This document shows, piece after piece, positions 1 to 64,000 of a stretch of DNA of 64,000 nt (positions within the stretch are counted from its first letter, which is position 1; every line of letters starts with the position of its first letter). The translations under genes and the position numbers were made by a program. The notes beneath the pieces are model-generated. The model saw only the letters and a program-made list of their open reading frames with translations, ran no database searches and was not told the origin of the DNA. Origin of the DNA: a virus (taxonomy: Duplodnaviria > Heunggongvirae > Uroviricota > Caudoviricetes); the IMG/VR virus record IMGVR_UViG_3300048850_000049, positions 55,864-119,863 of that record, one strand, 5' to 3'.

Positions 1-222
1 AAGGCTTCGACGGCCAAGGCTACCGATGTCGGCGACGACTGGAACAAGGCTCGCACGGTTGATCTTATGCTGGGCATCAATGCGACTGATGCCGAGAAGG
101 CCGCAGGCGAGGCTCGTTTGACCTGGCTCTTGTCGCGTAACTCCGAGGACGGCTTCTCGCTGGCTATCAGGCAGGATCGTTCCAAGATGCAGTTCATCAA
201 GTCAGTGATCGGGCGCGTATAA
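1..222 (+). CDS. 3' end of upstream gene (last 73 codons), hypothetical protein
   Basis: Frame-1 open from the window edge to TAA 220-222, which overlaps the next ATG (TAATG coupling). Confidence 0.4.
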   Translation, partial: KASTAKATDVGDDWNKARTVDLMLGINATDAEKAAGEARLTWLLSRNSEDGFSLAIRQDRSKMQFIKSVIGRV

Positions 223-1337
223 TGGCAAGGCTGACTTTGGAGCAGATCCAGGAGGAGCTCGATATGGAGTTCCTGCTTGAGCGTGAGAGCGTCGCATTCC
301 GTGAGACGCGAGGCGTTTCCGGAACCCAGCTGAACATCAAGACCTGCCCGAATCCTGCCTGCCGGGATGAACGCTGGCGCACCTATTTCGGCGTTGATAC
401 TGGCCGAGGAAACTGTTTCGTCTGTGGTGAGAGTTTCAACAAGTTCCGTTTTATCAATTTCCACTTCGATCATGGCGATCATTGGCGCGCTACCTTCGAA
501 GCGTGTGAAGAGATCATGCGGGACCAGGGCTATCGTCCGAAGCGCAAGGCGATGGTTCAGGTTGATCACGGCGCCGTGGTGCTGCCGATCTCCCAGGCAC
601 TTCCCTTGGAAACGGGTGAGAACCTGGCCTATCTCGAACAGCGCGGCTTCGACGCCGAGATTGCCAAGTATTTTGAGCTTCGCTGGTGCCAGTTCGGTTG
701 GTGGAAGTTCATCGACGCGGACGGCGAAAGCAAGACGCAAAGCTTTAATGATCGGATCATCATCCCGGTTTTCGATCTCGACGGCACCTTGAAAACCTTT
801 CAGGGGCGCGACCTGACCGGAACGTCGCCGAAGAAATACCTATTTCCGATGGAGCTGCCTGGAACCGGTCGGTATCTGCTCAACGGTCACAATGCCGTTG
901 CGACGGAACATGTCTGCATGGGCGAGGGGGCTTTTGACGTTGCCGCGACTAAGCTGGCTTTCGATGCCGATCCGGAGCTGCGCAACATCGTCGCGATTGG
1001 ATCCTTCGGCAAGCATTTGTCTTACGGTGCTCCGGACGGCGATGACCAGCTCGGACGTTTCATCAAGCTCAAGGCAAGGGGCGTCAAGATCGTCACGATC
1101 ATGTGGGATGGGGAAAAGGCTGCTCTTTTGGCTGCACTTAGCGCCGCAAAGCTCCTTTCAGGTATCGGTCTCCAGGTTCGTATCGCCCTTCTGCCCTTCG
1201 ACAAGGATCCGAACGAGGTAACGGGTGATGTCGTCCGTAAGGCGTTCTACGCCGCAAAGGTCTGGACTCCCTCGCTCGATATCAAGTGGCGCTTGCGCAA
1301 TCCCTACCGCGATAACGTTCTCCATAGCACTGCGTAG
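222..1337 (+). CDS. DNA primase (Zn-ribbon + TOPRIM, DnaG-like)
   Basis: CxxC..CxxC ribbon (CPNPACRDE..CFVCGE) followed by a TOPRIM EGxxD motif (CMGEGAFDVAA). Confidence 0.6.
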   Translation: MARLTLEQIQEELDMEFLLERESVAFRETRGVSGTQLNIKTCPNPACRDERWRTYFGVDTGRGNCFVCGESFNKFRFINFHFDHGDHWRATFEACEEIMRDQGYRPKRKAMVQVDHGAVVLPISQALPLETGENLAYLEQRGFDAEIAKYFELRWCQFGWWKFIDADGESKTQSFNDRIIIPVFDLDGTLKTFQGRDLTGTSPKKYLFPMELPGTGRYLLNGHNAVATEHVCMGEGAFDVAATKLAFDADPELRNIVAIGSFGKHLSYGAPDGDDQLGRFIKLKARGVKIVTIMWDGEKAALLAALSAAKLLSGIGLQVRIALLPFDKDPNEVTGDVVRKAFYAAKVWTPSLDIKWRLRNPYRDNVLHSTA

Positions 1338-1342
1338 GGAAT

Positions 1343-1394
1343 AGTAAGGAAGCACTTACTTCCTGCCGCGTTCCAATGACGATCTCGCTATAAC
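1343..1394 (+). promoter_or_regulatory. Phage promoter class (palindrome GTAAGGAAGCACTTACTTCC, -35-like CTGCCGCGTTCCAATG, -10-like CGCTATAAC)
   Basis: Motif instance upstream of gene 1404. Confidence 0.5.
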
Positions 1395-1403
1395 TGAAAT
1401 CAG

Positions 1404-1988
1404 ATGAACGACAGACACGACCGGATGCGAGTGAAAGCCCGGAAGTATCTCGCGAAGAGGAAATCAATGTCTTATCCGATTAAAACGCGGTCGATCTCGC
1501 TCGACCATAGGGGCGGCACCAAGTCCTATCACCTCATGATTATTGAGGCTGCGAACGGGAATGCCGTCTTTATCAGTCGCTGGGGCAAGACCGGTCAGTT
1601 CGGCGAAATGAAGGTCGAAGAATACGACAGTCCTGCCAAGGCAATGAAGGCTTGGGAAAAGAAGGAGCGCGAAAAGACGCGAAACGGATACGGTCAGGCA
1701 GGTCCGGCGCGAGAAGGCCGCGCGGACACGTCTGACGAGTTCCCGAAGGCCGTCTCGCTGTCCATCTTCAACAAGATGGGTGCAAGTGCCGTCAAGCACC
1801 TCGACCCCGGCTTCGACACCGCAGGAATGCGTGAGGCTGATCCCGCCCAGTATGACGAGGAGACCGGCAGGAAGATCGATACGGCGCGCAAGGCTGACAT
1901 TAGCGAAGCGCTCGCGGCCGAAAAGGCTGCTTCTGAGAAAGCCGCTGCCGAGGCTTACGCCGACAATCCGATTTTTGGGAGGTTCTGA
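1404..1988 (+). CDS. WGR-domain protein; C-terminal PIFGRF tail
   Basis: RWGKTGQFGEMKVEEYDSPAKAMKAWEKKEREKTRNGY matches the WGR-domain pattern; ends ..NPIFGRF. Confidence 0.5.
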   Translation: MNDRHDRMRVKARKYLAKRKSMSYPIKTRSISLDHRGGTKSYHLMIIEAANGNAVFISRWGKTGQFGEMKVEEYDSPAKAMKAWEKKEREKTRNGYGQAGPAREGRADTSDEFPKAVSLSIFNKMGASAVKHLDPGFDTAGMREADPAQYDEETGRKIDTARKADISEALAAEKAASEKAAAEAYADNPIFGRF

Positions 1989-2536
1989 TGTCTGGACCCG
2001 TTTTGACGTTAATGAGCGCGAACAAGGCTTCGTTCACTTGCCCGATTTTCAATGTGGAAACCCGGGTTTCCCACTGCCTGCAGTTGCGCGACAAGGTTTG
2101 GGCAGGCTTCAAGCCTCCGATCCGCAAGGGCTGCCAGGCGTGCATGACGGCCGGCAAGTGCCCGATGGCGAAGATGGTCGACAAGATAATCTACGGCAAG
2201 CAGGGCAAGGATGCGCCCGAGCCTTACGCGTCGGCGGAGCCCAAGCAGGTCAAGCTGCGCGACGATCTCCTCGAACGTGTCCTGCCGGTCCTGGTCCGCC
2301 ACGAAACGATGTCCCGCTACGATGTGAGCGACAAGGAACGTGAACTGATCGAGTCCGCGAACGATCGCATCCGCAAGCAGATGCAGAATGCTCCGCTGGC
2401 TTCCAGCGACACGGTTTCAACGCCTTACCGCAGGTCTGCGCCGAAGAAGGTCGCACCGAAGCCGAGCAACACCAACAACCGCATCAACGAAGCTGCAGCT
2501 TCCGGCGATCTCGCCGCAGCCGTGAACGCAGCGTAA
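1988..2536 (+). CDS. Hypothetical Cys-rich protein; C-terminal SGDLAAAVNAA motif
   Basis: ATG overlaps the upstream TGA; N-terminal Cys cluster (CPIF..HC..C..C..C); the tail motif is shared with two other ORFs. Confidence 0.4.
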   Translation: MSGPVLTLMSANKASFTCPIFNVETRVSHCLQLRDKVWAGFKPPIRKGCQACMTAGKCPMAKMVDKIIYGKQGKDAPEPYASAEPKQVKLRDDLLERVLPVLVRHETMSRYDVSDKERELIESANDRIRKQMQNAPLASSDTVSTPYRRSAPKKVAPKPSNTNNRINEAAASGDLAAAVNAA

Positions 2537-2546
2537 GGAGAACCCG

Positions 2547-4064
2547 ATGAACGCATACGACGCAGCGCGCCTGATCGAGGAGATCGGCGCAACGTCCTCT
2601 CGCACGGAGAAGGAACGACTGACCAAGATTCTCGCAGATGCCGAGATTGGGAAGTTCATCCTACAGTGGGCTTATAACCCCTTCATCACCTTTGGGCTCA
2701 ATCCTGCGCTCAGTGAAAACGCCGGCAAGTTCAAGATTGAATTCAAGCCGAGCCTGGTCGAAGGGCTTTTGAAGCGCCTGTCGTCGCGTGAACTGACCGG
2801 CCATGCCGCAGAACGCGAGGTAGGTGAGGTTATGGGCGCGCTAGACGAAGACGGCGCACGGCTTCTCTTTCTCATCCTGTCGAAGGACTTGAAGTGCGGC
2901 ATCGCCGAGAACACGATCAATCAGGCTGTGCCTGGTCTCGTGCCGGTGTTCTCCGTGCAGCGCGCCCAGACCTACGAAGCAAAGCGCATGACCAGTGTGA
3001 TGAAGGGCGAGTATAAGCTCGACGGCAATCGCAACACGTTTCTGTGCAAGGATAATGACGGTGGGTTCTTTACGCGCACCGGAAAGCGTGTCGCGGCTCT
3101 CGATTTCATGGTTCCTCCTGTCATCAAGGCTGCCAAGGCAGTTGTGCAGCAGTCGGAGCTCCTGCAGCGTGTCATGGTCCGCAAGGGCGAGACCACGCTC
3201 AACTTCATGCTGGACGGCGAAGCAATGATGACGCTGTTCGAGGAGACCGGCGCATTCAGGCGCACTTCCGAAGATGCTCTCGGAGCGGAGCTTCATCTCT
3301 ACGACATGATGTCCTTTGACGATTTCGATGCGCCTGGCGCCGTCGGTGAGATCCTCGAAGTTCGCCGCACCTGGGTTGCCGAGTTCGTAAGGCTCGCCAA
3401 GATCGCACTCGCCGGCACGAAGGAAGCTGAAGCCATTCAGATCGTCCCGCAGTTCTTCGTCAATGACGATGCAGAGGTCCAGGCACTGTTCGACAGGGCT
3501 CGTTCAAAGACGCTCGCATCCTATCTGGCTCGCGGCAATGCCGAGCGTGAGAAGGATCTTCTGACCAAGACGATCGATAAGGCAACCGGCAAGCCGAAGG
3601 TGCTCGAGGGGATCGTCGTCAAGGATCCGAAGGCCAAGTATGAGAAGAAGAAGTCCTGGGTGTGGATGAAGCTGAAGGCGGAAGAAACCCTCGACCTTCG
3701 CATCACTGGCGCTTATCCCGGCAAGCCGCACACCGAGCTCCAGGACACGTTGGGTGGTATCCAGGTGGTGCACAAGGGCGTTCCGGTCAATGTAGGCGGT
3801 GGATACGAACGTCCTGAGCGCGACGAAATCTGGGCCTTGTGGAACGAGGACCGTCTCAACGGCACGATCGAGATCATTAAGGTCGCAAACGGCAAGAAGC
3901 TGATCTCCTACAATCCGAACCCTGGTTATACGCCGAAGCTGGTGTCGCGCCTTCTCGAGGTCGAATTTATGGAAGAGACGCCCGACGGCTCGCTTCGTCA
4001 TCCTCGCGCCATTCGCTTCCGCGACGATAAAGACGGTGAAGTCGAAGTGAAGGAGGCTGCATAG
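2547..4064 (+). CDS. ATP-dependent DNA ligase
   Basis: Adenylation motif I KxDGxR (EYKLDGNR); motifs IV/V EGIVVKD and WVWMKLK; RBS AGGAGAA upstream. Confidence 0.75.
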   Translation: MNAYDAARLIEEIGATSSRTEKERLTKILADAEIGKFILQWAYNPFITFGLNPALSENAGKFKIEFKPSLVEGLLKRLSSRELTGHAAEREVGEVMGALDEDGARLLFLILSKDLKCGIAENTINQAVPGLVPVFSVQRAQTYEAKRMTSVMKGEYKLDGNRNTFLCKDNDGGFFTRTGKRVAALDFMVPPVIKAAKAVVQQSELLQRVMVRKGETTLNFMLDGEAMMTLFEETGAFRRTSEDALGAELHLYDMMSFDDFDAPGAVGEILEVRRTWVAEFVRLAKIALAGTKEAEAIQIVPQFFVNDDAEVQALFDRARSKTLASYLARGNAEREKDLLTKTIDKATGKPKVLEGIVVKDPKAKYEKKKSWVWMKLKAEETLDLRITGAYPGKPHTELQDTLGGIQVVHKGVPVNVGGGYERPERDEIWALWNEDRLNGTIEIIKVANGKKLISYNPNPGYTPKLVSRLLEVEFMEETPDGSLRHPRAIRFRDDKDGEVEVKEAA

Positions 4065-4088
4065 CAACGTGACCCCTAAGTCGAGCGG

Positions 4089-4823
4089 CTATTCAGCAGC
4101 CCAAAACTGTAGCAACCCGCCGATCAACCCCATAATACCGGCAAGTCCCATTACGGGCCCGTCCTTATGGGTTGCAATTTGAAAAAGCACATGTTGTGCG
4201 CAAAACATAAAAGTCCAACCCACCGCACTAAAGACAATCCATAAAACAATTGAAAAATAGATGATCACAATTGCCCATAGTTCACCCATGAGGGGTGCGG
4301 TAATATACTGCCACGCTGGATCCCGGCAATGTTCAGCTGCCACACCCCAATAACAATTTGGCAAATAGTTAAGCCTCAACACTATTTCTCCTACAGCAAA
4401 CAATGTCATGCTCACCGCGACTGCTATCGACAGCTTCGTGAAAAATCTCCTGCGATTAGTTGCCTCTCCAAGGTAGCGAATTGCCTTCTTTGCGATGAAC
4501 GGATGCACTATCAACCCCAAGCCCATCATTGCCGCAAAATAAGCAACAGAGTTGGAGTCATGAAAGTCTGTTACGTCGTAATACATATGGACGTATACAG
4601 TCGTAGCCATTGCTGCTTGAAGCCACGGCGAGGATAGCGTGGACAAAAATCGACTTGTGGCATAACCGGCAGCCAAGTAGAGCCACAGGTCCTCCGACCG
4701 CCTTCTAATCCACTTCTTAGCTCCATCACTTAAAATGAAATCGAGGAGTTTAAGCCCAAATATAATGACGCCGCTCCACGCGATCACAATACCGATCAAT
4801 TGAGGTATATTCATAAGCGGCAA
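4089..4823 (-). CDS. Polytopic membrane protein, hypothetical (AT-rich island)
   Basis: Several hydrophobic helices; minority strand; local GC clearly lower than the surrounding sequence. Confidence 0.5.
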   Translation of the reverse strand: MPLMNIPQLIGIVIAWSGVIIFGLKLLDFILSDGAKKWIRRRSEDLWLYLAAGYATSRFLSTLSSPWLQAAMATTVYVHMYYDVTDFHDSNSVAYFAAMMGLGLIVHPFIAKKAIRYLGEATNRRRFFTKLSIAVAVSMTLFAVGEIVLRLNYLPNCYWGVAAEHCRDPAWQYITAPLMGELWAIVIIYFSIVLWIVFSAVGWTFMFCAQHVLFQIATHKDGPVMGLAGIMGLIGGLLQFWAAE

Positions 4824-4873
4824 CCCCCAACTCGACTTCTATTCTACTCCCACGTAAAAATCCGGTCGAGGCT

Positions 4874-5974
4874 TCAATGAGCCCTCCTTCGCCGCATGTA
4901 TCTCACGACTTCGGCGAGGTCGATCTGCCCGCGTTCGATCATCCGGACGTAATTTCGGTAGTATCCGCCTGGATTCTTGATCTTCATCGGCCCCGCCTGG
5001 TCCGCGGAATAGATTTCAAGCACCACAAAGAAGGCCGCGGCCGCTCGCATCGGCCCAATTTTCTCGACAGCCTCATCCCAGGCACTCCGGTGTATCCCAA
5101 TCGCGCCTCGCAAACCGGCCGCGGCCGATAGAAGTTCTCTATCGTTGGTGATCGTGTCGGTGTAACTCATTGCATCAGGGCAGGCAGCGCACAAATCTGG
5201 CAAGTTGATTTCGGATTCATTATCTCTTTGCCGTTTGTCACAAGACTGGTCAGGAGAATCTTTGTTGTTCTCAATGAGACGGCAGTTTTTGCCGCCACAG
5301 GCGGCATTATATTGATCCTCAAGGGTAGTTTTCAGACTTTGCCATAGAGAAAGCACAGGCTCGACCGGCTGCGATGACGTTCTACGCGGGGAGAGGGCGC
5401 TCAATCGCTCAAATTCGATCGTGAGCGCGTTCATATCGATGTTCTGACCGAGTGCGTCAAGCGCGCCCAGAAGCTCCTGAGAAGCTCTCCTGCAGATCGT
5501 AATCTGATCGAACAGAGCCATCCGCGCTCGCTGCAACTCCCGGATCGCATCGGTGCGCGCCTGCAGCTCATCTTTACGCGCCAGGAGGGGGGAGAGATCG
5601 AAGCCATAGGCATCAAGAATCTGTCCCTGCTTTGAGCGCACAGCGAAACGTTTGCCATTGGCGCTGTCTCGTGCAAGCACGCATCCTGCTCGGATCAGTT
5701 CACCCACGGCATACCTGATCGCGCGGTCGGAGAGTCCCGTTCGGTCGGAAAGGAACTCGTTTGACGGCCAGACCAGGTAAAGCCCGTTGACCGGCTCGCG
5801 AAAGAACCCGACCAGCTGCGAAAGGATCGATCTTGCGGAAGGGCGCAGGCCAAGAGCAATGGCTGCCAAGTGCGCGCTTTCAAATAGATCCTTCTTGGTG
5901 CCGGCATCCTCCGGCACGTAGGTATCCGCTGCCGGCGCAACGCGGCGCCAGCCTGAATGTCCCTCAGTTCTCAC
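4874..5974 (-). CDS. RepC-like winged-helix replication initiator / DNA-binding protein
   Basis: WPSNEFLSDRTGLSDRAIRYAVGELIRAGCVLARDSANGKRF and AYGFDLSPL resemble RepC (repABC family) N-terminal HTH motifs as I recall them. Confidence 0.5.
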   Translation of the reverse strand: MRTEGHSGWRRVAPAADTYVPEDAGTKKDLFESAHLAAIALGLRPSARSILSQLVGFFREPVNGLYLVWPSNEFLSDRTGLSDRAIRYAVGELIRAGCVLARDSANGKRFAVRSKQGQILDAYGFDLSPLLARKDELQARTDAIRELQRARMALFDQITICRRASQELLGALDALGQNIDMNALTIEFERLSALSPRRTSSQPVEPVLSLWQSLKTTLEDQYNAACGGKNCRLIENNKDSPDQSCDKRQRDNESEINLPDLCAACPDAMSYTDTITNDRELLSAAAGLRGAIGIHRSAWDEAVEKIGPMRAAAAFFVVLEIYSADQAGPMKIKNPGGYYRNYVRMIERGQIDLAEVVRYMRRRRAH

Positions 5975-6086
5975 AGTCCTATCCCTCGTTGGGACAAAGC
6001 TTCGCCGATCACCGAAATCGATGTTGACAGTGATTCGGAAAAGTGGGAAAACCTACTTGTTCACGGTGGTTCGCCACTTACTTATT

Positions 6087-6126
6087 AAAAGCCCTAGAGA
6101 CGCCAATCTCTGGGGCTTTTGCTTTG
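6087..6126. terminator. Bidirectional intrinsic terminator (AAAAGCCCTAGAGA..TCTCTGGGGCTTTT)
   Basis: GC-rich hairpin flanked by an A-run and a T-run, between the repC-like and RHH genes. Confidence 0.5.
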
Positions 6127-6131
6127 TCGGG

Positions 6132-6323
6132 TTAAGCTCCTAGTTCCTTGCTAAACTCACGCACTGCAATTTTAATCGCCTCAGACTGGTTTGCCGCGCC
6201 GAACTTCTTGGCTACGAGTTCCAGCGCTTTCTGATCATCCGGCGTGAGCCAAACGGTCGTATCGCGCATTCCTTCTTTCCGGCGTCGCTCCCGAGTGAGA
6301 GCCATTCTCTCTTTTGCAGTCAT
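6132..6323 (-). CDS. Ribbon-helix-helix (CopG/Arc-like) DNA-binding protein
   Basis: 63 aa, N-terminal basic beta-strand segment (ERMALTRERRRKEG..TVWLTPDD) then two helices; a bidirectional terminator lies downstream. Confidence 0.55.
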   Translation of the reverse strand: MTAKERMALTRERRRKEGMRDTTVWLTPDDQKALELVAKKFGAANQSEAIKIAVREFSKELGA

Positions 6324-6511
6324 GCCTGATTCTCGCTTGTCTTAGCAACTGTTGCTCCGATTCTGCGATCAGTGGCAAGGCGCTGGGGAATTTAGTCCAA
6401 CGGATTTCACTACACCCATTTGTATTACGCCAAAATCGGTCAGTAGCAGGCATTCACAATCGGGAATAAAATTTCATTGCTTTCATTCATAATTGAACAA
6501 AGGGGAAAGAA

Positions 6512-7618
6512 ATGCCAAATATTTTTCTTGAGGCTAATGGCCTTCTTAACACGACCGCTAAGCGCTCGCTCCAATATATCGTTCAAGCCTGTTCAGTGTT
6601 TTGTTTTACCGCAATTACAACTTCTACTCTATTGGCCCAGGACAATCCATTGGTGGCCGCGTGTCAGGCAGTATACGCGACCTCAACCGCAAATGTATCA
6701 ACCGAACGTCGACGCACGGCTGAATTAGAGACTCTACACGACGCCATGTGTAGCGCGGATATCGTGAAAGAAGGCTTTCAATTGGACGCTGGCCTAGAGG
6801 CAATTGTCTATGGTGTTCCCATAGCTGGCGATTTGGGGATCAACTCCACAAAAGATAGGCAGAATTATATCTGCAAGAACTTCGAATCTCTTCGCACAGC
6901 AACCGCGGCTCTTGATACATATTCTAAGACGATTGTCGTGGCGGCTCTGTCAAATTTCAACGGTTGTCTAGAACTCGCCTCCCGCGGCGTTTCTGTTCAG
7001 CCAGCGGTCGCAGCGCCCCAGTCACTGGTGGTTAAGCTAAGTCTTACAGATCCGGACGGTATGACACTCCAAGCATTCGCGAAAACCAACAACATGAATT
7101 GCATCAGTCCTCAAATCGAAGGAAAAGACAAAGTTATCGATCCGGCAAAAGAATATAGATTTAAAAACGACTTCTCTGTCGCCTGCACTCGGTCAGCAGA
7201 GAAAGGAGAGAAGGAATTTTATAAGCCCGGCCACGTAAACTTCACTACAAGCCGATCTAAGTATCCATTCACGTTCAGCCTGGCTGAAGATGAGCTGCTA
7301 GCACCCATGCTTGCCAGTCAGTCGAAAACACGTATTGACGAACTCGAAGGGATGGCGAATAGCGAAAAGGGGCGCGCCGATAAGAACCAAGCGGAGCTTA
7401 ACAAGGTAAACGCCTATACCGTGGTAACTCACGGATATGTTGTTGGACAATACAATCCTGGAGGCCGTGGAAGTCACTTCGGGTGTTACACCCTGGAAAG
7501 CGTGGCTCTAGCGCAACTCTGTCCTAACGCGGTCAAAACAGCGGTAACGCATCTCGGCTCATGGAGTGGCCACCAGTGCGGCTACGCCGCTTACACTGCG
7601 GCGTGTCTGATGCCCTGA
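6512..7618 (+). CDS. Secreted Cys-rich hypothetical protein (AT-rich island)
   Basis: Signal-peptide-like N-terminus (KRSLQYIVQACSVFCFTAITTSTLLAQ), many Cys, low-GC codon usage. Confidence 0.45.
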   Translation: MPNIFLEANGLLNTTAKRSLQYIVQACSVFCFTAITTSTLLAQDNPLVAACQAVYATSTANVSTERRRTAELETLHDAMCSADIVKEGFQLDAGLEAIVYGVPIAGDLGINSTKDRQNYICKNFESLRTATAALDTYSKTIVVAALSNFNGCLELASRGVSVQPAVAAPQSLVVKLSLTDPDGMTLQAFAKTNNMNCISPQIEGKDKVIDPAKEYRFKNDFSVACTRSAEKGEKEFYKPGHVNFTTSRSKYPFTFSLAEDELLAPMLASQSKTRIDELEGMANSEKGRADKNQAELNKVNAYTVVTHGYVVGQYNPGGRGSHFGCYTLESVALAQLCPNAVKTAVTHLGSWSGHQCGYAAYTAACLMP

Positions 7619-7712
7619 CAGGCGGAAGGTCCTTTACGCCGGCGGTATCCACCCGCCGGCAGTGAAAATCAGATAAGAGTTGTTATGGAACTGGCTTGGG
7701 TGGAGTTTCATA

Positions 7713-8300
7713 TCATGGAACCACGATCGACTTTTCCAAGCTTTCCAGTATTGCCTTGTGCCCGTTTATTTGCTTGTTCAAACGAACGATGGTGGTCTCT
7801 TTAATGCTGATGCGAAGAAACTCCACACCGATACAAAAGACGGCCTTGTTGTATTTTACGAAGCCCTTAGACCTAATCTCGTATTCGGGGATTGGCATCT
7901 TTGGACGCTGGAACCGCTCGATTTTTTCGCCGTTATAATTTTCGTGCGCCTTGCGACAGCAGTGCATCGACATAATCAGATCTTTGATGTCCGCTTTTAA
8001 GAAGTCCGCATGTTCCATATCATGAGCAAAGCGGTTTCTTAGCTTTCTGAGGATCCCGATATCCCTAAACTCATCGTCATTTATCAGCCCGAAGGCGCGA
8101 CAAATGCTGGACTTGCCTGAGAAGGTCGACAAAGGTCCATTTGAATCAAAAAGGTCAGTTGTCGCCTTTTGCGACATACCGTTCACCTGGCATTCATAGA
8201 GTAGCATCTGGCGGAGCTCAGCGTCGATTATAGAGGCCGCTAGAATGACGCAGCCACGATCTGACTCTTCCATAAGGTCGTATTTTAGCTCTTCGAACAT
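7713..8300 (-). CDS. HEPN-like (Rx4-6H) protein, Abi/DUF4145-like
   Basis: RKLRNRFAHD motif in a helical 195-aa protein; minority strand; AT-rich island. Confidence 0.5.
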   Translation of the reverse strand: MFEELKYDLMEESDRGCVILAASIIDAELRQMLLYECQVNGMSQKATTDLFDSNGPLSTFSGKSSICRAFGLINDDEFRDIGILRKLRNRFAHDMEHADFLKADIKDLIMSMHCCRKAHENYNGEKIERFQRPKMPIPEYEIRSKGFVKYNKAVFCIGVEFLRISIKETTIVRLNKQINGHKAILESLEKSIVVP

Positions 8301-8402
8301 ACCGGTCTCCGCTCCCCCATCAAAACCCTCTAAGAGCTCCTAGTCTCACATTATGAACAAATTAAAATTCGACAAGGCTTTTGTTTCAATTATGAGTGCA
8401 GA

Positions 8403-8479
8403 AAGTAAGTATGCATTGACTTACTTTTTTTTCAGTGGTCTAACGCTTCCGCTGCGATCCCGTGAGTGTCTCGCTATAA
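8403..8479 (+). promoter_or_regulatory. AAGTAAGT..ACTTACTT palindrome plus T8 (terminator-like), then -35-like GCGATCCCGTG and CGCTATAA
   Basis: Upstream of the XRE regulator gene 8532. Confidence 0.5.
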
Positions 8480-8531
8480 TTCAACTATCGAAAGCGAGAT
8501 GCAATTGATTGATAAAAACCGAACCGTATAA

Positions 8532-8963
8532 ATGGGGATTAAGAACATGACAGCGAAGACAGGAAACCAAACACGGTTTTCCACCTTCATAGAAAAGAAG
8601 CTGATGGAGAGCACAAAGACCCAAAAGGAAATTGCGCAAGCCGTCGGCTACAAGAACCAGAATATGATCACCATGCTTAAGCTTGGTGACGTAAAGCTCG
8701 CTCTCGATCGCGTGCCGGCAATGGCAAAAGCCCTTGATATGGATCCTTTGGATCTTTTCAAAATTGCCCTTACCCAATTCTATGACAACGAGTCCGTCTC
8801 CCTCCTCGTAGGGATCATTGAACGAGGCATTTCTCCGGCCGAGCGTAAGATCCTCGAAACCGTTCGGGAAGCCTCAGGAAGTGATACGCCGGAACTTACC
8901 CCAGAACGAGCCAAAAAGCTCGCGAAGGTCTTCGCCCCTGAAAAGGTGAAGGAGCCTGGATAG
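8532..8963 (+). CDS. XRE-family HTH transcriptional regulator
   Basis: QKEIAQAVGYKNQNMITMLKLGDVKL HTH; preceded by the phage promoter motif and followed by an intrinsic terminator. Confidence 0.6.
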   Translation: MGIKNMTAKTGNQTRFSTFIEKKLMESTKTQKEIAQAVGYKNQNMITMLKLGDVKLALDRVPAMAKALDMDPLDLFKIALTQFYDNESVSLLVGIIERGISPAERKILETVREASGSDTPELTPERAKKLAKVFAPEKVKEPG

Positions 8964-8993
8964 TTCACTCACGACCCACCGCGGTTCAACTGG

Positions 8994-9027
8994 AAGCCTG
9001 CTATAAGCCCAAGCAGGCTTTTCTTTT
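8994..9027 (+). terminator. Intrinsic terminator (GAAGCCTGC..GCAGGCTT plus TTCTTTTG)
   Basis: After the XRE gene stop. Confidence 0.55.
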
Positions 9028-9094
9028 GCGCCGTGACTTAAGTAATTACTGACTTATGCCTGACCACCCCTCCTCGTTCCCCAAGGATTCTACA

Positions 9095-9322
9095 ATGACC
9101 GAACGCACGCCCTTCCTTCGCAATCTGTCCCTCGCGAATGAGGACGCCTACATTCTGGCTTCCGAGCTGGAAGATAAAAAGACCGATGAGGTCAATGGCT
9201 GCACCATCTACTCCGGCAAGCACCCGGAATTTGGCAATATTCACATCGTTATTCCGGCGCTAGGCGACGCAAAGGCACTTTTTCCCTTTGAGCTGAAGCC
9301 TGTTGTTCTCCAGTCATTTTAA
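9095..9322 (+). CDS. Hypothetical small protein
   Basis: ATG with an AAGGA RBS; same orientation as the flanking genes. Confidence 0.3.
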   Translation: MTERTPFLRNLSLANEDAYILASELEDKKTDEVNGCTIYSGKHPEFGNIHIVIPALGDAKALFPFELKPVVLQSF

Positions 9323-9366
9323 GCGCAGAAGTAAGTAATCAAATACTTACAAGGAGTTAGCGAAGC

Positions 9367-11643
9367 ATGAACCGCGATATCATCGAACTGCGCGAGGTAG
9401 TTCAAAAGCTCGTTCCTCTGCTTTCTGGTAAAGGGTTGACGGTCACGCAGCGTGGCAGTCAGGCATATGTTTCAACCAACCCTCGCACGAAGCAGCCTGA
9501 GACCGTCAACATTCCCAATATTCCTGACTCCGCCCCGCCTGAGTTCGTCCAGGCGATCCAGGGCTTCATCGATCACGAAGTCGGTCACGTCCTTCATACC
9601 GACTGGAACTTCTACGGCGGCAAGGGCGGAATGTCAGTCGCGGATCTGCAGGATCCGAAGCGCCGCGCTTTTATGAACACGCACAACATCATCGAGGACG
9701 TGATGATCGAGCGGGAGATGTGCAAGACCTTCCCTGGCTCGGCTCGCAATATCTCAAGCACCCGCAAGTGGTTCCTTGAAAAGATCACCAATGAGGCTCT
9801 CAAGGCTACCAAGGATCCCAAGGAGCAGTTCCGCTACCTGATCGTCCCGATGATGCGCGCCATCGGCGGGCATGAGGAAATGCAGGATTTCATGGACGAC
9901 GGCAAGTGGTGGACGAATATCTACGTCCAGGAGCTGCTCACCAAAATGAAGCCTGCGACCATCGAACTCCTCAAGACCTGCACGAACACGGAAGAGACGC
10001 TTGTCATTTCCGAAGAGGTCCACGCGATCATCATGCCTTCTGCTGCTCCCGAAGCTCCGGTTCCGCCCAAGGAAAAGGAAGAAAAGAAGAAGGATGAGAG
10101 GGATGAAAAGAAAAAGAAGGGCAAGTCTGAGGACAAGCCCGAAAAGAAGGCTGACGAGGGCGACGGTGACGGAGAGCGTGATCATGAGGACACCAAGCCT
10201 GATGAGGACGGCGACGGCGATGCCAAGGACGACGAGAAGGATAAGGATGAGGAAGAAGATGCCGGCGCTGATGCTGGCGATGATGATGGCGCCGAGAAGG
10301 AGTCCGATGAGGCGGAATCCGGAGACGATGACGGCGACACGGATACTGACGAGCCGAGCAAGCCCGAGCCGAAAAATGCGGCTTCTGACGACGATGAGGC
10401 TGGTGAGGATGAAGCAGCTGCGGCAGGCGACGACGCCGATGACGACGCGGCTACCAGTTCAGGCGCTTCTGGTATCGGAGCTGAACCCGGCAACGCAGGC
10501 GATGGTGATGAGAGCGACGGTGATGCGGAAGGTGGCAATCCGCCGATCCGCACCGAAGGCGCCGATGGTGGTGGTGTAGGCACGATCGACGGTGGAGATG
10601 ACCACGAACGCCAGGGAGGAGGAGGCGGTGTCGGCAACGAGTCTGCCAAGTCCTTGTTCGACTATGAGGATGACGACTTTGACGAGGTTGATATGTCCTC
10701 GCAGATTGCGATCAAGATCTCCGACGAAGCCGTCCTCGCGATGGATCCCAAGCAGTATCTCGTATTCACTCGCGAAATGGATCAGATCCAGCCGGTCGAA
10801 GTGCCCGAGAAGATGAACAAGTCTTGGGTTCCGGCTATGGAAGACGAAACTCGCCTGATGACCTCAAAGATGTCGAAGGACATCGAACGCGCAATGGCTT
10901 CACAGAGCCACGTCATCCGCACGCCTGGTCACAAGACCGGCAAGCTGCACGCGCCGTCCCTCTTCCGCGTAACCCAGGGCGATCCGCGAGTATTCTCGCA
11001 GCGCCAGGAACACGTTTCAAAGGATACGGCCGTCTCGCTTGTCGTGGACAACTCCGGCTCGATGGGCGGACCCAAGATGAAGCTCGGCATGATCGCCAGT
11101 TACGCCCTCTCCTCGACGCTCGACCGTGTGAAGATCGCTCATGAGGTGATCGGCTTCACGACCGGCGGATACTGGAACGGCGTTCCCGACTCGATCCGTA
11201 GGGCAATGGCTGACGACGCTGCCAAGGCGGGCATTAACTGGGATCGGATGACGCCGATCATCATGCCTATCTACAAGTCCTTTGAAGAACGCATCACTGC
11301 AACGGTGAAGGCGCGCTTCGCCTATATGATGAATGCGCAAGCTGGTCTCAACGGCAACGTTGACGGCGAGTCCCTGCAGTATGCGGCTGAACGCCTGCTT
11401 AAGCGGCCGGAGAAGCGCAAGGTAATGCTGGTTCTGTCCGACGGACAGCCGGCAGGTTCCCACAAGTCGGGCCCTCACCTCTCGCATGTGGTCAAGGATC
11501 TGGAGCGCTTCGGCATCGAATGCGTCGGAATTGGCATCCTGGATGACAGCGTGAAGAAGTTTTATCCGAAATACACCGTCCTTCGGACTGTGGAGGATCT
11601 GCCTGGTCAGGTCATGGCCGAAATCAAGAAGATCCTCATGTAA
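9367..11643 (+). CDS. cobT: CobT-like vWA-domain protein with a long acidic tract
   Basis: C-terminal MIDAS motif DNSGSM (vWA); roughly 200-aa D/E-rich low-complexity middle; HEVGH motif near the N-terminus; paired with a CobS-like ATPase as in phage cobST pairs. Confidence 0.6.
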   Translation: MNRDIIELREVVQKLVPLLSGKGLTVTQRGSQAYVSTNPRTKQPETVNIPNIPDSAPPEFVQAIQGFIDHEVGHVLHTDWNFYGGKGGMSVADLQDPKRRAFMNTHNIIEDVMIEREMCKTFPGSARNISSTRKWFLEKITNEALKATKDPKEQFRYLIVPMMRAIGGHEEMQDFMDDGKWWTNIYVQELLTKMKPATIELLKTCTNTEETLVISEEVHAIIMPSAAPEAPVPPKEKEEKKKDERDEKKKKGKSEDKPEKKADEGDGDGERDHEDTKPDEDGDGDAKDDEKDKDEEEDAGADAGDDDGAEKESDEAESGDDDGDTDTDEPSKPEPKNAASDDDEAGEDEAAAAGDDADDDAATSSGASGIGAEPGNAGDGDESDGDAEGGNPPIRTEGADGGGVGTIDGGDDHERQGGGGGVGNESAKSLFDYEDDDFDEVDMSSQIAIKISDEAVLAMDPKQYLVFTREMDQIQPVEVPEKMNKSWVPAMEDETRLMTSKMSKDIERAMASQSHVIRTPGHKTGKLHAPSLFRVTQGDPRVFSQRQEHVSKDTAVSLVVDNSGSMGGPKMKLGMIASYALSSTLDRVKIAHEVIGFTTGGYWNGVPDSIRRAMADDAAKAGINWDRMTPIIMPIYKSFEERITATVKARFAYMMNAQAGLNGNVDGESLQYAAERLLKRPEKRKVMLVLSDGQPAGSHKSGPHLSHVVKDLERFGIECVGIGILDDSVKKFYPKYTVLRTVEDLPGQVMAEIKKILM
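10040..10690 (+). repeat. Coding low-complexity D/E-rich tract (about 215 aa) inside the cobT-like gene
   Basis: EEKKKDERDEKKKKGKSEDKPEKKADEGDGDGERDHEDTKPDEDGDGDAKDDEKDKDEEEDAG... Confidence 0.8.
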
Positions 11644-11650
11644 AAAAGTT

Positions 11651-11674
11651 AAGCGGGAGCTTACTTTCCCGCTT
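11651..11674 (+). terminator. Hairpin after the cobT stop (AAGCGGGA-GCTTACTT-TCCCGCTT), no downstream T-run
   Basis: 8-bp perfect stem. Confidence 0.3.
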
Positions 11675-11709
11675 GCATCCCACATCAGTTTTAAGTAAGC
11701 AATTACTTA
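11674..11709 (+). promoter_or_regulatory. Promoter variant (TTGCATCCCACATC .. TTTTAAG) plus palindrome TAAGTAAGCAATTACTTA
   Basis: Upstream of cobS 11750. Confidence 0.45.
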
Positions 11710-11749
11710 TGCGCAACGCGAAAGCGCTAACAGCTTAGAGGGAATATCA

Positions 11750-13054
11750 ATGAACCAGGTAGTTGAAACTGGTGCAGTCACCGCTGCACCGGACGGGAAG
11801 ATTTTGTGCCATATCGATAACGTTCGCGTTCACTCGATCCAGTCGCACATCCAGAAAAACCATAAGGGCTGGACGATCGAAAAGTATCAGGCCGATTTTC
11901 CTGGTGAACCGATTCTGTCGGACACTGCAAAAACGCTGCTCGCCAAGCGTGAGCAGGAAATGAGCGCCGCGGCTAGTGCTGCGCCGGCCGCTGCATCAGT
12001 TCAGGCGCAGATGGTCGCCGACGCGACCGGCATGTCCGCTCCCCAGGTCATCGTCAATCAAGCGTTCTTCCACGATCTATTCGAACTTGGCGCTGCACCT
12101 TCTGCGCTCTCGACCAAGGGTCAGCCCATCCCGGTCAAGACGCTCTCCGGGCATGACAGCCTCTCGGCCGATTACCTGCCCGAGATCGACAAGGCGTATG
12201 TGTTCAACATTGATCTTCTCAAGAAGGTCATTATCGGCTTGGAACTGAATATTCCCTCCTATCTATGGGGCTATCACGGCACCGGCAAGACGACGCTCCT
12301 GCAGCAGGCTGCAGCGCGCACCCGCCGTCCGTTCATGCGCGTCCAGCATACGATCAATATGCAGGAGTCGGACGTTCTTGGTCAGTGGACCGTGCGTTCG
12401 CGGCCCGTTGAGGTGGAGCAAATCGACCAGACCGGTGTCAAGCACATGGTTGTTCAGCAGCAGTCCGTCACCGAGTTCCAGCTTGGACCGTTGCCGCTCG
12501 CGATGATCAACGGCTGGGTCTACTGCGCCGATGAATACGATTTCGCGATGCCGTCTGTAACTGCGGTCTATCAGCCGGTTCTCGAAGGCCAGGCGCTGAT
12601 CATCAAGGATGCTCCTGCACACTTCCGCAAGATCGTCCCGCATCCGAACTTCCGCTTCGTTGCAACCGGCAACACCAACGGCATCGGTGACGAAACCGGT
12701 CTCTATCAAGGCACGCTTGTGCAGAACGCAGCCAACTATTCCCGCTTCGGCATCACTGTCGAGGTCGAATACATGGAAGCGAAGATCGAACAGGCGATCC
12801 TCACCTCCAAGACCGGCATCGACGCGGCGAACGCCTCGAAGATCGTCAAGATGGCGAATGAGGTGCGCAAGATGTTCCGCGATGGCAAGATCACCATGAC
12901 GATCTCGCCGCGTGAGCTGCTCCGCTGCGCTTCGCTCGGGATCGCTTACGGCGGTAACTGGACGCTCGGTATGGAGCTCGCTTTCGCAAACCGTCTGTCG
13001 CGCGTCGATAAGAAGGTTGTCCAGGAATACATGCAGCGGGTGTTCGGATCTTGA
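11750..13054 (+). CDS. cobS: CobS-like AAA+ ATPase (AAA_5/MoxR type)
   Basis: Walker A GYHGTGKTTLL; follows the vWA partner directly; RBS AGAGGGAA. Confidence 0.6.
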   Translation: MNQVVETGAVTAAPDGKILCHIDNVRVHSIQSHIQKNHKGWTIEKYQADFPGEPILSDTAKTLLAKREQEMSAAASAAPAAASVQAQMVADATGMSAPQVIVNQAFFHDLFELGAAPSALSTKGQPIPVKTLSGHDSLSADYLPEIDKAYVFNIDLLKKVIIGLELNIPSYLWGYHGTGKTTLLQQAAARTRRPFMRVQHTINMQESDVLGQWTVRSRPVEVEQIDQTGVKHMVVQQQSVTEFQLGPLPLAMINGWVYCADEYDFAMPSVTAVYQPVLEGQALIIKDAPAHFRKIVPHPNFRFVATGNTNGIGDETGLYQGTLVQNAANYSRFGITVEVEYMEAKIEQAILTSKTGIDAANASKIVKMANEVRKMFRDGKITMTISPRELLRCASLGIAYGGNWTLGMELAFANRLSRVDKKVVQEYMQRVFGS

Positions 13055-13056
13055 GT

Positions 13057-13710
13057 ATGACGCAGTATCGCGATCCGAAGGAAAGCCGCGCCCAGATTAA
13101 GGCTTTCGCTCACAAGGTTCTCCGCCGGGTGCATTCACTCGGCGCGAGGACGCAGACACTGGACGATGTTGAGGGCGAATTGTGGGTAGCATGGTGCCTC
13201 GCCTGTGAACGCTTCAATCCGGAAGCAGGCTGCGCCTTCTCGACCTATCTCTACACGGGTATGCGCCGGCACATTAATCGCTGGATCGAAAAGAATTTCG
13301 AGCGCTTCCACGATGAGACGGTCGCCGCGTCCCTAGACGCTTCCTATGGGTCAGAGATGTCTGAGGATGGTTCGGGCTCGACGCTCGGCGAGGCAGTCGC
13401 TGACACGCATATGCGTCAAGACCAGGAATACGAGCAGAAGGATTGCTTCGCTTACGCCCTCACCCGGTTGTCTGACCGCGCCAAGATGTTCCTGACCTTC
13501 CTTAAGGATCATCCGCCCGAGCTGATGGCGCAGATGAAGGATCTCGAAGCGAAAGCGAAGCACGCGAAGGAACTTGGCGTCACCTATGCCATGCCCAACC
13601 GTCTCACCAGCTTCATGATCTTCGATTTCATGGGCGCTACTCGCGTCGAACGGAAGCAAATTATGGACGAGGTTGCCCAGGTGGGGCAGCTGATTTCGAA
13701 CCAGGGTTAA
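13057..13710 (+). CDS. Sigma-70 family protein (region 2-like)
   Basis: ERFNPEAGCAFSTYLYTGMRRHINRWIEK resembles sigma region 2.1-2.4 (FNPE.G..FSTY....IR..I); start overlaps the cobS stop. Confidence 0.55.
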   Translation: MTQYRDPKESRAQIKAFAHKVLRRVHSLGARTQTLDDVEGELWVAWCLACERFNPEAGCAFSTYLYTGMRRHINRWIEKNFERFHDETVAASLDASYGSEMSEDGSGSTLGEAVADTHMRQDQEYEQKDCFAYALTRLSDRAKMFLTFLKDHPPELMAQMKDLEAKAKHAKELGVTYAMPNRLTSFMIFDFMGATRVERKQIMDEVAQVGQLISNQG

Positions 13711-13711
13711 G

Positions 13712-14260
13712 ATGACGACTATTCCTCAACTATCTCCAGGTTGCTTCGGCTCTGCCGTGGCGTTCAAAAAGGACGACACGGTATGCCGTGGCTGCAAGTT
13801 CGCGCAGCTATGTGAACCGGCACACCTGAATGCTCAAAAGGCTCTCCGCGATCGCTACGGCATCAAGACCACGCAGGAGGTTCTCACCGATCGAGCAAAG
13901 GCTCGTGCCGAAGAGAAGGCGCTGCGTGAGGCATCGCGGGACGCAGCTGCTTTGGTCCTGCCTAAAAAGACGCAGGAGCTGATCGATCGGCTGGATCGCG
14001 GTTCCTATGACGTGAAGGGCAAGCTCTCGCGCGGCGAGAATCCCTTTGGAGCATCAATGCGCTTCATGCAGATGGCAGCCCACATTCTCTTGAGAATGCC
14101 GGGCGATATCACCCGCGCCACGATCGCATCCGCCTACGTCCGAAAATTCGAATGGCAGCAGGGCACGGCTGACGCTCATGCGCGAATGGCAATCCAGGCG
14201 CTCGAGCACGTAGGCGCAATTATTAACAACGACGGCATCGTGTCGGTTCGGAGGAACTAA
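13712..14260 (+). CDS. Hypothetical protein
   Basis: Translationally coupled ORF with phage-like codon usage. Confidence 0.4.
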   Translation: MTTIPQLSPGCFGSAVAFKKDDTVCRGCKFAQLCEPAHLNAQKALRDRYGIKTTQEVLTDRAKARAEEKALREASRDAAALVLPKKTQELIDRLDRGSYDVKGKLSRGENPFGASMRFMQMAAHILLRMPGDITRATIASAYVRKFEWQQGTADAHARMAIQALEHVGAIINNDGIVSVRRN

Positions 14261-17200
14261 ATGCACTCAATTCTCGCAGCCCGCACTGACTTTTCAGTCG
14301 GTGAAAGCATCCTCACGACCAAGTTTCTCATCAAGAATGCGGTCGATGCGGGTGCCAAGGCAGTCGCGATGACGGATACCATGTCTGTCACCGGCATGAT
14401 CGACTTCACCGGCAAGGCGAAAGCTGCAGGATTGAAGCCTATTATCGGCGTCCGCCTGCGCCTGGTGGACAATCCGGAATGGCGTCCTGGCGACGGCGAG
14501 AAGAAGAAGGACATGCCGCGTCCCTACTTTCTGACGCTCTATGCGCTGAAAGAAGCTGGCATCAAGGCGATCTTCCGGCTGCTGACGCTCGCAAACGGCG
14601 CAAGTCGCTTTTATTACGAGCCGAAGCTCGGCTTCACGGATCTCTATGATGAACTGAGGGCCATCGAGGGTGACGAGTTGGCGATTGTCCTTGGCGATGC
14701 GCACTCGGTTCTGGAGCATCCTGACGCAGACGAGATCGTCCGCAATCTCAGCGCCGAGGTCACGCATCTTTATGCGCCGCTGATTCCTATCGACACGCCC
14801 TATTATGGGCGTCTTAACGAGATCGCCCTGCGGATTATCGCTGACACTTACGCCAAGCCGATTATCGTTCGTCCCGCCTTCTATGGTCAGGGCGAAGCTG
14901 ACACGCAGGAGATCATGACCGCGATCTCCGACAATCATAAGATTACCGATGGCTGGTTTAAGTCGCGTCACAACCGCGACATGCACGTCATGAGCCTGAC
15001 CGAACTCGTAGGTCAGATGAAGATTGCAGTCCAGCACCTTGAAAAGCGAGGCATTGTTGGCGCTGGCGCTGAGTTCAAGCAGGGGCTGCTCAACACGGGC
15101 GTTCTCGTCGCTGCCGTCGAATATGAATGGTCAAAGGCCGAGGTCTCGCTGCCTATCATGGCGCCTGATGAGTTCGCCGCTTTGCTGGAAGAATGCAAGA
15201 AGGGCTGGAAGATCCGCTTTGATGCTCCGGTCTTCGGACATCAACCGACGCCGGCCGAATTGTCGACCGTCTACAAGGAGCGGCTTGCCTACGAATTGCA
15301 GACGCTCAAGCGGCTCAACTTCTCGGGTTACTTCCTGCTCGTGCAGGACGTGGTGCAATTCGCCAAGAACAGCGACATTCTGGTTGGTCCTGGTCGTGGT
15401 TCCGTGGGCGGATCCCTTGTCGCTTATCTAATGGGCATTACCGAGTGCGATCCTATCCGGTTCGGGCTGCTTTTCGAGCGCTTCATCAATCCTGACCGTA
15501 TCGATCTTCCCGACGCCGATCTCGACTTCATGTCCGAGCGCCGGCACGAGATTTTCGAATACCTGGTCAAGAAGTATGGCGATGCGCGCGTCGCAGGCGT
15601 TTCGAACTTTGGAACGCTCGCTTCCGCCTCGTCAATCCGCGATGTTGGCCGCGTGACCAACATTCCTGAAAAGGACTATTCGGTCTCAAAGTTCGTGCCT
15701 AAGAAGAACGGTCAGAACATTCCCCTGCCCGACTGCCGCAAGGCAGTTCCCGAGATCGATGCGTTCGCTAACAACTATCCGGCTTTCTGGCCAATCATGG
15801 AACGGCTTGAAGGCACGATCCGCAACTTCGGACAGCACGCAGCTGGTGTGGTCGTCGGCGGAGTTGATCTTGTAGAGCGTGCCGTCATTGAACGGCGCAA
15901 GGACGGCTCTGTCGTCTGTTGGGACAAGCGCATCGTCGAGGATCAGGGCCTGGTCAAGATGGATATTCTTGGTCTTGTTACCCTCGATCTTATCAAGCTG
16001 ACGCTCGATTATGTTCGCGAACGTTCCGGCAAGCGTGTGGATATCAGCCGGATTCCCCTCGATGATGAGAAGGTTCTTGCGAACTTCGTCAAGGCGAACA
16101 CGACCGCGGTCTTTCAGTTCGAGTCCGGTGGTATGCGCCGGCTTCTGAAGGAACTCGGCTCGACCGGCTCGATCACGTTCGAGGATATCACCGCCGCAAC
16201 TGCTCTTTACCGTCCTGGTCCGATGGAATCGGGCATGATGGACAGCTTCTATCTGCGCAAGCAGGGGCATGAGACCATTGAATATGACCATCCGCTGATG
16301 GAGCCGGTGCTCGAGGAGACCTTCGGCGTCATCGTCTACCAGGAACAGGTCATGAAGATCTCCCAGGTGATTGCCGGCTACTCCGGTGCCGCTGCTGACA
16401 AGCTGCGCAAGATCATGGGTAAGAAGCTGCCCGAGGAAATGAAGAAGGAGCGCCAGAAGTTCTGCGATGGCTGCGTCGCCACGATTGCTTGCACCGAAGA
16501 ATGGGCAGGCGAGCTTTTCGACAAGATTGAAGGCTTCGCCGGCTACGGCTTCAACAAGAGCCACTCGGTCGAATACACGCTGATCTCCTACCAGGCGATG
16601 TGGCTCAAGACCTATCACGCCGTCGAGTTCTACGCGGCTGCCCTGACGCTTCTGAAGGAAGAAAAGCTGACTGGCATTATCCGCGATGCAAAGGCCCTCG
16701 GCATCGATGTATCCATGCCTGACATCAACATTTCGACCAACCGGTTCGAGATTGCGACGGACGCAAGGCTTGTGATGCCGTTCCAGCGTATCAAGGGACT
16801 GTCTCAGAAGGCGACTGACGCGATTATTAACGCTCGGGCGGCTGGTCCCTTCAAGGACAAGACCGACTTCCTCAATCGTGTGGAGAAGCGCGTCTGCAAC
16901 GTGAAGGTGCAAGGCGCTCTGGATCTTGTCGGCTCTTTTGCCCGCATCGAGCCTGGCCAGGTGGCCGCGAACGATCCGAGCCGCATCAAGGACCAGATCG
17001 AGCTCCTGCCCGGTCTCATCGCCGTCCATGTGCCTATCGATCATGAACTCAACCGCGACAAGGATACGAAGGTCGCGCTCGGCGAGCTGGTTGACGAATA
17101 TCGCGCAGCGCACGGTCCTGCCGCAACGGTCGCTGACGGATATCCGGTCAAGCCGTTCTTCGGCAAGGAAGCGTCTGCGATGGTGATCTCGGATGCTCCC

Positions 17201-17620
17201 GGCAATGAGGAAGATACGGGCGGCATCATGGGCTTCTCGATGTCAAACAACTCCGTCATCGAGGCGCTGGAAGAAAATAGCCTTGATAGAACGCATATTT
17301 ACTGGACGGCGCTCATCAAGCGTCCGAAGCGCGGCAAGCAGGTCACGCCTGACGAAATTGCGATGTATTGGCCGTATCTCGAAAAGGAGATCGAGATCCT
17401 GCAGCCGCCTATCATCGTGCTTCTCGGCTCGCAGACGGTTCGCCACTTCATGCCCGACTTCAAGGGCAAGGCGTCCGACATGGCCGGCAAGGTAGTCTAT
17501 TCGAAGAAGTATGACGCAAACCTGGTGATCGGCTTCTCGCCTGGCGAAATCTACCATGATCCGGACAAGCAGACGAACATGAATGAGGTCTTCTCCTCAG
17601 TTGCGGACATGCTGGCATGA
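14261..17620 (+). CDS. dnaE: DNA polymerase III alpha (compact DnaE) fused to a C-terminal degenerate UDG family-4-like domain
   Basis: N-terminal PHP (ILAARTDFSVGESIL..), GYGFNKSHSVEY polymerase core, HhH; C-terminal about 180 aa aligns to family-4 UDG (ISDAPGNEEDTGG, PIIVLLGSQ, GFSPGE) with GE->SD and HP->SP substitutions and no Fe-S cysteines. Confidence 0.8.
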   Translation: MHSILAARTDFSVGESILTTKFLIKNAVDAGAKAVAMTDTMSVTGMIDFTGKAKAAGLKPIIGVRLRLVDNPEWRPGDGEKKKDMPRPYFLTLYALKEAGIKAIFRLLTLANGASRFYYEPKLGFTDLYDELRAIEGDELAIVLGDAHSVLEHPDADEIVRNLSAEVTHLYAPLIPIDTPYYGRLNEIALRIIADTYAKPIIVRPAFYGQGEADTQEIMTAISDNHKITDGWFKSRHNRDMHVMSLTELVGQMKIAVQHLEKRGIVGAGAEFKQGLLNTGVLVAAVEYEWSKAEVSLPIMAPDEFAALLEECKKGWKIRFDAPVFGHQPTPAELSTVYKERLAYELQTLKRLNFSGYFLLVQDVVQFAKNSDILVGPGRGSVGGSLVAYLMGITECDPIRFGLLFERFINPDRIDLPDADLDFMSERRHEIFEYLVKKYGDARVAGVSNFGTLASASSIRDVGRVTNIPEKDYSVSKFVPKKNGQNIPLPDCRKAVPEIDAFANNYPAFWPIMERLEGTIRNFGQHAAGVVVGGVDLVERAVIERRKDGSVVCWDKRIVEDQGLVKMDILGLVTLDLIKLTLDYVRERSGKRVDISRIPLDDEKVLANFVKANTTAVFQFESGGMRRLLKELGSTGSITFEDITAATALYRPGPMESGMMDSFYLRKQGHETIEYDHPLMEPVLEETFGVIVYQEQVMKISQVIAGYSGAAADKLRKIMGKKLPEEMKKERQKFCDGCVATIACTEEWAGELFDKIEGFAGYGFNKSHSVEYTLISYQAMWLKTYHAVEFYAAALTLLKEEKLTGIIRDAKALGIDVSMPDINISTNRFEIATDARLVMPFQRIKGLSQKATDAIINARAAGPFKDKTDFLNRVEKRVCNVKVQGALDLVGSFARIEPGQVAANDPSRIKDQIELLPGLIAVHVPIDHELNRDKDTKVALGELVDEYRAAHGPAATVADGYPVKPFFGKEASAMVISDAPGNEEDTGGIMGFSMSNNSVIEALEENSLDRTHIYWTALIKRPKRGKQVTPDEIAMYWPYLEKEIEILQPPIIVLLGSQTVRHFMPDFKGKASDMAGKVVYSKKYDANLVIGFSPGEIYHDPDKQTNMNEVFSSVADMLA

Positions 17621-18243
17621 TGCCCCGGCCGGAACACTTTGTCCGGCTGGTGTCAGTGGAGCCGGAGAAGAAGACCCTGCTACAGAAGCTTGGAGATTTC
17701 GTCAGCGGGATCTTCAAGCCTGATACCGAGGCCGAAGATCGCCGCAACGCTGAATGGGCAAAGCTCCTAACGGCTAAGCAACCTGTGCCGCGGGCTCCTA
17801 TGCGAAGTCCGATGCTTATTCGGCCGCAGCAGGCGAAAATCTCAGGCAGTCCCACCAAGATTGGTTACGACGCCCCTCAACACCTGCCTGTCTGCGCAAG
17901 CGGAAACATCATTCTCTACGAGGACTTGGTTTTCGGAAGGTATTCAATGGAAGAATGGAACGACATGGAAGAGGAAGAACGCGAAGAGGTTCTCGAAGAG
18001 TGGAACGCCAACGTTGAAATGAGCGAACACGACAAGATTTCCAACCTCGCTACTTTCGGTATTCAGCCGCCCGTGCCTATCGATCCGCAAGAAGCTGCGG
18101 TTCGTCGTATGCACGAGAGGGCGGTTGCCAACAATCTCGCCCGCGACATGGAAGCCCACAAGAAGAAGCTGGAACTTGAGCTGGCAGAAGCCGAGGAGCG
18201 GGAGAAGCATTACACCGGCAACGCAATTTTCGGCGCGTTCTAA
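17617..18243 (+). CDS. Hypothetical protein with C-terminal AIFGAF tail
   Basis: ATG overlaps the dnaE stop (ATGA); ends ..GNAIFGAF. Confidence 0.45.
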   Translation: MMPRPEHFVRLVSVEPEKKTLLQKLGDFVSGIFKPDTEAEDRRNAEWAKLLTAKQPVPRAPMRSPMLIRPQQAKISGSPTKIGYDAPQHLPVCASGNIILYEDLVFGRYSMEEWNDMEEEEREEVLEEWNANVEMSEHDKISNLATFGIQPPVPIDPQEAAVRRMHERAVANNLARDMEAHKKKLELELAEAEEREKHYTGNAIFGAF

Positions 18244-18244
18244 A

Positions 18245-18275
18245 TGCGCGTCCCGAGCGCAGTCTCGCTATAATT
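18245..18275 (+). promoter_or_regulatory. Promoter (TGCGCGTCCCGAG .. TCGCTATAA), no palindrome
   Basis: Upstream of gene 18300. Confidence 0.45.
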
Positions 18276-18299
18276 TCACTCTCAACAAGGAAATAGAAC

Positions 18300-18866
18300 A
18301 TGACGACTCCGACGACGGCCGACGCCGCAAAGGAAGTTACGACCTATCCGGTCAGGGACTTTCTCGACGCTCATCAATTGAAGAAGGATCTCGCCTTCTC
18401 TCCCAACAACCTGACGGATGCCATGATTCAGCAGGCGTCGATGTTCTCGCATTATGGCGTGCTTGCGGCCGACGCATCCCGTCAGGTCGACGTGGTGAAG
18501 ATGCTGCTTGAGAATACCGAGGCAGCAGTTTCCCAGATCATCCGCGATGAAGTGGCAAAGGCCGGCGAAAAGGTGACTGAGGCCGGAATCGCAACCAAGA
18601 TCGCCCGTCATCAGCGCGTCGTATCGATGAAGAAGGCTTTGAACGAAGCCAAGCGCATCGAAGCCATCGGCAAGACCGCAGTTGAGTCCTTCCGGCACCG
18701 GCGTGACATGCTGGTGCAGCTCGGGCTCATCAGCCGTGAAGAAATGAAGGGTGAGCTTCGGATCGGCGAAAAGTCGGCCCGTGAACAGGCGGCCGAGACG
18801 TCCAAGGAGCTTGCTCTTTCGCGCCTTGCCCGGAAGAACACCGTAAGCGAAAATTCTGACAATTAA
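18300..18866 (+). CDS. Hypothetical protein
   Basis: Preceded by the GCTATAA promoter motif and an RBS. Confidence 0.45.
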   Translation: MTTPTTADAAKEVTTYPVRDFLDAHQLKKDLAFSPNNLTDAMIQQASMFSHYGVLAADASRQVDVVKMLLENTEAAVSQIIRDEVAKAGEKVTEAGIATKIARHQRVVSMKKALNEAKRIEAIGKTAVESFRHRRDMLVQLGLISREEMKGELRIGEKSAREQAAETSKELALSRLARKNTVSENSDN

Positions 18867-18867
18867 G

Positions 18868-18915
18868 TGCAATCCCTTTCATTTTGCGCTATAAAGTAAG
18901 TAAGCACTTACTTAG
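18868..18915 (+). promoter_or_regulatory. Promoter (GTGCAATCCC .. TTTGCGCTATAA) plus palindrome AGTAAGTAAGCACTTACTTAG
   Basis: Upstream of gene 18943. Confidence 0.55.
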
Positions 18916-18942
18916 TGTGAATCCTCTCTACTGGAGAATATC

Positions 18943-19206
18943 ATGAACAACCTGATCGAACTTTTACTCCGCCTCATTGGTCGCGAGCGTTCCATCGAAA
19001 CCATCACTTCCGCAGGAAACAAGGTCATCCGTGACCTGGACAATCTTGCCGCCCGTCACCAGGCAAAGCACGCCGCAGCCGCCAAGCGCGCTGCACTTGC
19101 TGCCGCCCAGGCCGAGCAGAACCGCTTTGCAGCGGAAGACGCAGCTGAACTCTCTTCCAACTGGAAGAACTCCGGATTGGTCCGCCCGAGCCGCAAGGCC
19201 GCGTAA
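18943..19206 (+). CDS. Hypothetical small helical protein
   Basis: Promoter motif plus palindrome upstream; RBS GGAGAA. Confidence 0.35.
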   Translation: MNNLIELLLRLIGRERSIETITSAGNKVIRDLDNLAARHQAKHAAAAKRAALAAAQAEQNRFAAEDAAELSSNWKNSGLVRPSRKAA

Positions 19207-19222
19207 TGGACTGATAAACTTA

Positions 19223-19279
19223 TGCGATCCCATGCCGAGGTCGCTATAAGTGAATTAGCTAAATAGCTATCTAGCTATG
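19223..19279 (+). promoter_or_regulatory. Promoter (TGCGATCCCATG .. CGCTATAA) plus a second operator type TTAGCTAAATAGCTATCTAGCTA
   Basis: Upstream of the SSB gene; the same TAGCTA-repeat operator recurs at 54861. Confidence 0.55.
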
Positions 19280-19287
19280 AAGCAGGA

Positions 19288-19322
19288 ACAAAGCACAAAG
19301 TCAAAAGAACAAAGGAACAAAG
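19288..19322 (+). repeat. (ACAAAG)x5 tandem-like repeat in the 5' leader of the SSB gene
   Basis: GAACAAAGCACAAAGTCAAAAGAACAAAGGAACAAAGC immediately before ATG 19324. Confidence 0.7.
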
Positions 19323-19323
19323 C

Positions 19324-20382
19324 ATGGCTCTTAGCCCCGAACTTAAGAAGATGGTCTCTGGCGCGAAGAATAAGTATTCTGGCGGTTCTGGAAAGACCAT
19401 CAAGCCCAAGGAAGGTCGCAACACCTACCGCATTCTGGCTCCGACCAGCGCCCAGGCTCCCTGGGTTCCTGCATCCGGTCAGTATTGGGCAGATCTTGGC
19501 GTTCACTGGATCAAGGCAGACGTAAACAGCAACAAGCCGCTCGTCGTCTGTGGCGACTGCGACACTGTTTATCAGCAGCCCTCCGTCCTGAACACCGCGA
19601 TCGAGATGGCGATTAACTCCGCTATCGATGAAGAGTCCAAGAAGCTCTACGAGGATTGGAAGGCTTCGAAGTCCGTCATCGTCAACGTGATCGACCGCTC
19701 GCTCGGTGAAGATCCGCAGGTTCTTGAACTGACGCCGACCACTTTCGGCAAGGTCATGGATCTGATCAACATCTACGACGACGCCGGCCAGGACATCACT
19801 AGTCCGCTTACCGGAACCGACATCATCGTGACCAAGACCGGCAAGGGTCTCAACACGAAGTATGACGTTGCCGTCTCGCCTGCCCCGAGTGCACCGCTTT
19901 CCGCGGACGTTCTCGGCCGCGTAACTGATCTGCACGCCTTCATTGCGCAGAACTACTTCCGCGGTGAAGAACAGAAGGCTCTGAACGCCATCGCCCAGAT
20001 TGCCGGCGTTGCTGTTCCTGCCCTGACCGGACCTTCCGGTGCGGCCGGTGTTCGCACTCCGACTGCTGCTCTGGCCTCTCCGTCTGCTACTGTTGCAGGC
20101 GCCCAGGTTGCAGCCGCTGTCGCAACTGCCCCTGCAGCTGTCGCTGCCGCCGCTGTGGCTCCGGCTGCCGCTGTTGCCGCTGCTCCTGCCGCAGAAGATC
20201 CTGCAATTGCTGCACGTCGCGCCGAAATTCTGCGTCGTCAGCAGGAAGCTGAAGCCGAGCTTGCCGCTCTGTCTCAGCCTGCAGTTGAACCTGCAGCTGC
20301 CGCGGCTCCCGCTGCCGGCATCTCCTCGCTGCCTGTTTCCGAACAGGACGCGATCCTCGCCGAACTCGATAACCTCGTGTAA
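19324..20382 (+). CDS. gp32-like ssDNA-binding protein with an Ala/Pro-rich insert and acidic C-terminal tail
   Basis: YRILAPTSAQAPW...GVHWIK..CGDCD..VYQQP...LYEDWKASKSVIVNVID resembles the T4 gp32 core (IRFLPSKNDEQAPF..H..C..C..; KEYSLVKRKTSYWANILVV); acidic C-terminus SEQDAILAELDNLV. Confidence 0.5.
   Translation: MALSPELKKMVSGAKNKYSGGSGKTIKPKEGRNTYRILAPTSAQAPWVPASGQYWADLGVHWIKADVNSNKPLVVCGDCDTVYQQPSVLNTAIEMAINSAIDEESKKLYEDWKASKSVIVNVIDRSLGEDPQVLELTPTTFGKVMDLINIYDDAGQDITSPLTGTDIIVTKTGKGLNTKYDVAVSPAPSAPLSADVLGRVTDLHAFIAQNYFRGEEQKALNAIAQIAGVAVPALTGPSGAAGVRTPTAALASPSATVAGAQVAAAVATAPAAVAAAAVAPAAAVAAAPAAEDPAIAARRAEILRRQQEAEAELAALSQPAVEPAAAAAPAAGISSLPVSEQDAILAELDNLV
19990..20340 (+). repeat. Coding Ala/Pro-rich low-complexity linker inside the SSB-like gene
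   Basis: PALTGPSGAAGVRTPTAALASPSATVAGAQVAAAVATAPAAVAAAAVAPAAAVAAAPAAE... Confidence 0.7.
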
Positions 20383-20392
20383 CGCGCTTCGT

Positions 20393-20442
20393 CCGGCGGG
20401 TTCCCCTCCCCGCCGGGCTTCCTCCATCGTCGCGGATGGAGG
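20393..20442 (+). terminator. Two tandem GC-rich hairpins after the SSB gene (CCGGCGGG..CCCGCCGG; CCTCCATC..GATGGAGG)
   Basis: Perfect 8-bp stems; no T-run. Confidence 0.35.
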
Positions 20443-20495
20443 GTCGATGGTGACGGCGCTCAATGCGTCGTCACCTTTCCCTTTGAGAGGTTTCA

Positions 20496-21446
20496 ATGTC
20501 CAAGAATTACATGCTGGTCGATGGCAACTCGCTGGGCCACTTTCACAATAACGCCGCTAGGCTGTCGATCGGCGAAATGCAGGTCCAGGCGATCTTCGGC
20601 TTTCTTCGCGCGCTGAGACAGCAGGTCGCGAACTATCAGAATTACACTCCGGTCGTCCTTTGGGATGGTGCGTCGTGGCGCAAGCTCATGTTCGCTGCCT
20701 ACAAGGAGAACCGCGACAAAAAGGAAACGAAGAACGAAGTAAAAATGCAAGCCATGAAGGACGCTTACAAGCTCCAGGTGCCATACATCAAGAAGGCTTT
20801 GCGTTTCCTCGGCATTCCCCAGGTCTGGGCCCTCAATATGGAAGCCGATGATCTCGGCGCCATCCTGACCGACCGTTACACCGCATCCGGCGCGAAGATC
20901 ATTCTTCTGACCGGCGATAAGGACTGGCTGCAGCTGGTTGGACCGGGTGTTGTCTGGCGCGACTTCGCCAATGATCGGCTGGTCAATGAGAAGAACTTTG
21001 CGGAATTCACCGGCGTCGACACCATCCGGCAGTTCATCGAGGTCAAGGCTCTAGCTGGCGACATGGGCGACAATATTGCTGGCGTAGGTGGCATCGGTCA
21101 GAAGGGCGCGGTTGATTTCATCAAGGAATATGGCTCCGTCGCCAACTTTACCAATGGCTGCATTCTCGAAAAGTCCATCGATGTCAGCAAGTTGCCGAAG
21201 AAGTATCGGAACTTGGTTGAAGATGAGGATAAGGCGATCACGTTCAATCGCAACATCGACCTGATGGACCTTCGCACCACGATGCGTCCCGCGCCCGTCA
21301 ACCTGCAGATCGATAAGGGCACGCCCGACAAGGAGAAGTTCCAGACGTTCTGCGACCTGCTCCTTTTCAAGTCGATCACCCAGGAGTTCGAGGAATGGCT
21401 CCGCGTATTCCCGCATTTCCGCGAGCAGTTCTCGCTCGCCGCTTAG
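20496..21446 (+). CDS. 5'-3' exonuclease / flap endonuclease (FEN, RNase H-like)
   Basis: LVDGNSLGHF and LLTGDKDWLQLV motifs typical of Pol I-type 5' nucleases. Confidence 0.8.
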   Translation: MSKNYMLVDGNSLGHFHNNAARLSIGEMQVQAIFGFLRALRQQVANYQNYTPVVLWDGASWRKLMFAAYKENRDKKETKNEVKMQAMKDAYKLQVPYIKKALRFLGIPQVWALNMEADDLGAILTDRYTASGAKIILLTGDKDWLQLVGPGVVWRDFANDRLVNEKNFAEFTGVDTIRQFIEVKALAGDMGDNIAGVGGIGQKGAVDFIKEYGSVANFTNGCILEKSIDVSKLPKKYRNLVEDEDKAITFNRNIDLMDLRTTMRPAPVNLQIDKGTPDKEKFQTFCDLLLFKSITQEFEEWLRVFPHFREQFSLAA

Positions 21447-21465
21447 ATTCAACGAAGGAGAAAGT

Positions 21466-22572
21466 ATGAGTAGTCCCGCAGATATTATGAAGGCGCTGAC
21501 CGGCGTCATCGGCGACAACGACGAAGAGGCAACCGTCAAGCATTATCTCGACACCGGCTTCCCGCCGCTCAACAACGCCTCGGCTTCCGATTGGAACGGT
21601 GGATTGCCTGTTGGGCGCGTGATCGAGATCGCCGGTCCTCCGTCATCCGGCAAGACCGCAATCGCAACCAAGGCAATGGCTGCGGCACAGGCTGCAGGCG
21701 GTGTTGCTGGCTTTATGGACCATGAGCGGTCGTTCTCGATGGGTTTGGCACCGAAGCTCGGTCTCGATATCACGCCTGGCCGCCTGATCTACAAGAAGCC
21801 GCAGACGTTCGAGGATTCAGTTGCGATCTTCCACCTGGCCGTCAAGACGATCCGCGATAAGAAGCTGATCGCCAAGGATGCACCGATCTGTTGGGTATTC
21901 GACAGCCTTGCCGCAATGGTCCCTCAGTCTGTTTTGACGGACTCGAAGGGCAAGGAGCGCGATGCGACTGACCGCAACATGAACGACAACACGGCACTTG
22001 CCCGTGCAACGTCGGCGCATTTCCCGGCGATCGCCATGATTGCAGAGCAGTATGACGTTCTGGTCATCTTCCTCAATCAGATCCGCACCAAGATCGGCGT
22101 TGTGTTCGGTGATCCGCGCAAGACGACGGGTGGCGACAGCCCTGCTTTCTACTTCTCGCAGCGTCTCTGGCTTTCGGCCGCACAGATCCAGGACTCGGTG
22201 ACGAAGGAAGTCATCGGCATGAAGGTTACGGGTTCGTTCGTCAAGAACAAGGTCGCCCGTCCCTTTGCAAAGGCATCCTGGCGCTTCATGTTCATGCCCG
22301 ACGGAACTGGACGCTTTGACGCCGAAGGCAGCCTGGTAGACTTCCTTGTCGATCAGAAGCTGCTTCCGACCGTCAAGCCGGACGGCAAGGATTGCCGCAA
22401 GGGCTATGTGATGTGGGATGGTAAGGAAGTCTCGCGTAACGCGCTCGGCAAGGTCATCGAGGCGGAAGGTGCTGCTGGCTATAACAAGCTGAAGGCATTG
22501 CTGCCGGCCAAGTATGAGGCGCCGGTCGTCTCTGAGGTCGAAATGGACGAGCTTGCAGCCGAAGCAGCCTAA
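21466..22572 (+). CDS. recA: RecA recombinase
   Basis: GRVIEIAGPPSSGKT Walker A; VIFLNQIRTKIGVVFGDPRKTTGG matches the RecA L2/ATPase core. Confidence 0.85.
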   Translation: MSSPADIMKALTGVIGDNDEEATVKHYLDTGFPPLNNASASDWNGGLPVGRVIEIAGPPSSGKTAIATKAMAAAQAAGGVAGFMDHERSFSMGLAPKLGLDITPGRLIYKKPQTFEDSVAIFHLAVKTIRDKKLIAKDAPICWVFDSLAAMVPQSVLTDSKGKERDATDRNMNDNTALARATSAHFPAIAMIAEQYDVLVIFLNQIRTKIGVVFGDPRKTTGGDSPAFYFSQRLWLSAAQIQDSVTKEVIGMKVTGSFVKNKVARPFAKASWRFMFMPDGTGRFDAEGSLVDFLVDQKLLPTVKPDGKDCRKGYVMWDGKEVSRNALGKVIEAEGAAGYNKLKALLPAKYEAPVVSEVEMDELAAEAA

Positions 22573-22600
22573 TCCCTGCATTCCCTCGCCCGACTTGCTA
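22566..22600 (+). promoter_or_regulatory. Promoter (CTGCATTCCCTCG .. TGCTATAA)
   Basis: Upstream of gene 22636. Confidence 0.45.
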
Positions 22601-22635
22601 TAAGTGAAAAATCGAAACAGCAGGTCGGGCGTGAA

Positions 22636-23181
22636 ATGAAGGTAATATCCATCTGGCAGCCCTTTTCGAGCTTACTCGTGAAGGGCTTTAAGATTTTTGA
22701 AACAAGAACCTGGCCTGTGCCGGCTTCTGTCGTTGGTCAAACAATTGGTATTGCATCAACCAAGGGCATCAAGTCGGCACAGCGCGCCTACTTCGACGAT
22801 GAAAACTTCCTGAAATTCTATGCGGCCACAGCTATGCCGCAACTTGAGGATTTGCCGTGCGGCTATCTCCTCGGAACGGTCAAAGTCGACTCTTGTGAGT
22901 TGATGACGCCGGAGTTCATGGAAGAGGTCTCTGATGAAGAACAGGCATACGGTCATTGGGAAGAAGGTAACTACGCCTGGCGGATGACCGACCGGCGCGT
23001 TCTTGACCATCCTATCCCGATCCGCGGCGCGCAGGGCCTCTTTGAATGGAACGGAGTCCTACCCGATGGCAGCGAAACGAGCATTTCCGAAACCGCCGCA
23101 GCGCAAGTGGATCAGCAAGGGAGTCCTTTGGGAGTTCAAGAAACGCCGAACCATTATCGGCACGGGCTCCGCCTTGTCTAA
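22636..23181 (+). CDS. ASCH (PUA-like) domain protein
   Basis: MKVISIWQPFSSLLVKGFKIFETRTW is a typical ASCH N-terminus; the C-terminal about 45 aa look out-of-frame-like. Confidence 0.5.
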   Translation: MKVISIWQPFSSLLVKGFKIFETRTWPVPASVVGQTIGIASTKGIKSAQRAYFDDENFLKFYAATAMPQLEDLPCGYLLGTVKVDSCELMTPEFMEEVSDEEQAYGHWEEGNYAWRMTDRRVLDHPIPIRGAQGLFEWNGVLPDGSETSISETAAAQVDQQGSPLGVQETPNHYRHGLRLV

Positions 23182-23503
23182 TGGGGATCTGATCTACACC
23201 GCCCGCCGCTGGCGTGGCGAAATCTGGTGCGGAGGAGAGCCCTCTATATCGGCTGCTATGTTTAAGGGTAAGGATGGCTGGGCGCTGGATCACGACCATG
23301 TTCTTGAACTGCGGCTCAAGAAGGTGAAATGGGTGGCATTTCAGGAGCGAGAACGCGATGGCAACCGTTATCTGGTGCCGTTCGAAGCGTTCACCAATCC
23401 GGCTTATCATCAGATGATGAACTTTCGCGATCGTGGTGGAGAGTTGCAGCACTACGTCAACATGCGCCATTTCCGCATCAAGCCCGGCGTCGTTAAGTTT
23501 TAA
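23066..23503 (+). CDS. Hypothetical protein (start uncertain; overlaps the ASCH 3' end)
   Basis: Protein-like composition from about aa 20 onward; 5' boundary ambiguous. Confidence 0.3.
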   Translation: MAAKRAFPKPPQRKWISKGVLWEFKKRRTIIGTGSALSNGDLIYTARRWRGEIWCGGEPSISAAMFKGKDGWALDHDHVLELRLKKVKWVAFQERERDGNRYLVPFEAFTNPAYHQMMNFRDRGGELQHYVNMRHFRIKPGVVKF

Positions 23504-23520
23504 GTTCCGCGCACAACCTG

Positions 23521-23575
23521 ACGCATCCCAACTCGTCATTTGCTATAACAAGATTAATCAGTAATTACTTACTTA
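23521..23575 (+). promoter_or_regulatory. Promoter (ACGCATCCCAAC .. TGCTATAA) plus palindrome CAGTAATTACTTACTTA
   Basis: Upstream of gene 23588. Confidence 0.5.
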
Positions 23576-23587
23576 AATGAGGTCGTC

Positions 23588-23872
23588 GTGAAAGAAGATA
23601 TTATCGAGGTTGGAGGCGTTACGCACATCAAGGTGCGTCATCTCATAAACAGTTATCAGCACCATACTCAGCTCTCCATTTCCACTAATGGCCTGATGAA
23701 GCGTCTTGGCCCTCGACTGCGCAAGCGGTTTGGTATCGCGCCGCTCTGCGAGGGAAAGATGTCAGGCTTGTTCATTCCCGAATCCAAGGTTGTTGACCTT
23801 CTCACGTGGCTCTCCAAGCGCCACAGCGCCGAGGAATACAATGAATTGGTAATGAAGGAATTCGCAGCATGA
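23588..23872 (+). CDS. Hypothetical protein (GTG start)
   Basis: Promoter motif plus palindrome upstream; RBS GAGG. Confidence 0.35.
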   Translation: MKEDIIEVGGVTHIKVRHLINSYQHHTQLSISTNGLMKRLGPRLRKRFGIAPLCEGKMSGLFIPESKVVDLLTWLSKRHSAEEYNELVMKEFAA

Positions 23873-24960
23873 TTTTCGCCGTCGTAGCCGACATTCACGC
23901 CCATAACTCGACGGTCTATTCAGGAACCGGCTCCGATGGGATCAACACGCGCCTCGCGCTCATCCTGAAGGAACTGCGCCGGACGGCAGCAACGCTTACC
24001 GCGGCGGGTGGCAAGACCATGTTCATCGCCGGAGACATCTTTCACACGCGCGGCTCGATCGATCCCGAGGTGCTTAATCCGCTGAGGTCGGCAGTTGAGG
24101 AGATCCTCGAAGCAGGAACCGACATCATCGCCATCCCTGGCAATCACGACCTGAAATCCGCAGATAGCCGGGCGCTGTCCTCACAGATCGAGAACCTCGC
24201 CCAGATCTCCATCACGGGCGGTCAGTTCCGGGTGTTCAACCAGGTGACGAGCATCAACATCGGCGACGAGTATTTTGGCTTCGTGCCTTGGCGCTCAAGC
24301 CGCGCCGACTTCCTTGAGGACATCGGCGATCTCTCGGCGCATCCGGCACACAAGAAGATGCACGTTTTCATCCACGCAGGTATCGACGGCGTGCTGTCGG
24401 GAATGCCGGCAAGTGGCCTGACTGACGGCGATCTTGCTGCTTTGGGGTTCAAGCGCATCTATGCTGGTCACTATCACAATCATGTCGTCTTCCCTGGCAG
24501 CAAGGTCGTGTCGGTTGGCGCGACCACGCATCACAACTGGGGCGACGTTGGAACGCGCGCAGGATTCCTCATCGTCGATACCGACAAGGATACGGTCACG
24601 TTTCACGATACGCTGGCGCCGAAGTTCTGTGACCTGACCGGGTTGGATGAGGTCGAGATGGAGCTGGAGTGCAAGGGCAATTACGTGCGCTTCCGTGGCC
24701 CGACCATGACGCAGAATGAGATCAACGAGTTCCGGGACCAGCTCCGCAAGTGGGGCGCACTCGGCGTCTCGATCGAGGTTCCGAAAGCGACGGTTGCAAC
24801 CCGGTCGGCTAGTCCCGTCAAGGGCGTGACGCTTGAGCAGTCCGTCGCGAACTACGTCGATGCCAAGAAGGATATTCCCGCCTCGATCGACAAGGTGCGG
24901 CTCAAGCAGCGCGCGGCCGAAGTCCTCGAACAGTCCAAGCTCGCTTTCGTAGAAGCCTGA
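23869..24960 (+). CDS. sbcD: SbcD/Mre11-like nuclease (gp47-like)
   Basis: Calcineurin-like phosphoesterase motifs DIHAH, GDIFH, GNHD. Confidence 0.75.
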   Translation: MIFAVVADIHAHNSTVYSGTGSDGINTRLALILKELRRTAATLTAAGGKTMFIAGDIFHTRGSIDPEVLNPLRSAVEEILEAGTDIIAIPGNHDLKSADSRALSSQIENLAQISITGGQFRVFNQVTSINIGDEYFGFVPWRSSRADFLEDIGDLSAHPAHKKMHVFIHAGIDGVLSGMPASGLTDGDLAALGFKRIYAGHYHNHVVFPGSKVVSVGATTHHNWGDVGTRAGFLIVDTDKDTVTFHDTLAPKFCDLTGLDEVEMELECKGNYVRFRGPTMTQNEINEFRDQLRKWGALGVSIEVPKATVATRSASPVKGVTLEQSVANYVDAKKDIPASIDKVRLKQRAAEVLEQSKLAFVEA

Positions 24961-25024
24961 CGCAATCCAAGCGCTGATATGTCAAAACATATTAACGCAC
25001 TGAAAACGCATAGGAAAATAGATC

Positions 25025-25366
25025 ATGCAGCTCTACACCGTCCACTTTTCGACCAAGCAGATCGTGTCGCAGTTCAACGCGAAAGGTCAAAAGACTGGCG
25101 AGTATCAGCTGGATTATCCGCAGACGCTGCACGCCCTGCCGCTGACGACGGCGCAGCAGTATAAGACCTGCGATAACTACAGCATCGAGCCTTACTTCAT
25201 CGAGGCGCACAAGCAGGCCGTCAACTCCTTCAAGCCCAAGTCCCGGCCGGATTATTCCGGTGCAGCCAAGCGCGGCAAGACCTTCACGAAGAAGGCAGCC
25301 AAGTCTAGCGTCAGCCATGCAGCCGAGACCGGCGATCTGGCAGCGGCACTGAACGAGGCTTACTAA
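25025..25366 (+). CDS. Hypothetical protein with C-terminal ETGDLAAALNEAY motif
   Basis: RBS plus ATG; tail motif shared with two other ORFs. Confidence 0.4.
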   Translation: MQLYTVHFSTKQIVSQFNAKGQKTGEYQLDYPQTLHALPLTTAQQYKTCDNYSIEPYFIEAHKQAVNSFKPKSRPDYSGAAKRGKTFTKKAAKSSVSHAAETGDLAAALNEAY

Positions 25367-25590
25367 TGGCTAAGAACTCAGCTGCCCGCAACGAACGCCG
25401 TCGTGCGATGGAGGACGCCTGGGAAGCTGAGGCATTGGCTAAGGCAGAGGAGCAGGCGCGCAAGGATGGCACGCCGCTCGAATTTCTCATCGATGAGGTC
25501 CGCTCCTGGGAGGAAGTTCAATACGTCCTCAAGAGGCTGGCGAAAGCCGTGGCTCTGCAAACCGAGCTACTGAAGAGGGTTGAACTCTAA
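25366..25590 (+). CDS. Hypothetical small protein
   Basis: TAATG coupling at both ends. Confidence 0.4.
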   Translation: MAKNSAARNERRRAMEDAWEAEALAKAEEQARKDGTPLEFLIDEVRSWEEVQYVLKRLAKAVALQTELLKRVEL

Positions 25591-25777
25591 TGCCGCAAGA
25601 GCTTTCCCATGCTGCGAAGAAGGATCTGCTCTGGGAGCATGTCCAGAAATTCATCGACGACCAGATATCCATTGCGCCGAGACCGTCGGCCAGAGTGACA
25701 ACGTTATCCTCAATGCCTACGAATTTATCGAGGGCTGCTGCGATATCGTCGGTTACAAAGAACCCGAGGACGACTAA
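25590..25777 (+). CDS. Small hypothetical gene with an apparent -1 frame change midway (possible frameshift or sequencing indel)
   Basis: Frame A (from 25590) is protein-like for about 30 codons and then becomes R/S/P-rich; the -1 frame is protein-like from about 25680 to the stop at 25777 (..ILNAYEFIEGCCDIVGYKEPEDD). Confidence 0.3.
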
Positions 25778-25780
25778 TCC

Positions 25781-27718
25781 ATGAAGTTCCCCGAACTCAA
25801 TATCAAAAATTTCCTCGCCCTCACCGAGGCGAAGATCAAGCTCTCGGATCGAGGCTTGGTTCTCATCCAGGGCGAGAACAAGGCTGATACCTCGGCCAAT
25901 TCGAACGGCGCCGGCAAGTCATCCATTCCAGACGCACTTTGCTGGTGCTGGTTTGGCACGACGGCTCGCGGTGTATCCGGCGACGAGGTGGTCAATCGTG
26001 ATGCGAAAAAGGATTGCGTCGTCGAGTCCGTGGTTCAGGACGGTCATATGACCTACACCGCGACCAGGCACCGCAAGCACAAGACCGGCAAGAACACCTT
26101 CACGCTGAAGTCCTTCGACGGCATGAAGGAAATCGATCTTACCAAGGGCACCGAGAAGCTGACCCAGGAGGTTGCGAGCGCCATCATCGGCTGTTCTCTC
26201 GAAGTGTTCTCGGGCTCGATCTACGCGGGCCAGGATGAGATGCCTGACCTTCCGGCAATGACCGACAAGCAGTTGAAGATGCTGATCGAGGAAGCTGCCG
26301 GCGTCACGGTGCTCGAGGCTGCCTATAAGAAGGCTCGTGAGGATCACGGCACGGCGACGACCGCTTTGACCGAAGCCCGGACCAATGTCGACAAGGCAGA
26401 GAGCCAGGCAGCGTTCATGCGCTCGCAGCTGGTCTCCGTAAAGGGCGAGGTTGGCTCCTGGGAAGGCTTGAAGGTCTTCCGGATGGATAACGTCAAGTCG
26501 GACATCAACGCGATCGTGCCCAAGCTCCGGCAGCTTATGGATGATATCGCAGCCATCGATCCCGCTGACCTTGAGGCGAAGATCAAGGATTGCGATGTAA
26601 AGATCGTCGCGGTCGCCGCGGAGCAGACTGAACTTGCACGGCTCCTCGCGAGCGCTTCAAAAGCCGAAAGCAGGCTTCGCATCGCGGAAAGCAATTACAC
26701 GCGGATGCAGCGTGAACATGCCTCTATCAAGATCGAAGTTGATGGCATTGTTCATAGGGTCGGTTGTCCTTGCAATGAATGCGGCCGTCCTCTTACTCCC
26801 GCCGAACTCGCAGACGCGACCAAGGCAGCCGAAGGAAGGCTTACGAGCAAGCATACCGAACTGATGAATGCGGAGTCGGAAAAGGAGGCTGCAGAAGCTG
26901 AATTTAACGACGCTCAGCGTGAACGGGACGAATATGCTGCATCGATGACTGACATCAGCGCGGTCAGCGCCCAGCGTCTTGTATTCGAACGTGGCCTTGC
27001 TGTTTACAACGGTCTCGTATCGCAGCAGAGCGTGCTGACCAGCCAGGCTCGAACCCTTCGCGATCAGCTTTTAGCCATTCAGGCCGAGACCAATCCGCAT
27101 GAAGCGACGGTCAAGAAGCTCGAAACGTCCCTCACCGCTCTTGAGGACAGTCTCGTCAGTCTGCGCAAGCAGGTCTTGGTAGAAGAGGAGACCGTCGCGC
27201 TTGAGGCAGAGGTAGTCAAGATCTATTCGCCGGCCGGCGTCCGCGCCCATGTCCTCGATGACGTGACGCCGTTCCTTAATACGCAGTCCGCCAAGTATCT
27301 CGTCACTCTGTCCGACGGCAACATCGAAGCCACCTGGAACACGCTGACGCCGGATGCGAAGGGTAATCTGAAGGAGAAGTTCACCATCGACGTGACCAAC
27401 GCGACGGGCGGCGAAAGCTTCAAGAGCATGTCGGGCGGTGAGAAGCGGAAGGTGCGTATCGCTACGGCGCTCGCGCTGCAGGATCTGGTCGCTACCCGCG
27501 CATCAAAGCCCATTGACCTGTTCATCGGCGATGAAATCGATGACGCGCTCGATCCGGCCGGTCTGGAACGGCTCATGATGATCCTCGAGGAGAAGGCTCG
27601 CGAACGTGGATCGGTCTTTGTGATCTCCCATAACGAGCTCCGCGACCACATCAAGCAGGTTCTCCTGGTTGAGAAGCTGCCGAACAAGACCACGAGGATT
27701 ACGGAGATTGCAGCATGA
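25781..27718 (+). CDS. sbcC: SbcC/Rad50-like ATPase (gp46-like)
   Basis: Walker A GAGKSS, zinc hook CPCNEC, signature MSGGEKRK, Walker B LFIGDEID. Confidence 0.8.
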   Translation: MKFPELNIKNFLALTEAKIKLSDRGLVLIQGENKADTSANSNGAGKSSIPDALCWCWFGTTARGVSGDEVVNRDAKKDCVVESVVQDGHMTYTATRHRKHKTGKNTFTLKSFDGMKEIDLTKGTEKLTQEVASAIIGCSLEVFSGSIYAGQDEMPDLPAMTDKQLKMLIEEAAGVTVLEAAYKKAREDHGTATTALTEARTNVDKAESQAAFMRSQLVSVKGEVGSWEGLKVFRMDNVKSDINAIVPKLRQLMDDIAAIDPADLEAKIKDCDVKIVAVAAEQTELARLLASASKAESRLRIAESNYTRMQREHASIKIEVDGIVHRVGCPCNECGRPLTPAELADATKAAEGRLTSKHTELMNAESEKEAAEAEFNDAQRERDEYAASMTDISAVSAQRLVFERGLAVYNGLVSQQSVLTSQARTLRDQLLAIQAETNPHEATVKKLETSLTALEDSLVSLRKQVLVEEETVALEAEVVKIYSPAGVRAHVLDDVTPFLNTQSAKYLVTLSDGNIEATWNTLTPDAKGNLKEKFTIDVTNATGGESFKSMSGGEKRKVRIATALALQDLVATRASKPIDLFIGDEIDDALDPAGLERLMMILEEKARERGSVFVISHNELRDHIKQVLLVEKLPNKTTRITEIAA

Positions 27719-28143
27719 ACGAGGAAATCAAGTTCGAACCCGCCTATCCCGGCGATCTGACCGAGCTGTTGAGGTTCGCGTTCTCGGCAGGCGGTGAATA
27801 TAGGCACCCGCTCGACATGACCGAAGCTGATAAGGAGCGCTGGAAGGAATACGCCAAGACTCCCGTTCCGCGCTCGACCTATCAGCGCGTCGAACATGCA
27901 CTCGCACATTCTGTCATCACCGACGAAATGGTCGAGCGCGCCGCTAAGGCTCTCGAAAAGAAGACCATGCAGGACACTTACGAGTGGACCGACGAGGAAT
28001 TCGAGATCTGGTGGAACAAAGATTCCCGTTTCATCGCGAGGAAGCGTGTTTGGGCATTCTTCGAAGGCACGGAGAGGGAAAAGTGTCTGTATGAGGCACG
28101 TATTCTCCTTGAGGCGGCATTTAATTCGGAGAAAAAGGCATGA
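27715..28143 (+). CDS. Hypothetical protein
   Basis: Coupled ORF. Confidence 0.4.
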   Translation: MNEEIKFEPAYPGDLTELLRFAFSAGGEYRHPLDMTEADKERWKEYAKTPVPRSTYQRVEHALAHSVITDEMVERAAKALEKKTMQDTYEWTDEEFEIWWNKDSRFIARKRVWAFFEGTEREKCLYEARILLEAAFNSEKKA

Positions 28144-28439
28144 ACCGACGCGAACACCTTTTGACCATCCTCGGCGAAGAAGGCGTCGAAGTCTCGCAGC
28201 GTTGCTCGAAAGCATTGCGGTTTGGTCTTGATGAGGTTCAGCCCGGCCAGGAGCTGACCAATGCGCAGCGCATCCGTGGTGAATATATCGACCTGCTCGC
28301 AGTCATGCGGATGCTTGTAGAGGAAGGCGCTATCGAGCCTTTGACGGATCCTTCCTTCATGCAGGCTATGGAAGACAAGCGACAGAAGGTCGAGAAGTTC
28401 CTCGAATACTCCCGGCAGTGCGGAACGCTCACCGAATAG
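28140..28439 (+). CDS. Hypothetical protein
   Basis: Coupled ORF. Confidence 0.4.
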   Translation: MNRREHLLTILGEEGVEVSQRCSKALRFGLDEVQPGQELTNAQRIRGEYIDLLAVMRMLVEEGAIEPLTDPSFMQAMEDKRQKVEKFLEYSRQCGTLTE

Positions 28440-28452
28440 GCGCAACAATCAG

Positions 28453-28499
28453 CGCAGTCCCGATAGATTTGCGCTATAAAGTAAGTAAGCACTTATTTA
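28453..28499 (+). promoter_or_regulatory. Promoter (CGCAGTCCCGAT .. TTTGCGCTATAA) plus palindrome AGTAAGTAAGCACTTATTTAC
   Basis: Upstream of gene 28513. Confidence 0.55.
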
Positions 28500-28512
28500 C
28501 TAGGAGATCGAA

Positions 28513-29007
28513 ATGGCAAAAGCAAAAGAGGACCTGAGCCCCGAGGCAAAGAGGATCATGGAAGAGATCGGCAACGAAGTCGTTGCGGCTCTGAAGGGTG
28601 AGTTCTTTGAGGTCGAAGGCGCGCCGATGTCGGTCGTCAAGTATGAGGATAACCGCATTCGTCAAAAGCCTCTCATGCCGACCTGGCTCTTTCAGTTCGA
28701 ATACGCCTACGTCGGCGGAATGGGCCGCATTCAGTTCGGTCTCTCGCCGGAAGACGCGCAGGAATACAAGTTCATCGAAATGAACCCGAAGGAGCTTGAT
28801 CGCGCGTTTCCGCTTGTCGGCGCAGCAGTCGCAAAGCACTACGGCGTTGAAGGTGAGAACCTGAAGATCCTGCTGGACGAAATCTTCGCCAAGCGCATCG
28901 ACACCGTGGCCGCTGCACAGGAGAAGGCGCGTGAAGAGGCTGCTGCATCCTACGAGGCAAATCCGATCTTTGGAGCCTTCTTAATTCCCAACTTTGGAGC
29001 CTTTTAA
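28513..29007 (+). CDS. Hypothetical protein with a tandem C-terminal NPIFGAF-LIPNFGAF tail
   Basis: Promoter plus palindrome upstream; RBS AGGAG; duplicated FGAF tail. Confidence 0.45.
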   Translation: MAKAKEDLSPEAKRIMEEIGNEVVAALKGEFFEVEGAPMSVVKYEDNRIRQKPLMPTWLFQFEYAYVGGMGRIQFGLSPEDAQEYKFIEMNPKELDRAFPLVGAAVAKHYGVEGENLKILLDEIFAKRIDTVAAAQEKAREEAAASYEANPIFGAFLIPNFGAF

Positions 29008-29582
29008 TGGCTAAGATTATGGTCGCAGGGCTCGATGGATCCCTTCGCAACTTTGGTATCGCTCGCATGTGGCTCGATACCGTCACCCTCGATTTGTCGG
29101 TCCAGGATCTGATCCTAATCAAGACCGAAAAGTCCAAGGACAAACAGGTTCGCAGGTCATCAGATTATCTCAGCGCCGCGATCGCGCTTAAGGAAGGCTG
29201 CCAGAAGGCCATGTTGGGTGTCACCACTGCGTTCTACGAGGTTCCGGCAGGTGGTCAGGATTACAACGCCGTCATGGGCTTTGGGATCGTTATCGGCACC
29301 TATGCGAGCCTTGCTGTTCCGGGCGCAGAGGTTTCTCCTGGCGAAACCAAGAAGGCTGCAGTTGGCACGAAGACGGCTTCGAAGCAGGAGATGATTGAAT
29401 GGGCGATGGAGAAGTTTCCCGAGGCACCCTGGCGCACCCGCAAGCTCAAGGGCGAAATCGTGCCGACCAATGACAATGAGCATCTGGCCGACGCTGTGGC
29501 GATTGTCCATGCTGGGATTATGACGCCTAGTTTCAAGCAAACGCTCGCCATCCTGAACCAGAGCTTTCCCATTGCGGCGTAA
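29007..29582 (+). CDS. ruvC: RuvC-like Holliday junction resolvase
   Basis: IMVAGLDGSLRNFGIA (RuvC N-terminal DxG motif) and NDNEHLADAVAIVHAG (RuvC C-terminal catalytic D/E-containing helix). Confidence 0.65.
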   Translation: MAKIMVAGLDGSLRNFGIARMWLDTVTLDLSVQDLILIKTEKSKDKQVRRSSDYLSAAIALKEGCQKAMLGVTTAFYEVPAGGQDYNAVMGFGIVIGTYASLAVPGAEVSPGETKKAAVGTKTASKQEMIEWAMEKFPEAPWRTRKLKGEIVPTNDNEHLADAVAIVHAGIMTPSFKQTLAILNQSFPIAA

Positions 29583-29598
29583 TTAATTTTTGTCAAGT

Positions 29599-29654
29599 CT
29601 AGTAAGTAATCACTTACTTATCTATCCTGTGAACCCAACCATCGTGTTGGGTTC
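29599..29654 (+). promoter_or_regulatory. Operator-type palindrome AGTAAGTAATCACTTACTTA followed by a 9-bp-stem leader hairpin GAACCCAAC-CATCGT-GTTGGGTTC
   Basis: Upstream of the nrdB-nrdA-grx operon; no T-run after the hairpin. Confidence 0.4.
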
Positions 29655-29683
29655 AATCAACTCAAATACCGACGGAACAGACC

Positions 29684-30649
29684 ATGCTTTTTGAACGCCA
29701 GGTCGAACGCCTTCCCGACCTCTATCCATGGGCGCAAGACTATATCGAAGCTATGCAGGAAGGCTTTTGGACTGCGAAGAAGTTCACCTTCGACAGCGAT
29801 GCCACTGACTACGAACTCAACCTCACCGACCAGGAACGGCTGATTACCAAGCGCTGTCTCGCCGCGATCGCGCAGATCGAGGTAGCGGTCAAGAAGTTCT
29901 GGACCAGGCTCGGCGATAATCTGCCTCATCCATCGATCACCGATCTTGGCATCACGATGGGCTACATCGAGGTCATTCACAACAATGCCTACGAGAAGTT
30001 GCTCCGGAAGCTCGGCCTGACCAATGTGTTCAAGGAGAACATGTCGGTCCCTGCCCTCGCCGGCCGCGTCGCTTATCTCAATAAGCACAATGACAAGACC
30101 TACGGCGACGACCGCAAGCAGTATATCTACAGCCTGATCCTCTTCACGCTGTTTGTGGAAAATGTCAGCCTTTTCAGCCAGTTCTACATCGTTCTTTGGC
30201 TCAATCGGTTCGACAACCGCTTCAAGGATCTAGCGCAGCAGGTGAAATACACCCGCAATGAGGAGTTGCTCCACGCCCAGGCCGGCACGCGGATCATCAA
30301 TACCCTCCGCAAGGAATACCCGGAGCTGTTTGACGACGAGCTCCGCGCCAAGATTCAGGAAGAGTGTGCCGTCGCTTATGACGCCGAGGCCAAGCTGATT
30401 GACTGGATGATCGGCGACTATGACCGGCCGAGGCTCAATGCAGAAATCCTCAAGGGCTATGTCGCACAGCGGCTGAACGAAAGCCTCGAGGGTATTGGCT
30501 ACGAGCCGATGTTCACCGTCACCGAAGAGCAGAAGGCTGAGACCTTCTGGATGACCGAAGGGCTTCTGGCACCTTCGAAGGTCGATTTCTTCCACTCAGA
30601 ACCCACCGAATACCAGCAGGCCGACCAGCCTGATGACGATGAATTTTAA
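29684..30649 (+). CDS. nrdB: Ribonucleotide reductase class I beta subunit (R2)
   Basis: Ferritin-like ExxH pairs (IEVIHNNAY; NEELLHAQAG) and FVENVSLFSQFY. Confidence 0.75.
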   Translation: MLFERQVERLPDLYPWAQDYIEAMQEGFWTAKKFTFDSDATDYELNLTDQERLITKRCLAAIAQIEVAVKKFWTRLGDNLPHPSITDLGITMGYIEVIHNNAYEKLLRKLGLTNVFKENMSVPALAGRVAYLNKHNDKTYGDDRKQYIYSLILFTLFVENVSLFSQFYIVLWLNRFDNRFKDLAQQVKYTRNEELLHAQAGTRIINTLRKEYPELFDDELRAKIQEECAVAYDAEAKLIDWMIGDYDRPRLNAEILKGYVAQRLNESLEGIGYEPMFTVTEEQKAETFWMTEGLLAPSKVDFFHSEPTEYQQADQPDDDEF

Positions 30650-30662
30650 TAAGGAAATGGAA

Positions 30663-32345
30663 ATGCGTGAAGACTACGCCTGGCTGAACCAGGAATCCCT
30701 TACTACGCTTTCTCGCGGCTATTTGCGGGACGGCATCAAGCGTGAAGATCTGAAGGACGCGGCGATCGCTCGCGTCAATGAGATTGTCGACACCGCTGAG
30801 CAGATCCTCGGCCGGAAGCTGCCGACGCTGCGGCACGGCATCAAGCGCGGGTGGGTATCGCCCGCCTCCCCTGTCTGGTCGAACTTCGGCGCAGGTCGTG
30901 GTTTGCCGATCTCATGCAACGGCTCCTTTATGGACGACGACATGGACTCGATCCTGTTCAAGAACGCCGAAATCGGCGCGATGACCAAGGAAGGTGCCGG
31001 CACGTCGCTCTACATGGGCAAGCTGCGCGGCTTCGGCAAGGCGATCCGTGGTGGTGGGGTTTCGGAAGGGCCGACGCACTTCGCACGTCTGCCGCAGGAA
31101 CAGGTTACGGTCGTCTCACAGGGCAATACCCGTCGCGGCAACTGTGCCGTCTACCTCGACATCGAGCATGACGACATCGACCGCTGGATGGAGATGCGTT
31201 CGACCGCAGGCGGCGTGCATCACCCGATCCAGCATCTGTCCTTTGGTGTCGTCATCGGCGACGAGTGGATGAACGCCATGCTGGCCGAGGAAAAGGGCGG
31301 CCCGAAGCGCAAGCTGATGGCGAAGATCCGCAACAAGCGCCGTGAGACTGGCTTCCCCTACATCGTTTTCCGCGACAATGCGAACAAGGCACGGCCTGAA
31401 GTTCTCAAGCGGTTGAAGCTTTATATCTACGCCTCGAATCTCTGCACCGAGATCATGCTGCACTCCGGCCCGGACGAAAGCTTCGTCTGTGATCTCTCGT
31501 CCGTGAACCTTCTCTATTACGATGAATGGAAGGGAACGAATTTCGTTCGGGAGATGATCTATCTCCTCGATGCGGTCATGACCGAATACATCGAGAAGAC
31601 CGCAGGTAAGCGCCTTCTGGCGGACGCACATCGCTTTGCTGTCCGTTGGCGCGCACTTGGCCTCGGAACGCTTGGCTGGCACTCTTATCTGCAGTCGCGG
31701 ATGATCCCGATCGAAAGCGACGATGCTCGCCGTCTGAACATCGAGATCCATGAATATGTCGGCGCAGAGTCCCACGCAGCTTCGAAGGAACTGGCGCAGC
31801 TCTTTGGCGAACCGGAAGGTCTGATTGGAACGGGCTATCGCAACCTAACGGTTAACGCGATCGCGCCGACCACTTCGTCCTCGATCATCTGCGGCCAGGT
31901 CTCGCAGTCCATCGAGCCTTGGGAAGCGGTTGTCTTTGAGAACGACAACGCCAAGAGCGTTTTCACCAACTACAACCCGATCTTCGTCGATCTGCTCAAG
32001 GCACGCGGCAAGAACACGGCCGAGGTCTGGACTTCGATCCTGCAGGCAGGCGGCCGCGTCAGTCATCTGGAATTCCTCTCACCGCTTGAAAAGGAAGTGT
32101 TCAAGCCGTGGGTTGAAATTAACCAGGAGGAGCTGGTCCGTCAGAACGCAGACCGTCAGAAGTTCATCGACCAGGGCATCTCCTTTAACGTCAAGATGCC
32201 GGCAGAGGCTTCGATGAAGGACGATATCGACCTGATCGTGCTCGGATGGAAGCTTGGGCTCAAGTCCTTCTATTACCGCAAGGGTGTCAACAAGGCGCAG
32301 GAGCTCGCTCGCGCGAACGCTTCCTGTGCGGCATGTGAGGCGTAA
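30663..32345 (+). CDS. nrdA: Ribonucleotide reductase class I alpha subunit (no ATP-cone)
   Basis: Active-site NLCTEIML; C-terminal CAACEA cysteine pair; RBS AAGGA 7 nt upstream. Confidence 0.8.
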   Translation: MREDYAWLNQESLTTLSRGYLRDGIKREDLKDAAIARVNEIVDTAEQILGRKLPTLRHGIKRGWVSPASPVWSNFGAGRGLPISCNGSFMDDDMDSILFKNAEIGAMTKEGAGTSLYMGKLRGFGKAIRGGGVSEGPTHFARLPQEQVTVVSQGNTRRGNCAVYLDIEHDDIDRWMEMRSTAGGVHHPIQHLSFGVVIGDEWMNAMLAEEKGGPKRKLMAKIRNKRRETGFPYIVFRDNANKARPEVLKRLKLYIYASNLCTEIMLHSGPDESFVCDLSSVNLLYYDEWKGTNFVREMIYLLDAVMTEYIEKTAGKRLLADAHRFAVRWRALGLGTLGWHSYLQSRMIPIESDDARRLNIEIHEYVGAESHAASKELAQLFGEPEGLIGTGYRNLTVNAIAPTTSSSIICGQVSQSIEPWEAVVFENDNAKSVFTNYNPIFVDLLKARGKNTAEVWTSILQAGGRVSHLEFLSPLEKEVFKPWVEINQEELVRQNADRQKFIDQGISFNVKMPAEASMKDDIDLIVLGWKLGLKSFYYRKGVNKAQELARANASCAACEA

Positions 32346-32348
32346 GAA

Positions 32349-32567
32349 ATGGCGTATCTCATCATGACGAGGCCGGGTTGCTCCTATTGCGTCAAGGCAA
32401 AGACGCTCCTCAAGAACAACAAGCTGCCCTTTGCGATCACCGATCACGACACTCCTGAAAAGGTCGAGACGTTTAAGGCGGCTGGCTACAAGACCTTCCC
32501 TCAGGTGTTTCACGACGGGGTTCTGGTCGGCGGTTATGACCAGCTGGTCGAATACCTGGAATTCTGA
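32349..32567 (+). CDS. Glutaredoxin/NrdH-like redoxin
   Basis: 72 aa with a CSYC active site. Confidence 0.7.
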   Translation: MAYLIMTRPGCSYCVKAKTLLKNNKLPFAITDHDTPEKVETFKAAGYKTFPQVFHDGVLVGGYDQLVEYLEF

Positions 32568-32568
32568 A

Positions 32569-32597
32569 AGGGGCGCTTCGGCGCCTCTCTCTTTTTG
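32569..32597 (+). terminator. Intrinsic terminator (AGGGGCGC-TTCG-GCGCCTCT plus CTCTTTTTG)
   Basis: After the glutaredoxin stop. Confidence 0.55.
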
Positions 32598-32645
32598 TGC
32601 AGTCCCGAGAACATTTCGCTATAAGTTAAGTAAGCACTTACTGAC
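32598..32645 (+). promoter_or_regulatory. Promoter (TGCAGTCCCGAG .. CGCTATAA) plus palindrome GTTAAGTAAGCACTTACTGAC
   Basis: Upstream of gene 32655; overlaps the upstream terminator. Confidence 0.55.
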
Positions 32646-32654
32646 GAGGCAATT

Positions 32655-33062
32655 ATGACTGATGAAGAACTGGAGAGGCGCGGAAAGCAGGTGTTCGACA
32701 AGTTCAGCACCGCTGACAAGGACGCTCTCAAGTGGTTCTTGACCGGCCAGATCCAGAACATTCTCGCGAATGAACATGGCATCGGCGGAAAGAAGGATAT
32801 CGCCAGCCAGGTGGATCGCCGGGTTGAGGCACGGATCGCTTCATTCGCCAGCGACGACAAGCTGATGCAGCGCCTGGCTACGCTCCTCGCAAAGGATCGG
32901 CGCATCGACTTCGCCAAGCTCATCACAGACGCGGCCCGACACGAGGCACAAGACGCCATCAAGAAGGCTGCCGGCACTGCCGCAAGCCGCGTCAAGGTTC
33001 ACGTCTTCATAGAGCCGGATCCCAACGAACCGGCAGAAACCACCGCTTTTGGAGCATTTTAA
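32655..33062 (+). CDS. Hypothetical protein with C-terminal TAFGAF tail
   Basis: Promoter plus palindrome upstream; ends ..ETTAFGAF. Confidence 0.45.
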   Translation: MTDEELERRGKQVFDKFSTADKDALKWFLTGQIQNILANEHGIGGKKDIASQVDRRVEARIASFASDDKLMQRLATLLAKDRRIDFAKLITDAARHEAQDAIKKAAGTAASRVKVHVFIEPDPNEPAETTAFGAF

Positions 33063-33069
33063 GGAGAAA

Positions 33070-33363
33070 ATGATGTTCAACTTCCTGCGTCGGCCTGCGC
33101 CGATCAATTTAACCGTCAATATCAGCGGCGCGGAAATCGCAAAGCAGGCAGATGTCCGGATTTCCGAGCTTCTGACCGACAACAACGCCAAGCTGCAGAC
33201 CATCCGTGACCAGAAGGCTTTGATTGCCCGCCTGGTGGACGCTGCAGACGCCGGCGAGAATCTCCTCATCGAAAAGAGCGAGTTCACCGGCTACTGCGGT
33301 TCAAACCTCGAGAAGGCTACCTTCGAGGCTATCCGTGACGGAAAGACGTTCCTCAATGTCTAA
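33070..33363 (+). CDS. Hypothetical protein
   Basis: AGGAG RBS then ATG at 33070. Confidence 0.4.
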   Translation: MMFNFLRRPAPINLTVNISGAEIAKQADVRISELLTDNNAKLQTIRDQKALIARLVDAADAGENLLIEKSEFTGYCGSNLEKATFEAIRDGKTFLNV

Positions 33364-33370
33364 GGAACGT

Positions 33371-34315
33371 ATGTTCGCGAAGGTCGTGCTTGCAAGCAAG
33401 CCGACCAACGGCGCTCTGCCGCTCTTCTCAATCCACATGCACTATCCGGACATCATCCACGGCGAAGTGCTGACGCACCGGAAGTTTGGACGAAATGCCC
33501 GTTCCATGCGGGCAACGCCCATCAAGACCTTGCTCGAGGAGATCCGCAAGGATCCGTTTGTGCCCTGGCACTGGGGTAAGAACCAGAAGGGAATGCAGGC
33601 AAGCGAGGAAAACAACTCGTTGGTCTCTGTCCCGACCTTCAACGGCGGATGCGAGGATCTTACGCGGGAAGACGCATGGCTGCGTGGCCGTGATTTTGCT
33701 GCGATGGTTGCAGAAGGCTACGCGCTTTCCGACTATCATAAGCAGGTCGCAAACCGCATCATCGCGCCCTACACCTGGAAGCATACGCTGATCAGCTCGA
33801 CCAGCTGGGCGAACTTCCTTCATCTGCGCGATCATGAGGATGCCGAACCGCATTTCCACGATCTTGCGGCTTTGGTCCGTGAAGCTCTGGCCGGCGCACA
33901 GTTCCAGCTCCTCGAGCATGGCGACTGGCACCTCCCGTATGTCACTCCGCAGGAAAAGAAGTTCCACAGCCTCGACGTTTTGCGAAAGCTGTCCGTAGCC
34001 CGCTGCGCCCGTATCTCCTACGCGCCGTTCGACGGCAATCCGTCGGTCGATCGGGAACTTGAACGCTACGACCTTCTGGTTGGATCCTCACCGCTTCACG
34101 CTTCGCCCACCGAGCATCAGGCCACTCCGGACAGTCAGTCAACCTACCGGCTTCAGGTGAAGACTTTCGAAGGCGGAAATGGGTTCGATCGCTGGGAGAC
34201 TGTCTCGGAAGACAACAGCTGGAACCACTCCGATCTTTCCGGAAACTTCGATCCTGGCTGGATCCAGTTCCGCAAGACCCTTCCTCTCGAATTCATCAAG
34301 GATATAGCAGCATGA
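33371..34315 (+). CDS. Divergent ThyX-like (flavin-dependent thymidylate synthase family) protein with a C-terminal extension
   Basis: THRKFGRNARSMRA versus the ThyX RHRxxSxxxxSxRY motif, and SWANFLHLRDHEDAE versus ThyX NARSLMNFLNLRADSHAQ; AAGGA RBS. Confidence 0.4.
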   Translation: MFAKVVLASKPTNGALPLFSIHMHYPDIIHGEVLTHRKFGRNARSMRATPIKTLLEEIRKDPFVPWHWGKNQKGMQASEENNSLVSVPTFNGGCEDLTREDAWLRGRDFAAMVAEGYALSDYHKQVANRIIAPYTWKHTLISSTSWANFLHLRDHEDAEPHFHDLAALVREALAGAQFQLLEHGDWHLPYVTPQEKKFHSLDVLRKLSVARCARISYAPFDGNPSVDRELERYDLLVGSSPLHASPTEHQATPDSQSTYRLQVKTFEGGNGFDRWETVSEDNSWNHSDLSGNFDPGWIQFRKTLPLEFIKDIAA

Positions 34316-34569
34316 AGAAGTTCGCCCTTCTCGCGGCAGTTGCCGCAACCTCGCTCCTCGCCGGCTGCGGTGTGGATCCGGACAATGCTCGCCGCGCCCT
34401 GGAAGCGCAGGGCATCACCAACGTCCAGATCGGCGGACATGCCTTCTTCGGTTGCGACAAGAATGATCAGTTCGCGTCCAATTTCACCGGCGTCGGCGTC
34501 AATGGCAAGCCTATCTCCGGCGTTCTGTGCGGCGGGATCTTCAAGGGCATCACCGTTCGCTATGACTAA
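34312..34569 (+). CDS. Small lipoprotein
   Basis: Signal peptide plus lipobox LLAGC. Confidence 0.55.
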   Translation: MKKFALLAAVAATSLLAGCGVDPDNARRALEAQGITNVQIGGHAFFGCDKNDQFASNFTGVGVNGKPISGVLCGGIFKGITVRYD

Positions 34570-34768
34570 TCGCAGCGAGACTTCCTCCCACACCGCCTTT
34601 GAGATCGTGGAGCAGCGTAACGGCTTCCACTATCGCTGGCCCGCAGACGACGAGACCGCGCTTCTTCGCGGTCCCTTCCCCAATCGTGGCGCGGCTGAAA
34701 CCGCAGCCATGAAGACGATCGAAGAATTTCTAGCCGAAAGCGTCCTGTCGGCGTTTGGCATCAACTAA
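34562..34768 (+). CDS. Hypothetical small protein
   Basis: ATG overlaps the upstream stop. Confidence 0.35.
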   Translation: MTNRSETSSHTAFEIVEQRNGFHYRWPADDETALLRGPFPNRGAAETAAMKTIEEFLAESVLSAFGIN

Positions 34769-34780
34769 GGAGAATACAAA

Positions 34781-35251
34781 ATGGGCGGATCAACTTCCAA
34801 TATCTACATGGTGCCCTACCGGCTTTTGACGGCCTGGGCGAAGGCTCCCGCTTATAGCTCTGCCGAAGCTGCAGGCGCTGATCTTTACGCCGACCTCTCG
34901 ACTCTGGACACGGAACTCATGGAAACGACCATCCAGCCCGGCAAGCGGCTCCTGGTGAAGACCGGCGTCGCCATCGAATTGCCGACTGGATCCTACGCCA
35001 AGATCGAAGGGCGCTCCGGACTTGCTAACAAGCACGGCATCTGTGTCCTCGGCGGTGTGATCGACAGCGATTATCGCGGCGACGTTGGCGTCATCCTTCT
35101 GAACACCGGCGAAGAGCCGTTCACGTTCAAGCACGGCGACCGGATCGCTCAGCTGGTCATTCATCCCTATCTCGTCGGTCACTTTGAAGAAGCCGACGCG
35201 CTGACTCACAGCGATCGTGGTGCAGCTGGTTTCGGTTCCTCGGGGTCATAA
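34781..35251 (+). CDS. dut: dUTPase
   Basis: RSGLANKHGI, GVIDSDYRGDVGVILLN and RGAAGFGSSG dUTPase motifs. Confidence 0.9.
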   Translation: MGGSTSNIYMVPYRLLTAWAKAPAYSSAEAAGADLYADLSTLDTELMETTIQPGKRLLVKTGVAIELPTGSYAKIEGRSGLANKHGICVLGGVIDSDYRGDVGVILLNTGEEPFTFKHGDRIAQLVIHPYLVGHFEEADALTHSDRGAAGFGSSGS

Positions 35252-35871
35252 TGCTGTTCGGCTTGACCGGTTCCAGCGGCACTGGAAAGACCACGCTCGC
35301 AAAGCGGGTTGCAGAGGAATTGGGCATTACTTTCATGCCCACTTCTATCACTGAATGCGCCAAGCGGCATGGATTCGACGCAGTAGCGCCGATGACGATT
35401 CAGACGCGCATTGCCCTACAGATGAAGCTGCTCGAGGACCACGTTTCGATGGTTATGGATGCAGATCGTCCGCTCATCGTGGACAGGACGCCGATCGACA
35501 TGATCGGCTATCTGCTCGCGGAGATCGATATGCACTCCAATCATCGTATGCTCTCTGAGGATATCGTTGCGGCCGAGGAATATGTCGATCTTTGCCTCGA
35601 GACCACGGCGAAGCTCTACGACTACATCTTCGTCCTGGGCCAGCTGGAGCATTACGAGATCAAGGACAGTCGGCCGGCTAACAACCGCGCCTACCAGACC
35701 CATACCCAGCTTATCATGCAGGGTGCATTGAGCCGTCTGTGGGGCCGGGTGAACTTTTCGATCGTCCGCCAGCAGGAGCTGGAGATCCGTCACGAATACG
35801 TCCACGACGCAATCGTGAAGCGTATGGATGACATTTCTCGGGAAAGGGCTTCATCGGCTCACATTCACTAA
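35251..35871 (+). CDS. P-loop NTPase, predicted nucleotide/nucleoside kinase
   Basis: Walker A GSSGTGKTT at the N-terminus; sits inside the nucleotide-metabolism cluster. Confidence 0.5.
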   Translation: MLFGLTGSSGTGKTTLAKRVAEELGITFMPTSITECAKRHGFDAVAPMTIQTRIALQMKLLEDHVSMVMDADRPLIVDRTPIDMIGYLLAEIDMHSNHRMLSEDIVAAEEYVDLCLETTAKLYDYIFVLGQLEHYEIKDSRPANNRAYQTHTQLIMQGALSRLWGRVNFSIVRQQELEIRHEYVHDAIVKRMDDISRERASSAHIH

Positions 35872-35890
35872 CTTCCCGCGAACAACCTAA

Positions 35891-35945
35891 TGCGCTCCAA
35901 CGAGCGCATCGCTATAACTCTGAATGTAAGTAAGCACATACTGAC
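35891..35945 (+). promoter_or_regulatory. Promoter (TGCGCTCCAAC .. GCTATAAC) plus an imperfect palindrome
   Basis: Upstream of gene 36056. Confidence 0.45.
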
Positions 35946-36055
35946 AAGCACGAGGCGACAAACATGAGTTTACGTTTCGCACAGGCCGCGTTCGCCGCCT
36001 CATTCTGCTTCATTGTCGGTCTTGTTCTTTTTCAATTCTAATCCAGGAGCCATGA

Positions 36056-36478
36056 ATGCCCGATACAAACGACCAGAGTGCCGCTGAGGTGGTGAAAGTC
36101 GAACCGACGCTTGCCATTATCCGCGGTGAGCGTGAAGAGTCCGCTGCAGCCGCTGAGAAGGCTAAGGCTGAACGCGAGGAAAACTACCGTTTGCAGCTGA
36201 AGCGCTCCGCTTTGGGCCGCGTTTTCGACATGTCCCAGGACGTGGACAAGAAGCTCGCTGAGATCAAGGCGCAGAAGAAGCTCCTCAAGAGCTTGCGCGA
36301 TGATCTGGCCGCTGCCGAAAAGGACGAAAGCCTGACGGTTGGCGATCTGAATGTCCTGATCGATCGCGGCGTCGAAGCTGTATATGGGAGCAAGGTCCAT
36401 ACCGGCGGGATCGTTTTCAATCCGATTTCTATTCTTGCGCGCTCGCCGCTTGAAGATTTGGTCTATCGGGTTTCTTAA
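36056..36478 (+). CDS. Hypothetical coiled-coil protein
   Basis: AGGAG RBS; charged helical sequence. Confidence 0.4.
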   Translation: MPDTNDQSAAEVVKVEPTLAIIRGEREESAAAAEKAKAEREENYRLQLKRSALGRVFDMSQDVDKKLAEIKAQKKLLKSLRDDLAAAEKDESLTVGDLNVLIDRGVEAVYGSKVHTGGIVFNPISILARSPLEDLVYRVS

Positions 36479-36491
36479 CCGGTAGGCTTTG

Positions 36492-36538
36492 GAGATCCGG
36501 ACTAAAACGCCGGATCTTCTCTTCCGGGTAGCTCCCGG
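36492..36538 (+). terminator. Two hairpins (GAGATCCGG..CCGGATCTT; CCGGG-TAGCT-CCCGG)
   Basis: After gene 36056..36478, before the tRNA-like region. Confidence 0.35.
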
Positions 36539-36573
36539 TAATCAGCAGAACGAGAATTGATAGGGGTCGTTAC

Positions 36574-36641
36574 GCCCCGGTAGCACAGGGCCGTGCAGTG
36601 GTTGAAAGCCAAAGGTCGTGGTTCGACTCCACGCCGGGGAT
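36574..36641 (+). tRNA. tRNA-like element 1 (acceptor/D/T arms; no canonical anticodon stem found by eye)
   Basis: 6-bp acceptor CCCCGG/CCGGGG, U8A9, D-stem GCAC/GUGC, T-arm CGUGG-UUCGACU-CCACG. Confidence 0.35.
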
Positions 36642-36859
36642 GCCTATCAAGCCCGCAAGGGTGCTGTAAAACGAGGCGTCATAACCCACGCCTATCGTCT
36701 GCAAAGCCGGAGTAGCGCTCCGGCAACGAATAAAGATCGTGGCACACGGCAGTCCGCTCATTGCGATTGGAAGCCAGGTGCCCGTTCTCGAGCCCCTGCT
36801 TTGTATCGCGTTAGTCAGGCTAGTAGGTTCACCGTATGGGGACCGGCTCCGAGTTAAGT

Positions 36860-36990
36860 CCCGCCGCTCGAAGGCTAAAGGATGGACTGTTCGAAACGTC
36901 CTTCTGGTGCCAGGGGTGGCCCTAGAGAGAGCAAGTGACCAAGGCTCACGCAAGGCCAAGGTCCAAGAGGTTCGATTCCTCGGCGGGGCA
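36860..36990 (+). ncRNA. Structured RNA region with a tRNA-type T-arm (GAGG-UUCGAUU-CCUC); 5' boundary unresolved
   Basis: T-arm at 36966-36982 followed by 3' strand CGGCGGG; the only complementary 5' strand (CCCGCCG) lies at 36860, giving about 130 nt, which is too long for a normal tRNA. Confidence 0.25.
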
Positions 36991-37145
36991 TCACATTCGC
37001 CCGAATGGGCAAAAGTTTGAGGAAGTGGGGAGGTAGCGTGCTCCGCGGGATTTGAGACACTGATGCGCTTGTGTCTCTCGGCGAACAACCGCCCGCCCTC
37101 ATTACCGTCGGACGAACGGCCCTTCCCTGGGTCGCCGACGGTCAT

Positions 37146-37213
37146 GCTGAGGTCGTCTAGCTGGTTAGGACGCAACGTATACCGAAACGTGGGTTCGACT
37201 CCCACCCTCAGCC
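37146..37213 (+). tRNA. tRNA-like element 3 (7-bp acceptor, D-arm, T-arm; anticodon arm not canonical)
   Basis: GCUGAGG/CCUCAGC acceptor, D-stem CGUC/GACG with loop UAGCUGGUUAG, T-arm GUGGG-UUCGACU-CCCAC. Confidence 0.35.
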
Positions 37214-37227
37214 CAACCACACATCCC

Positions 37228-37285
37228 CTGCCGCATTCCACTTCGACATTTGCTACTTTGAGTAATCAGTAAGCACTTACTTAAC
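37228..37285 (+). promoter_or_regulatory. Promoter variant (CTGCCGCATTCCAC .. TGCTACTTT) plus palindrome AGTAATCAGTAAGCACTTACTTAAC
   Basis: Upstream of the lipoprotein gene 37301. Confidence 0.45.
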
Positions 37286-37300
37286 GAAAGGAATTCAGAC

Positions 37301-37543
37301 ATGAAGAAGTCACTTATCTCCGTCGGCGTGATGCTGGCGCTTAGCGCCTGCTCTACAACGGGTTTCCAGCCCAATGACAAATACGAGACGGTCGCCGGCT
37401 ATCCGTTCAAGACGAACCTGAGCTGCACGCGCACCAAGCCGGTCGGCCTGTTTGATCCCAAGTGCGACTATCCCCGTCTCGGCTTCAAGGGCTTCTCGCC
37501 CATGCCCGATTTCAGCGTCGGAAGTGGCGTCAGCGGCAGCTAA
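37301..37543 (+). CDS. Small lipoprotein
   Basis: MKKSLISVGVMLALSAC signal plus lipobox. Confidence 0.5.
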   Translation: MKKSLISVGVMLALSACSTTGFQPNDKYETVAGYPFKTNLSCTRTKPVGLFDPKCDYPRLGFKGFSPMPDFSVGSGVSGS

Positions 37544-37587
37544 GTCAACTGGCGCGCTCTTCGGGGCGCGCCACCCTCACTCATTAC

Positions 37588-37645
37588 CTACCGCATCCCA
37601 ACAATTGCTGCGCTATAACGATGTCAGTAAGTAGTTACTTAAGAG
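37588..37645 (+). promoter_or_regulatory. Promoter (CTACCGCATCCCAAC .. CGCTATAAC) plus palindrome CAGTAAGTAGTTACTTAAG
   Basis: Upstream of the GHKL ATPase gene. Confidence 0.55.
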
Positions 37646-37651
37646 GCACAA

Positions 37652-40018
37652 ATGCAGGTTTCCACAATCGCAGAGCTTGATACGCACGCCGTTATTGGCG
37701 GTGGGCAAGCCCAGGCTTTCGGAATGTCCGACAGCGCTGAATTCTTCACCGTTCTTTCCGACACCCTTTATCGCGACAAGAAGCGCGCCGTGATCCGCGA
37801 AGTGATCTGCAACGCCCATGATGCTCACGTCATGGTCGGTAAAACCGATGTGCCGCTGGAAATCACGCTCACCGAAAACGAGCTAACCATCAAGGATTTC
37901 GGGCCTGGCATCGCCAAGGACAAGATCGGTCCCGTCTACTGCGTTTATGGCGCATCGACCAAGGTCAAGGATGCAACTCAGACCGGTGGCTTCGGGCTCG
38001 GCTGCAAGGCGCCGTTTGCGTATTCCGACCACTTCACGGTTACGAGCTGCATCGATGGGTTCCGCACGCTTTGGGCGATCTCTCGCGGCGGGGCTGCAAC
38101 CGATGGTAAGCCGGACTTTCGTGCGATGGTGTCCGTGCCCTCGACTGAAACTGGTATCACCGTGTCGATCCCGCTCAAGAACAGCGGCGATGTGCAGGTG
38201 TTTACGACGCTCATCAAGGAAGTGGTCCGCAACGGCGGGATGCTCGCCAAGCTCAATGGCGAACGCCTGGAGCGCTTCGACTACACCGAGGCTCGCAAGA
38301 ATGGTTTCGCAATCGCACCGCGCGGCAGCTACTCGTCATTCCGCGAGTCCCGCGTCTATCTGCTCTACGCGACCGTTCTCTATCCGGTTCTGACGACCGA
38401 TGAAGAGATTATGGCGAAGGTCGACGATTTTGACCGCCTGATCGAAAGCAATGGCCGCGCTGTGCTTATTGCCAAGCCGAACACGATTGGCGTGCAGCCC
38501 TCGCGTGAAGGTCTCTCCTACTCCGAGCTGACGACCGGCACGCTCCACTCTCTGCTCGATCAGGCGATCGCGACGTTGAAGGCGACTGGCCCTCTCATCG
38601 CTCGCAAGATCGTTCGGGCACATGCCAGGTCGATAATGAAGGATCGTTACGCCCTTACGGTCTCATCGCCCACGTCCTCCAATACGCCCTGCCGTGAATT
38701 GCTGTCGGATCCCAAGGTTATTGCTGAACGTGCCGTCCGGGAGCGCCTGTCCAACTACCTTCCGGACGCGCAACGCAGGAAGATTGCGATAAGCGAGATG
38801 GCGAAGAAGTTTCGTGATGATCGCCGCATTTTCAGGCGCGGCGCGGCCGACTATCGGTTCAACCTGGAACGAGAGCGGTTCGATCACTCCCGAAGGCTGA
38901 TTTTGCGCCTGGCTTCGAAGGCAGACGTTCTCGACAACGTGGTTCTTTTCACGAAGGATTCCGGTTACGTCCGCTGGGTAGGTTCCAAGATCGATGAAAA
39001 GCGCTTCAATCGCCCGATGATCCAGCGCTTGATTATCGGACCTTCTCGCAAGCTGGTCGATGAACAGCTTCGCAAGGAGTTCGATAGCAAGAGCCGCTCC
39101 GCCTATGACGATCAATCCAGCGACATCATTCCGGCTCTCATTCTCAACGCGCCGAGCGAGAAGCTGCTTATGTCAGTCCTTGAGATTGCAGAAGCTCTCA
39201 AGATCCCGACGACGCTGTTGGAATTTCCGAAGCGCAAGAAGTCGGCCAAGATTGGTGATCTGTTCACCGGACTGCTCGACCTTACGCACAATTCCAAAAA
39301 CTACACCTGGCGCGCGGTTAAGGCGAATGTGAGTGAGCCGAAGCACTATATACGCGCCTACGGCACGCAGGAGCGCCTTGAGCTAGGTTTTGCCCGTTAC
39401 AGCGAGGACAAGTCCGCGTTCAAGAAGATCGAGAATATGTTTCCCGGCACCGTCGTCGCCTGGACCGTCAAGCAAGAAGCCAAGTTAAAGTCGAAGGGTA
39501 TTCCGAACCTCGACGTGGTGATCGCTAAGGAGCTGAAGGCGCTCGAAAACAGCCGTGAGGTTCAGTATGCGACGATGATGCAGGGTGGTCACTTCATCTC
39601 CTCGCAGGAGTATCGTCACTCCATCTCCGGCAAGATTGCAGTTATGTGTTCGCAGTCCCTGACCATGTGCAAGTTTTTCTTCCCCGATCGCGCCAAGTTG
39701 GGCGACAAGACCGATCGTTTGCACAAGCTCTGCGAAATCGCCGGCATGATCGGCAATGAACGTGGCTATGCGTGTCCAAATGGCACTATCGCCCGCGAGA
39801 CGATGAAGAATATCGCAACGAAGGCGAAGATCACGTTCAAGGACATGATTATGGATAGCAGGGCGGTCGAAAAGAAGTTCGACTACATGCGACTGATCGC
39901 CAACATCAATTACAGCCCGGCCGATGACGAGCAGATCCTCGGCCTCATTAAGTTCCTCGCCAAGCAGGCGAAGGCTGCCTCATCTGCAAACACTGAAACC
40001 CAGAAGGAAGCTGCATAA
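37652..40018 (+). CDS. GHKL-family ATPase (HATPase_c-like N-terminal domain), 788 aa
   Basis: N-box VICNAHDA, G1 KDFGPGI and G2 TGGFGLG motifs at the N-terminus; long uncharacterised C-terminal region. Confidence 0.55.
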   Translation: MQVSTIAELDTHAVIGGGQAQAFGMSDSAEFFTVLSDTLYRDKKRAVIREVICNAHDAHVMVGKTDVPLEITLTENELTIKDFGPGIAKDKIGPVYCVYGASTKVKDATQTGGFGLGCKAPFAYSDHFTVTSCIDGFRTLWAISRGGAATDGKPDFRAMVSVPSTETGITVSIPLKNSGDVQVFTTLIKEVVRNGGMLAKLNGERLERFDYTEARKNGFAIAPRGSYSSFRESRVYLLYATVLYPVLTTDEEIMAKVDDFDRLIESNGRAVLIAKPNTIGVQPSREGLSYSELTTGTLHSLLDQAIATLKATGPLIARKIVRAHARSIMKDRYALTVSSPTSSNTPCRELLSDPKVIAERAVRERLSNYLPDAQRRKIAISEMAKKFRDDRRIFRRGAADYRFNLERERFDHSRRLILRLASKADVLDNVVLFTKDSGYVRWVGSKIDEKRFNRPMIQRLIIGPSRKLVDEQLRKEFDSKSRSAYDDQSSDIIPALILNAPSEKLLMSVLEIAEALKIPTTLLEFPKRKKSAKIGDLFTGLLDLTHNSKNYTWRAVKANVSEPKHYIRAYGTQERLELGFARYSEDKSAFKKIENMFPGTVVAWTVKQEAKLKSKGIPNLDVVIAKELKALENSREVQYATMMQGGHFISSQEYRHSISGKIAVMCSQSLTMCKFFFPDRAKLGDKTDRLHKLCEIAGMIGNERGYACPNGTIARETMKNIATKAKITFKDMIMDSRAVEKKFDYMRLIANINYSPADDEQILGLIKFLAKQAKAASSANTETQKEAA

Positions 40019-41490
40019 TGGCAAACATTCGCATTGCCGCTGCTATCGCAAGTCAGCACGGCATTACGCTCTACCTCGAAAACGGCAAGGAAATGAACCT
40101 GCCGACGACGAGCTGGCGCACCAAGGCTATTCTCGATGATATTCTCAAGCGCCTTTCGGTAGGTGAGATCGTTGAAATCGATCCGGAAACCTATTCGATC
40201 GAGGCTCGCGTCGAGAAGGAAACGAAGGGGTTGCTTCGCTTCACGAAGAAGACCAAGAGCTTCGTAGCCGGTCTGTTCGGCAAGAACGCCGCAAATGACG
40301 ACTTTGTTTCTGTCGTTCTCGCGCCTGCTGATCCGGTCAAGAAGTTCTCTGCATCCGTGGCTCCCGCTGCCGTTAGCGTCCAGGAAGAGGAAACTGAGCT
40401 GGTCGCTATTGTGACGAATAAGGCAACTGGCAAGGAAACCATGATTCCTGGCGTCGCTGCGCTTGAAAAGCACGTCGAGTCCGCCGTCATGAACAACAAT
40501 GTCGCCGGATTGCAGCGCTTCATGGAGCGTCTGGCCTCAATGCAGGCTAAGCGGTCGCACACGGTTCAGGAGCTCTTGCGCTTCATGGAACGCGGTGATC
40601 TTCCGATCGCTGATGACGGCTGCATCGTCGCCTACAAGGTCTTGCAGTCCAGCGGCTCGAATGGCTACTTCGTCGATTGCCACACGAAGCGCATTCAGCA
40701 GCGTGTCGGGTCGAAGGTGCAGCAGGCCGAAAGCCTGATTGACCAGGATAGGCGCCATGAATGCTCCACCGGTCTGCATATCGCCCGCCGTGGTTACTTG
40801 AAGCAGTTTGGCGGTGACATCATCACCATCGTCAAGGTCGCTCCGGAAGATGTGGTTGCAGTTCCGAATTACGACGCCAACAAGATGCGCGCGGCGTCAT
40901 ATCATATCGTCGGGCAGCTTCCGTCTGAAATTCATAGCGTCCTGCGTGCTGACAAGCCGATGACCGGGAACGTGGTCGCGGCAAAGATCCTCGCAGACGT
41001 GATCGCCGGCAACCATATCGGTGTTGTTGAAACGGTCAGCATCACGGAAGCGAATGGGGGAAGCTTCATTGTCACGCCTGTCAGCGACGGTGGAACGTTC
41101 GTGTCGGGCCAGGCAGGCTTCGCCAGGGCGTTGGATGCTCCGGTCGATGGTCTGAAGCCTGCCGACATTCGCGCCGCTGTAGAGGCCAATGTCGCAGCGA
41201 AGAAGGAAGAGATCAAGAAGGTCAAGGCTGTGAAGAGTGCGGCTGAGACCGGCGACCTCGCCGCTGCTCTGAGCGTGTCCGCGGCTCCCGCGAAGGCTAA
41301 GAAGCCGAAGCCTGAACCGAAGAAGAAGTTGGTCGCTACCAAGCCTAACAATCTCGACGCCGAGCAGCTTCCTACGAAGCACCTTCAGGCTCTGGAAATG
41401 CGCAAGAGCGGAATGTCCAACCGTGCGATCGAGGCTGAGCTCCATATCTGCCGCAAGACCTTGAAGAAGCTCTTCGACAAGCACGGCTGA
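40018..41490 (+). CDS. Hypothetical protein with a C-terminal LuxR/GerE-type HTH
   Basis: TAATG coupling to the GHKL gene; C-terminal LQALEMRKSGMSNRAIEAELHICRKTLKKLFDK; internal AAETGDLAAAL motif and a K/P-rich linker. Confidence 0.5.
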   Translation: MANIRIAAAIASQHGITLYLENGKEMNLPTTSWRTKAILDDILKRLSVGEIVEIDPETYSIEARVEKETKGLLRFTKKTKSFVAGLFGKNAANDDFVSVVLAPADPVKKFSASVAPAAVSVQEEETELVAIVTNKATGKETMIPGVAALEKHVESAVMNNNVAGLQRFMERLASMQAKRSHTVQELLRFMERGDLPIADDGCIVAYKVLQSSGSNGYFVDCHTKRIQQRVGSKVQQAESLIDQDRRHECSTGLHIARRGYLKQFGGDIITIVKVAPEDVVAVPNYDANKMRAASYHIVGQLPSEIHSVLRADKPMTGNVVAAKILADVIAGNHIGVVETVSITEANGGSFIVTPVSDGGTFVSGQAGFARALDAPVDGLKPADIRAAVEANVAAKKEEIKKVKAVKSAAETGDLAAALSVSAAPAKAKKPKPEPKKKLVATKPNNLDAEQLPTKHLQALEMRKSGMSNRAIEAELHICRKTLKKLFDKHG

Positions 41491-41521
41491 TAACTCCCGA
41501 CAATATAGCGCGCAAAATCGA

Positions 41522-41568
41522 AGCACTCCCTCGACTTGCGCGCTATAAAGTAAGTAAGCACTTAATTA
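41522..41568 (+). promoter_or_regulatory. Promoter (GCACTCCCTCGAC .. GCGCTATAA) plus palindrome AGTAAGTAAGCACTTAATTAT
   Basis: Upstream of the RNA ligase gene. Confidence 0.55.
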
Positions 41569-41572
41569 TAAT

Positions 41573-42187
41573 GTGGAGAATGCAGTGACCATCACCATTC
41601 CTGATCGCGAATTCAAGTCCTTCGAAAAGATCAACCGCGCCAAGACCGGCTTCGGTTGTGTCATGACCGAGAAGCTCGACGGTTCAAACGCCCAGATCCT
41701 CATCGAGGACGGCAAGATCGTCGGCGTCGGATCCCGTCAGCGCTGGATCAAGCCTGGTAAGGAACACGACAACTTCGGATTTGCCGCCTGGGTTGAGCGA
41801 AACGAGGAAGAACTCCTCCGGCTCGGCGACGGCGCTCACTTCGGTGAATGGTATGGGTCCGGCATTCAGCGCGCATACGGTCTGACTGGCGGTGACAAGC
41901 GCTTCGCTCTGTTCAACACGGGTCGCTGGTCAAACGATGAGATCCGCCCTGCCTGCTGCGAATGCGTGCCTGTCCTGTTTGCCGGCGAGTTCACTCGCGA
42001 GAACGTCAACATGGTCATGCGGAATCTCGCCGAAGAGGGTTCGCGCCATGTGCCCGGTTTCATGCGCCCCGAAGGAATCGTCATTTTCATCCCTGGCTCA
42101 CGTTCGCTCCTCAAGGAAACTTTCGAGTTCTCCGACGGCAAGTGGAAGGCCGATAACGCAAATGCCTCAGCTGTCGCTGTCGCTTAA
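41573..42187 (+). CDS. Rnl2-like RNA ligase nucleotidyltransferase domain protein
   Basis: Motif I TEKLDGSN, motif III HFGEWYGSGIQ (compare T4 Rnl2 FGEFAGPGIQ), motif IV EGIVIF; GTG start. Confidence 0.6.
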   Translation: MENAVTITIPDREFKSFEKINRAKTGFGCVMTEKLDGSNAQILIEDGKIVGVGSRQRWIKPGKEHDNFGFAAWVERNEEELLRLGDGAHFGEWYGSGIQRAYGLTGGDKRFALFNTGRWSNDEIRPACCECVPVLFAGEFTRENVNMVMRNLAEEGSRHVPGFMRPEGIVIFIPGSRSLLKETFEFSDGKWKADNANASAVAVA

Positions 42188-42196
42188 GGAACAATC

Positions 42197-42880
42197 ATGA
42201 CGATCACTCACCGTCACAGCGGCATCAACACCCCGACGACGGCTCCCGTCGCCACTGGTCGCGGACCTTACATGCACTCCTCCAACGGCCGGAAGATTTA
42301 TCCGTTCGATCCGCGCCCGGAGGAATTGAACATCAACGTGATCGCGCACCACCTGGCCTGCAATAATCGCTGGAACGGCGCAACGCAGCACAAGCGGTTC
42401 AAGTCGCGCATCTCCTTCTCCGTTGCAGAGCATTCGGTCCTGGTCGCAAGGTATATGGTCGAACACCTGAAGCGTCCTGACCTGGAGCTGGAAGCGTTAA
42501 TGCACGACGCACCGGAATATCTCCTTTCTGACATGATCCGGCCGATCAAGCACGATCCGCGCGTCTATCCGGTTTACAAGCCGCTTGAAGACAGGGCCGA
42601 GAAGGTGATCGCTGAGCGGTTTGGCCTGATCTATCCGCTTCCGCCCGAGGTCAAGATGGCTGACGAGGCTGTCTGCGCGGCCGAGGCCATTCAGATCGTT
42701 CCCAAGGATGAGCGCGACGAATGGATCTCCGGCAAGATGCACGATGATAGCCGGGTTGCTCCTTACGAAATCCAGATGCTCGGCGCCTACGCCGCGAAGG
42801 AATTGTTCCTGGTCGCCTATGAAGAAGCCATTCGTCGCCGGCCTGACTTCCACATGCTTCCGTCTTCTGTTGAGCTATAA
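42197..42880 (+). CDS. HD-domain phosphohydrolase (YfbR-like 5'-deoxynucleotidase family)
   Basis: H..SVAEHS ... LMHDAPE HD motifs. Confidence 0.6.
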   Translation: MTITHRHSGINTPTTAPVATGRGPYMHSSNGRKIYPFDPRPEELNINVIAHHLACNNRWNGATQHKRFKSRISFSVAEHSVLVARYMVEHLKRPDLELEALMHDAPEYLLSDMIRPIKHDPRVYPVYKPLEDRAEKVIAERFGLIYPLPPEVKMADEAVCAAEAIQIVPKDERDEWISGKMHDDSRVAPYEIQMLGAYAAKELFLVAYEEAIRRRPDFHMLPSSVEL

Positions 42881-42900
42881 CATAAGTAAGAAAATACTTA
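42853..42900 (+). promoter_or_regulatory. Promoter (CATGCTTCCGTC .. AGCTATAAC) plus palindrome TAAGTAAGAAAATACTTA
   Basis: Overlaps the 3' end of the HD-domain gene; upstream of 42914. Confidence 0.5.
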
Positions 42901-42913
42901 TGCAGAGGTTTAA

Positions 42914-43165
42914 ATGATCGACGCTGATAACTGGCCGAGTTTGGGCGCTGAACTCGGCCGCAAGACTGCCGGCGTCATCGAAAGATGGATGGCGCAATAC
43001 GAAGCCGGCCGACTGACGTTCAGGGAATTCTACCTCATCGTCAACGCGCTTTACGACACGACCAGCGGCCTCGCGCCGCAAGATATCAGCGACATGCTGG
43101 CAACGATTGAAAAGGAACTGCGAAATGAGGCATCGAGTCGAAAGAAGGCACAAGCTGCATTGTGA
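42914..43165 (+). CDS. Hypothetical protein
   Basis: Promoter plus palindrome upstream. Confidence 0.4.
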   Translation: MIDADNWPSLGAELGRKTAGVIERWMAQYEAGRLTFREFYLIVNALYDTTSGLAPQDISDMLATIEKELRNEASSRKKAQAAL

Positions 43166-43421
43166 CAGCTGCCATGAAGAGGTCGAAATCGATCGCGTGA
43201 GCCTTGCCTGGGTGGATACGCCCTGCCCCGTCTGCCAGTCCAACATGCTGCCCGAAGAGGACTTCCGCGAATACTGCCGCGTTGAACATCGTTTGGTCTG
43301 GATGGAGCGCTTCGCCCGGTTTCTCAACTTCTTCGGGCTGCTGCCCGCTGGTGGACTTAGCCGCACGACCATCAAGCACGGCGAAACTGTGACCAGGCTC
43401 CGCGAGGGCAGCCTGCTTTGA
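43125..43421 (+). CDS. Hypothetical zinc-ribbon protein
   Basis: CDSCHEE...CPVCQ; AAGGA RBS. Confidence 0.35.
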   Translation: MRHRVERRHKLHCDSCHEEVEIDRVSLAWVDTPCPVCQSNMLPEEDFREYCRVEHRLVWMERFARFLNFFGLLPAGGLSRTTIKHGETVTRLREGSLL

Positions 43422-43993
43422 GCAAGTTTCCAAAGGACAAGTGGATTATGATGGCGGTGCGAAACCGCTATCTAATTCCCCATGAGGACGGCACCATTCA
43501 GCGCGCCAACAAGGCCGACGCAAAAGGTGTTGTAGATCCTGCCAGGGGTTATTCGCAGGTCGCCGTTCAGATTCACAAGAAGTCGGGTCGCGTTTACTTC
43601 AATATGACCTATCTGGGCTTCACGAAGTCCGTCCTGGTCAACAGGGTAATAGCGCTCGCCTTCCGCCCGAACCCGCTCGATCTGCCGCAGGTGAATCACG
43701 TCGACGGCGACAAAGAGCACAACTATCTCCGGCAGCCAACCAAGGAGCTGCGCGCCAAGTGGGGCGAGTATCAACTCGAATGGTCCAGCGGCTCAGATAA
43801 CGAGAAGCACGCCCATCGAACCGGTCTTAAGTCCGGCCGTGGCAGCGCCAATTCGAATGCAAAGCTGACGGCGCCGGAAGTAATCGAAATTCGTGCCAGC
43901 CAGTTATCCGTTCCTGAACTCATGGCAAAGCACGGCGTCAGCCGTTCAACCATCACCAACATTTTAAATGAGACCACCTGGAGTCACATCTGA
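43418..43993 (+). CDS. HNH homing endonuclease
   Basis: VNHVDGDKEHN HNH motif plus a C-terminal NUMOD-like HTH (AKHGVSRSTITNIL). Confidence 0.75.
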   Translation: MSKFPKDKWIMMAVRNRYLIPHEDGTIQRANKADAKGVVDPARGYSQVAVQIHKKSGRVYFNMTYLGFTKSVLVNRVIALAFRPNPLDLPQVNHVDGDKEHNYLRQPTKELRAKWGEYQLEWSSGSDNEKHAHRTGLKSGRGSANSNAKLTAPEVIEIRASQLSVPELMAKHGVSRSTITNILNETTWSHI

Positions 43994-44280
43994 TGGCATT
44001 CGCGGCTCGTAACGAGGATGGCTGGCGCCTCTGCTATCGCATGGGAAGAACCATCAAGCACGTTTGCTCTGCAGAGGCTCCAGGAGTCGATATCAGGTTC
44101 TCGTCGCAGACTGTGACGAAGAAGTGCGCCGACGCGCTCAATGACCGGTTCTGGGCCGAATACGAGCGACATGAACGCTTGGCACACGGGCAGGAAAACC
44201 CCTGCTACGCCGGAATGCTCGAAATCATCTTCGAACACGGCGGATTATCATCCGCAGACTACGAAAGGGTAAAACCATGA
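43993..44280 (+). CDS. Hypothetical protein
   Basis: ATGA coupling. Confidence 0.4.
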   Translation: MAFAARNEDGWRLCYRMGRTIKHVCSAEAPGVDIRFSSQTVTKKCADALNDRFWAEYERHERLAHGQENPCYAGMLEIIFEHGGLSSADYERVKP

Positions 44281-44840
44281 GCCTTCCGATTATCGCAGGT
44301 CTCGATTGGGAAACGACGGGCAAGTTCGAGCCGGACCATCGCATTATCGAAGCCTATATCGGGCTATATCGCGGTGGAAAGCGGATCTGGTCTTATGAGC
44401 AGCGCATCGACCCGCAGCGTTCAATCTCCGCGGATGCTCAGCGCGTTCACAAGATTTCGTCATCCGATCTGATTGGAATGCCCATCTGGTCAGCCGTGGC
44501 TCCCACGATCAATTCGATCCTTGCCCGCTGTGATTTCGTGGTCGCTCACAACGGCAATGAGTTCGATAGGCCGTTTGCCGAACAGGAGATGACTCGGATC
44601 GGTCTCACCCTGACCGAGAAGCCGTGGGTCGATACGATGCAGGATGGTCTTTGGGCCACCTCTGACGGCAAGAAGCCTCGCCTGGGCGAACTCGCCTTTG
44701 CTTGCGGCGTCGAATACGACCCCTCGATGGCTCATGCCGCGGCCTATGACGTTGACCGCATGATGGAGTGCTACTTCAAGGGCCTGGAATGGGGCTTCTA
44801 TACGCAGCCGAAGCTGGAAGGCTTCGCACTCGCTGCGTAA
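44277..44840 (+). CDS. DnaQ-like 3'-5' exonuclease (DEDDh)
   Basis: Exo I GLDWETTG, Exo II VVAHNGNEFDRPF, Exo III HAAAYDV. Confidence 0.75.
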   Translation: MSLPIIAGLDWETTGKFEPDHRIIEAYIGLYRGGKRIWSYEQRIDPQRSISADAQRVHKISSSDLIGMPIWSAVAPTINSILARCDFVVAHNGNEFDRPFAEQEMTRIGLTLTEKPWVDTMQDGLWATSDGKKPRLGELAFACGVEYDPSMAHAAAYDVDRMMECYFKGLEWGFYTQPKLEGFALAA

Positions 44841-44845
44841 CTCTC

Positions 44846-44880
44846 CTGCCGCATCCCAAAGCTGTCTGCGATACAACTAA
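44846..44880 (+). promoter_or_regulatory. Promoter variant (CTGCCGCATCCCAA .. GCGATACAAC)
   Basis: Upstream of gene 44922. Confidence 0.4.
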
Positions 44881-44921
44881 AACATAGAAAACGCAGTCAC
44901 TTAGGAACAGGAGCTAACGAA

Positions 44922-45686
44922 ATGACCAACGCAGCAACGGACGTGAATACATTGGCAGCCGCAGAAATCGACGCGCTCGACGCCGTTCTTGCCGACTTCG
45001 ATCTCGAAGGCGGTGAAGAAGTCATCGGCGAGGAAATTCTCGAGGCTGATGCCGGTGAAGCCGAAGTGATTGAGGAGGCGACCGTTCTTGGGGACGATGC
45101 CCTCGCCGATCTCGACCTCGCTCTCAACCGCAGCGAGATCTACGAGGAACAGACCTCTGACGCCATCGCAAGCGTTGAGCCGGTCGATCCGACGGCTGCC
45201 AAGGCGCCGAAGAAGCCTCGCGTCGCAAAGGCAGCCGGTGCTGCCGCATCGACCCGCACGCCTCGCGACATGAACTCCGTCGCATCCGAGTTCTTCGTTC
45301 TGCGCGGCGACGTGTCGACTATGAGCGACGAAGATAAGGACGCGGCCAAGGCGGCAACCATCGCCACGAAGCCTGCCCAGGTGAAGATCGCCGAGAAGTT
45401 CGAGAACCTCTTCACTGCGCTCTCCGTCAACAAGGCACCGTCCACCTACGTGATGATCGCCTTCGCGCTGCTTGAGGCGAAGAAGTCCGTCACTTCCGGC
45501 GATATCGTCGGCGCCTACAAGGCATCTGGCCTCGGCGAAGGCACTGCTCGCTCGCAGTCCGGTCAGATCATGCACCTCTTTGCGACTGTCGGGATCGCCA
45601 CGCGCTCCAGCCAGACGCTCACCTTGAACGCTGACAGCCTCGTTGCTGAGCGTTTGCGTAGCCTGCCGGTCGTCGCCGCAAGCTGA
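44922..45686 (+). CDS. Hypothetical protein with an acidic N-terminal region
   Basis: Promoter variant upstream; D/E-rich N-terminus. Confidence 0.45.
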   Translation: MTNAATDVNTLAAAEIDALDAVLADFDLEGGEEVIGEEILEADAGEAEVIEEATVLGDDALADLDLALNRSEIYEEQTSDAIASVEPVDPTAAKAPKKPRVAKAAGAAASTRTPRDMNSVASEFFVLRGDVSTMSDEDKDAAKAATIATKPAQVKIAEKFENLFTALSVNKAPSTYVMIAFALLEAKKSVTSGDIVGAYKASGLGEGTARSQSGQIMHLFATVGIATRSSQTLTLNADSLVAERLRSLPVVAAS

Positions 45687-45743
45687 TAGGCCGCTACGCA
45701 AAGCGGGCGGTGAATCCCACCAGGTTCATCGCCCGCTCACTAC

Positions 45744-45795
45744 CTACCGCACTCCAAATTCAATCGCGCTATAAACTAAGTAAGAAATTACTTAG
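45744..45795 (+). promoter_or_regulatory. Promoter (CTACCGCACTCCAA .. CGCGCTATAAAC) plus palindrome CTAAGTAAGAAATTACTTAG
   Basis: Ends 1 nt before ATG 45797. Confidence 0.55.
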
Positions 45796-45796
45796 C

Positions 45797-46045
45797 ATGA
45801 GGATGCAGATCGTGAGCACTCGTAAATTCCTTCAGCGTTTAGCCCTTGGTGTGAGCCTCTATCTCTGTGGATACGCGCTGACCTTCGGCTACGTCTGGAA
45901 CGAAAAATACGTTCTCGCCAAGCAAGATTGGCCGAGCCTCGGTGAAAATGTCTGGCAGTCGAGCGCGAATATGCCTGCTCATTTTACCGGCTGCATCTGG
46001 CCGCTCTATTGGCTGGTTCGTGCTGGAATCGAGGTGACGAAGTGA
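45797..46045 (+). CDS. Small membrane protein
   Basis: Promoter plus palindrome immediately upstream; two hydrophobic helices. Confidence 0.4.
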   Translation: MRMQIVSTRKFLQRLALGVSLYLCGYALTFGYVWNEKYVLAKQDWPSLGENVWQSSANMPAHFTGCIWPLYWLVRAGIEVTK

Positions 46046-46305
46046 CCTTAAGCTCTCTCGCGCTCACCGCTTCACTGCTGGTCAACACGTTCTATCCGAT
46101 CTGCGTCAGCCTTGCTGATGAGGTCGTAACGACCGTTCAGGAGGAGCTGGATGCCAAATCCTCCGAGCAGGCTGTCGCCATCGAGGAAGTTTACAGCGTC
46201 GAGCCTTCATCGCCCTGGATCTGCACCGCGACCGGGTTCGGGTCCAAGCCTCGCTGCTACGCAAGGCCATTGATGCTGGAAGAGGATGCTACCAATGTGG
46301 ATTAA
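46042..46305 (+). CDS. Hypothetical protein (GTG start overlapping the upstream stop)
   Basis: GTGA start/stop overlap. Confidence 0.3.
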   Translation: MTLSSLALTASLLVNTFYPICVSLADEVVTTVQEELDAKSSEQAVAIEEVYSVEPSSPWICTATGFGSKPRCYARPLMLEEDATNVD

Positions 46306-46768
46306 TCTCCCCAAGGAAGATCTCGACCTGCTCTGGTCGCTCCTGACGACGAGCGCTGATGCGGAACGCAAAGATGCCGCGCTCTTCTGGCGCCGCGAGG
46401 ACGGTGAATTGTCGAAGCGCCTGAATTTGCGCGCGGACAAATACGTCAACATCGCCAACACGATTCAAAAGGCGCAAGCCGTCGATCCCTCTGATGCAGC
46501 CTATCGTGCAGCGGCTCAGGCTCAAGCAGACGATGAGCTTGAGGTGGACGAGGACGCGATCGTGTCCGTTGGATCTGATCCGGGTGCCTTCGTTCAAGCC
46601 TGGATTTGGATCTCCAACGAAGAAGCCGGAATTAAGGACGACGACGAAGATACTTGCCGCACCTGCGGCGAGGAATACCCGGAGGGCGGTGACGGGTTCG
46701 ATGGCGAATGCCCGAACTGCGCCGACAAGACCGACCAGAAGCTTCACCCTGAGAATTACGAGGACTGA
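46286..46768 (+). CDS. Hypothetical acidic protein with a C-terminal CxxC..CxxC ribbon
   Basis: CRTCGEE...CPNCAD. Confidence 0.4.
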   Translation: MLPMWINLPKEDLDLLWSLLTTSADAERKDAALFWRREDGELSKRLNLRADKYVNIANTIQKAQAVDPSDAAYRAAAQAQADDELEVDEDAIVSVGSDPGAFVQAWIWISNEEAGIKDDDEDTCRTCGEEYPEGGDGFDGECPNCADKTDQKLHPENYED

Positions 46769-47119
46769 ATGACCGACATTTTCGTGTTTGGTTCGAACCT
46801 TGCCGGCCGTCATGGCGCAGGTGCCGCTCGTTATGCGCTTGAGAAGAAAGGCGCCGTCCTCTTCCAGGGCGAAGGCTTGCAGGGCGAATCCTATGGCATT
46901 GCAACCAAGGATGACTGGTTGCGCACCCGTGGCCTCGTCGAAATCGAGCGCTCCGTGATCGAGTTCATCCGCTTTGCCGAGCTTCATCCCGAGCTGACCT
47001 TCGACGTGACGCCGATCGGCTGCGGTCTCGCCGGCTACAAGCGTGAACAAATCCGCCCGATGTTCGCCGATATGCCGGCAAACTGCCGCTTCAACGCAAC
47101 TTGGGAGGATCCAGACTGA
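46769..47119 (+). CDS. Hypothetical protein with a Rossmann-like FGSNLAGRHGAGAA motif (macro/SLOG-like?)
   Basis: ATGA coupling; motif resemblance only. Confidence 0.35.
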   Translation: MTDIFVFGSNLAGRHGAGAARYALEKKGAVLFQGEGLQGESYGIATKDDWLRTRGLVEIERSVIEFIRFAELHPELTFDVTPIGCGLAGYKREQIRPMFADMPANCRFNATWEDPD

Positions 47120-47535
47120 TGTCGCGCCGTTTCCCAAAGCTTCGGGTCAATAAGAAGGGCATGGCTGTTCTATCTGGGATTCATATCCGAGACCTACAGT
47201 CGATCTTCACCTCTGCCTCGATCCATCATTATGAGACGGAGCGCACTATCAAGGCCAAGGCCGAAAAGGTGGAGCGCGACGCCCAGGAGGACAATCTCGG
47301 CCTCGCCGATGTTATCCGCGAGAACTATAAGAGCGACCAGACCTGGGCAAGGCGAATGCGCCTGCTGATCAATGCATTGGAAACGCCAGGCTACAACCAT
47401 GGCTACGACAACATTCCTGTCATTCAGCTAGATGGCCTCGGCCGTTTCTGTCGGCTCCGCGCCGTCAAGGAAGAGCGCAAGGGTCGCTTGGTCATCGAGG
47501 ATATCATGAAGAGTTTCGGCAAGGGGCGCTCTTAA
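47101..47535 (+). CDS. Hypothetical protein
   Basis: Coupled ORF. Confidence 0.4.
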   Translation: MGGSRLMSRRFPKLRVNKKGMAVLSGIHIRDLQSIFTSASIHHYETERTIKAKAEKVERDAQEDNLGLADVIRENYKSDQTWARRMRLLINALETPGYNHGYDNIPVIQLDGLGRFCRLRAVKEERKGRLVIEDIMKSFGKGRS

Positions 47536-47536
47536 C

Positions 47537-47570
47537 CTACCGCGCTCCAACAGCATTCACGCTATAACTT
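47537..47570 (+). promoter_or_regulatory. Promoter (CTACCGCGCTCCAAC .. CGCTATAAC), no palindrome
   Basis: Upstream of the 663-aa gene. Confidence 0.5.
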
Positions 47571-47647
47571 AATCACTAACGAAATCAAAGACTTGTCGCA
47601 TTGCGCGGCGTGTCTTTGCTCGTCCAAATCACGGAGTAAAGACCCGA

Positions 47648-49639
47648 ATGAGTGCCGATTTTCCAAAGTTTGCGAAGGCGATTGAAGCCCACTTCAACGA
47701 GATGGCAAAGGGCGATCTTTATATCGTCGATGCCGTTGATCTGTTCGACCGATATCTGGCTGCCTTTCCTGAAGGCACCAACCCGATTTACCGCGTTCGC
47801 ACCGAGCATGACGGCTCCTATGACAAGCAGTTCATCCGGAACGTCGGTCATGTCGTCAAGATCAAGGGCTCGAAGATCGAAACCCTCTGGGACGTGAAGG
47901 GCTTGCCGCATCCATATGATGTCGTCGCCGCTGCGCTTGCCAATTATATTCGCTCCTTGCCGATCCGGTCGATCTTCAAGACCAAGGAAGGCAAGTTCTC
48001 GATGGAATCCAACATCGAGTTGAAGGACGGCGTTACGACGAAGTTCAACCACTTCTTCTGCGTTGTGCCGAACTCGCACCGCTCCGCTACGCCGGAAGCT
48101 GACAAGGGCACGAAGACCACGAACATCGGCGTCTTCCGTCGCGGCCTCGAGGAGCTGACCGCAGACGCTCTCGAAACGGTTCTCGACCTGATCAAGAGCA
48201 ACGGGCTCTATCGCGGCGACGAACACAAGCGCGCTGTTACCGAATTCCTCGCTCTGCACCGTGCCTACCCGCGCGGTGGCTCCCAGGCTGAGAAGGACGT
48301 ATTTCTCTGGTCGAATATCTTCATGCCGGCCGCACTCTTCCGCAACACCGTCATTGGCACGCTGATTGTGGATATTTCCGCCGGCATCGATCTTGAGGCC
48401 GCTGTCCGCAAGTTCGAAAGCAAGGTCGCTCCCGAAAACTACAAGCGCCCCACGGCTCTGATTACGCCCAAGATGATCGATGACGGTCTCGCCAAGCTGC
48501 GTGAACTCGGTCTTGAGTCCGCTGTCGAGCGCCGCTTCGCCAAGATCTCCGACGTGTCCGTCAACAACGTCCTGTTCGTTGACAACTCGGTCAAGGGCCA
48601 GATGAAGGGTGGTCTGGAAGGTCTGCTCAACGAGGCTGTGAAGCCTGCCACGGTCGACATCAAGCACGCCGAAGAGATCACGATGGATGACTTCCTGGCG
48701 CGCATCGTGCCGCAGGCGTCCTCGATCGACCTTCTCCTGCAGAACACGCACCTCGCAAACTTCATGAGCCTGACTGCACCGGTCGATCCGGCAGCCGGAC
48801 AGTTGTTCAAGTGGGCAAATGGCTTCGCCTGGTCCTATGACGGCGACGTAACCGACAGTCTGAAGGAGCGTGTCAAGGCTGCAGGCGGCAACGTCAAGGC
48901 TGACTTCCGTATCTCACTTGGTTGGTTCAACTTCGACGACCTCGATATTCACGTCCGCTGGCCGGGTGGCCCCGAAATCTACTACGCCAACAAGCAGGGT
49001 CATCAGGACGTTGATATGAACGTTTCGCCTGACAGCCGCAAGGCAGTCGAGAACGTGGTCTTCAATGGCCGCGACGTGAAGGATGGCGAATACATCGTCA
49101 TGGTTCACAACTTCACGAAGCGCGAGTCCACCGATGTCGGGTTCGAGCTTGAAGTTGAGAGCCGCGGCGTAATTCATCGCTTCACCCACAGCAAGGCTGT
49201 TCCCTCTCGCGCTGTGGTCGTCGCTCTGTCGATCACGGTCAAGGGCGGCGTTGTCACCGGCGTCAAGACTGGCCTTAACGTCACGGGTGGCTCGTTCGCC
49301 CAGGAAAAGTGGGGCGTCAGCACTGAAACGCTCGTTCCTGTCGACACGCTCATGGCGTCTCCGAACCACTGGGACGGTCAGGGCGTCGGCAACAAGCATT
49401 GGTTCTTCCTCTTGAAGAACTGCCTCAATCCGGGCTCTGCACGCGGCATCTACAACGAGTTCCTCAAGTCCGAACTCGATCCGCACCGCAAGGTGTTCGA
49501 GGTGCTTGGCGCCAAGTCCAAGGCGCCGTTCGTCACTGAACAGCTGTCCGGTGTCGGCTTCTCATCCACTCGCGACGACCAGGTGAAGGTCGTCGTTAAG
49601 GGCAATCGCATCAACAAGGCATTCAACATCAGCTTCTAA
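47648..49639 (+). CDS. Large conserved hypothetical protein (663 aa)
   Basis: Promoter motif upstream; long, clean ORF. Confidence 0.5.
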   Translation: MSADFPKFAKAIEAHFNEMAKGDLYIVDAVDLFDRYLAAFPEGTNPIYRVRTEHDGSYDKQFIRNVGHVVKIKGSKIETLWDVKGLPHPYDVVAAALANYIRSLPIRSIFKTKEGKFSMESNIELKDGVTTKFNHFFCVVPNSHRSATPEADKGTKTTNIGVFRRGLEELTADALETVLDLIKSNGLYRGDEHKRAVTEFLALHRAYPRGGSQAEKDVFLWSNIFMPAALFRNTVIGTLIVDISAGIDLEAAVRKFESKVAPENYKRPTALITPKMIDDGLAKLRELGLESAVERRFAKISDVSVNNVLFVDNSVKGQMKGGLEGLLNEAVKPATVDIKHAEEITMDDFLARIVPQASSIDLLLQNTHLANFMSLTAPVDPAAGQLFKWANGFAWSYDGDVTDSLKERVKAAGGNVKADFRISLGWFNFDDLDIHVRWPGGPEIYYANKQGHQDVDMNVSPDSRKAVENVVFNGRDVKDGEYIVMVHNFTKRESTDVGFELEVESRGVIHRFTHSKAVPSRAVVVALSITVKGGVVTGVKTGLNVTGGSFAQEKWGVSTETLVPVDTLMASPNHWDGQGVGNKHWFFLLKNCLNPGSARGIYNEFLKSELDPHRKVFEVLGAKSKAPFVTEQLSGVGFSSTRDDQVKVVVKGNRINKAFNISF

Positions 49640-49649
49640 GGAGAGCAAC

Positions 49650-50072
49650 ATGAACCTTTTCGAAATCGCTTCGCGCAAGAAGCTCCGTTTTCCCTCCGTT
49701 AAGGGCGATCTAACTGCAGAACAGCTGTGGGATCTTCCCCTGACCATCACGTCCGCAACCCGCGACGTGAAGGCCGACCTCGACACCATCGCCCGCTCCG
49801 TCAATGCGGAACTCAAGTCGGTGACGGAAGAGACCTTTGTCGCTGTGAAGCCCGATCCGCGCAAGCCGGACCTGGAAACGAAGCTTGAGATCCTCAAGCA
49901 CATCATCGCCTTTAAGGTGAAGGTCTCAGAGGATGCCAAGGCAAGCGCCGAACGCGCTGAAAAGCGCCGGAAGCTGGTCGAGGCTCTTGCTTCGAAGGAA
50001 GACCAGGCGCTCGCCACGATGTCGAAGGAGGACATCCTCAAGCAGCTGGCCGAACTTGAGGCCAACGGCTGA
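49650..50072 (+). CDS. Hypothetical protein
   Basis: RBS AAGGAGAG. Confidence 0.45.
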   Translation: MNLFEIASRKKLRFPSVKGDLTAEQLWDLPLTITSATRDVKADLDTIARSVNAELKSVTEETFVAVKPDPRKPDLETKLEILKHIIAFKVKVSEDAKASAERAEKRRKLVEALASKEDQALATMSKEDILKQLAELEANG

Positions 50073-50115
50073 TCCCACTTGCGGCTCACACTCGATGGGC
50101 CGCAACTCCCCTCTC

Positions 50116-50150
50116 GGAAGCGTTCATCACCTGATGCGCTTCCGTTTTCA
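50116..50150 (+). terminator. Intrinsic terminator (GGAAGCG..CGCTTCC plus GTTTTCATTTG) that overlaps the next promoter
   Basis: After gene 49650..50072. Confidence 0.45.
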
Positions 50151-50185
50151 TTTGCGCTATAAGATCAGTAAGAACTTACTTACTC
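50133..50185 (+). promoter_or_regulatory. Promoter (GATGCGCTTCCG .. TTTGCGCTATAAG) plus palindrome CAGTAAGAACTTACTTACTC
   Basis: Upstream of gene 50200 and the nadM-nadV genes. Confidence 0.55.
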
Positions 50186-50199
50186 AGCAAGGGAAAGCA

Positions 50200-50412
50200 A
50201 TGAGCGATACCATTCAGATCACCGGCACCATCAAGAATGCGCGGTTCTTCGATATCGGCAGCAAGCAGATCGTCTGCGGCCAGATCTACGGCGATGCCGG
50301 CAACCGCTTCGAAGATGGCACGCAGATCAACACGTCCGAGGTCATCAGCGTTGATGGCGATCTCGTGACGACCCGCAATTCGGTCTATCGGATCGAACGG
50401 AGGGCCGCTTAA
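50200..50412 (+). CDS. Hypothetical small protein
   Basis: Promoter plus palindrome upstream. Confidence 0.4.
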   Translation: MSDTIQITGTIKNARFFDIGSKQIVCGQIYGDAGNRFEDGTQINTSEVISVDGDLVTTRNSVYRIERRAA

Positions 50413-51453
50413 ATGCGGGACTACCATTACGGCGTGTATATCGGCCGGTTTCAGCCGCTGCATGTCGGGCATGAGACTATCATCCGCGAGGCGCTTGAGC
50501 GGGTCGAGACCCTGATCATCGTCGTAGGTTCGAGCTTCGTGTCGCGCACGCCGGTCAACCCGTTCTCCTTTACCGAGCGCGAGCAAATGCTGCGCATGGT
50601 CTTCGGGCACGAGATTGCGTCAGGCCGGATCATCATTCTCCCGCTCTACGACTATGAGCATGACCATGCTTGGATCTCGAACCTTAAGTCCGTGGTCAAT
50701 GAGGCTATTCTCGATCATGCCAATCAAGGCGGTGTTCGTTTGCATGGCACTCGCGACTTCAAGGTTGCGCTGACCGGATACGGTAAGGACGCCTCGTCCT
50801 ACTATCTCAAGATGTTCCCCAACTGGGACAGCATCCAGATCGAGACGCAGCACGGCACGATCAATGCGTCCGATATCCGCTACGACTACCTGCGCCGGCT
50901 CCCGCGTTACCCGAGCCACGCTGTCAATCCGCGTGTGAACTTGTGGCTGGAAGGCTTTTCGCTCAGCGAGGAGTTCAAGCACCTGGTCGCGGAAAAGCAG
51001 CAGCTGCAGGACGATAAGGTGGCGTTCGGCGCGGGTCCGTTCCTGACGGCTGACGCTCTTGTGACCTGGCGCGGCAAGGTTCTCCTCGTCACGCGGGGCG
51101 GCAAGATTGGCTACGGCCTGTTCGCCATGCCGGGCGGCTTCGTCAATCCGGGTGAGCGCATGTTCGACGCCGCGCTGCGCGAGCTCCAGGAGGAGACCAA
51201 GATCGAGGGCGTGAACATCGATGACTTCTACGCCGGTCACATGCTCGCGGACAATCCGAAGCGCTCCCTGCGCGGGCGCGTCGTTTCGATGGTCTTCCAC
51301 TTTGATATCCCGAGCGATGTCGAGGTCCAGAAGCCCGAAGGCTCCGACGATGCCAGGCACGCCGATTGGTATTCATTCGAGGAGCTGAACACCTCTCAGT
51401 TCTTCGACGACCATCACACTCTCATCTCCAACATGTTGAAGGACGCCGCATAA
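50413..51453 (+). CDS. nadM: Bifunctional NMN adenylyltransferase (NadM-type) / Nudix hydrolase
   Basis: GRFQPLHVGH nucleotidyltransferase motif; C-terminal Nudix box GGFVNPGERMFDAALRELQEETKIEG. Confidence 0.8.
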   Translation: MRDYHYGVYIGRFQPLHVGHETIIREALERVETLIIVVGSSFVSRTPVNPFSFTEREQMLRMVFGHEIASGRIIILPLYDYEHDHAWISNLKSVVNEAILDHANQGGVRLHGTRDFKVALTGYGKDASSYYLKMFPNWDSIQIETQHGTINASDIRYDYLRRLPRYPSHAVNPRVNLWLEGFSLSEEFKHLVAEKQQLQDDKVAFGAGPFLTADALVTWRGKVLLVTRGGKIGYGLFAMPGGFVNPGERMFDAALRELQEETKIEGVNIDDFYAGHMLADNPKRSLRGRVVSMVFHFDIPSDVEVQKPEGSDDARHADWYSFEELNTSQFFDDHHTLISNMLKDAA

Positions 51454-52892
51454 TGGCAAGCAACATCATCCTTGCGACCGACAGTTACAAGCACAGCCAC
51501 TTCCTGCAGTATCCCGCCGGCGCAAAGCACGTTTCGAGCTACATCGAGGCGCGCATCGGTGCGGACCATAAGCAGGTGACGCAGTTCTTCGGGATCGACG
51601 CTTATATTCTCGAGAACCTCATGAGTCCGCTCTGCAGCGACGACATCGCCGAGGCGAAGGAGCTTCTTGAGGCGCACGGTCTGCCGTTCAACGAGGTTGA
51701 TTGGAACTATATCCGCGATCATCACGAAGGCTATCTGCCGATCGAGATCCAGGCGCTACCTGAAGGTCTGGTCGTGCCGCGCGGTATTCCCCTCATCCAG
51801 GTGCGCAACACTGATCCGAAGCTTCCCTGGCTGACCAGCTTCATCGAGACGGGATTGCTTCGCGCCGTTTGGTATCCGTCCTCCGTGGCAACTCTGTCGT
51901 TCCTGACCAAGGCGATTATCTGGGAAGCCCTGCAGCGCACGTCCGACGATCCGGACGGTCAGATCGGCTTCAAGCTGCATGACTTCGGTGCGCGCGGTTG
52001 TTCGTCGGCCGAAACTGCCGCTCTCGGCGGTATGGCGCATCTGCTGAACTTCAAGGGCTCGGATACGCTTGAAGCCATTCATGCAGTCCAGCGCTACTAC
52101 TGCACTTCGGACATGCCCGGGTTTTCCATTCCGGCGTCTGAACATTCGACCATGACCAGCTGGGGCAAGGATCGCGAGAGCGAAGCCTACGCGAACATGA
52201 TGGACACGTTCGGCAGCGGCATGTTCTCGATCGTGTCCGACAGCTACGACATCTTCAACGCCGTCGAGAACATCTTCGGCAATGAGTTGAAGGATAAGAT
52301 CCTGAACCTCGAAGGCAAGCTGATCGTGCGGCCGGACAGCGGAAATCCCGTTCTGACGCCGATCGCCGTTCTTGAAAAGCTTTGGGCGAGCTTCGGTGGG
52401 TCGGTCAACTCGAAGGGCTATAAGGTTCTGAACCCGAAGATCGGTCTGATCCAGGGCGACGGCATGAACGCTCACTCGATTGCCGCACTTGTGGCCGGCG
52501 TCGCCGCTGCAGGATTCTCGGTAGACAACATCGCTTTCGGTATGGGCGGTGGACTGCTCCAGGGCCACATGCGCGATGATATGCGTTTTGCCATGAAGGC
52601 CAACGCCATCGACTTCGGTGAAGGCTGGGTTGACGTGCAGAAGAAGCCTGCGTCGGATCCCACGAAGACCTCGAAGGCCGGTCGTCAGGCTGTTTACCGT
52701 GTTGGCACCGAGTATTTCGATTGCCGCGAGGACCAGCTGCCGCAGGGCGAGGTCAATCTCCTTGAGACTGTCTACCGCGATGGCGAGTGCTTCTTGAGCG
52801 AAGAGTGGTCCGACCTGACCAAGCGCGCCCACGAAGAGCTTCTGACGTTCCACGGCGAGGCGTTCTATGAGCGGAAGGAGGCGGCTGAATAA
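51453..52892 (+). CDS. nadV: Nicotinamide phosphoribosyltransferase (NAMPT/NadV)
   Basis: ILATDSYKHSHF N-terminus, GFKLHDFGARG, overall NAMPT-like. Confidence 0.8.
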   Translation: MASNIILATDSYKHSHFLQYPAGAKHVSSYIEARIGADHKQVTQFFGIDAYILENLMSPLCSDDIAEAKELLEAHGLPFNEVDWNYIRDHHEGYLPIEIQALPEGLVVPRGIPLIQVRNTDPKLPWLTSFIETGLLRAVWYPSSVATLSFLTKAIIWEALQRTSDDPDGQIGFKLHDFGARGCSSAETAALGGMAHLLNFKGSDTLEAIHAVQRYYCTSDMPGFSIPASEHSTMTSWGKDRESEAYANMMDTFGSGMFSIVSDSYDIFNAVENIFGNELKDKILNLEGKLIVRPDSGNPVLTPIAVLEKLWASFGGSVNSKGYKVLNPKIGLIQGDGMNAHSIAALVAGVAAAGFSVDNIAFGMGGGLLQGHMRDDMRFAMKANAIDFGEGWVDVQKKPASDPTKTSKAGRQAVYRVGTEYFDCREDQLPQGEVNLLETVYRDGECFLSEEWSDLTKRAHEELLTFHGEAFYERKEAAE

Positions 52893-52908
52893 GCCGCTCA
52901 CTCCCTTC

Positions 52909-52950
52909 AGCACTCCGTCACGATCAACGCTATAAGTAATTCATTACTTA
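52909..52950 (+). promoter_or_regulatory. Promoter (AGCACTCCGTCAC .. CGCTATAAG) plus palindrome AGTAATTCATTACTTA
   Basis: Upstream of the small-TM/SPFH module. Confidence 0.5.
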
Positions 52951-52960
52951 ACTCTCTCAG

Positions 52961-53095
52961 GAGCAGACAATGAACACCATCAACGATGACCGCAAGGCGT
53001 TCAACGGCAACTACGGCCCGCTGATCATTGGCGTGGTTTACGCCACTGGCGTGCTCATCGCCTTTGTCGGCAACGCGCTCTTTGGCGCCAGCTGA
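52961..53095 (+). CDS. Small single-TM protein (44 aa)
   Basis: Promoter plus palindrome upstream; RBS GGAGCAG. Confidence 0.35.
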   Translation, partial: EQTMNTINDDRKAFNGNYGPLIIGVVYATGVLIAFVGNALFGAS

Positions 53096-53205
53096 TGCTG
53101 AAGGTCATCGGAGCGACCGTCGTCGCAATCATCATCGCAATGGGTGTCGTCAAGGCACTCGAAATCGCCCGCAAGCGCGTGGGTAACAACGAAAAGAAGG
53201 ACTAA
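53095..53205 (+). CDS. Small single-TM protein (36 aa)
   Basis: TGATG coupling; hydrophobic core. Confidence 0.35.
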   Translation: MLKVIGATVVAIIIAMGVVKALEIARKRVGNNEKKD

Positions 53206-53206
53206 C

Positions 53207-54061
53207 ATGAACCTGTTCAAGATTATTCCGGCGGCAATCGTCGGGCTCCTCTTCATTGGCATTGCCGGTGGATCATTCTTCACCGTCGACGAAGGCGAGA
53301 GGGCCGTCGTTGTTAGTCAGGGCAAGATTTCCGGCGTCTATGGCGCAGGATTCCACGGCAAGACGCCGTTCATCGCTGACACTCACTACATCTCCACGCG
53401 CACTCAGGCCGTCGAGTTTCCGGAAGAGCCGGTCTACACTGCCGATCGTCAGACGGCGACCGTGAGCTTCTCTGTCAACTATGCCGCGGTGCCGACCGAC
53501 AAGGAGATCACTGCGATCTATCGCGACTTCCAGACCCTTGAAGGTCTCGAAACGCGGGCCTTGAAGCGTCAGATCCGCGAGCAGATCAAGAATATCTTCG
53601 GCACGTTCACCGCTGACATCGCTATCCGCGAACGTGGGCGTCTGAACAACGAGGTCGCTGCAGCTATTGCTGATCTTGGTGGTGGGCTGATTAAGATCGA
53701 AGGCGTCAATATCGAGAATATCAACTTCTCCGATGGCGTCGAACGTGCGGCTGAGGAACGCGCCCAGGCCGAAATGAAGGTCCAGACCAAGAAGCAGGAG
53801 CTGGATATCGCAAGGAAGGATGCTGAAATCACTGTGGCTAAGGCTCAGGCGACTGCCGACAGTCAGCTTGCCCAGGCAAAGGCTACTGCCGAAGGTGTTC
53901 GTCTGACCGGTGAAGCCGAGGCTGCCGCTATTAAGGCGAAGTCCGAAGCTTTGCGTGAAAGCCCGAACCTGGTCGAACTGACCAAGGCTGAGCGCTGGGA
54001 TGGAAAGCTGCCGACGAGCTTCGTGCCTGGGTCTGCGATCCCGTTCGTCAACATCAAGTAA
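53207..54061 (+). CDS. SPFH/band-7 (prohibitin/HflK-like) membrane protein
   Basis: N-terminal TM then SPFH core and a coiled-coil AEERAQAEMKVQTKKQELDIARKDAEITVAKAQA; a strong terminator follows. Confidence 0.7.
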   Translation: MNLFKIIPAAIVGLLFIGIAGGSFFTVDEGERAVVVSQGKISGVYGAGFHGKTPFIADTHYISTRTQAVEFPEEPVYTADRQTATVSFSVNYAAVPTDKEITAIYRDFQTLEGLETRALKRQIREQIKNIFGTFTADIAIRERGRLNNEVAAAIADLGGGLIKIEGVNIENINFSDGVERAAEERAQAEMKVQTKKQELDIARKDAEITVAKAQATADSQLAQAKATAEGVRLTGEAEAAAIKAKSEALRESPNLVELTKAERWDGKLPTSFVPGSAIPFVNIK

Positions 54062-54085
54062 TCCGCGGCTCCCGCTGCGAATTGA

Positions 54086-54113
54086 GAGGCGCCCTTGTGG
54101 CGCCTTTTTCTTT
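54086..54113 (+). terminator. Strong intrinsic terminator (GAGGCGCC-CTTGT-GGCGCCTC plus TTTTTCTTTG)
   Basis: After the SPFH gene. Confidence 0.65.
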
Positions 54114-54146
54114 GTCCGAGAGTCCCGTCCAAACCCGGCAATTGTC

Positions 54147-54180
54147 CTGCCGCACTCCAATTCTTAATTCGATAAAATGA
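54147..54180 (+). promoter_or_regulatory. Promoter variant (CTGCCGCACTCCAA .. CGATAAAA)
   Basis: Upstream of gene 54212. Confidence 0.45.
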
Positions 54181-54211
54181 TCTTGTCAGCAACATCGGCG
54201 GAGATCGAAAA

Positions 54212-54523
54212 ATGTATTTCTATAGCGACAATGCTCCAAAGGGCTCATCAGACATAAACGTTTGGAAGATGAACGGGTCAAAGGGTTATCTTCGGCACTT
54301 TGATAACTACCTGTTTCTGCAGTTTATTGCGAAAGAGGGGACTCGGGATGAGAGGGCGTCCGTAGAGAAGGAAATTATCATTTGTGAGCGTAAGCTCGCA
54401 TTCTGGGAACGCCATCCGAATTACGACGCGGATTTGGTCAAGCGCGAGAAAGAACGCAAGATCCGCGAATGGCGTCAGGCTCCGGGTGGCGCAACGTGTT
54501 CAGGAAATACCTCGGCACCGTAA
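54212..54523 (+). CDS. Hypothetical protein (AT-rich island)
   Basis: Promoter variant at 54147-54180; the 3' tail converges on and overlaps a minus-strand gene. Confidence 0.4.
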   Translation: MYFYSDNAPKGSSDINVWKMNGSKGYLRHFDNYLFLQFIAKEGTRDERASVEKEIIICERKLAFWERHPNYDADLVKREKERKIREWRQAPGGATCSGNTSAP

Positions 54524-54684
54524 ATGAGCGTCTCCTTGCTCAGTTGTTCGAGGTCGGTTTCGGTCTGGCTACGGAAGGACGCCAGGCTGAAAACAATGCT
54601 GTTCTTGGAAAGATAGAGTTGGATGGCCGACTCAATGGCCCGCCGGACTCCTTCGGCATGGTGATAGAACTCTACGTGATGCAT
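54475..54684 (-). CDS. Small hypothetical protein, paralog of 55723..55920 (MHxxEF...GAEVFP)
   Basis: ATGCAT start with an AGGA RBS; equal-length alignment with about 33% identity to the second copy. Confidence 0.4.
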   Translation of the reverse strand: MHHVEFYHHAEGVRRAIESAIQLYLSKNSIVFSLASFRSQTETDLEQLSKETLIYGAEVFPEHVAPPGA

Positions 54685-54860
54685 TTATTCCTGTCCTGTT
54701 AATGCTTGTAGGATGACATTCCTATACGCTGGGTAAACAGAGTCAACCGTGATTCATCGGTTTTATTGTGGAAGAGAAGAAGCCTGCCGCAAACCAAGCT
54801 GCGCTGAGATACATTTAAACATGTCAAACATCAAGAGTCGGAGCGAAAAGATTTAGCCAT

Positions 54861-54879
54861 ATAGCTATTTAGCTAGTAT
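54861..54879 (+). promoter_or_regulatory. TAGCTA-repeat operator ATAGCTATTTAGCTAGTAT (second copy of the 19255 element)
   Basis: Upstream of gene 55015. Confidence 0.4.
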
Positions 54880-55014
54880 ATTGCTCCGATTGAGTAAAAG
54901 GAGCAGAGACAATGGTGAATCCTGTAGCGAAATCATTACGATCCCCGATGTTGCGGCAGCAGAAGTTGAAGCCCCGCAAGGGGCGTGGATCCTATACCCG
55001 GAAGGATAAAAACA

Positions 55015-55419
55015 ATGAAAATCAACAAACTCGACCGCGCAGAACACCGCCTGCTTTCGACGGCGATGATTGCAGCCCTTAAAGATGTTGGGGATAAGTT
55101 CGGCGTCGACTTCACCGCAGCCGGCGGGGTCATCGGTATGGGCGATGGCGTCGTGAAGATCGGTGTCAAGATCCGGGATACCGGCAATGGTGTTTCCGGC
55201 GCGAAGCGGGATTGGAACATCTGGGCAGAGCGCTACGGTTTGACCAAGGAAATGTTCGGCGAGACTATCGTTCTCCAGAACACCGCCTACAAGATCGTAG
55301 GAATCAAGCCCGGCAGCCCGAAATACACGGTCCAGATCGAACGGCTCTACGACAAGAAGATTTTCGGCACCACTGTATTGTCAGTCACCCGCGCGTTGCC
55401 TAAGAAGATCGCTGCTTAA
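55015..55419 (+). CDS. Hypothetical protein
   Basis: TAGCTA-repeat operator upstream; RBS GAAGGA. Confidence 0.45.
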   Translation: MKINKLDRAEHRLLSTAMIAALKDVGDKFGVDFTAAGGVIGMGDGVVKIGVKIRDTGNGVSGAKRDWNIWAERYGLTKEMFGETIVLQNTAYKIVGIKPGSPKYTVQIERLYDKKIFGTTVLSVTRALPKKIAA

Positions 55420-55440
55420 TCACTTAAACAGAGATCACCC

Positions 55441-55692
55441 ATGCACCAGCTTGCCTATATTGCCGTCGTAATGACTATACTTGGAGGAGGAGACAAGCCG
55501 GAGACGCAGCTTGTCCCTCAGGGCATATGGGAACAGGCTGAATGCTTGGCCTGGCAGAAGGACATGGAGAGCACGAAGCCGACAGCGGTGAACGCTGCCG
55601 GCCGACCGGTGATCGCCAAGCAATATATCTGCCAATTGGTATCAGTGAATGATCTGCAGGGCTTTATCGATAAGATCAAAAAGCCTCAGTAA
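55441..55692 (+). CDS. Small hypothetical protein with an N-terminal TM
   Basis: A bidirectional terminator follows. Confidence 0.4.
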   Translation: MHQLAYIAVVMTILGGGDKPETQLVPQGIWEQAECLAWQKDMESTKPTAVNAAGRPVIAKQYICQLVSVNDLQGFIDKIKKPQ

Positions 55693-55698
55693 ACGCTT

Positions 55699-55722
55699 AT
55701 GGCCCGACATCGGGCCATTTTG
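55699..55722. terminator. Bidirectional intrinsic terminator (ATGGCCCGA-CA-TCGGGCCAT plus TTTTG)
   Basis: Between convergent genes 55441..55692 (+) and 55723..55920 (-). Confidence 0.6.
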
Positions 55723-55920
55723 CTATTCCTGGCTGATCGGGAAGACTTCTGCGCCGACGAAGAACGCCTCTCTCAATATCTGATCGAGGTTAACTTCGCT
55801 CGCCTCGAGAAACTGGACTACATCAAAGGAGTATTTCCTTTGCGCAAAGTGATGTTCCACGACATTAAGAACAGCAGCCCTCAATTCAGTCAGCTGCCCT
55901 TCAAATTCACACCTATGCAT
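55723..55920 (-). CDS. Small hypothetical protein, paralog of 54475..54684
   Basis: ATGCAT start with an AAGGAAAA RBS; shares a terminator with the convergent + gene. Confidence 0.4.
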   Translation of the reverse strand: MHRCEFEGQLTELRAAVLNVVEHHFAQRKYSFDVVQFLEASEVNLDQILREAFFVGAEVFPISQE

Positions 55921-56053
55921 AGCGTATTTTCCTTTTACACCCCTCCCCTTAAACCTTTGGTTTAAAGCGGAACTCGCGCGGCAGGTATTAGCTCAAATTG
56001 ATGTATTGGCAATAGGCATGTTTGCGGCATCAGTCGCAAGAAAGTCAGATTCT

Positions 56054-56090
56054 GTGCGTTTCCTACACTGGCACGCTATAAGTAATATAT
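56054..56090 (+). promoter_or_regulatory. Promoter (TGCGTTTCCTAC .. CGCTATAAG)
   Basis: Upstream of gene 56133. Confidence 0.45.
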
Positions 56091-56132
56091 ATGCAACAAC
56101 AAGAACAGCTTGAGCGCTGATGGAGATTTTTA

Positions 56133-56456
56133 ATGACTGACTCGAAGGGTATGTTTTCAAAGGCGCTAACCCTGGAAGAAAGACGGCCGATTATCGAGGC
56201 GGGCGATGTTGCACTTTTGTTGAAGAAGGACGGAACCGCTCAGGCGTTAACTTTTGGCTATGATTGCAGCAAGTTATCGCAGCCCAACGCGGTTTTGACC
56301 GATGAAGATAACCATATGGTCGAACAGGGTAAGAAGCTGTTTGCCCTGGCTTTTGCGGCCAGCCATCCGAAGCTTCTCCAGGTGTTGATGGATATCGCTT
56401 CCGACCCTGATGTCGTGGATGTTGAGACCCTTAAGGCTGCAACTGTCCGTCATTAG
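56133..56456 (+). CDS. Hypothetical protein
   Basis: Promoter motif upstream. Confidence 0.4.
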   Translation: MTDSKGMFSKALTLEERRPIIEAGDVALLLKKDGTAQALTFGYDCSKLSQPNAVLTDEDNHMVEQGKKLFALAFAASHPKLLQVLMDIASDPDVVDVETLKAATVRH

Positions 56457-56475
56457 TAACGATTGCGTGATCGCC

Positions 56476-56727
56476 ATGAATGTTATCAACCGACAGCGGC
56501 TCGAGTTTGCAGCCGCTGGGTTTCTCAATGAGATGCGCAAGCAATGGGTGCAGATGCACCCCGAGGATCCCTGCCCCATTAAGTCTCTTGCTGAATATCC
56601 GCCGGCGCAACGTTCTGCTCTGATGGCCGGTATTCAAAAGTCGATCCAGTTCGCCGGCACTGACACCGATGTCGCCTTTGCGGCCTGGGTAGAGCGAAGG
56701 GAAGAAGAGAAGGCGCGCACGACCTGA
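56476..56727 (+). CDS. Hypothetical protein
   Basis: ORF on the coding strand. Confidence 0.4.
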   Translation: MNVINRQRLEFAAAGFLNEMRKQWVQMHPEDPCPIKSLAEYPPAQRSALMAGIQKSIQFAGTDTDVAFAAWVERREEEKARTT

Positions 56728-56774
56728 CGCAATCCCATTTTCTTTTGCGCTATAACATAAGTAATCGCTTACTT
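56726..56774 (+). promoter_or_regulatory. Promoter (ACGCAATCCCAT .. TTTGCGCTATAAC) plus palindrome TAAGTAATCGCTTACTTA
   Basis: Upstream of gene 56793. Confidence 0.55.
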
Positions 56775-56792
56775 ACTGCAGGAGACTCCCCC

Positions 56793-57110
56793 ATGTTAAT
56801 GCCTTTGCTTCTTCAGATGGCGCTCGGATCCGGCAAGGTCCAGGTCGTCGAGACTGAGGATGAATATCGCCTGATGGCCCCTGCCCTCGGCGTGAAGATC
56901 AAGCTGGCAGCGGTCAAGAAGGAAGACTACTACCAGATGATCCGCACACCTGAGATGCCTGCGACGCTCACAGAGGCAATTGCACAGCGGGCAGAGCAGA
57001 TGGCGCTCGATGCGCCGAAGCCTCTCCTGGCCGTTGCTGGTGACTCCCAGCAAGTATCCGAGGCGCCTCGCCCGCCGAAGGGCAAGCCCACGCTCACGGT
57101 GGTGAAATGA
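56793..57110 (+). CDS. Hypothetical protein
   Basis: Promoter plus palindrome upstream; RBS GGAGA. Confidence 0.4.
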   Translation: MLMPLLLQMALGSGKVQVVETEDEYRLMAPALGVKIKLAAVKKEDYYQMIRTPEMPATLTEAIAQRAEQMALDAPKPLLAVAGDSQQVSEAPRPPKGKPTLTVVK

Positions 57111-57334
57111 GCGCCCGTCTGATCACAGAGATTGAGCGCCGGGCCAAGGCTCGCCCCAACACGGGCAAGCCTGCCTATGTGACCATCATCACCCAGTCTG
57201 GCGACTTCAAGGGCATCATTGGCAAGCTTGATACGGGCTCCGGCTATGTGGAGCTCGATTGCAGCTACACGTCCAGTGGAATCCTGCTAATTAACCTCGA
57301 CAAGATCGTCGCTGTGCGTCCGGGATGGTCCTGA
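57107..57334 (+). CDS. Hypothetical small protein
   Basis: ATGA coupling. Confidence 0.35.
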   Translation: MSARLITEIERRAKARPNTGKPAYVTIITQSGDFKGIIGKLDTGSGYVELDCSYTSSGILLINLDKIVAVRPGWS

Positions 57335-57888
57335 TGGCGCTAACCGAACTCTCTGAATGGCTCAACTTGGCAGACAAGCCGGGCTTCAGCGTTGGCGAGC
57401 TGGCGCCGTTCCTCGCCATGTCACGCGGCAACGGCAAGTCCACGTTCATGCGCGACTTCATGCAGGAGATAATCACGTCCGCAGAAGCCGAGCCTATCAA
57501 TCAAATCGTCGTCGGCACGCGCGGCATCCTTTCGATGATTGACGAGCTGCAGCCGGCCATCAAGTTTGAGCCTGACCTAATCAAGAGGTTCTCCGATCCG
57601 GATTGGCCGGCAGCGGACGTGACCGTCACTCTCGAAAAGCTCGACAAGAAGGATCCACGGCATCCTAACCCTGAAGCCGGCACCATTCGGCGTTTTTACG
57701 TGAATGCAAGTGGCCGTCGATCCAATCAGAAGAACAAGACGGCTGCGCTCAATCATGGCAAGCGAACGCATGAGCGCCTGGTCGCAGCCCTCGTCAAGGA
57801 TCGTGACGACAGGATCGCCGCTGAGAAGCGCGAGCTGCTGGAGCGTCACGCCTACCTCAACAGCTTACCAACCTTTGGAGATTACTGA
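57325..57888 (+). CDS. Hypothetical protein (ends ..LPTFGDY, a variant of the FGAF tail)
   Basis: Coupled ORF. Confidence 0.4.
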   Translation: MVLMALTELSEWLNLADKPGFSVGELAPFLAMSRGNGKSTFMRDFMQEIITSAEAEPINQIVVGTRGILSMIDELQPAIKFEPDLIKRFSDPDWPAADVTVTLEKLDKKDPRHPNPEAGTIRRFYVNASGRRSNQKNKTAALNHGKRTHERLVAALVKDRDDRIAAEKRELLERHAYLNSLPTFGDY

Positions 57889-58100
57889 TGCCCCTGCTGA
57901 ACCTTGAGGATCGCGTTTACTCGACCGTTCGCACCGAATGCGAGATCACCTTTGACGAGGGCGTTCCGCACGATCTCTACATCGAGGAGATCGAGCGAGT
58001 CCGGACTCAGATGGAGCGCCAGATCCCGCTCCTGGTCCAGAAGCGCGTTCTTGAGCGCCGTTTGGCCGTCATCGATCAGATGCTGGAGAGTGCGGCATGA
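57888..58100 (+). CDS. Hypothetical small protein
   Basis: Coupled ORF. Confidence 0.35.
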   Translation: MPLLNLEDRVYSTVRTECEITFDEGVPHDLYIEEIERVRTQMERQIPLLVQKRVLERRLAVIDQMLESAA

Positions 58101-58435
58101 CAGAGGAGCAACGCAAGGCGCGCATCCGCGAACTGAATGATGAACTGCGCACCGGCGCCCAGCCGCTCAACGGCAAGGTTATCGTAACCGGAAGATTGGC
58201 TCAGATGGACGCTAACCTGCAATATATGGTTGCACGGAACGCCGCCCGGTTCAACGCCTTCAGCGAGGATAACGATCCCCATGGCGAGCATGACTGCGCG
58301 GTCTTCGAGGTCGGCGACCGGTTCATGTTCAAAATCGACTACTACGCCTTGGACGAGGAGACCCTTTCGGAGCACCCGGAAGATCCAAACGTCACGATCA
58401 GGGTTATGTCCCTCTTCTACGCGGACGATTATTGA
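58097..58435 (+). CDS. Hypothetical protein
   Basis: Coupled ORF. Confidence 0.4.
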   Translation: MTEEQRKARIRELNDELRTGAQPLNGKVIVTGRLAQMDANLQYMVARNAARFNAFSEDNDPHGEHDCAVFEVGDRFMFKIDYYALDEETLSEHPEDPNVTIRVMSLFYADDY

Positions 58436-58452
58436 TGTCCGAGCGGGGTTCG

Positions 58453-58513
58453 CTCACTTCCAAGCGCAAGCCGAATTCTTTTGCGCTATAAGTTAAGTAA
58501 TTGCTTACTTATA
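58453..58513 (+). promoter_or_regulatory. Promoter (CTCACTTCCAAGCGC .. TTTGCGCTATAAG) plus palindrome GTTAAGTAATTGCTTACTTATA
   Basis: Upstream of gene 58561. Confidence 0.55.
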
Positions 58514-58560
58514 AAGGACTTACAGATGCTTAATCCACCACTGAGGCACAAGGTTTTCCA

Positions 58561-58812
58561 ATGAGCGTTCAAAAACGAAAGCGCGACCTTCTGAAAATGG
58601 CGCGCGCTATCTGTCCGAAGGCCACGGTGGATCACACGAGCGGGTCACACCTGGTCGTCACCATCTTTGGGCCGGAAGGCAGTCGCAAGATATTTTGCGC
58701 CGCTACAGCGTCCGATCATCGCGATTCCAAGAACGTGAAGCGCGACCTGATGGGCGCGGCCCGTGCAGTAGGCATTGTTGCTAACCGTAATGATCCTCCC
58801 GCTTCCCAATAG
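58561..58812 (+). CDS. Hypothetical protein
   Basis: Promoter plus palindrome at 58453-58513. Confidence 0.4.
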   Translation: MSVQKRKRDLLKMARAICPKATVDHTSGSHLVVTIFGPEGSRKIFCAATASDHRDSKNVKRDLMGAARAVGIVANRNDPPASQ

Positions 58813-58855
58813 CGTTCTTGCTACTTTTTACATCTGCAATTCAGGAGATTTGAGC

Positions 58856-59410
58856 ATGGCCCAGTATTCCGTTCACGGCAGCAGCATGATCCAAAAAGCG
58901 TTTGCGTTCGCTTATGGCGCGCACGGCGCGATTGACCAGCGCCGTAAATACACCAATGAGCCATATATTGTGCATCCCAAGGCCGTCGCTGAATTGGTGC
59001 AGTCGGTTGCGACACACATCTGGCAACAGGTTGTTGTGGCTTGGCTCCACGATACCGTCGAAGACACGGCGATCACGCTGCGCGACATCGAGGAGATGTT
59101 CGGTGGCGATATTGCTATGGGTGTTATGCACCTGACCAATGTCGGGCATGAGATGGGCAATCGCGCCAAGCGGTTCGAATTGAACCTCACCCGGCTGATG
59201 AATGCGCCAGATTGGGTGAAGACCGTCAAGGTTGCGGATCTGATCGACAATACCAGGACCATCGTCGAAAACGATCCGCAGTTCGCCGTTCTCTATCTGC
59301 GCGAGAAGGCCGTCACCCTTGAAGCGATTAAGGGCGCGGACGCTGATCTGTGGCAGAGGGCATGGCAGCAGCTTGAGAAGGAGCGCGCATCGCTCAAGGT
59401 GCCGGCATGA
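58856..59410 (+). CDS. Small alarmone hydrolase (SpoT/RelA-type HD domain, Mesh1-like)
   Basis: NEPYIVHPKAVAELV ... WLHDTVEDTAIT ... FGGDIAMGVMHLTN match the (p)ppGpp hydrolase HD motifs; RBS AGGAGA. Confidence 0.7.
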   Translation: MAQYSVHGSSMIQKAFAFAYGAHGAIDQRRKYTNEPYIVHPKAVAELVQSVATHIWQQVVVAWLHDTVEDTAITLRDIEEMFGGDIAMGVMHLTNVGHEMGNRAKRFELNLTRLMNAPDWVKTVKVADLIDNTRTIVENDPQFAVLYLREKAVTLEAIKGADADLWQRAWQQLEKERASLKVPA

Positions 59411-59790
59411 AGCTGACACAAGCTGAAATGAATACGCTACGCCAATGCTGGCTTATGACCGAAGGCAAGGCATGGGAGCCCCGACGCGGAACAAATTCCA
59501 AGGGCATAAAACGATTGGTCGAAGCCGGATATATTCGTGTCGTTGACGGTCGTTGCGGATTTGAACTTCTCAAAGACGCAATGGTTGATTGGACCGAAGC
59601 GGGGCGCGCAGCGCTCGCCGCGTCGTCAGTTAAGCCGCTGGAGTTGTTCGATCCCAAGGACGAAGAAGCGATAAAGTGGATCACCGAGAACCTGTCCGGG
59701 TTGCGGCGCGATGACGGATCGATCGAATATACCCTCGTGGCCGTTGTCCGAGCCTTCCAGGCGGGCAAGCATGAGGCAGCGGACTCATGA
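59407..59790 (+). CDS. Hypothetical protein
   Basis: ATGA coupling. Confidence 0.4.
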   Translation: MKLTQAEMNTLRQCWLMTEGKAWEPRRGTNSKGIKRLVEAGYIRVVDGRCGFELLKDAMVDWTEAGRAALAASSVKPLELFDPKDEEAIKWITENLSGLRRDDGSIEYTLVAVVRAFQAGKHEAADS

Positions 59791-60323
59791 GAGGCGATAT
59801 CATTGTCCACGATATCTATACCTTGCCGGACGCAGTAACCACGCTGCAGGTGATCTCCATCGAGGATTCTTCTCTCAGCACGCCGCAGTTTTATGTCCGA
59901 TTGAAAGAGGGCGATGAATGTGCGGATGAACCGTTTGAGGACTATCCGCAAGCCTGTGCGCATTGGCGTAACTGCCTGCGTCAGATGGGTATTGTTGTTC
60001 CGTATCAGGCGCCGGTCGCCGAGATCAATCTTAAAGGCGAGATTGATGCCCAAGAGAAGACCGCGACTGAGGTCTACTACCACTACCATTCGCTTCTAGC
60101 GGCCCAGAGACAGCCCAATGACGAGGCGACCAGGATCCGTGACTGCATGATCCAGGATCCCGACTTTGTTCGCTTCGCGCAGGATATCCTGCTTATTGTG
60201 CCAGAGAAGGCCCATGACTGGATTAGTGCCTCAATGCGCGTGTGCTGCAAGAGGGTTGCCGCTCTCCAGCGGATGACAGAATTCAAGGCGCTCGAGGTCA
60301 TACCGGGTTTCGGCTCCTTCTGA
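59787..60323 (+). CDS. Hypothetical protein
   Basis: ATGA coupling. Confidence 0.4.
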   Translation: MRGDIIVHDIYTLPDAVTTLQVISIEDSSLSTPQFYVRLKEGDECADEPFEDYPQACAHWRNCLRQMGIVVPYQAPVAEINLKGEIDAQEKTATEVYYHYHSLLAAQRQPNDEATRIRDCMIQDPDFVRFAQDILLIVPEKAHDWISASMRVCCKRVAALQRMTEFKALEVIPGFGSF

Positions 60324-60350
60324 TGGGAACACGCTTCGAGCGATCATCAC

Positions 60351-60385
60351 CTACCGCACTCCAACGCTGTAATTGCTAAAACTGT
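60351..60385 (+). promoter_or_regulatory. Promoter variant (CTACCGCACTCCAAC .. TGCTAAAAC)
   Basis: Upstream of gene 60416. Confidence 0.45.
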
Positions 60386-60415
60386 AAACAGATACAGCAT
60401 GAAGCAGAGTGAGGT

Positions 60416-60826
60416 TTGAAAATGGTAAGCGTGCCGAACATCGAGCGCGTTATAGCGTCAATCAAGGGCGAACTGCCCGAGACGCAACACCTGGGGTTCA
60501 ACATGGGCGGCTATGTCAGCCGCACCAGCTTCAACCTTCCTGACCATTCCGGCCGCAACTGCGCCTGGGTTGGTTGTATCGCCGGTCACGCCTACACGCT
60601 CAGCACTGGTGAGCTGCCTGACACCGTAGCCAACACTCTGCCGGATCCGATCGACAAGATCGCAGGCGAGTTCCTTCAAATCGATGAGAACCAGGCGCGC
60701 GAACTCTTCTTCGACCTGCCTTCGTTCATCACCCTCGCATTCGTTCCGCAGAGTGTCGCCCTCGAGGTGCTTGAGCGCCTGAAGGAAGCTGGAACGATCG
60801 AGTGGGAGAAAGTTGCAAATGCCTGA
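60416..60826 (+). CDS. Hypothetical protein
   Basis: Promoter variant at 60351-60385. Confidence 0.4.
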   Translation: MKMVSVPNIERVIASIKGELPETQHLGFNMGGYVSRTSFNLPDHSGRNCAWVGCIAGHAYTLSTGELPDTVANTLPDPIDKIAGEFLQIDENQARELFFDLPSFITLAFVPQSVALEVLERLKEAGTIEWEKVANA

Positions 60827-61109
60827 TCTCCAGCCAGGTTGGACCCAGATGAAAGGTATCTCCGGCGCTGGCTGGGATATCTGGCTGGGAACGGGTCCTC
60901 ACATGCCGGAAGGTTCACGCTTCGCCATGTTTCGCCGGCGGATCGCGGATGAGGAGACCTACACCAAGGGCCTCACCTACCCGACGCTGACTACGGCCGA
61001 GGAAGCGCTCACGCAGATCAAGCACCAGTTCCACCTGGGCAAATACCAATTCGACGACCTCTTTCCCAATGAAGTCGTTATCGACCATCCCTACTTCGGA
61101 GCCTTTTGA
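60813..61109 (+). CDS. Hypothetical protein with C-terminal HPYFGAF tail
   Basis: Ends ..VIDHPYFGAF. Confidence 0.4.
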   Translation: MQMPDLQPGWTQMKGISGAGWDIWLGTGPHMPEGSRFAMFRRRIADEETYTKGLTYPTLTTAEEALTQIKHQFHLGKYQFDDLFPNEVVIDHPYFGAF

Positions 61110-61309
61110 TGAAGATCCAGTCAACCTTCTGCCTGCTCGATGTAAAGCGGGGCCGCAAGAAGCTCGCCAAGTTCTTTAACTTCGAGGCCGCGCCGGAAGG
61201 GCTGCGCATTCCAGTGACCATCACCGGCTACGTGACGGGCGTCTGGGGCAACGATGACGGCGAGAGCCAGGAGTTCACCGTCGAAGTCACTAAGGCGAAA
61301 TTGTCATGA
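61106..61309 (+). CDS. Hypothetical small protein
   Basis: ATGA coupling. Confidence 0.35.
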   Translation: MMKIQSTFCLLDVKRGRKKLAKFFNFEAAPEGLRIPVTITGYVTGVWGNDDGESQEFTVEVTKAKLS

Positions 61310-61665
61310 ACGCCTATGTGATCCTCACCACGAACGGCGACGACACCTTCATGACGATCGTCAATCAGAAGACCTGGGATTGGTTTCAGAAGCGCATCAA
61401 TGACCCTCATCTGGTTACGGAAGATCCGCCTGAGGCCCAGATCGTCGGCTGCATGGAAGCTAACGAATGCACACGGCTTGAGGCGCTGAGTTACCTCAAA
61501 GGTAATCCCGACAGCCGATCGCATGACAACGACATTGCCCTGATGCTCGTCGGTGACGAGTTCAACGGCGAACACTTCACCGAAGGCAGTCTGCCGGCGC
61601 TGTTCGCATTTCTCTCCCAGCGCGGCATCACCCTGGCCGACCAATACATAGGAATGGTTTACTGA
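61306..61665 (+). CDS. Hypothetical protein
   Basis: Coupled ORF. Confidence 0.4.
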   Translation: MNAYVILTTNGDDTFMTIVNQKTWDWFQKRINDPHLVTEDPPEAQIVGCMEANECTRLEALSYLKGNPDSRSHDNDIALMLVGDEFNGEHFTEGSLPALFAFLSQRGITLADQYIGMVY

Positions 61666-61970
61666 TGAAGATCTACCTCGCAGCCGTTCACCACAAGCAT
61701 GGTGTCAATCTCTACGCCGGCGCCTCGAAGGATGAGCTCCTTGGCAAGCTCGCCGGCTATGTCCGCGAACAAGGCGGCCCGGAAGAGTGGTGCGGATCCT
61801 ACGCACCGGTCAGTCAGGCAGCAATTGACGCCATGCCTGATGAGGATCTGGTCGAGAATTACTTCCAGGATCATCCGTCAGAGTATGTGACGGAGGATTC
61901 GGATGAGATCAGCGAGTCCGTCTGGTTTGTGAGCATGGGGAATCCTGAGCCTAGAAAGGCACCGTTATGA
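61665..61970 (+). CDS. Hypothetical protein
   Basis: Coupled ORF. Confidence 0.4.
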   Translation: MKIYLAAVHHKHGVNLYAGASKDELLGKLAGYVREQGGPEEWCGSYAPVSQAAIDAMPDEDLVENYFQDHPSEYVTEDSDEISESVWFVSMGNPEPRKAPL

Positions 61971-62518
61971 CCGAGGTTCCGTTTGTTCATGCAGAGCCTT
62001 TCCAGAGCCATCGTGCGGCTATGTCCTTCATCACTGCCAACTACCCGCCCAACACGGTGACGCTTGAACCCGTTCAGAGCGGCGATAACGTCAATTGGCG
62101 CATTGTGCCATTGGGCGAAACCCCTCCCCTGCTAGATTGGACGAAGACCGAGGAGCTCACCTTCTCTTCTAAGGACTTGCACAACATGCAGCGCCATCTG
62201 GCAAGGGCGCCGGATCCCGCTGAGGCGTTGAAGCAGCTCATGGCAGAGAAGATCGATGAGAAGGCGGTCCAGGAAGCTCAGCGCCGCATGGAGCGCATGA
62301 CTAAGGATGCTGCGCGTATCAGCGCCACTGACCGCTGGTGGGACAAGCGCCAGCTGTTTGTGAAGTCTCAGCCCTGGATCACGGAAAGCACGGGACAGAT
62401 GCGCTCGGGCGTCATCGCACCACACGACATTCTGACGGTCGCGGTAAATGGAAATGGACTGACCCTCGAGAAGTTCGACACGATCGAGGATCTGGTCAAG
62501 ATTTGGAGCGTGGACTGA
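61967..62518 (+). CDS. Hypothetical protein
   Basis: Coupled ORF. Confidence 0.4.
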   Translation: MTEVPFVHAEPFQSHRAAMSFITANYPPNTVTLEPVQSGDNVNWRIVPLGETPPLLDWTKTEELTFSSKDLHNMQRHLARAPDPAEALKQLMAEKIDEKAVQEAQRRMERMTKDAARISATDRWWDKRQLFVKSQPWITESTGQMRSGVIAPHDILTVAVNGNGLTLEKFDTIEDLVKIWSVD

Positions 62519-62781
62519 TGAACCTGAATGGACACAAGGAATGGCGCAACAAGGTGATCGATCATTATGGCTCGATCGACGCCTTTGAGGATGCGCGCAC
62601 CATCCGCACCATGCTCCGGTTTCTTCATGAGAAATCCTTTGAGGATGAGCGGATCGCCAGCGAAGCGACCCCTGCTGGGCTCAAGATGTGGCGCGAAGCA
62701 TTTGCCGAGGAACGCGCCGAGATCGTCACCTATAAGAAGGAGCTCGAGGATTGGCTTACGAAGCGGGGCTTGGCGCTCTAA
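62518..62781 (+). CDS. Hypothetical protein (last gene of the + strand run)
   Basis: TGATG coupling; a hairpin follows. Confidence 0.4.
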   Translation: MNLNGHKEWRNKVIDHYGSIDAFEDARTIRTMLRFLHEKSFEDERIASEATPAGLKMWREAFAEERAEIVTYKKELEDWLTKRGLAL

Positions 62782-62802
62782 GTGATTCGTAATTCGAAGT
62801 GA

Positions 62803-62822
62803 TTAGGGCGCTACAGCCCTAA
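62803..62822 (+). terminator. Hairpin TTAGGGC-GCTACA-GCCCTAA after the last + strand gene
   Basis: Weak T content downstream. Confidence 0.3.
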
Positions 62823-63114
62823 GTTTGGCCTCTGTCGTGCCCTCTTTTGGTCATTTTTCCTCCACGTTGCATTTGCGCAACAACGGCTTGTTTCGGGCCA
62901 AAACTGACCATTTTTGCCGCTTTTTGAACCAGATGCGTTCCAAAGATACCTATTCGGAAGCCCAAGGCTGCCCGAATCAGGAGTTTTCTAAAATCCTTCG
63001 TTGATCTCTCGTTAATGCCCCTCATCCAAACGTGTTGCACGATCTCGAAGCTTCGGCGAATTTCCGTATTGGTAAGAATTCGACCTGGGGAAGGTCACAC
63101 GAGCGGGAGGGCAA

Positions 63115-64000
63115 ATGCCTAAGTCAATTACATCAATCGTCGGTAGTGCGCTGCTAATCACCAGCATCGCCACGTCTGCACAGGCCGGTGGCCTCGAGCG
63201 CAATGGCTATAACTGGGACCTGCTCTTCGATCAGGAACGCTTCGCTTCGGAAGCCGGCGTCATCTACGTCATGCCGGATCGCAGAATAAAGAATGCCGAG
63301 GACACAAATCCAGCCAATGGTTTGGGGTCCGATGGTATTAATGGCGGAGCTCGCTCCGTAGACGAGACGCCTAATTACACTGTGCCGCGCTTCGGTGCGA
63401 AGGTCGGTCTCACTCCTGAAGCCGACTGCCTGGCGACCTACAGCCAGCCATGGGGCGTTCATACCAATCCCGGCTATGATTGGGTTGGCGCGAACGAAAA
63501 CATCGAAACCAAGATCAAGAGCGACGATTACGGACTGACCTGCTCCTACAAGTTCGACATGACCAAGGGCTATGTTCGTGCCATCGGCGGTGTCTCTTAT
63601 CAGGAAGTCTCAGGCTACAAGCGTCGACTCGTCAATGGCCTGCTCGCACAGACGCCGTTTGCCGGATTGGGCTTTGACGGAACCGGACTTCTCGACCTCG
63701 AGGCGGATGGTTGGGGCTGGCGCGTTGGTGCTTCCTACGAAATCCCTGAAATCGCGTTCCGCGCAAGTCTTATCTACAACGCGGAAGTCGATCTCGGGCA
63801 GATCAACGGCACGGTCGACCTGACGGAAATACCGGCCATCCTGGCAGGCCCGACCGGCAATCCATTCGTGGGCCAGGTAACCGACGTTTACGGCACCGCG
63901 ACTATGCCTCAGTCCGTGGAATTCAAGTGGCAGACGGGTATTGCTCCTGATTGGCTGGCATTCGGAACGGTGAAGTGGGTCGACTGGAGCGTTCTCCAGG
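63115..64000 (+). CDS. FadL/OmpP1/TodX-family outer-membrane protein (5' partial; continues past the window)
   Basis: Signal peptide ..SIATSAQA then GGLERNGYNWDLLF, typical of the FadL family; RBS GGGAGGG; about 330 bp non-coding region upstream. Confidence 0.55.
   Translation, partial: MPKSITSIVGSALLITSIATSAQAGGLERNGYNWDLLFDQERFASEAGVIYVMPDRRIKNAEDTNPANGLGSDGINGGARSVDETPNYTVPRFGAKVGLTPEADCLATYSQPWGVHTNPGYDWVGANENIETKIKSDDYGLTCSYKFDMTKGYVRAIGGVSYQEVSGYKRRLVNGLLAQTPFAGLGFDGTGLLDLEADGWGWRVGASYEIPEIAFRASLIYNAEVDLGQINGTVDLTEIPAILAGPTGNPFVGQVTDVYGTATMPQSVEFKWQTGIAPDWLAFGTVKWVDWSVLQ

What the first reader, a model, noticed from the sequence alone, without database searches (positions are those of the whole stretch)
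50413..52892. NAD+ salvage pair (NadM-Nudix NMNAT plus NadV NAMPT), matching the phage NAD+ reconstitution pathway type 2
The two adjacent genes encode a bifunctional NMN adenylyltransferase/Nudix enzyme and a nicotinamide phosphoribosyltransferase. This is the combination known from vibriophage KVP40 (NatV/NadV). It was recently shown to rebuild NAD+ from ADP-ribose and nicotinamide after NAD-depleting defences such as Thoeris, DSR and SEFIR have fired. Its presence suggests the host range includes strains with NADase-based immunity.
Basis: partly seen in the sequence, partly recalled or inferred. Interest (0 to 1): 0.6.

Follow-up and report, generated by a model that had tools for sequence, protein, structure and literature searches.

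The report
Phage NAD+ salvage gene pair (NARP2-type)
Two back-to-back genes in a Rhizobium-type phage encode apparently intact enzymes that remake the cofactor NAD+ from nicotinamide; this pair is already known from phages, so the find is real but ordinary.

Summary
ORF 50413..51453 is a full-length NadM-type NMN adenylyltransferase fused to a Nudix domain. ORF 51453..52892 is a NadV/NAMPT nicotinamide phosphoribosyltransferase, and its ATG overlaps the nadM stop codon by 1 nt.

- **Motifs:** every catalytic motif I could check is intact.
- **Clade:** NadV groups with the Nmnat-associated (NARP2) sequences, not with the Adps-associated Namat (NARP1) sequences.
- **NARP1 excluded:** no Prs/Adps homologue is present.
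- **Selection:** both genes are under purifying selection.

The window is collinear with Rhizobium phage RHph_X66, with 45-82% amino-acid identity. Osterman et al. already list that phage's pair, and those of B1VFA and V1VFA-S, as Nmnat-associated. JGI/IMG already names both window proteins correctly.

NARP2 builds NAD+ from PRPP, nicotinamide and ATP. Building from ADP-ribose is NARP1. The KVP40 pair was tested against type I Thoeris and DSR2, and later aRES; SEFIR is listed only for NARP1. The anti-defence role and the host-range inference rest on homology alone.

New detail: a 70-aa ORF, nadM and nadV appear to form one unit. A recurrent phage promoter-like motif (CGCTATAA, 18 copies against 0.8 expected) sits upstream of it.

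Verdict: a new member of a known kind, of low interest.

The parts
50136..50180 (+). Phage promoter-like element upstream of the unit. It consists of GCGCTTCC, an 11-nt spacer, CGCTATAA (50155..50162), and then a near-palindrome AGTAAGAACTTACT (50167..50180).
   Evidence: CGCTATAA occurs 18 times in the window, 17 on the + strand, against 0.83 expected from shuffles. The aligned contexts share an upstream GCnnTCC and a downstream AGTAAG..CTTACT palindrome. The same element lies 37 nt upstream of the homologous small ORF in RHph_X66. Its function as a promoter is inferred.
50200..50412 (+). 70-aa ORF of unknown function. Its stop codon abuts the nadM ATG, so it is probably co-transcribed.
   Evidence: The sequence reads ...TAAATG.... 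It is 33% identical (tblastn; 38% in the global alignment) to the small ORF in the same position in RHph_X66. It matches only PHROGs of unknown function, the best being phrog_8840 at E=7e-11, and has no Pfam or NCBIfam hit. The Logan assembly calls it as a gene. It was not found next to the pair in Ruegeria phage V10 or in two IMG/VR contigs.
50413..51453 (+). nadM-Nudix: a bifunctional NMN adenylyltransferase (N-terminal, about aa 1-175) and Nudix ADP-ribose pyrophosphatase-type domain (about aa 205-346).
   Evidence: dN/dS is 0.30 against RHph_X66. GGAGG lies 9 nt upstream of the ATG.
50446..50472 (+). NMNAT ATP-binding motif GRFQPLHVGH (R12, H17, H20).
   Evidence: It is invariant in the alignment with RHph_X66, Ruegeria V10 and KVP40 NatV, and identical in pattern to 2QJO and 2QJT.
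50860..50880 (+). Second nucleotidyltransferase motif INASDIR (R156), the ISxTxxR-type motif with a conservative Thr to Ser change.
   Evidence: It aligns with ISATDFR (KVP40), IDATTIR (V10), FSSTAIR (2QJO) and FNATEFR (2QJT). The Arg is invariant.
51136..51204 (+). Nudix box G242-I264: GFVNPGERMFDAALRELQEETKI. E248, R256, E257, E260 and E261 are present.
   Evidence: Read directly from the sequence. These residues are invariant across the four phage proteins and in 2QJO and 2QJT. The usual Gly near the end of the box is Lys here; it is also non-Gly in the characterised homologues.
51453..52892 (+). nadV: nicotinamide phosphoribosyltransferase (NAMPT). It is probably translationally coupled to nadM through a 1-nt overlap.
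   Evidence: dN/dS is 0.28.
52062..52145 (+). NadV active-site stretch from D204 (contacts the nicotinamide amide) to H231 (the autophosphorylated histidine).
   Evidence: D204 corresponds to human D219 and Xcc D203. H231 corresponds to human H247 and Xcc H229. The roles of the Xcc residues come from mutagenesis in PMC10907753.
52928..52935 (+). The next copy of the promoter-like motif. It marks the start of the following unit (two tiny membrane ORFs and an SPFH protein) and so the downstream limit of the NAD unit.
   Evidence: The downstream unit ends at a terminator-like hairpin at 54084..54108.

Best explanation
This is a functional two-enzyme NAD+ salvage operon of the NARP2 type, carried by a phage of about 120 kb related to Rhizobium phages.

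**Proposed mechanism.**
1. NadV, activated by ATP-dependent phosphorylation of His231, condenses nicotinamide with host-made PRPP to give NMN.
2. The N-terminal NMNAT domain of NadM adenylates NMN with ATP to give NAD+.
3. The C-terminal Nudix domain most likely hydrolyses ADP-ribose to AMP and ribose-5-phosphate. It may also hydrolyse NAD+/NADH. The products can re-enter the pathway through host Prs.

**Expression.** The genes lie just downstream of the replication and nucleotide-metabolism genes and are preceded by the same promoter-like element. They probably form a three-cistron unit: 70-aa ORF, nadM, nadV.

**Effect.** NAD+ stays available during infection, including in hosts whose TIR, SIR2 or RES-type defences degrade it.

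**Shown here:** gene integrity, homology, catalytic residues, clade, synteny, purifying selection, and absence of Adps/Prs.

**Inferred:** enzyme activities, transcription unit, timing of expression, and the counter-defence benefit.
For: **Family and structure matches.** Domain and family matches are.

**Prototype comparison.** Direct comparison with the KVP40 NARP2 prototype is.

**NAMPT residues.** Every residue shown by mutagenesis to matter in Xanthomonas NAMPT (F177, R180, D203, H229, D335, R373) has its equivalent, and so does every other Xanthomonas or human contact residue I mapped.

**NadM motifs.** The HxGH and ISxTxxR-type motifs and the Nudix box are intact.

**Clade.** In a neighbour-joining tree NadV sits with the Nmnat-associated sequences. 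It is 43-74% identical to most of them (36% to the most distant, Yersinia phage fHe-Yen9-04) and 29-36% identical to Adps-associated Namat.

**Relatives already catalogued.** RHph_X66, B1VFA and V1VFA-S are already listed as Nmnat-associated.

**NARP1 excluded.** No Prs/Adps homologue is found in the window or in the complete RHph_X66 genome.

**Selection.** dN/dS is 0.28-0.30, similar to rIIA and RecA.

**Gene order.** nadM lies upstream of nadV, close and on the same strand, in RHph_X66, Ruegeria V10 and two IMG/VR contigs.

**Counter-defence evidence from the prototype.** The KVP40 pair abolishes type I Thoeris and DSR2 defence and raises NAD+. It also cancels aRES.
Against: - Nothing was measured for this phage or its relatives. 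Identity to the tested KVP40 proteins is only 32% and 44%.
- NadM scores below every NCBIfam equivalog cut-off.
- Host PRPP supply is assumed.
- NARP2 makes NAD+ constitutively and is costly.
- NARP1/2 homologues were detected mostly in bacterial chromosomes outside prophages. The selective benefit here could therefore be metabolic rather than counter-defence.
- The substrate of the Nudix domain is inferred from homologues only.
Confidence: 0.8

Rival explanations
1. The pair is purely a metabolic helper. It has no specific role against NAD-depleting immunity in this phage's hosts.
For: - The pair lies just downstream of the replication and nucleotide-metabolism genes (RNR, glutaredoxin, ThyX, dUTPase) and carries the same promoter-like motif.
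- NARP2 makes excess NAD+ even when no defence is present.
- NARP1/2 homologues were detected mostly in bacterial chromosomes outside prophages, which suggests non-defence roles there.
Against: - The homologous KVP40 pair does abolish Thoeris, DSR2 and aRES defence, so any active pair would have that effect where such systems exist.
- This phage's DNA ligase has ATP-dependent ligase domains, and both RHph_X66 ligases are annotated ATP-dependent. No NAD-dependent ligase or other obvious NAD consumer was found.
- The block is missing from the collinear region fetched from the related phage RHph_N1_10, so it is accessory rather than core.
- The two readings do not exclude each other.
Confidence: 0.15
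2. The Nudix domain is the important part. It mainly degrades NAD+, NADH, NAD-capped RNA or ADP-ribose-derived signals for regulation or host takeover, and NAD+ synthesis is secondary.
For: - The Nudix box is fully intact.
- A published survey proposes that the NadM Nudix domain regulates NAD+ levels by cleaving NAD+ (PMC9503650).
- From my own recollection, not checked here: KVP40 NatV was reported to hydrolyse ADP-ribose, NAD+ and NADH in vitro (Lee et al. 2017).
Against: - The NMNAT motifs are equally conserved.
- NadM is tightly coupled to nadV.
- The survey states that every phage with NadM also has NadV. That argues for a synthetic pathway.
Confidence: 0.04
3. NadV acts as a NARP1-type Namat, using ADPR-pyrophosphate to rebuild NAD+ directly from ADP-ribose. 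This is the chemistry the first reader's wording implies.
For: KVP40 Nampt can make some NAD+ from ADPR-PP in vitro.
Against: - KVP40 Nampt prefers PRPP.
- The window NadV lies outside the Adps-associated group.
- No Adps/Prs homologue exists in the window or in the whole RHph_X66 genome, so nothing would supply ADPR-PP.
Confidence: 0.01

Closest known systems
Vibrio phage KVP40 NadV (KVP40.0264) and NatV (KVP40.0162), the experimentally tested NARP2 prototype
   Same: It has the same two enzymes and the same domain architecture: a NAMPT, and an NMNAT fused to Nudix. Catalytic residues are conserved. Alignments cover the full length of NatV (32% identity) and the first 410 residues of NadV (44% identity).
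   Different: - Sequence identity is low.
- In KVP40 the genes are 42.7 kb apart. Here they overlap by 1 nt and share a promoter-like element.
- KVP40 is a T4-like myovirus of Vibrio and also carries nadR and pnuC. This is a relative of Rhizobium phages of about 120 kb whose tail genes are lambda-like in the RHph_X66 annotation.
- KVP40 NatV lacks the RSxRGR motif after the Nudix box. The window protein, RHph_X66, V10, 2QJO and 2QJT all have it.
nadM-nadV of Rhizobium phages RHph_X66, B1VFA and V1VFA-S
   Same: - The genome backbone is collinear.
- The local order is the same: promoter-like motif (confirmed in RHph_X66), small ORF, nadM, nadV, two tiny ORFs, SPFH protein.
- Amino-acid identity is 69-70% and nucleotide identity about 74%.
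- Their NadV proteins are already catalogued as Nmnat-associated (NARP2).
   Different: - The phage is a distinct species or genus. Megablast finds no match for this 2.5-kb region, and identity is about 78% over the conserved replication genes.
- RHph_X66 has an RtcB gene about 2 kb upstream; no homologue was detected in the window.
- The 663-aa upstream protein is only 27% identical.
Bacterial NadV / NadM-Nudix nicotinamide salvage (Synechocystis slr0787, Francisella NadM-Nudix, Xanthomonas NAMPT)
   Same: These are the best solved-structure matches: 2QJO at E=1.5e-48 and 7YQO at E=4.8e-123. All functionally mapped residues are conserved.
   Different: They are chromosomal housekeeping genes. 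Here the pair is an accessory module in a phage genome, preceded by a phage-specific promoter-like motif.
NARP1 (Adps plus Namat)
   Same: The goal is the same, restoring NAD+. Namat is a distant homologue of NadV, 29-36% identical.
   Different: NARP1 uses ADP-ribose by way of ADPR-PP. It needs Adps, which is absent here. The window NadV falls in the other group.
NARP3 (NadR-like RNK-NMNAT plus PnuC transporter)
   Same: It also ends with an NMNAT step that makes NAD+.
   Different: NARP3 starts from imported nicotinamide riboside. No PnuC or NadR was seen among the window proteins I scanned. A P-loop kinase at 35251..35871 hits Pfam AAA_28 but has no NadR match in the PDB or NCBIfam.

Membership tests
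NARP2 (phage NAD+ reconstitution pathway 2, Osterman et al.) | A Nampt homologue that belongs to the Nmnat-associated clade, not the Adps-associated Namat clade | tested here: met
   The neighbour-joining tree and BLASTP used labelled sequences from Table S2. The window NadV groups with RHph_X66, B1VFA, V10, KVP40 and Aeromonas SW69-9, at 43-74% identity. The Adps-associated set forms the other branch at 29-36%.
NARP2 (phage NAD+ reconstitution pathway 2, Osterman et al.) | A homologue of KVP40 Nmnat (NatV) encoded in the same genome | tested here: met
   32% identity over 346 versus 341 aa, E=4e-47, with both domains aligned. The gene is adjacent to nadV.
NARP2 (phage NAD+ reconstitution pathway 2, Osterman et al.) | No Adps (Prs-like ADPR-PP synthetase); NARP1 and NARP2 are reported never to co-occur | tested here: met
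   E. coli Prs searched with phmmer and tblastn against six-frame ORFs of the window and of the whole RHph_X66 genome gave no hit at E<=10 with phmmer and only chance tblastn hits at E>1. The remaining 56 kb of this phage's own contig was not available.
NARP2 (phage NAD+ reconstitution pathway 2, Osterman et al.) | Makes NAD+ from PRPP, nicotinamide and ATP, and rescues phage from NAD+-depleting defence systems | not testable with these tools
   This needs enzyme assays and plaque assays. It has been shown only for the KVP40 pair.
NAMPT / NadV (type II phosphoribosyltransferase specific for nicotinamide) | NAMPT_N and NAPRTase domains above curated thresholds | tested here: met
   PF18127 scores 78.6 bits (cut-off 25). 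PF04095 scores 177.6 bits (cut-off 20.8). NF006629 scores 564.8 bits (cut-off 405).
NAMPT / NadV (type II phosphoribosyltransferase specific for nicotinamide) | Catalytic and specificity residues: the stacking Tyr and Phe, the Asp that reads the amide (Ser in NAPRT), the autophosphorylated His, and the PRPP/ribose-binding Arg and Asp | tested here: met
   Y12, F178, R181, D204, H231, R293, D295, D336, G365-G367, R374 and K382 align with human Y18, F193, R196, D219, H247, R311, D313, D354, G383-385, R392 and K400. They also align with Xcc Y14, F177, R180, D203, H229, R293, D335 and R373. The roles of the Xcc residues come from PMC10907753.
NadM-Nudix bifunctional NMNAT / ADP-ribose pyrophosphatase | Full-length two-domain architecture homologous to characterised members | tested here: met
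   2QJO aligns residues 3-341 with 6-337. 2QJT aligns 4-344 with 7-347. Both Pfam domains score above their cut-offs.
NadM-Nudix bifunctional NMNAT / ADP-ribose pyrophosphatase | Score above an NCBIfam PRK05379 equivalog cut-off | tested here: not met
   The best score is 269.7 bits (NF003786) against a cut-off of 397. All seven sub-models score below their cut-offs. The protein is therefore a divergent member of the family and not an equivalog of any curated bacterial subgroup.
NadM-Nudix bifunctional NMNAT / ADP-ribose pyrophosphatase | The GRxQPxHxGH and ISxTxxR nucleotidyltransferase motifs and the Nudix box Gx5Ex7REUxEExGU | tested here: met
   The motifs are GRFQPLHVGH, INASDIR (a conservative Thr to Ser change shared with RHph_X66) and GFVNPGERMFDAALRELQEETKI. 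In the last, Lys replaces the Gly near the end of the box; that position is also non-Gly in 2QJO, 2QJT and KVP40.
NARP1 (Adps plus Namat) | An Adps gene next to a Namat-clade transferase | tested here: not met
   No Adps/Prs homologue was found, and the transferase is not in the Namat group.

The most novel reading that the evidence does not exclude
The unit may be more than the textbook pair. The 70-aa ORF lies under the same promoter-like element and abuts nadM in both this phage and RHph_X66. It could be a lineage-specific third component, for example a regulator that limits the known toxicity and PRPP drain of NARP2.

Alternatively, the Nudix domain might close a real ADP-ribose to ribose-5-phosphate to PRPP recycling loop. 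In that case this NARP2 variant would use both products of NADase cleavage.
Probability: 0.1. Interest if true: 0.45.

Novelty: new member of a known kind. Interest (0 to 1): 0.2.

Why it matters
The find adds one more NARP2 carrier, from a soil or rhizobial phage lineage not represented in the GenBank phage collection searched. NadM-Nudix homologues occur in 475 of 50,697 phage records.

It gives a compact, translationally coupled version of the pathway, preceded by a defined phage promoter-like element. That form could be convenient for cloning and testing, since the KVP40 operon is toxic in E. coli.

It does not change what is known about NAD+ counter-defence. Its practical value lies in annotation and in choosing rhizobiophages for host-range or defence studies.

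Tried and rejected
- **Megablast of the 2.5-kb region against phages:** no match. Only blastn and protein searches find relatives.
- **IMG/VR scan with NadM:** only two distant loci, at 39-41% identity.
- **Lee et al. 2017 (PMC5388814):** not held. Statements about NatV substrates rest on Osterman et al.'s summary and on my recollection.
- **Sigma-70 consensus scan:** no + strand promoter near the genes, and no terminator between nadM, nadV and the next unit. A phage-specific motif was found instead.
- **Neighbouring genes:** no NAD-related function turned up.
  - The 663-aa protein is DUF8224/phrog_1735. It occurs in 553 phage records, and several of the best-matching phages are only about 70-76 kb. 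I did not test whether it co-occurs with NadV.
  - The 116-aa protein belongs to the A1S_2505 family.
- **P-loop kinase at 35251..35871:** I considered it as a possible nicotinamide riboside kinase because of a Pfam AAA_28 hit. I rejected this because it has no NadR match in the PDB or NCBIfam, and it sits next to dUTPase.
- **NAD-dependent ligase as the reason for the pathway:** rejected. The window's ligase has ATP-dependent ligase domains, and RHph_X66's two ligases are annotated ATP-dependent.
- **Prs/Adps search:** negative.
- **Literature search for NADase defence systems in Rhizobium:** nothing usable.
- **Large protein-database homology searches and structure prediction:** not run. Family, PDB and direct comparisons already settled the question.
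Full report
**1. Observation**

The two genes are real and lie at the stated coordinates on the + strand.

*nadM-Nudix.* ORF 50413..51453 (346 aa) carries a cytidylyltransferase-like domain and a NUDIX domain above Pfam cut-offs. It matches the NCBIfam 'bifunctional NMN adenylyltransferase/Nudix' models end to end. The score of 269.7 bits is below the equivalog cut-offs of 354-449, so it is a divergent member. It also aligns over its full length with the solved NadM-Nudix enzymes of Synechocystis (2QJO, E=1.5e-48) and Francisella (2QJT, E=2.4e-37).

*nadV.* The second gene is listed mechanically from a TTG at 51366. Homology begins at the ATG at 51453, which overlaps the nadM stop codon (TAATG) and follows an AGGA by 9 nt. 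The 479-aa product has NAMPT_N and NAPRTase domains. It passes the NCBIfam NF006629 cut-off with 564.8 bits against 405. It matches Xanthomonas NAMPT (7YQO, E=4.8e-123) and human NAMPT (about 1e-112).

*Other ORFs and independent confirmation.* The long antisense ORFs in this interval show the reversed codon-position G+C pattern of shadow frames. An independent gene call on a Logan assembly of the same sequence gives the same gene boundaries. JGI/IMG holds both proteins on a 119,863-bp contig and already names them 'bifunctional NMN adenylyltransferase/nudix hydrolase' and 'nicotinamide phosphoribosyltransferase'.

**2. Genomic setting**

The window is phage DNA. Its genes are collinear with positions 52-113 kb of Rhizobium phage RHph_X66, a 120-kb genome, at 45-82% amino-acid identity. 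The shared genes include:
- primase, ATP-dependent ligase and RepC;
- CobT, CobS and a sigma factor;
- Pol III alpha, a 5'-3' exonuclease, RecA and SbcCD-like nucleases (the + strand SSB gene itself was not compared);
- RNR, glutaredoxin, ThyX and dUTPase;
- rIIA, rIIB and RNA ligase 2.

At the DNA level the phage is only about 74-78% identical to RHph_X66, B1VFA and V1VFA-S, and megablast finds nothing for the NAD region. It is therefore a new relative of that cluster.

The local order is conserved with RHph_X66: small ORF, nadM, nadV, two tiny membrane ORFs, SPFH/prohibitin. A more distant, collinear Rhizobium phage, RHph_N1_10, lacks the whole block from DUF8224 to nadV in the 42.7-kb region examined. 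The pair is thus an accessory module and not part of the conserved core. NadM-Nudix homologues occur in 475 of 50,697 phage records, in line with the published figure of about 1% for NARP2.

**3. Are the enzymes intact?**

*NadV.* I mapped the window protein onto human NAMPT numbering and checked the positions by script.

| Window residue | Human NAMPT | Role in homologues |
|---|---|---|
| Y12, F178 | Y18, F193 | stack on nicotinamide |
| R181 | R196 | phosphate/ribose contact |
| D204 | D219 | reads the amide; Ser in NAPRT |
| H231 | H247 | autophosphorylation site |
| R293, D295 | R311, D313 | PRPP/ribose contact |
| D336 | D354 | ribose contact |
| G365-G367 | G383-G385 | active-site loop |
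| R374 | R392 | phosphate contact |
| K382 | K400 | active-site Lys |

The same residues correspond to Xanthomonas Y14, F177, R180, D203, H229, R293, D335 and R373. In that enzyme, mutations at R180, D203, H229, D335 and R373 reduced or abolished activity. D203 confers the preference for nicotinamide over nicotinate (PMC10907753).

*NadM.* The motif GRFQPLHVGH (R12, H17, H20) and the Arg of INASDIR (R156) are invariant across RHph_X66, Ruegeria phage V10 and KVP40 NatV. They match 2QJO and 2QJT. The only deviation is a conservative Thr to Ser change that RHph_X66 shares.

*Nudix box.* The box GFVNPGERMFDAALRELQEETKI keeps E248 and the RE-x2-EE glutamates.

*Selection.* Against RHph_X66, dN/dS is 0.30 for nadM and 0.28 for nadV. 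These values are similar to rIIA (0.26) and RecA (0.21). dS is near saturation at 0.8-0.9, so the values are rough.

**4. Which pathway?**

Osterman et al. divide phage Nampt/Namat proteins into two clades:
- an Adps-associated clade (NARP1), which works from ADP-ribose by way of ADPR-PP;
- an Nmnat-associated clade (NARP2), which works from PRPP and nicotinamide by way of NMN.

Using labelled sequences from their Table S2 together with KVP40 NadV, the window protein groups with the Nmnat-associated sequences. It is 74% identical to RHph_X66, 58% to V10 and 43% to KVP40, against 29-36% for Adps-associated proteins. Table S2 already labels the RHph_X66, B1VFA and V1VFA-S proteins 'Nmnat-associated'.

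Direct comparison with the tested KVP40 proteins gives 44% identity (E=4e-114) for NadV and 32% identity over the full length (E=4e-47) for NatV. E. coli Prs finds no homologue in six-frame ORFs of the window or of the complete RHph_X66 genome. There is therefore no Adps, and PRPP must come from the host. All sequence-testable criteria for NARP2 are met. Activity and phenotype cannot be tested here.

**5. Most likely mechanism**

- **NadV (inferred from homology and conserved residues):** it makes NMN from nicotinamide and host PRPP, after ATP-dependent phosphorylation of H231.
- **NMNAT domain (inferred):** it joins NMN and ATP to give NAD+.
- **Nudix domain (inferred, weaker):** it hydrolyses ADP-ribose to AMP and ribose-5-phosphate, which host Prs can turn back into PRPP.
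- **Benefit:** the pathway keeps NAD+ available during infection. From the KVP40 experiments it would also neutralise defences that destroy NAD+, namely type I Thoeris and DSR2 and aRES, which NARP1 cannot overcome.
- **Cost:** the pathway makes NAD+ whether or not a defence fires, it is costly, and it consumes PRPP.

**6.

- 'Rebuild NAD+ from ADP-ribose and nicotinamide' is the chemistry of NARP1, not NARP2.
- SEFIR is listed among the systems overcome by NARP1. The KVP40 pair was tested against type I Thoeris and DSR2.
- In KVP40, natV (94,507..95,532) and nadV (138,214..139,707) are 42.7 kb apart, not adjacent.
- The inference that the hosts carry NADase immunity is plausible but untested. 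NARP1/2 homologues were detected mostly in bacterial chromosomes outside prophages.
- This phage's ligase has ATP-dependent ligase domains, and both RHph_X66 ligases are annotated ATP-dependent. A ligase requirement for NAD+ therefore does not explain the pair.

**7. New detail: the transcription unit**

The octamer CGCTATAA occurs 18 times in the window, 17 of them on the + strand, against 0.83 expected from shuffles. Most copies are intergenic, and most of those lie 18-90 nt upstream of a + strand start codon. They share an upstream GCnnTCC and a downstream AGTAAGTAAGCACTTACTTA-like palindrome.

- One copy (50155..50162) lies 45 nt upstream of a 70-aa ORF (50200..50412) whose stop codon abuts the nadM ATG.
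- The next copy (52928..52935) lies 42 nt upstream of the first tiny membrane ORF after nadV.
- RHph_X66 has the same element 37 nt upstream of its homologous small ORF.

The likely unit is therefore 70-aa ORF, nadM, nadV. A second unit (two tiny ORFs and SPFH) follows and ends at a terminator-like hairpin at 54084..54108.

The 70-aa protein has no annotated family. It evolves fast, at 38% identity and dN/dS 0.5. It is not found next to the pair in more distant phages. A role in the pathway is speculative.

**8. Novelty and verdict**

The enzyme pair, its occurrence in phages and its counter-defence role are published. According to my recollection of Lee et al. 2017, that includes large siphophages. 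The closest relatives are already catalogued as NARP2 carriers, and the proteins themselves are already correctly named in IMG.

This is a new member of a known kind. It is well supported as an intact NARP2-type operon, and its biological role is inferred by homology. Interest is low, at 0.2.

The only mildly new points are the tight coupling of the two genes, the conserved upstream small ORF, and the phage promoter-like motif.

Noticed in passing
window, 18 sites, e.g. 1386, 8472, 18266, 28472, 37611, 41541, 47560, 50155, 52928, 58484: This is a phage-specific promoter-like element. CGCTATAA occurs 18 times (17 on the + strand) against 0.83 expected. It has an upstream GCnnTCC and a downstream palindrome AGTAAGTAAGCACTTACTTA, which could be an operator or a 5'-UTR hairpin. 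Most copies are intergenic and lie just upstream of genes. RHph_X66 has 16 + strand copies, including one at the homologous position upstream of its nadM unit. The phage encodes its own sigma-70-family protein (13051..13710).
   Followed up: partly
window 50200..50412 (+): A 70-aa ORF of unknown function lies directly upstream of nadM and abuts it. The same position is occupied in RHph_X66, at 33-38% identity. It matches only PHROGs of unknown function. It is not linked to the pair in Ruegeria phage V10 or in two IMG/VR contigs.
   Followed up: partly
window 47648..49639 (+) and 49650..50072 (+): The first is a 663-aa protein that matches phrog_1735 at 755 bits and carries Pfam DUF8224 according to the Logan record. 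The second is a 140-aa phrog_2018 protein. The large protein is strongly conserved, at 45-51% identity, in 553 phage records from very different hosts (Salmonella, Klebsiella, Bacillus, roseophages, a cyanophage). It has no known function. I did not test whether it co-occurs with NadV.
   Followed up: partly
window 46769..47119 (+): A 116-aa protein of the A1S_2505 family of phage non-structural proteins (NCBIfam NF049995, 142 bits; phrog_2072), with the N-terminal motif FVFGSNLAGRHGAGAA. Its function is unknown. It lies inside a longer antisense shadow ORF (46289..47137), which my crude gene caller picked instead.
   Followed up: partly
window 52970..54108 (+): Two tiny hydrophobic ORFs (41 and 36 aa) and an SPFH/Band-7 (prohibitin-like) protein (53207..54061) form the next unit after nadV. 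It ends at a terminator-like hairpin at 54084..54108. In RHph_N1_10 the SPFH gene sits elsewhere, next to the thymidylate synthase and dUTPase genes.
   Followed up: partly
window 35251..35871 (+): A P-loop kinase next to dUTPase hits Pfam AAA_28, which I recall (not checked here) includes the NadR ribosylnicotinamide kinase domain, at 47 bits. It shows no similarity to NadR in the PDB or NCBIfam. It is more likely a nucleotide kinase than a third NAD salvage enzyme.
   Followed up: yes
window 1404..1988 (+): A protein containing a WGR domain (Pfam PF05406, E=1.9e-12), conserved in RHph_X66. From my recollection, WGR domains occur in PARP-type enzymes. No catalytic domain was detected here.
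   Followed up: no
window about 4000..9300: This is a low-G+C island (0.49-0.53, against about 0.57 elsewhere) with minus-strand genes. It contains a RepC-like replication protein (4874..5974, 44% identical to RHph_X66), a 243-aa ORF with no match (4089..4823) and an MtlR-like protein (7713..8300, PF05068). It looks like the plasmid-type replication and regulatory region of the phage.
   Followed up: no
window 47137..47648 compared with RHph_X66 97272..98705: RHph_X66 and RHph_N1_10 both carry an RtcB RNA ligase in the region upstream of this position. No homologue was detected among the window's called genes. A 144-aa ORF with no match (47101..47535) occupies the place.
   Followed up: partly
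window 36574..36641 (+) and 34358..34435 (-): ARAGORN calls a tRNA-Phe(gaa) in the gene-poor gap 35.9-37.3 kb, where RHph_X66 has a tRNA-Cys in the corresponding gap. It also calls a minus-strand tRNA-Trp that overlaps a + strand ORF (34312..34569) and is therefore doubtful.
   Followed up: no
L007 and L008 (Vibrio phage KVP40, NC_005083): In the NARP2 prototype, natV (94,507..95,532) and nadV (138,214..139,707) are 42.7 kb apart. nadR and pnuC lie between them at 113.6-116.2 kb. Adjacency of the pair is therefore a feature of other lineages and not of the prototype.
   Followed up: yes
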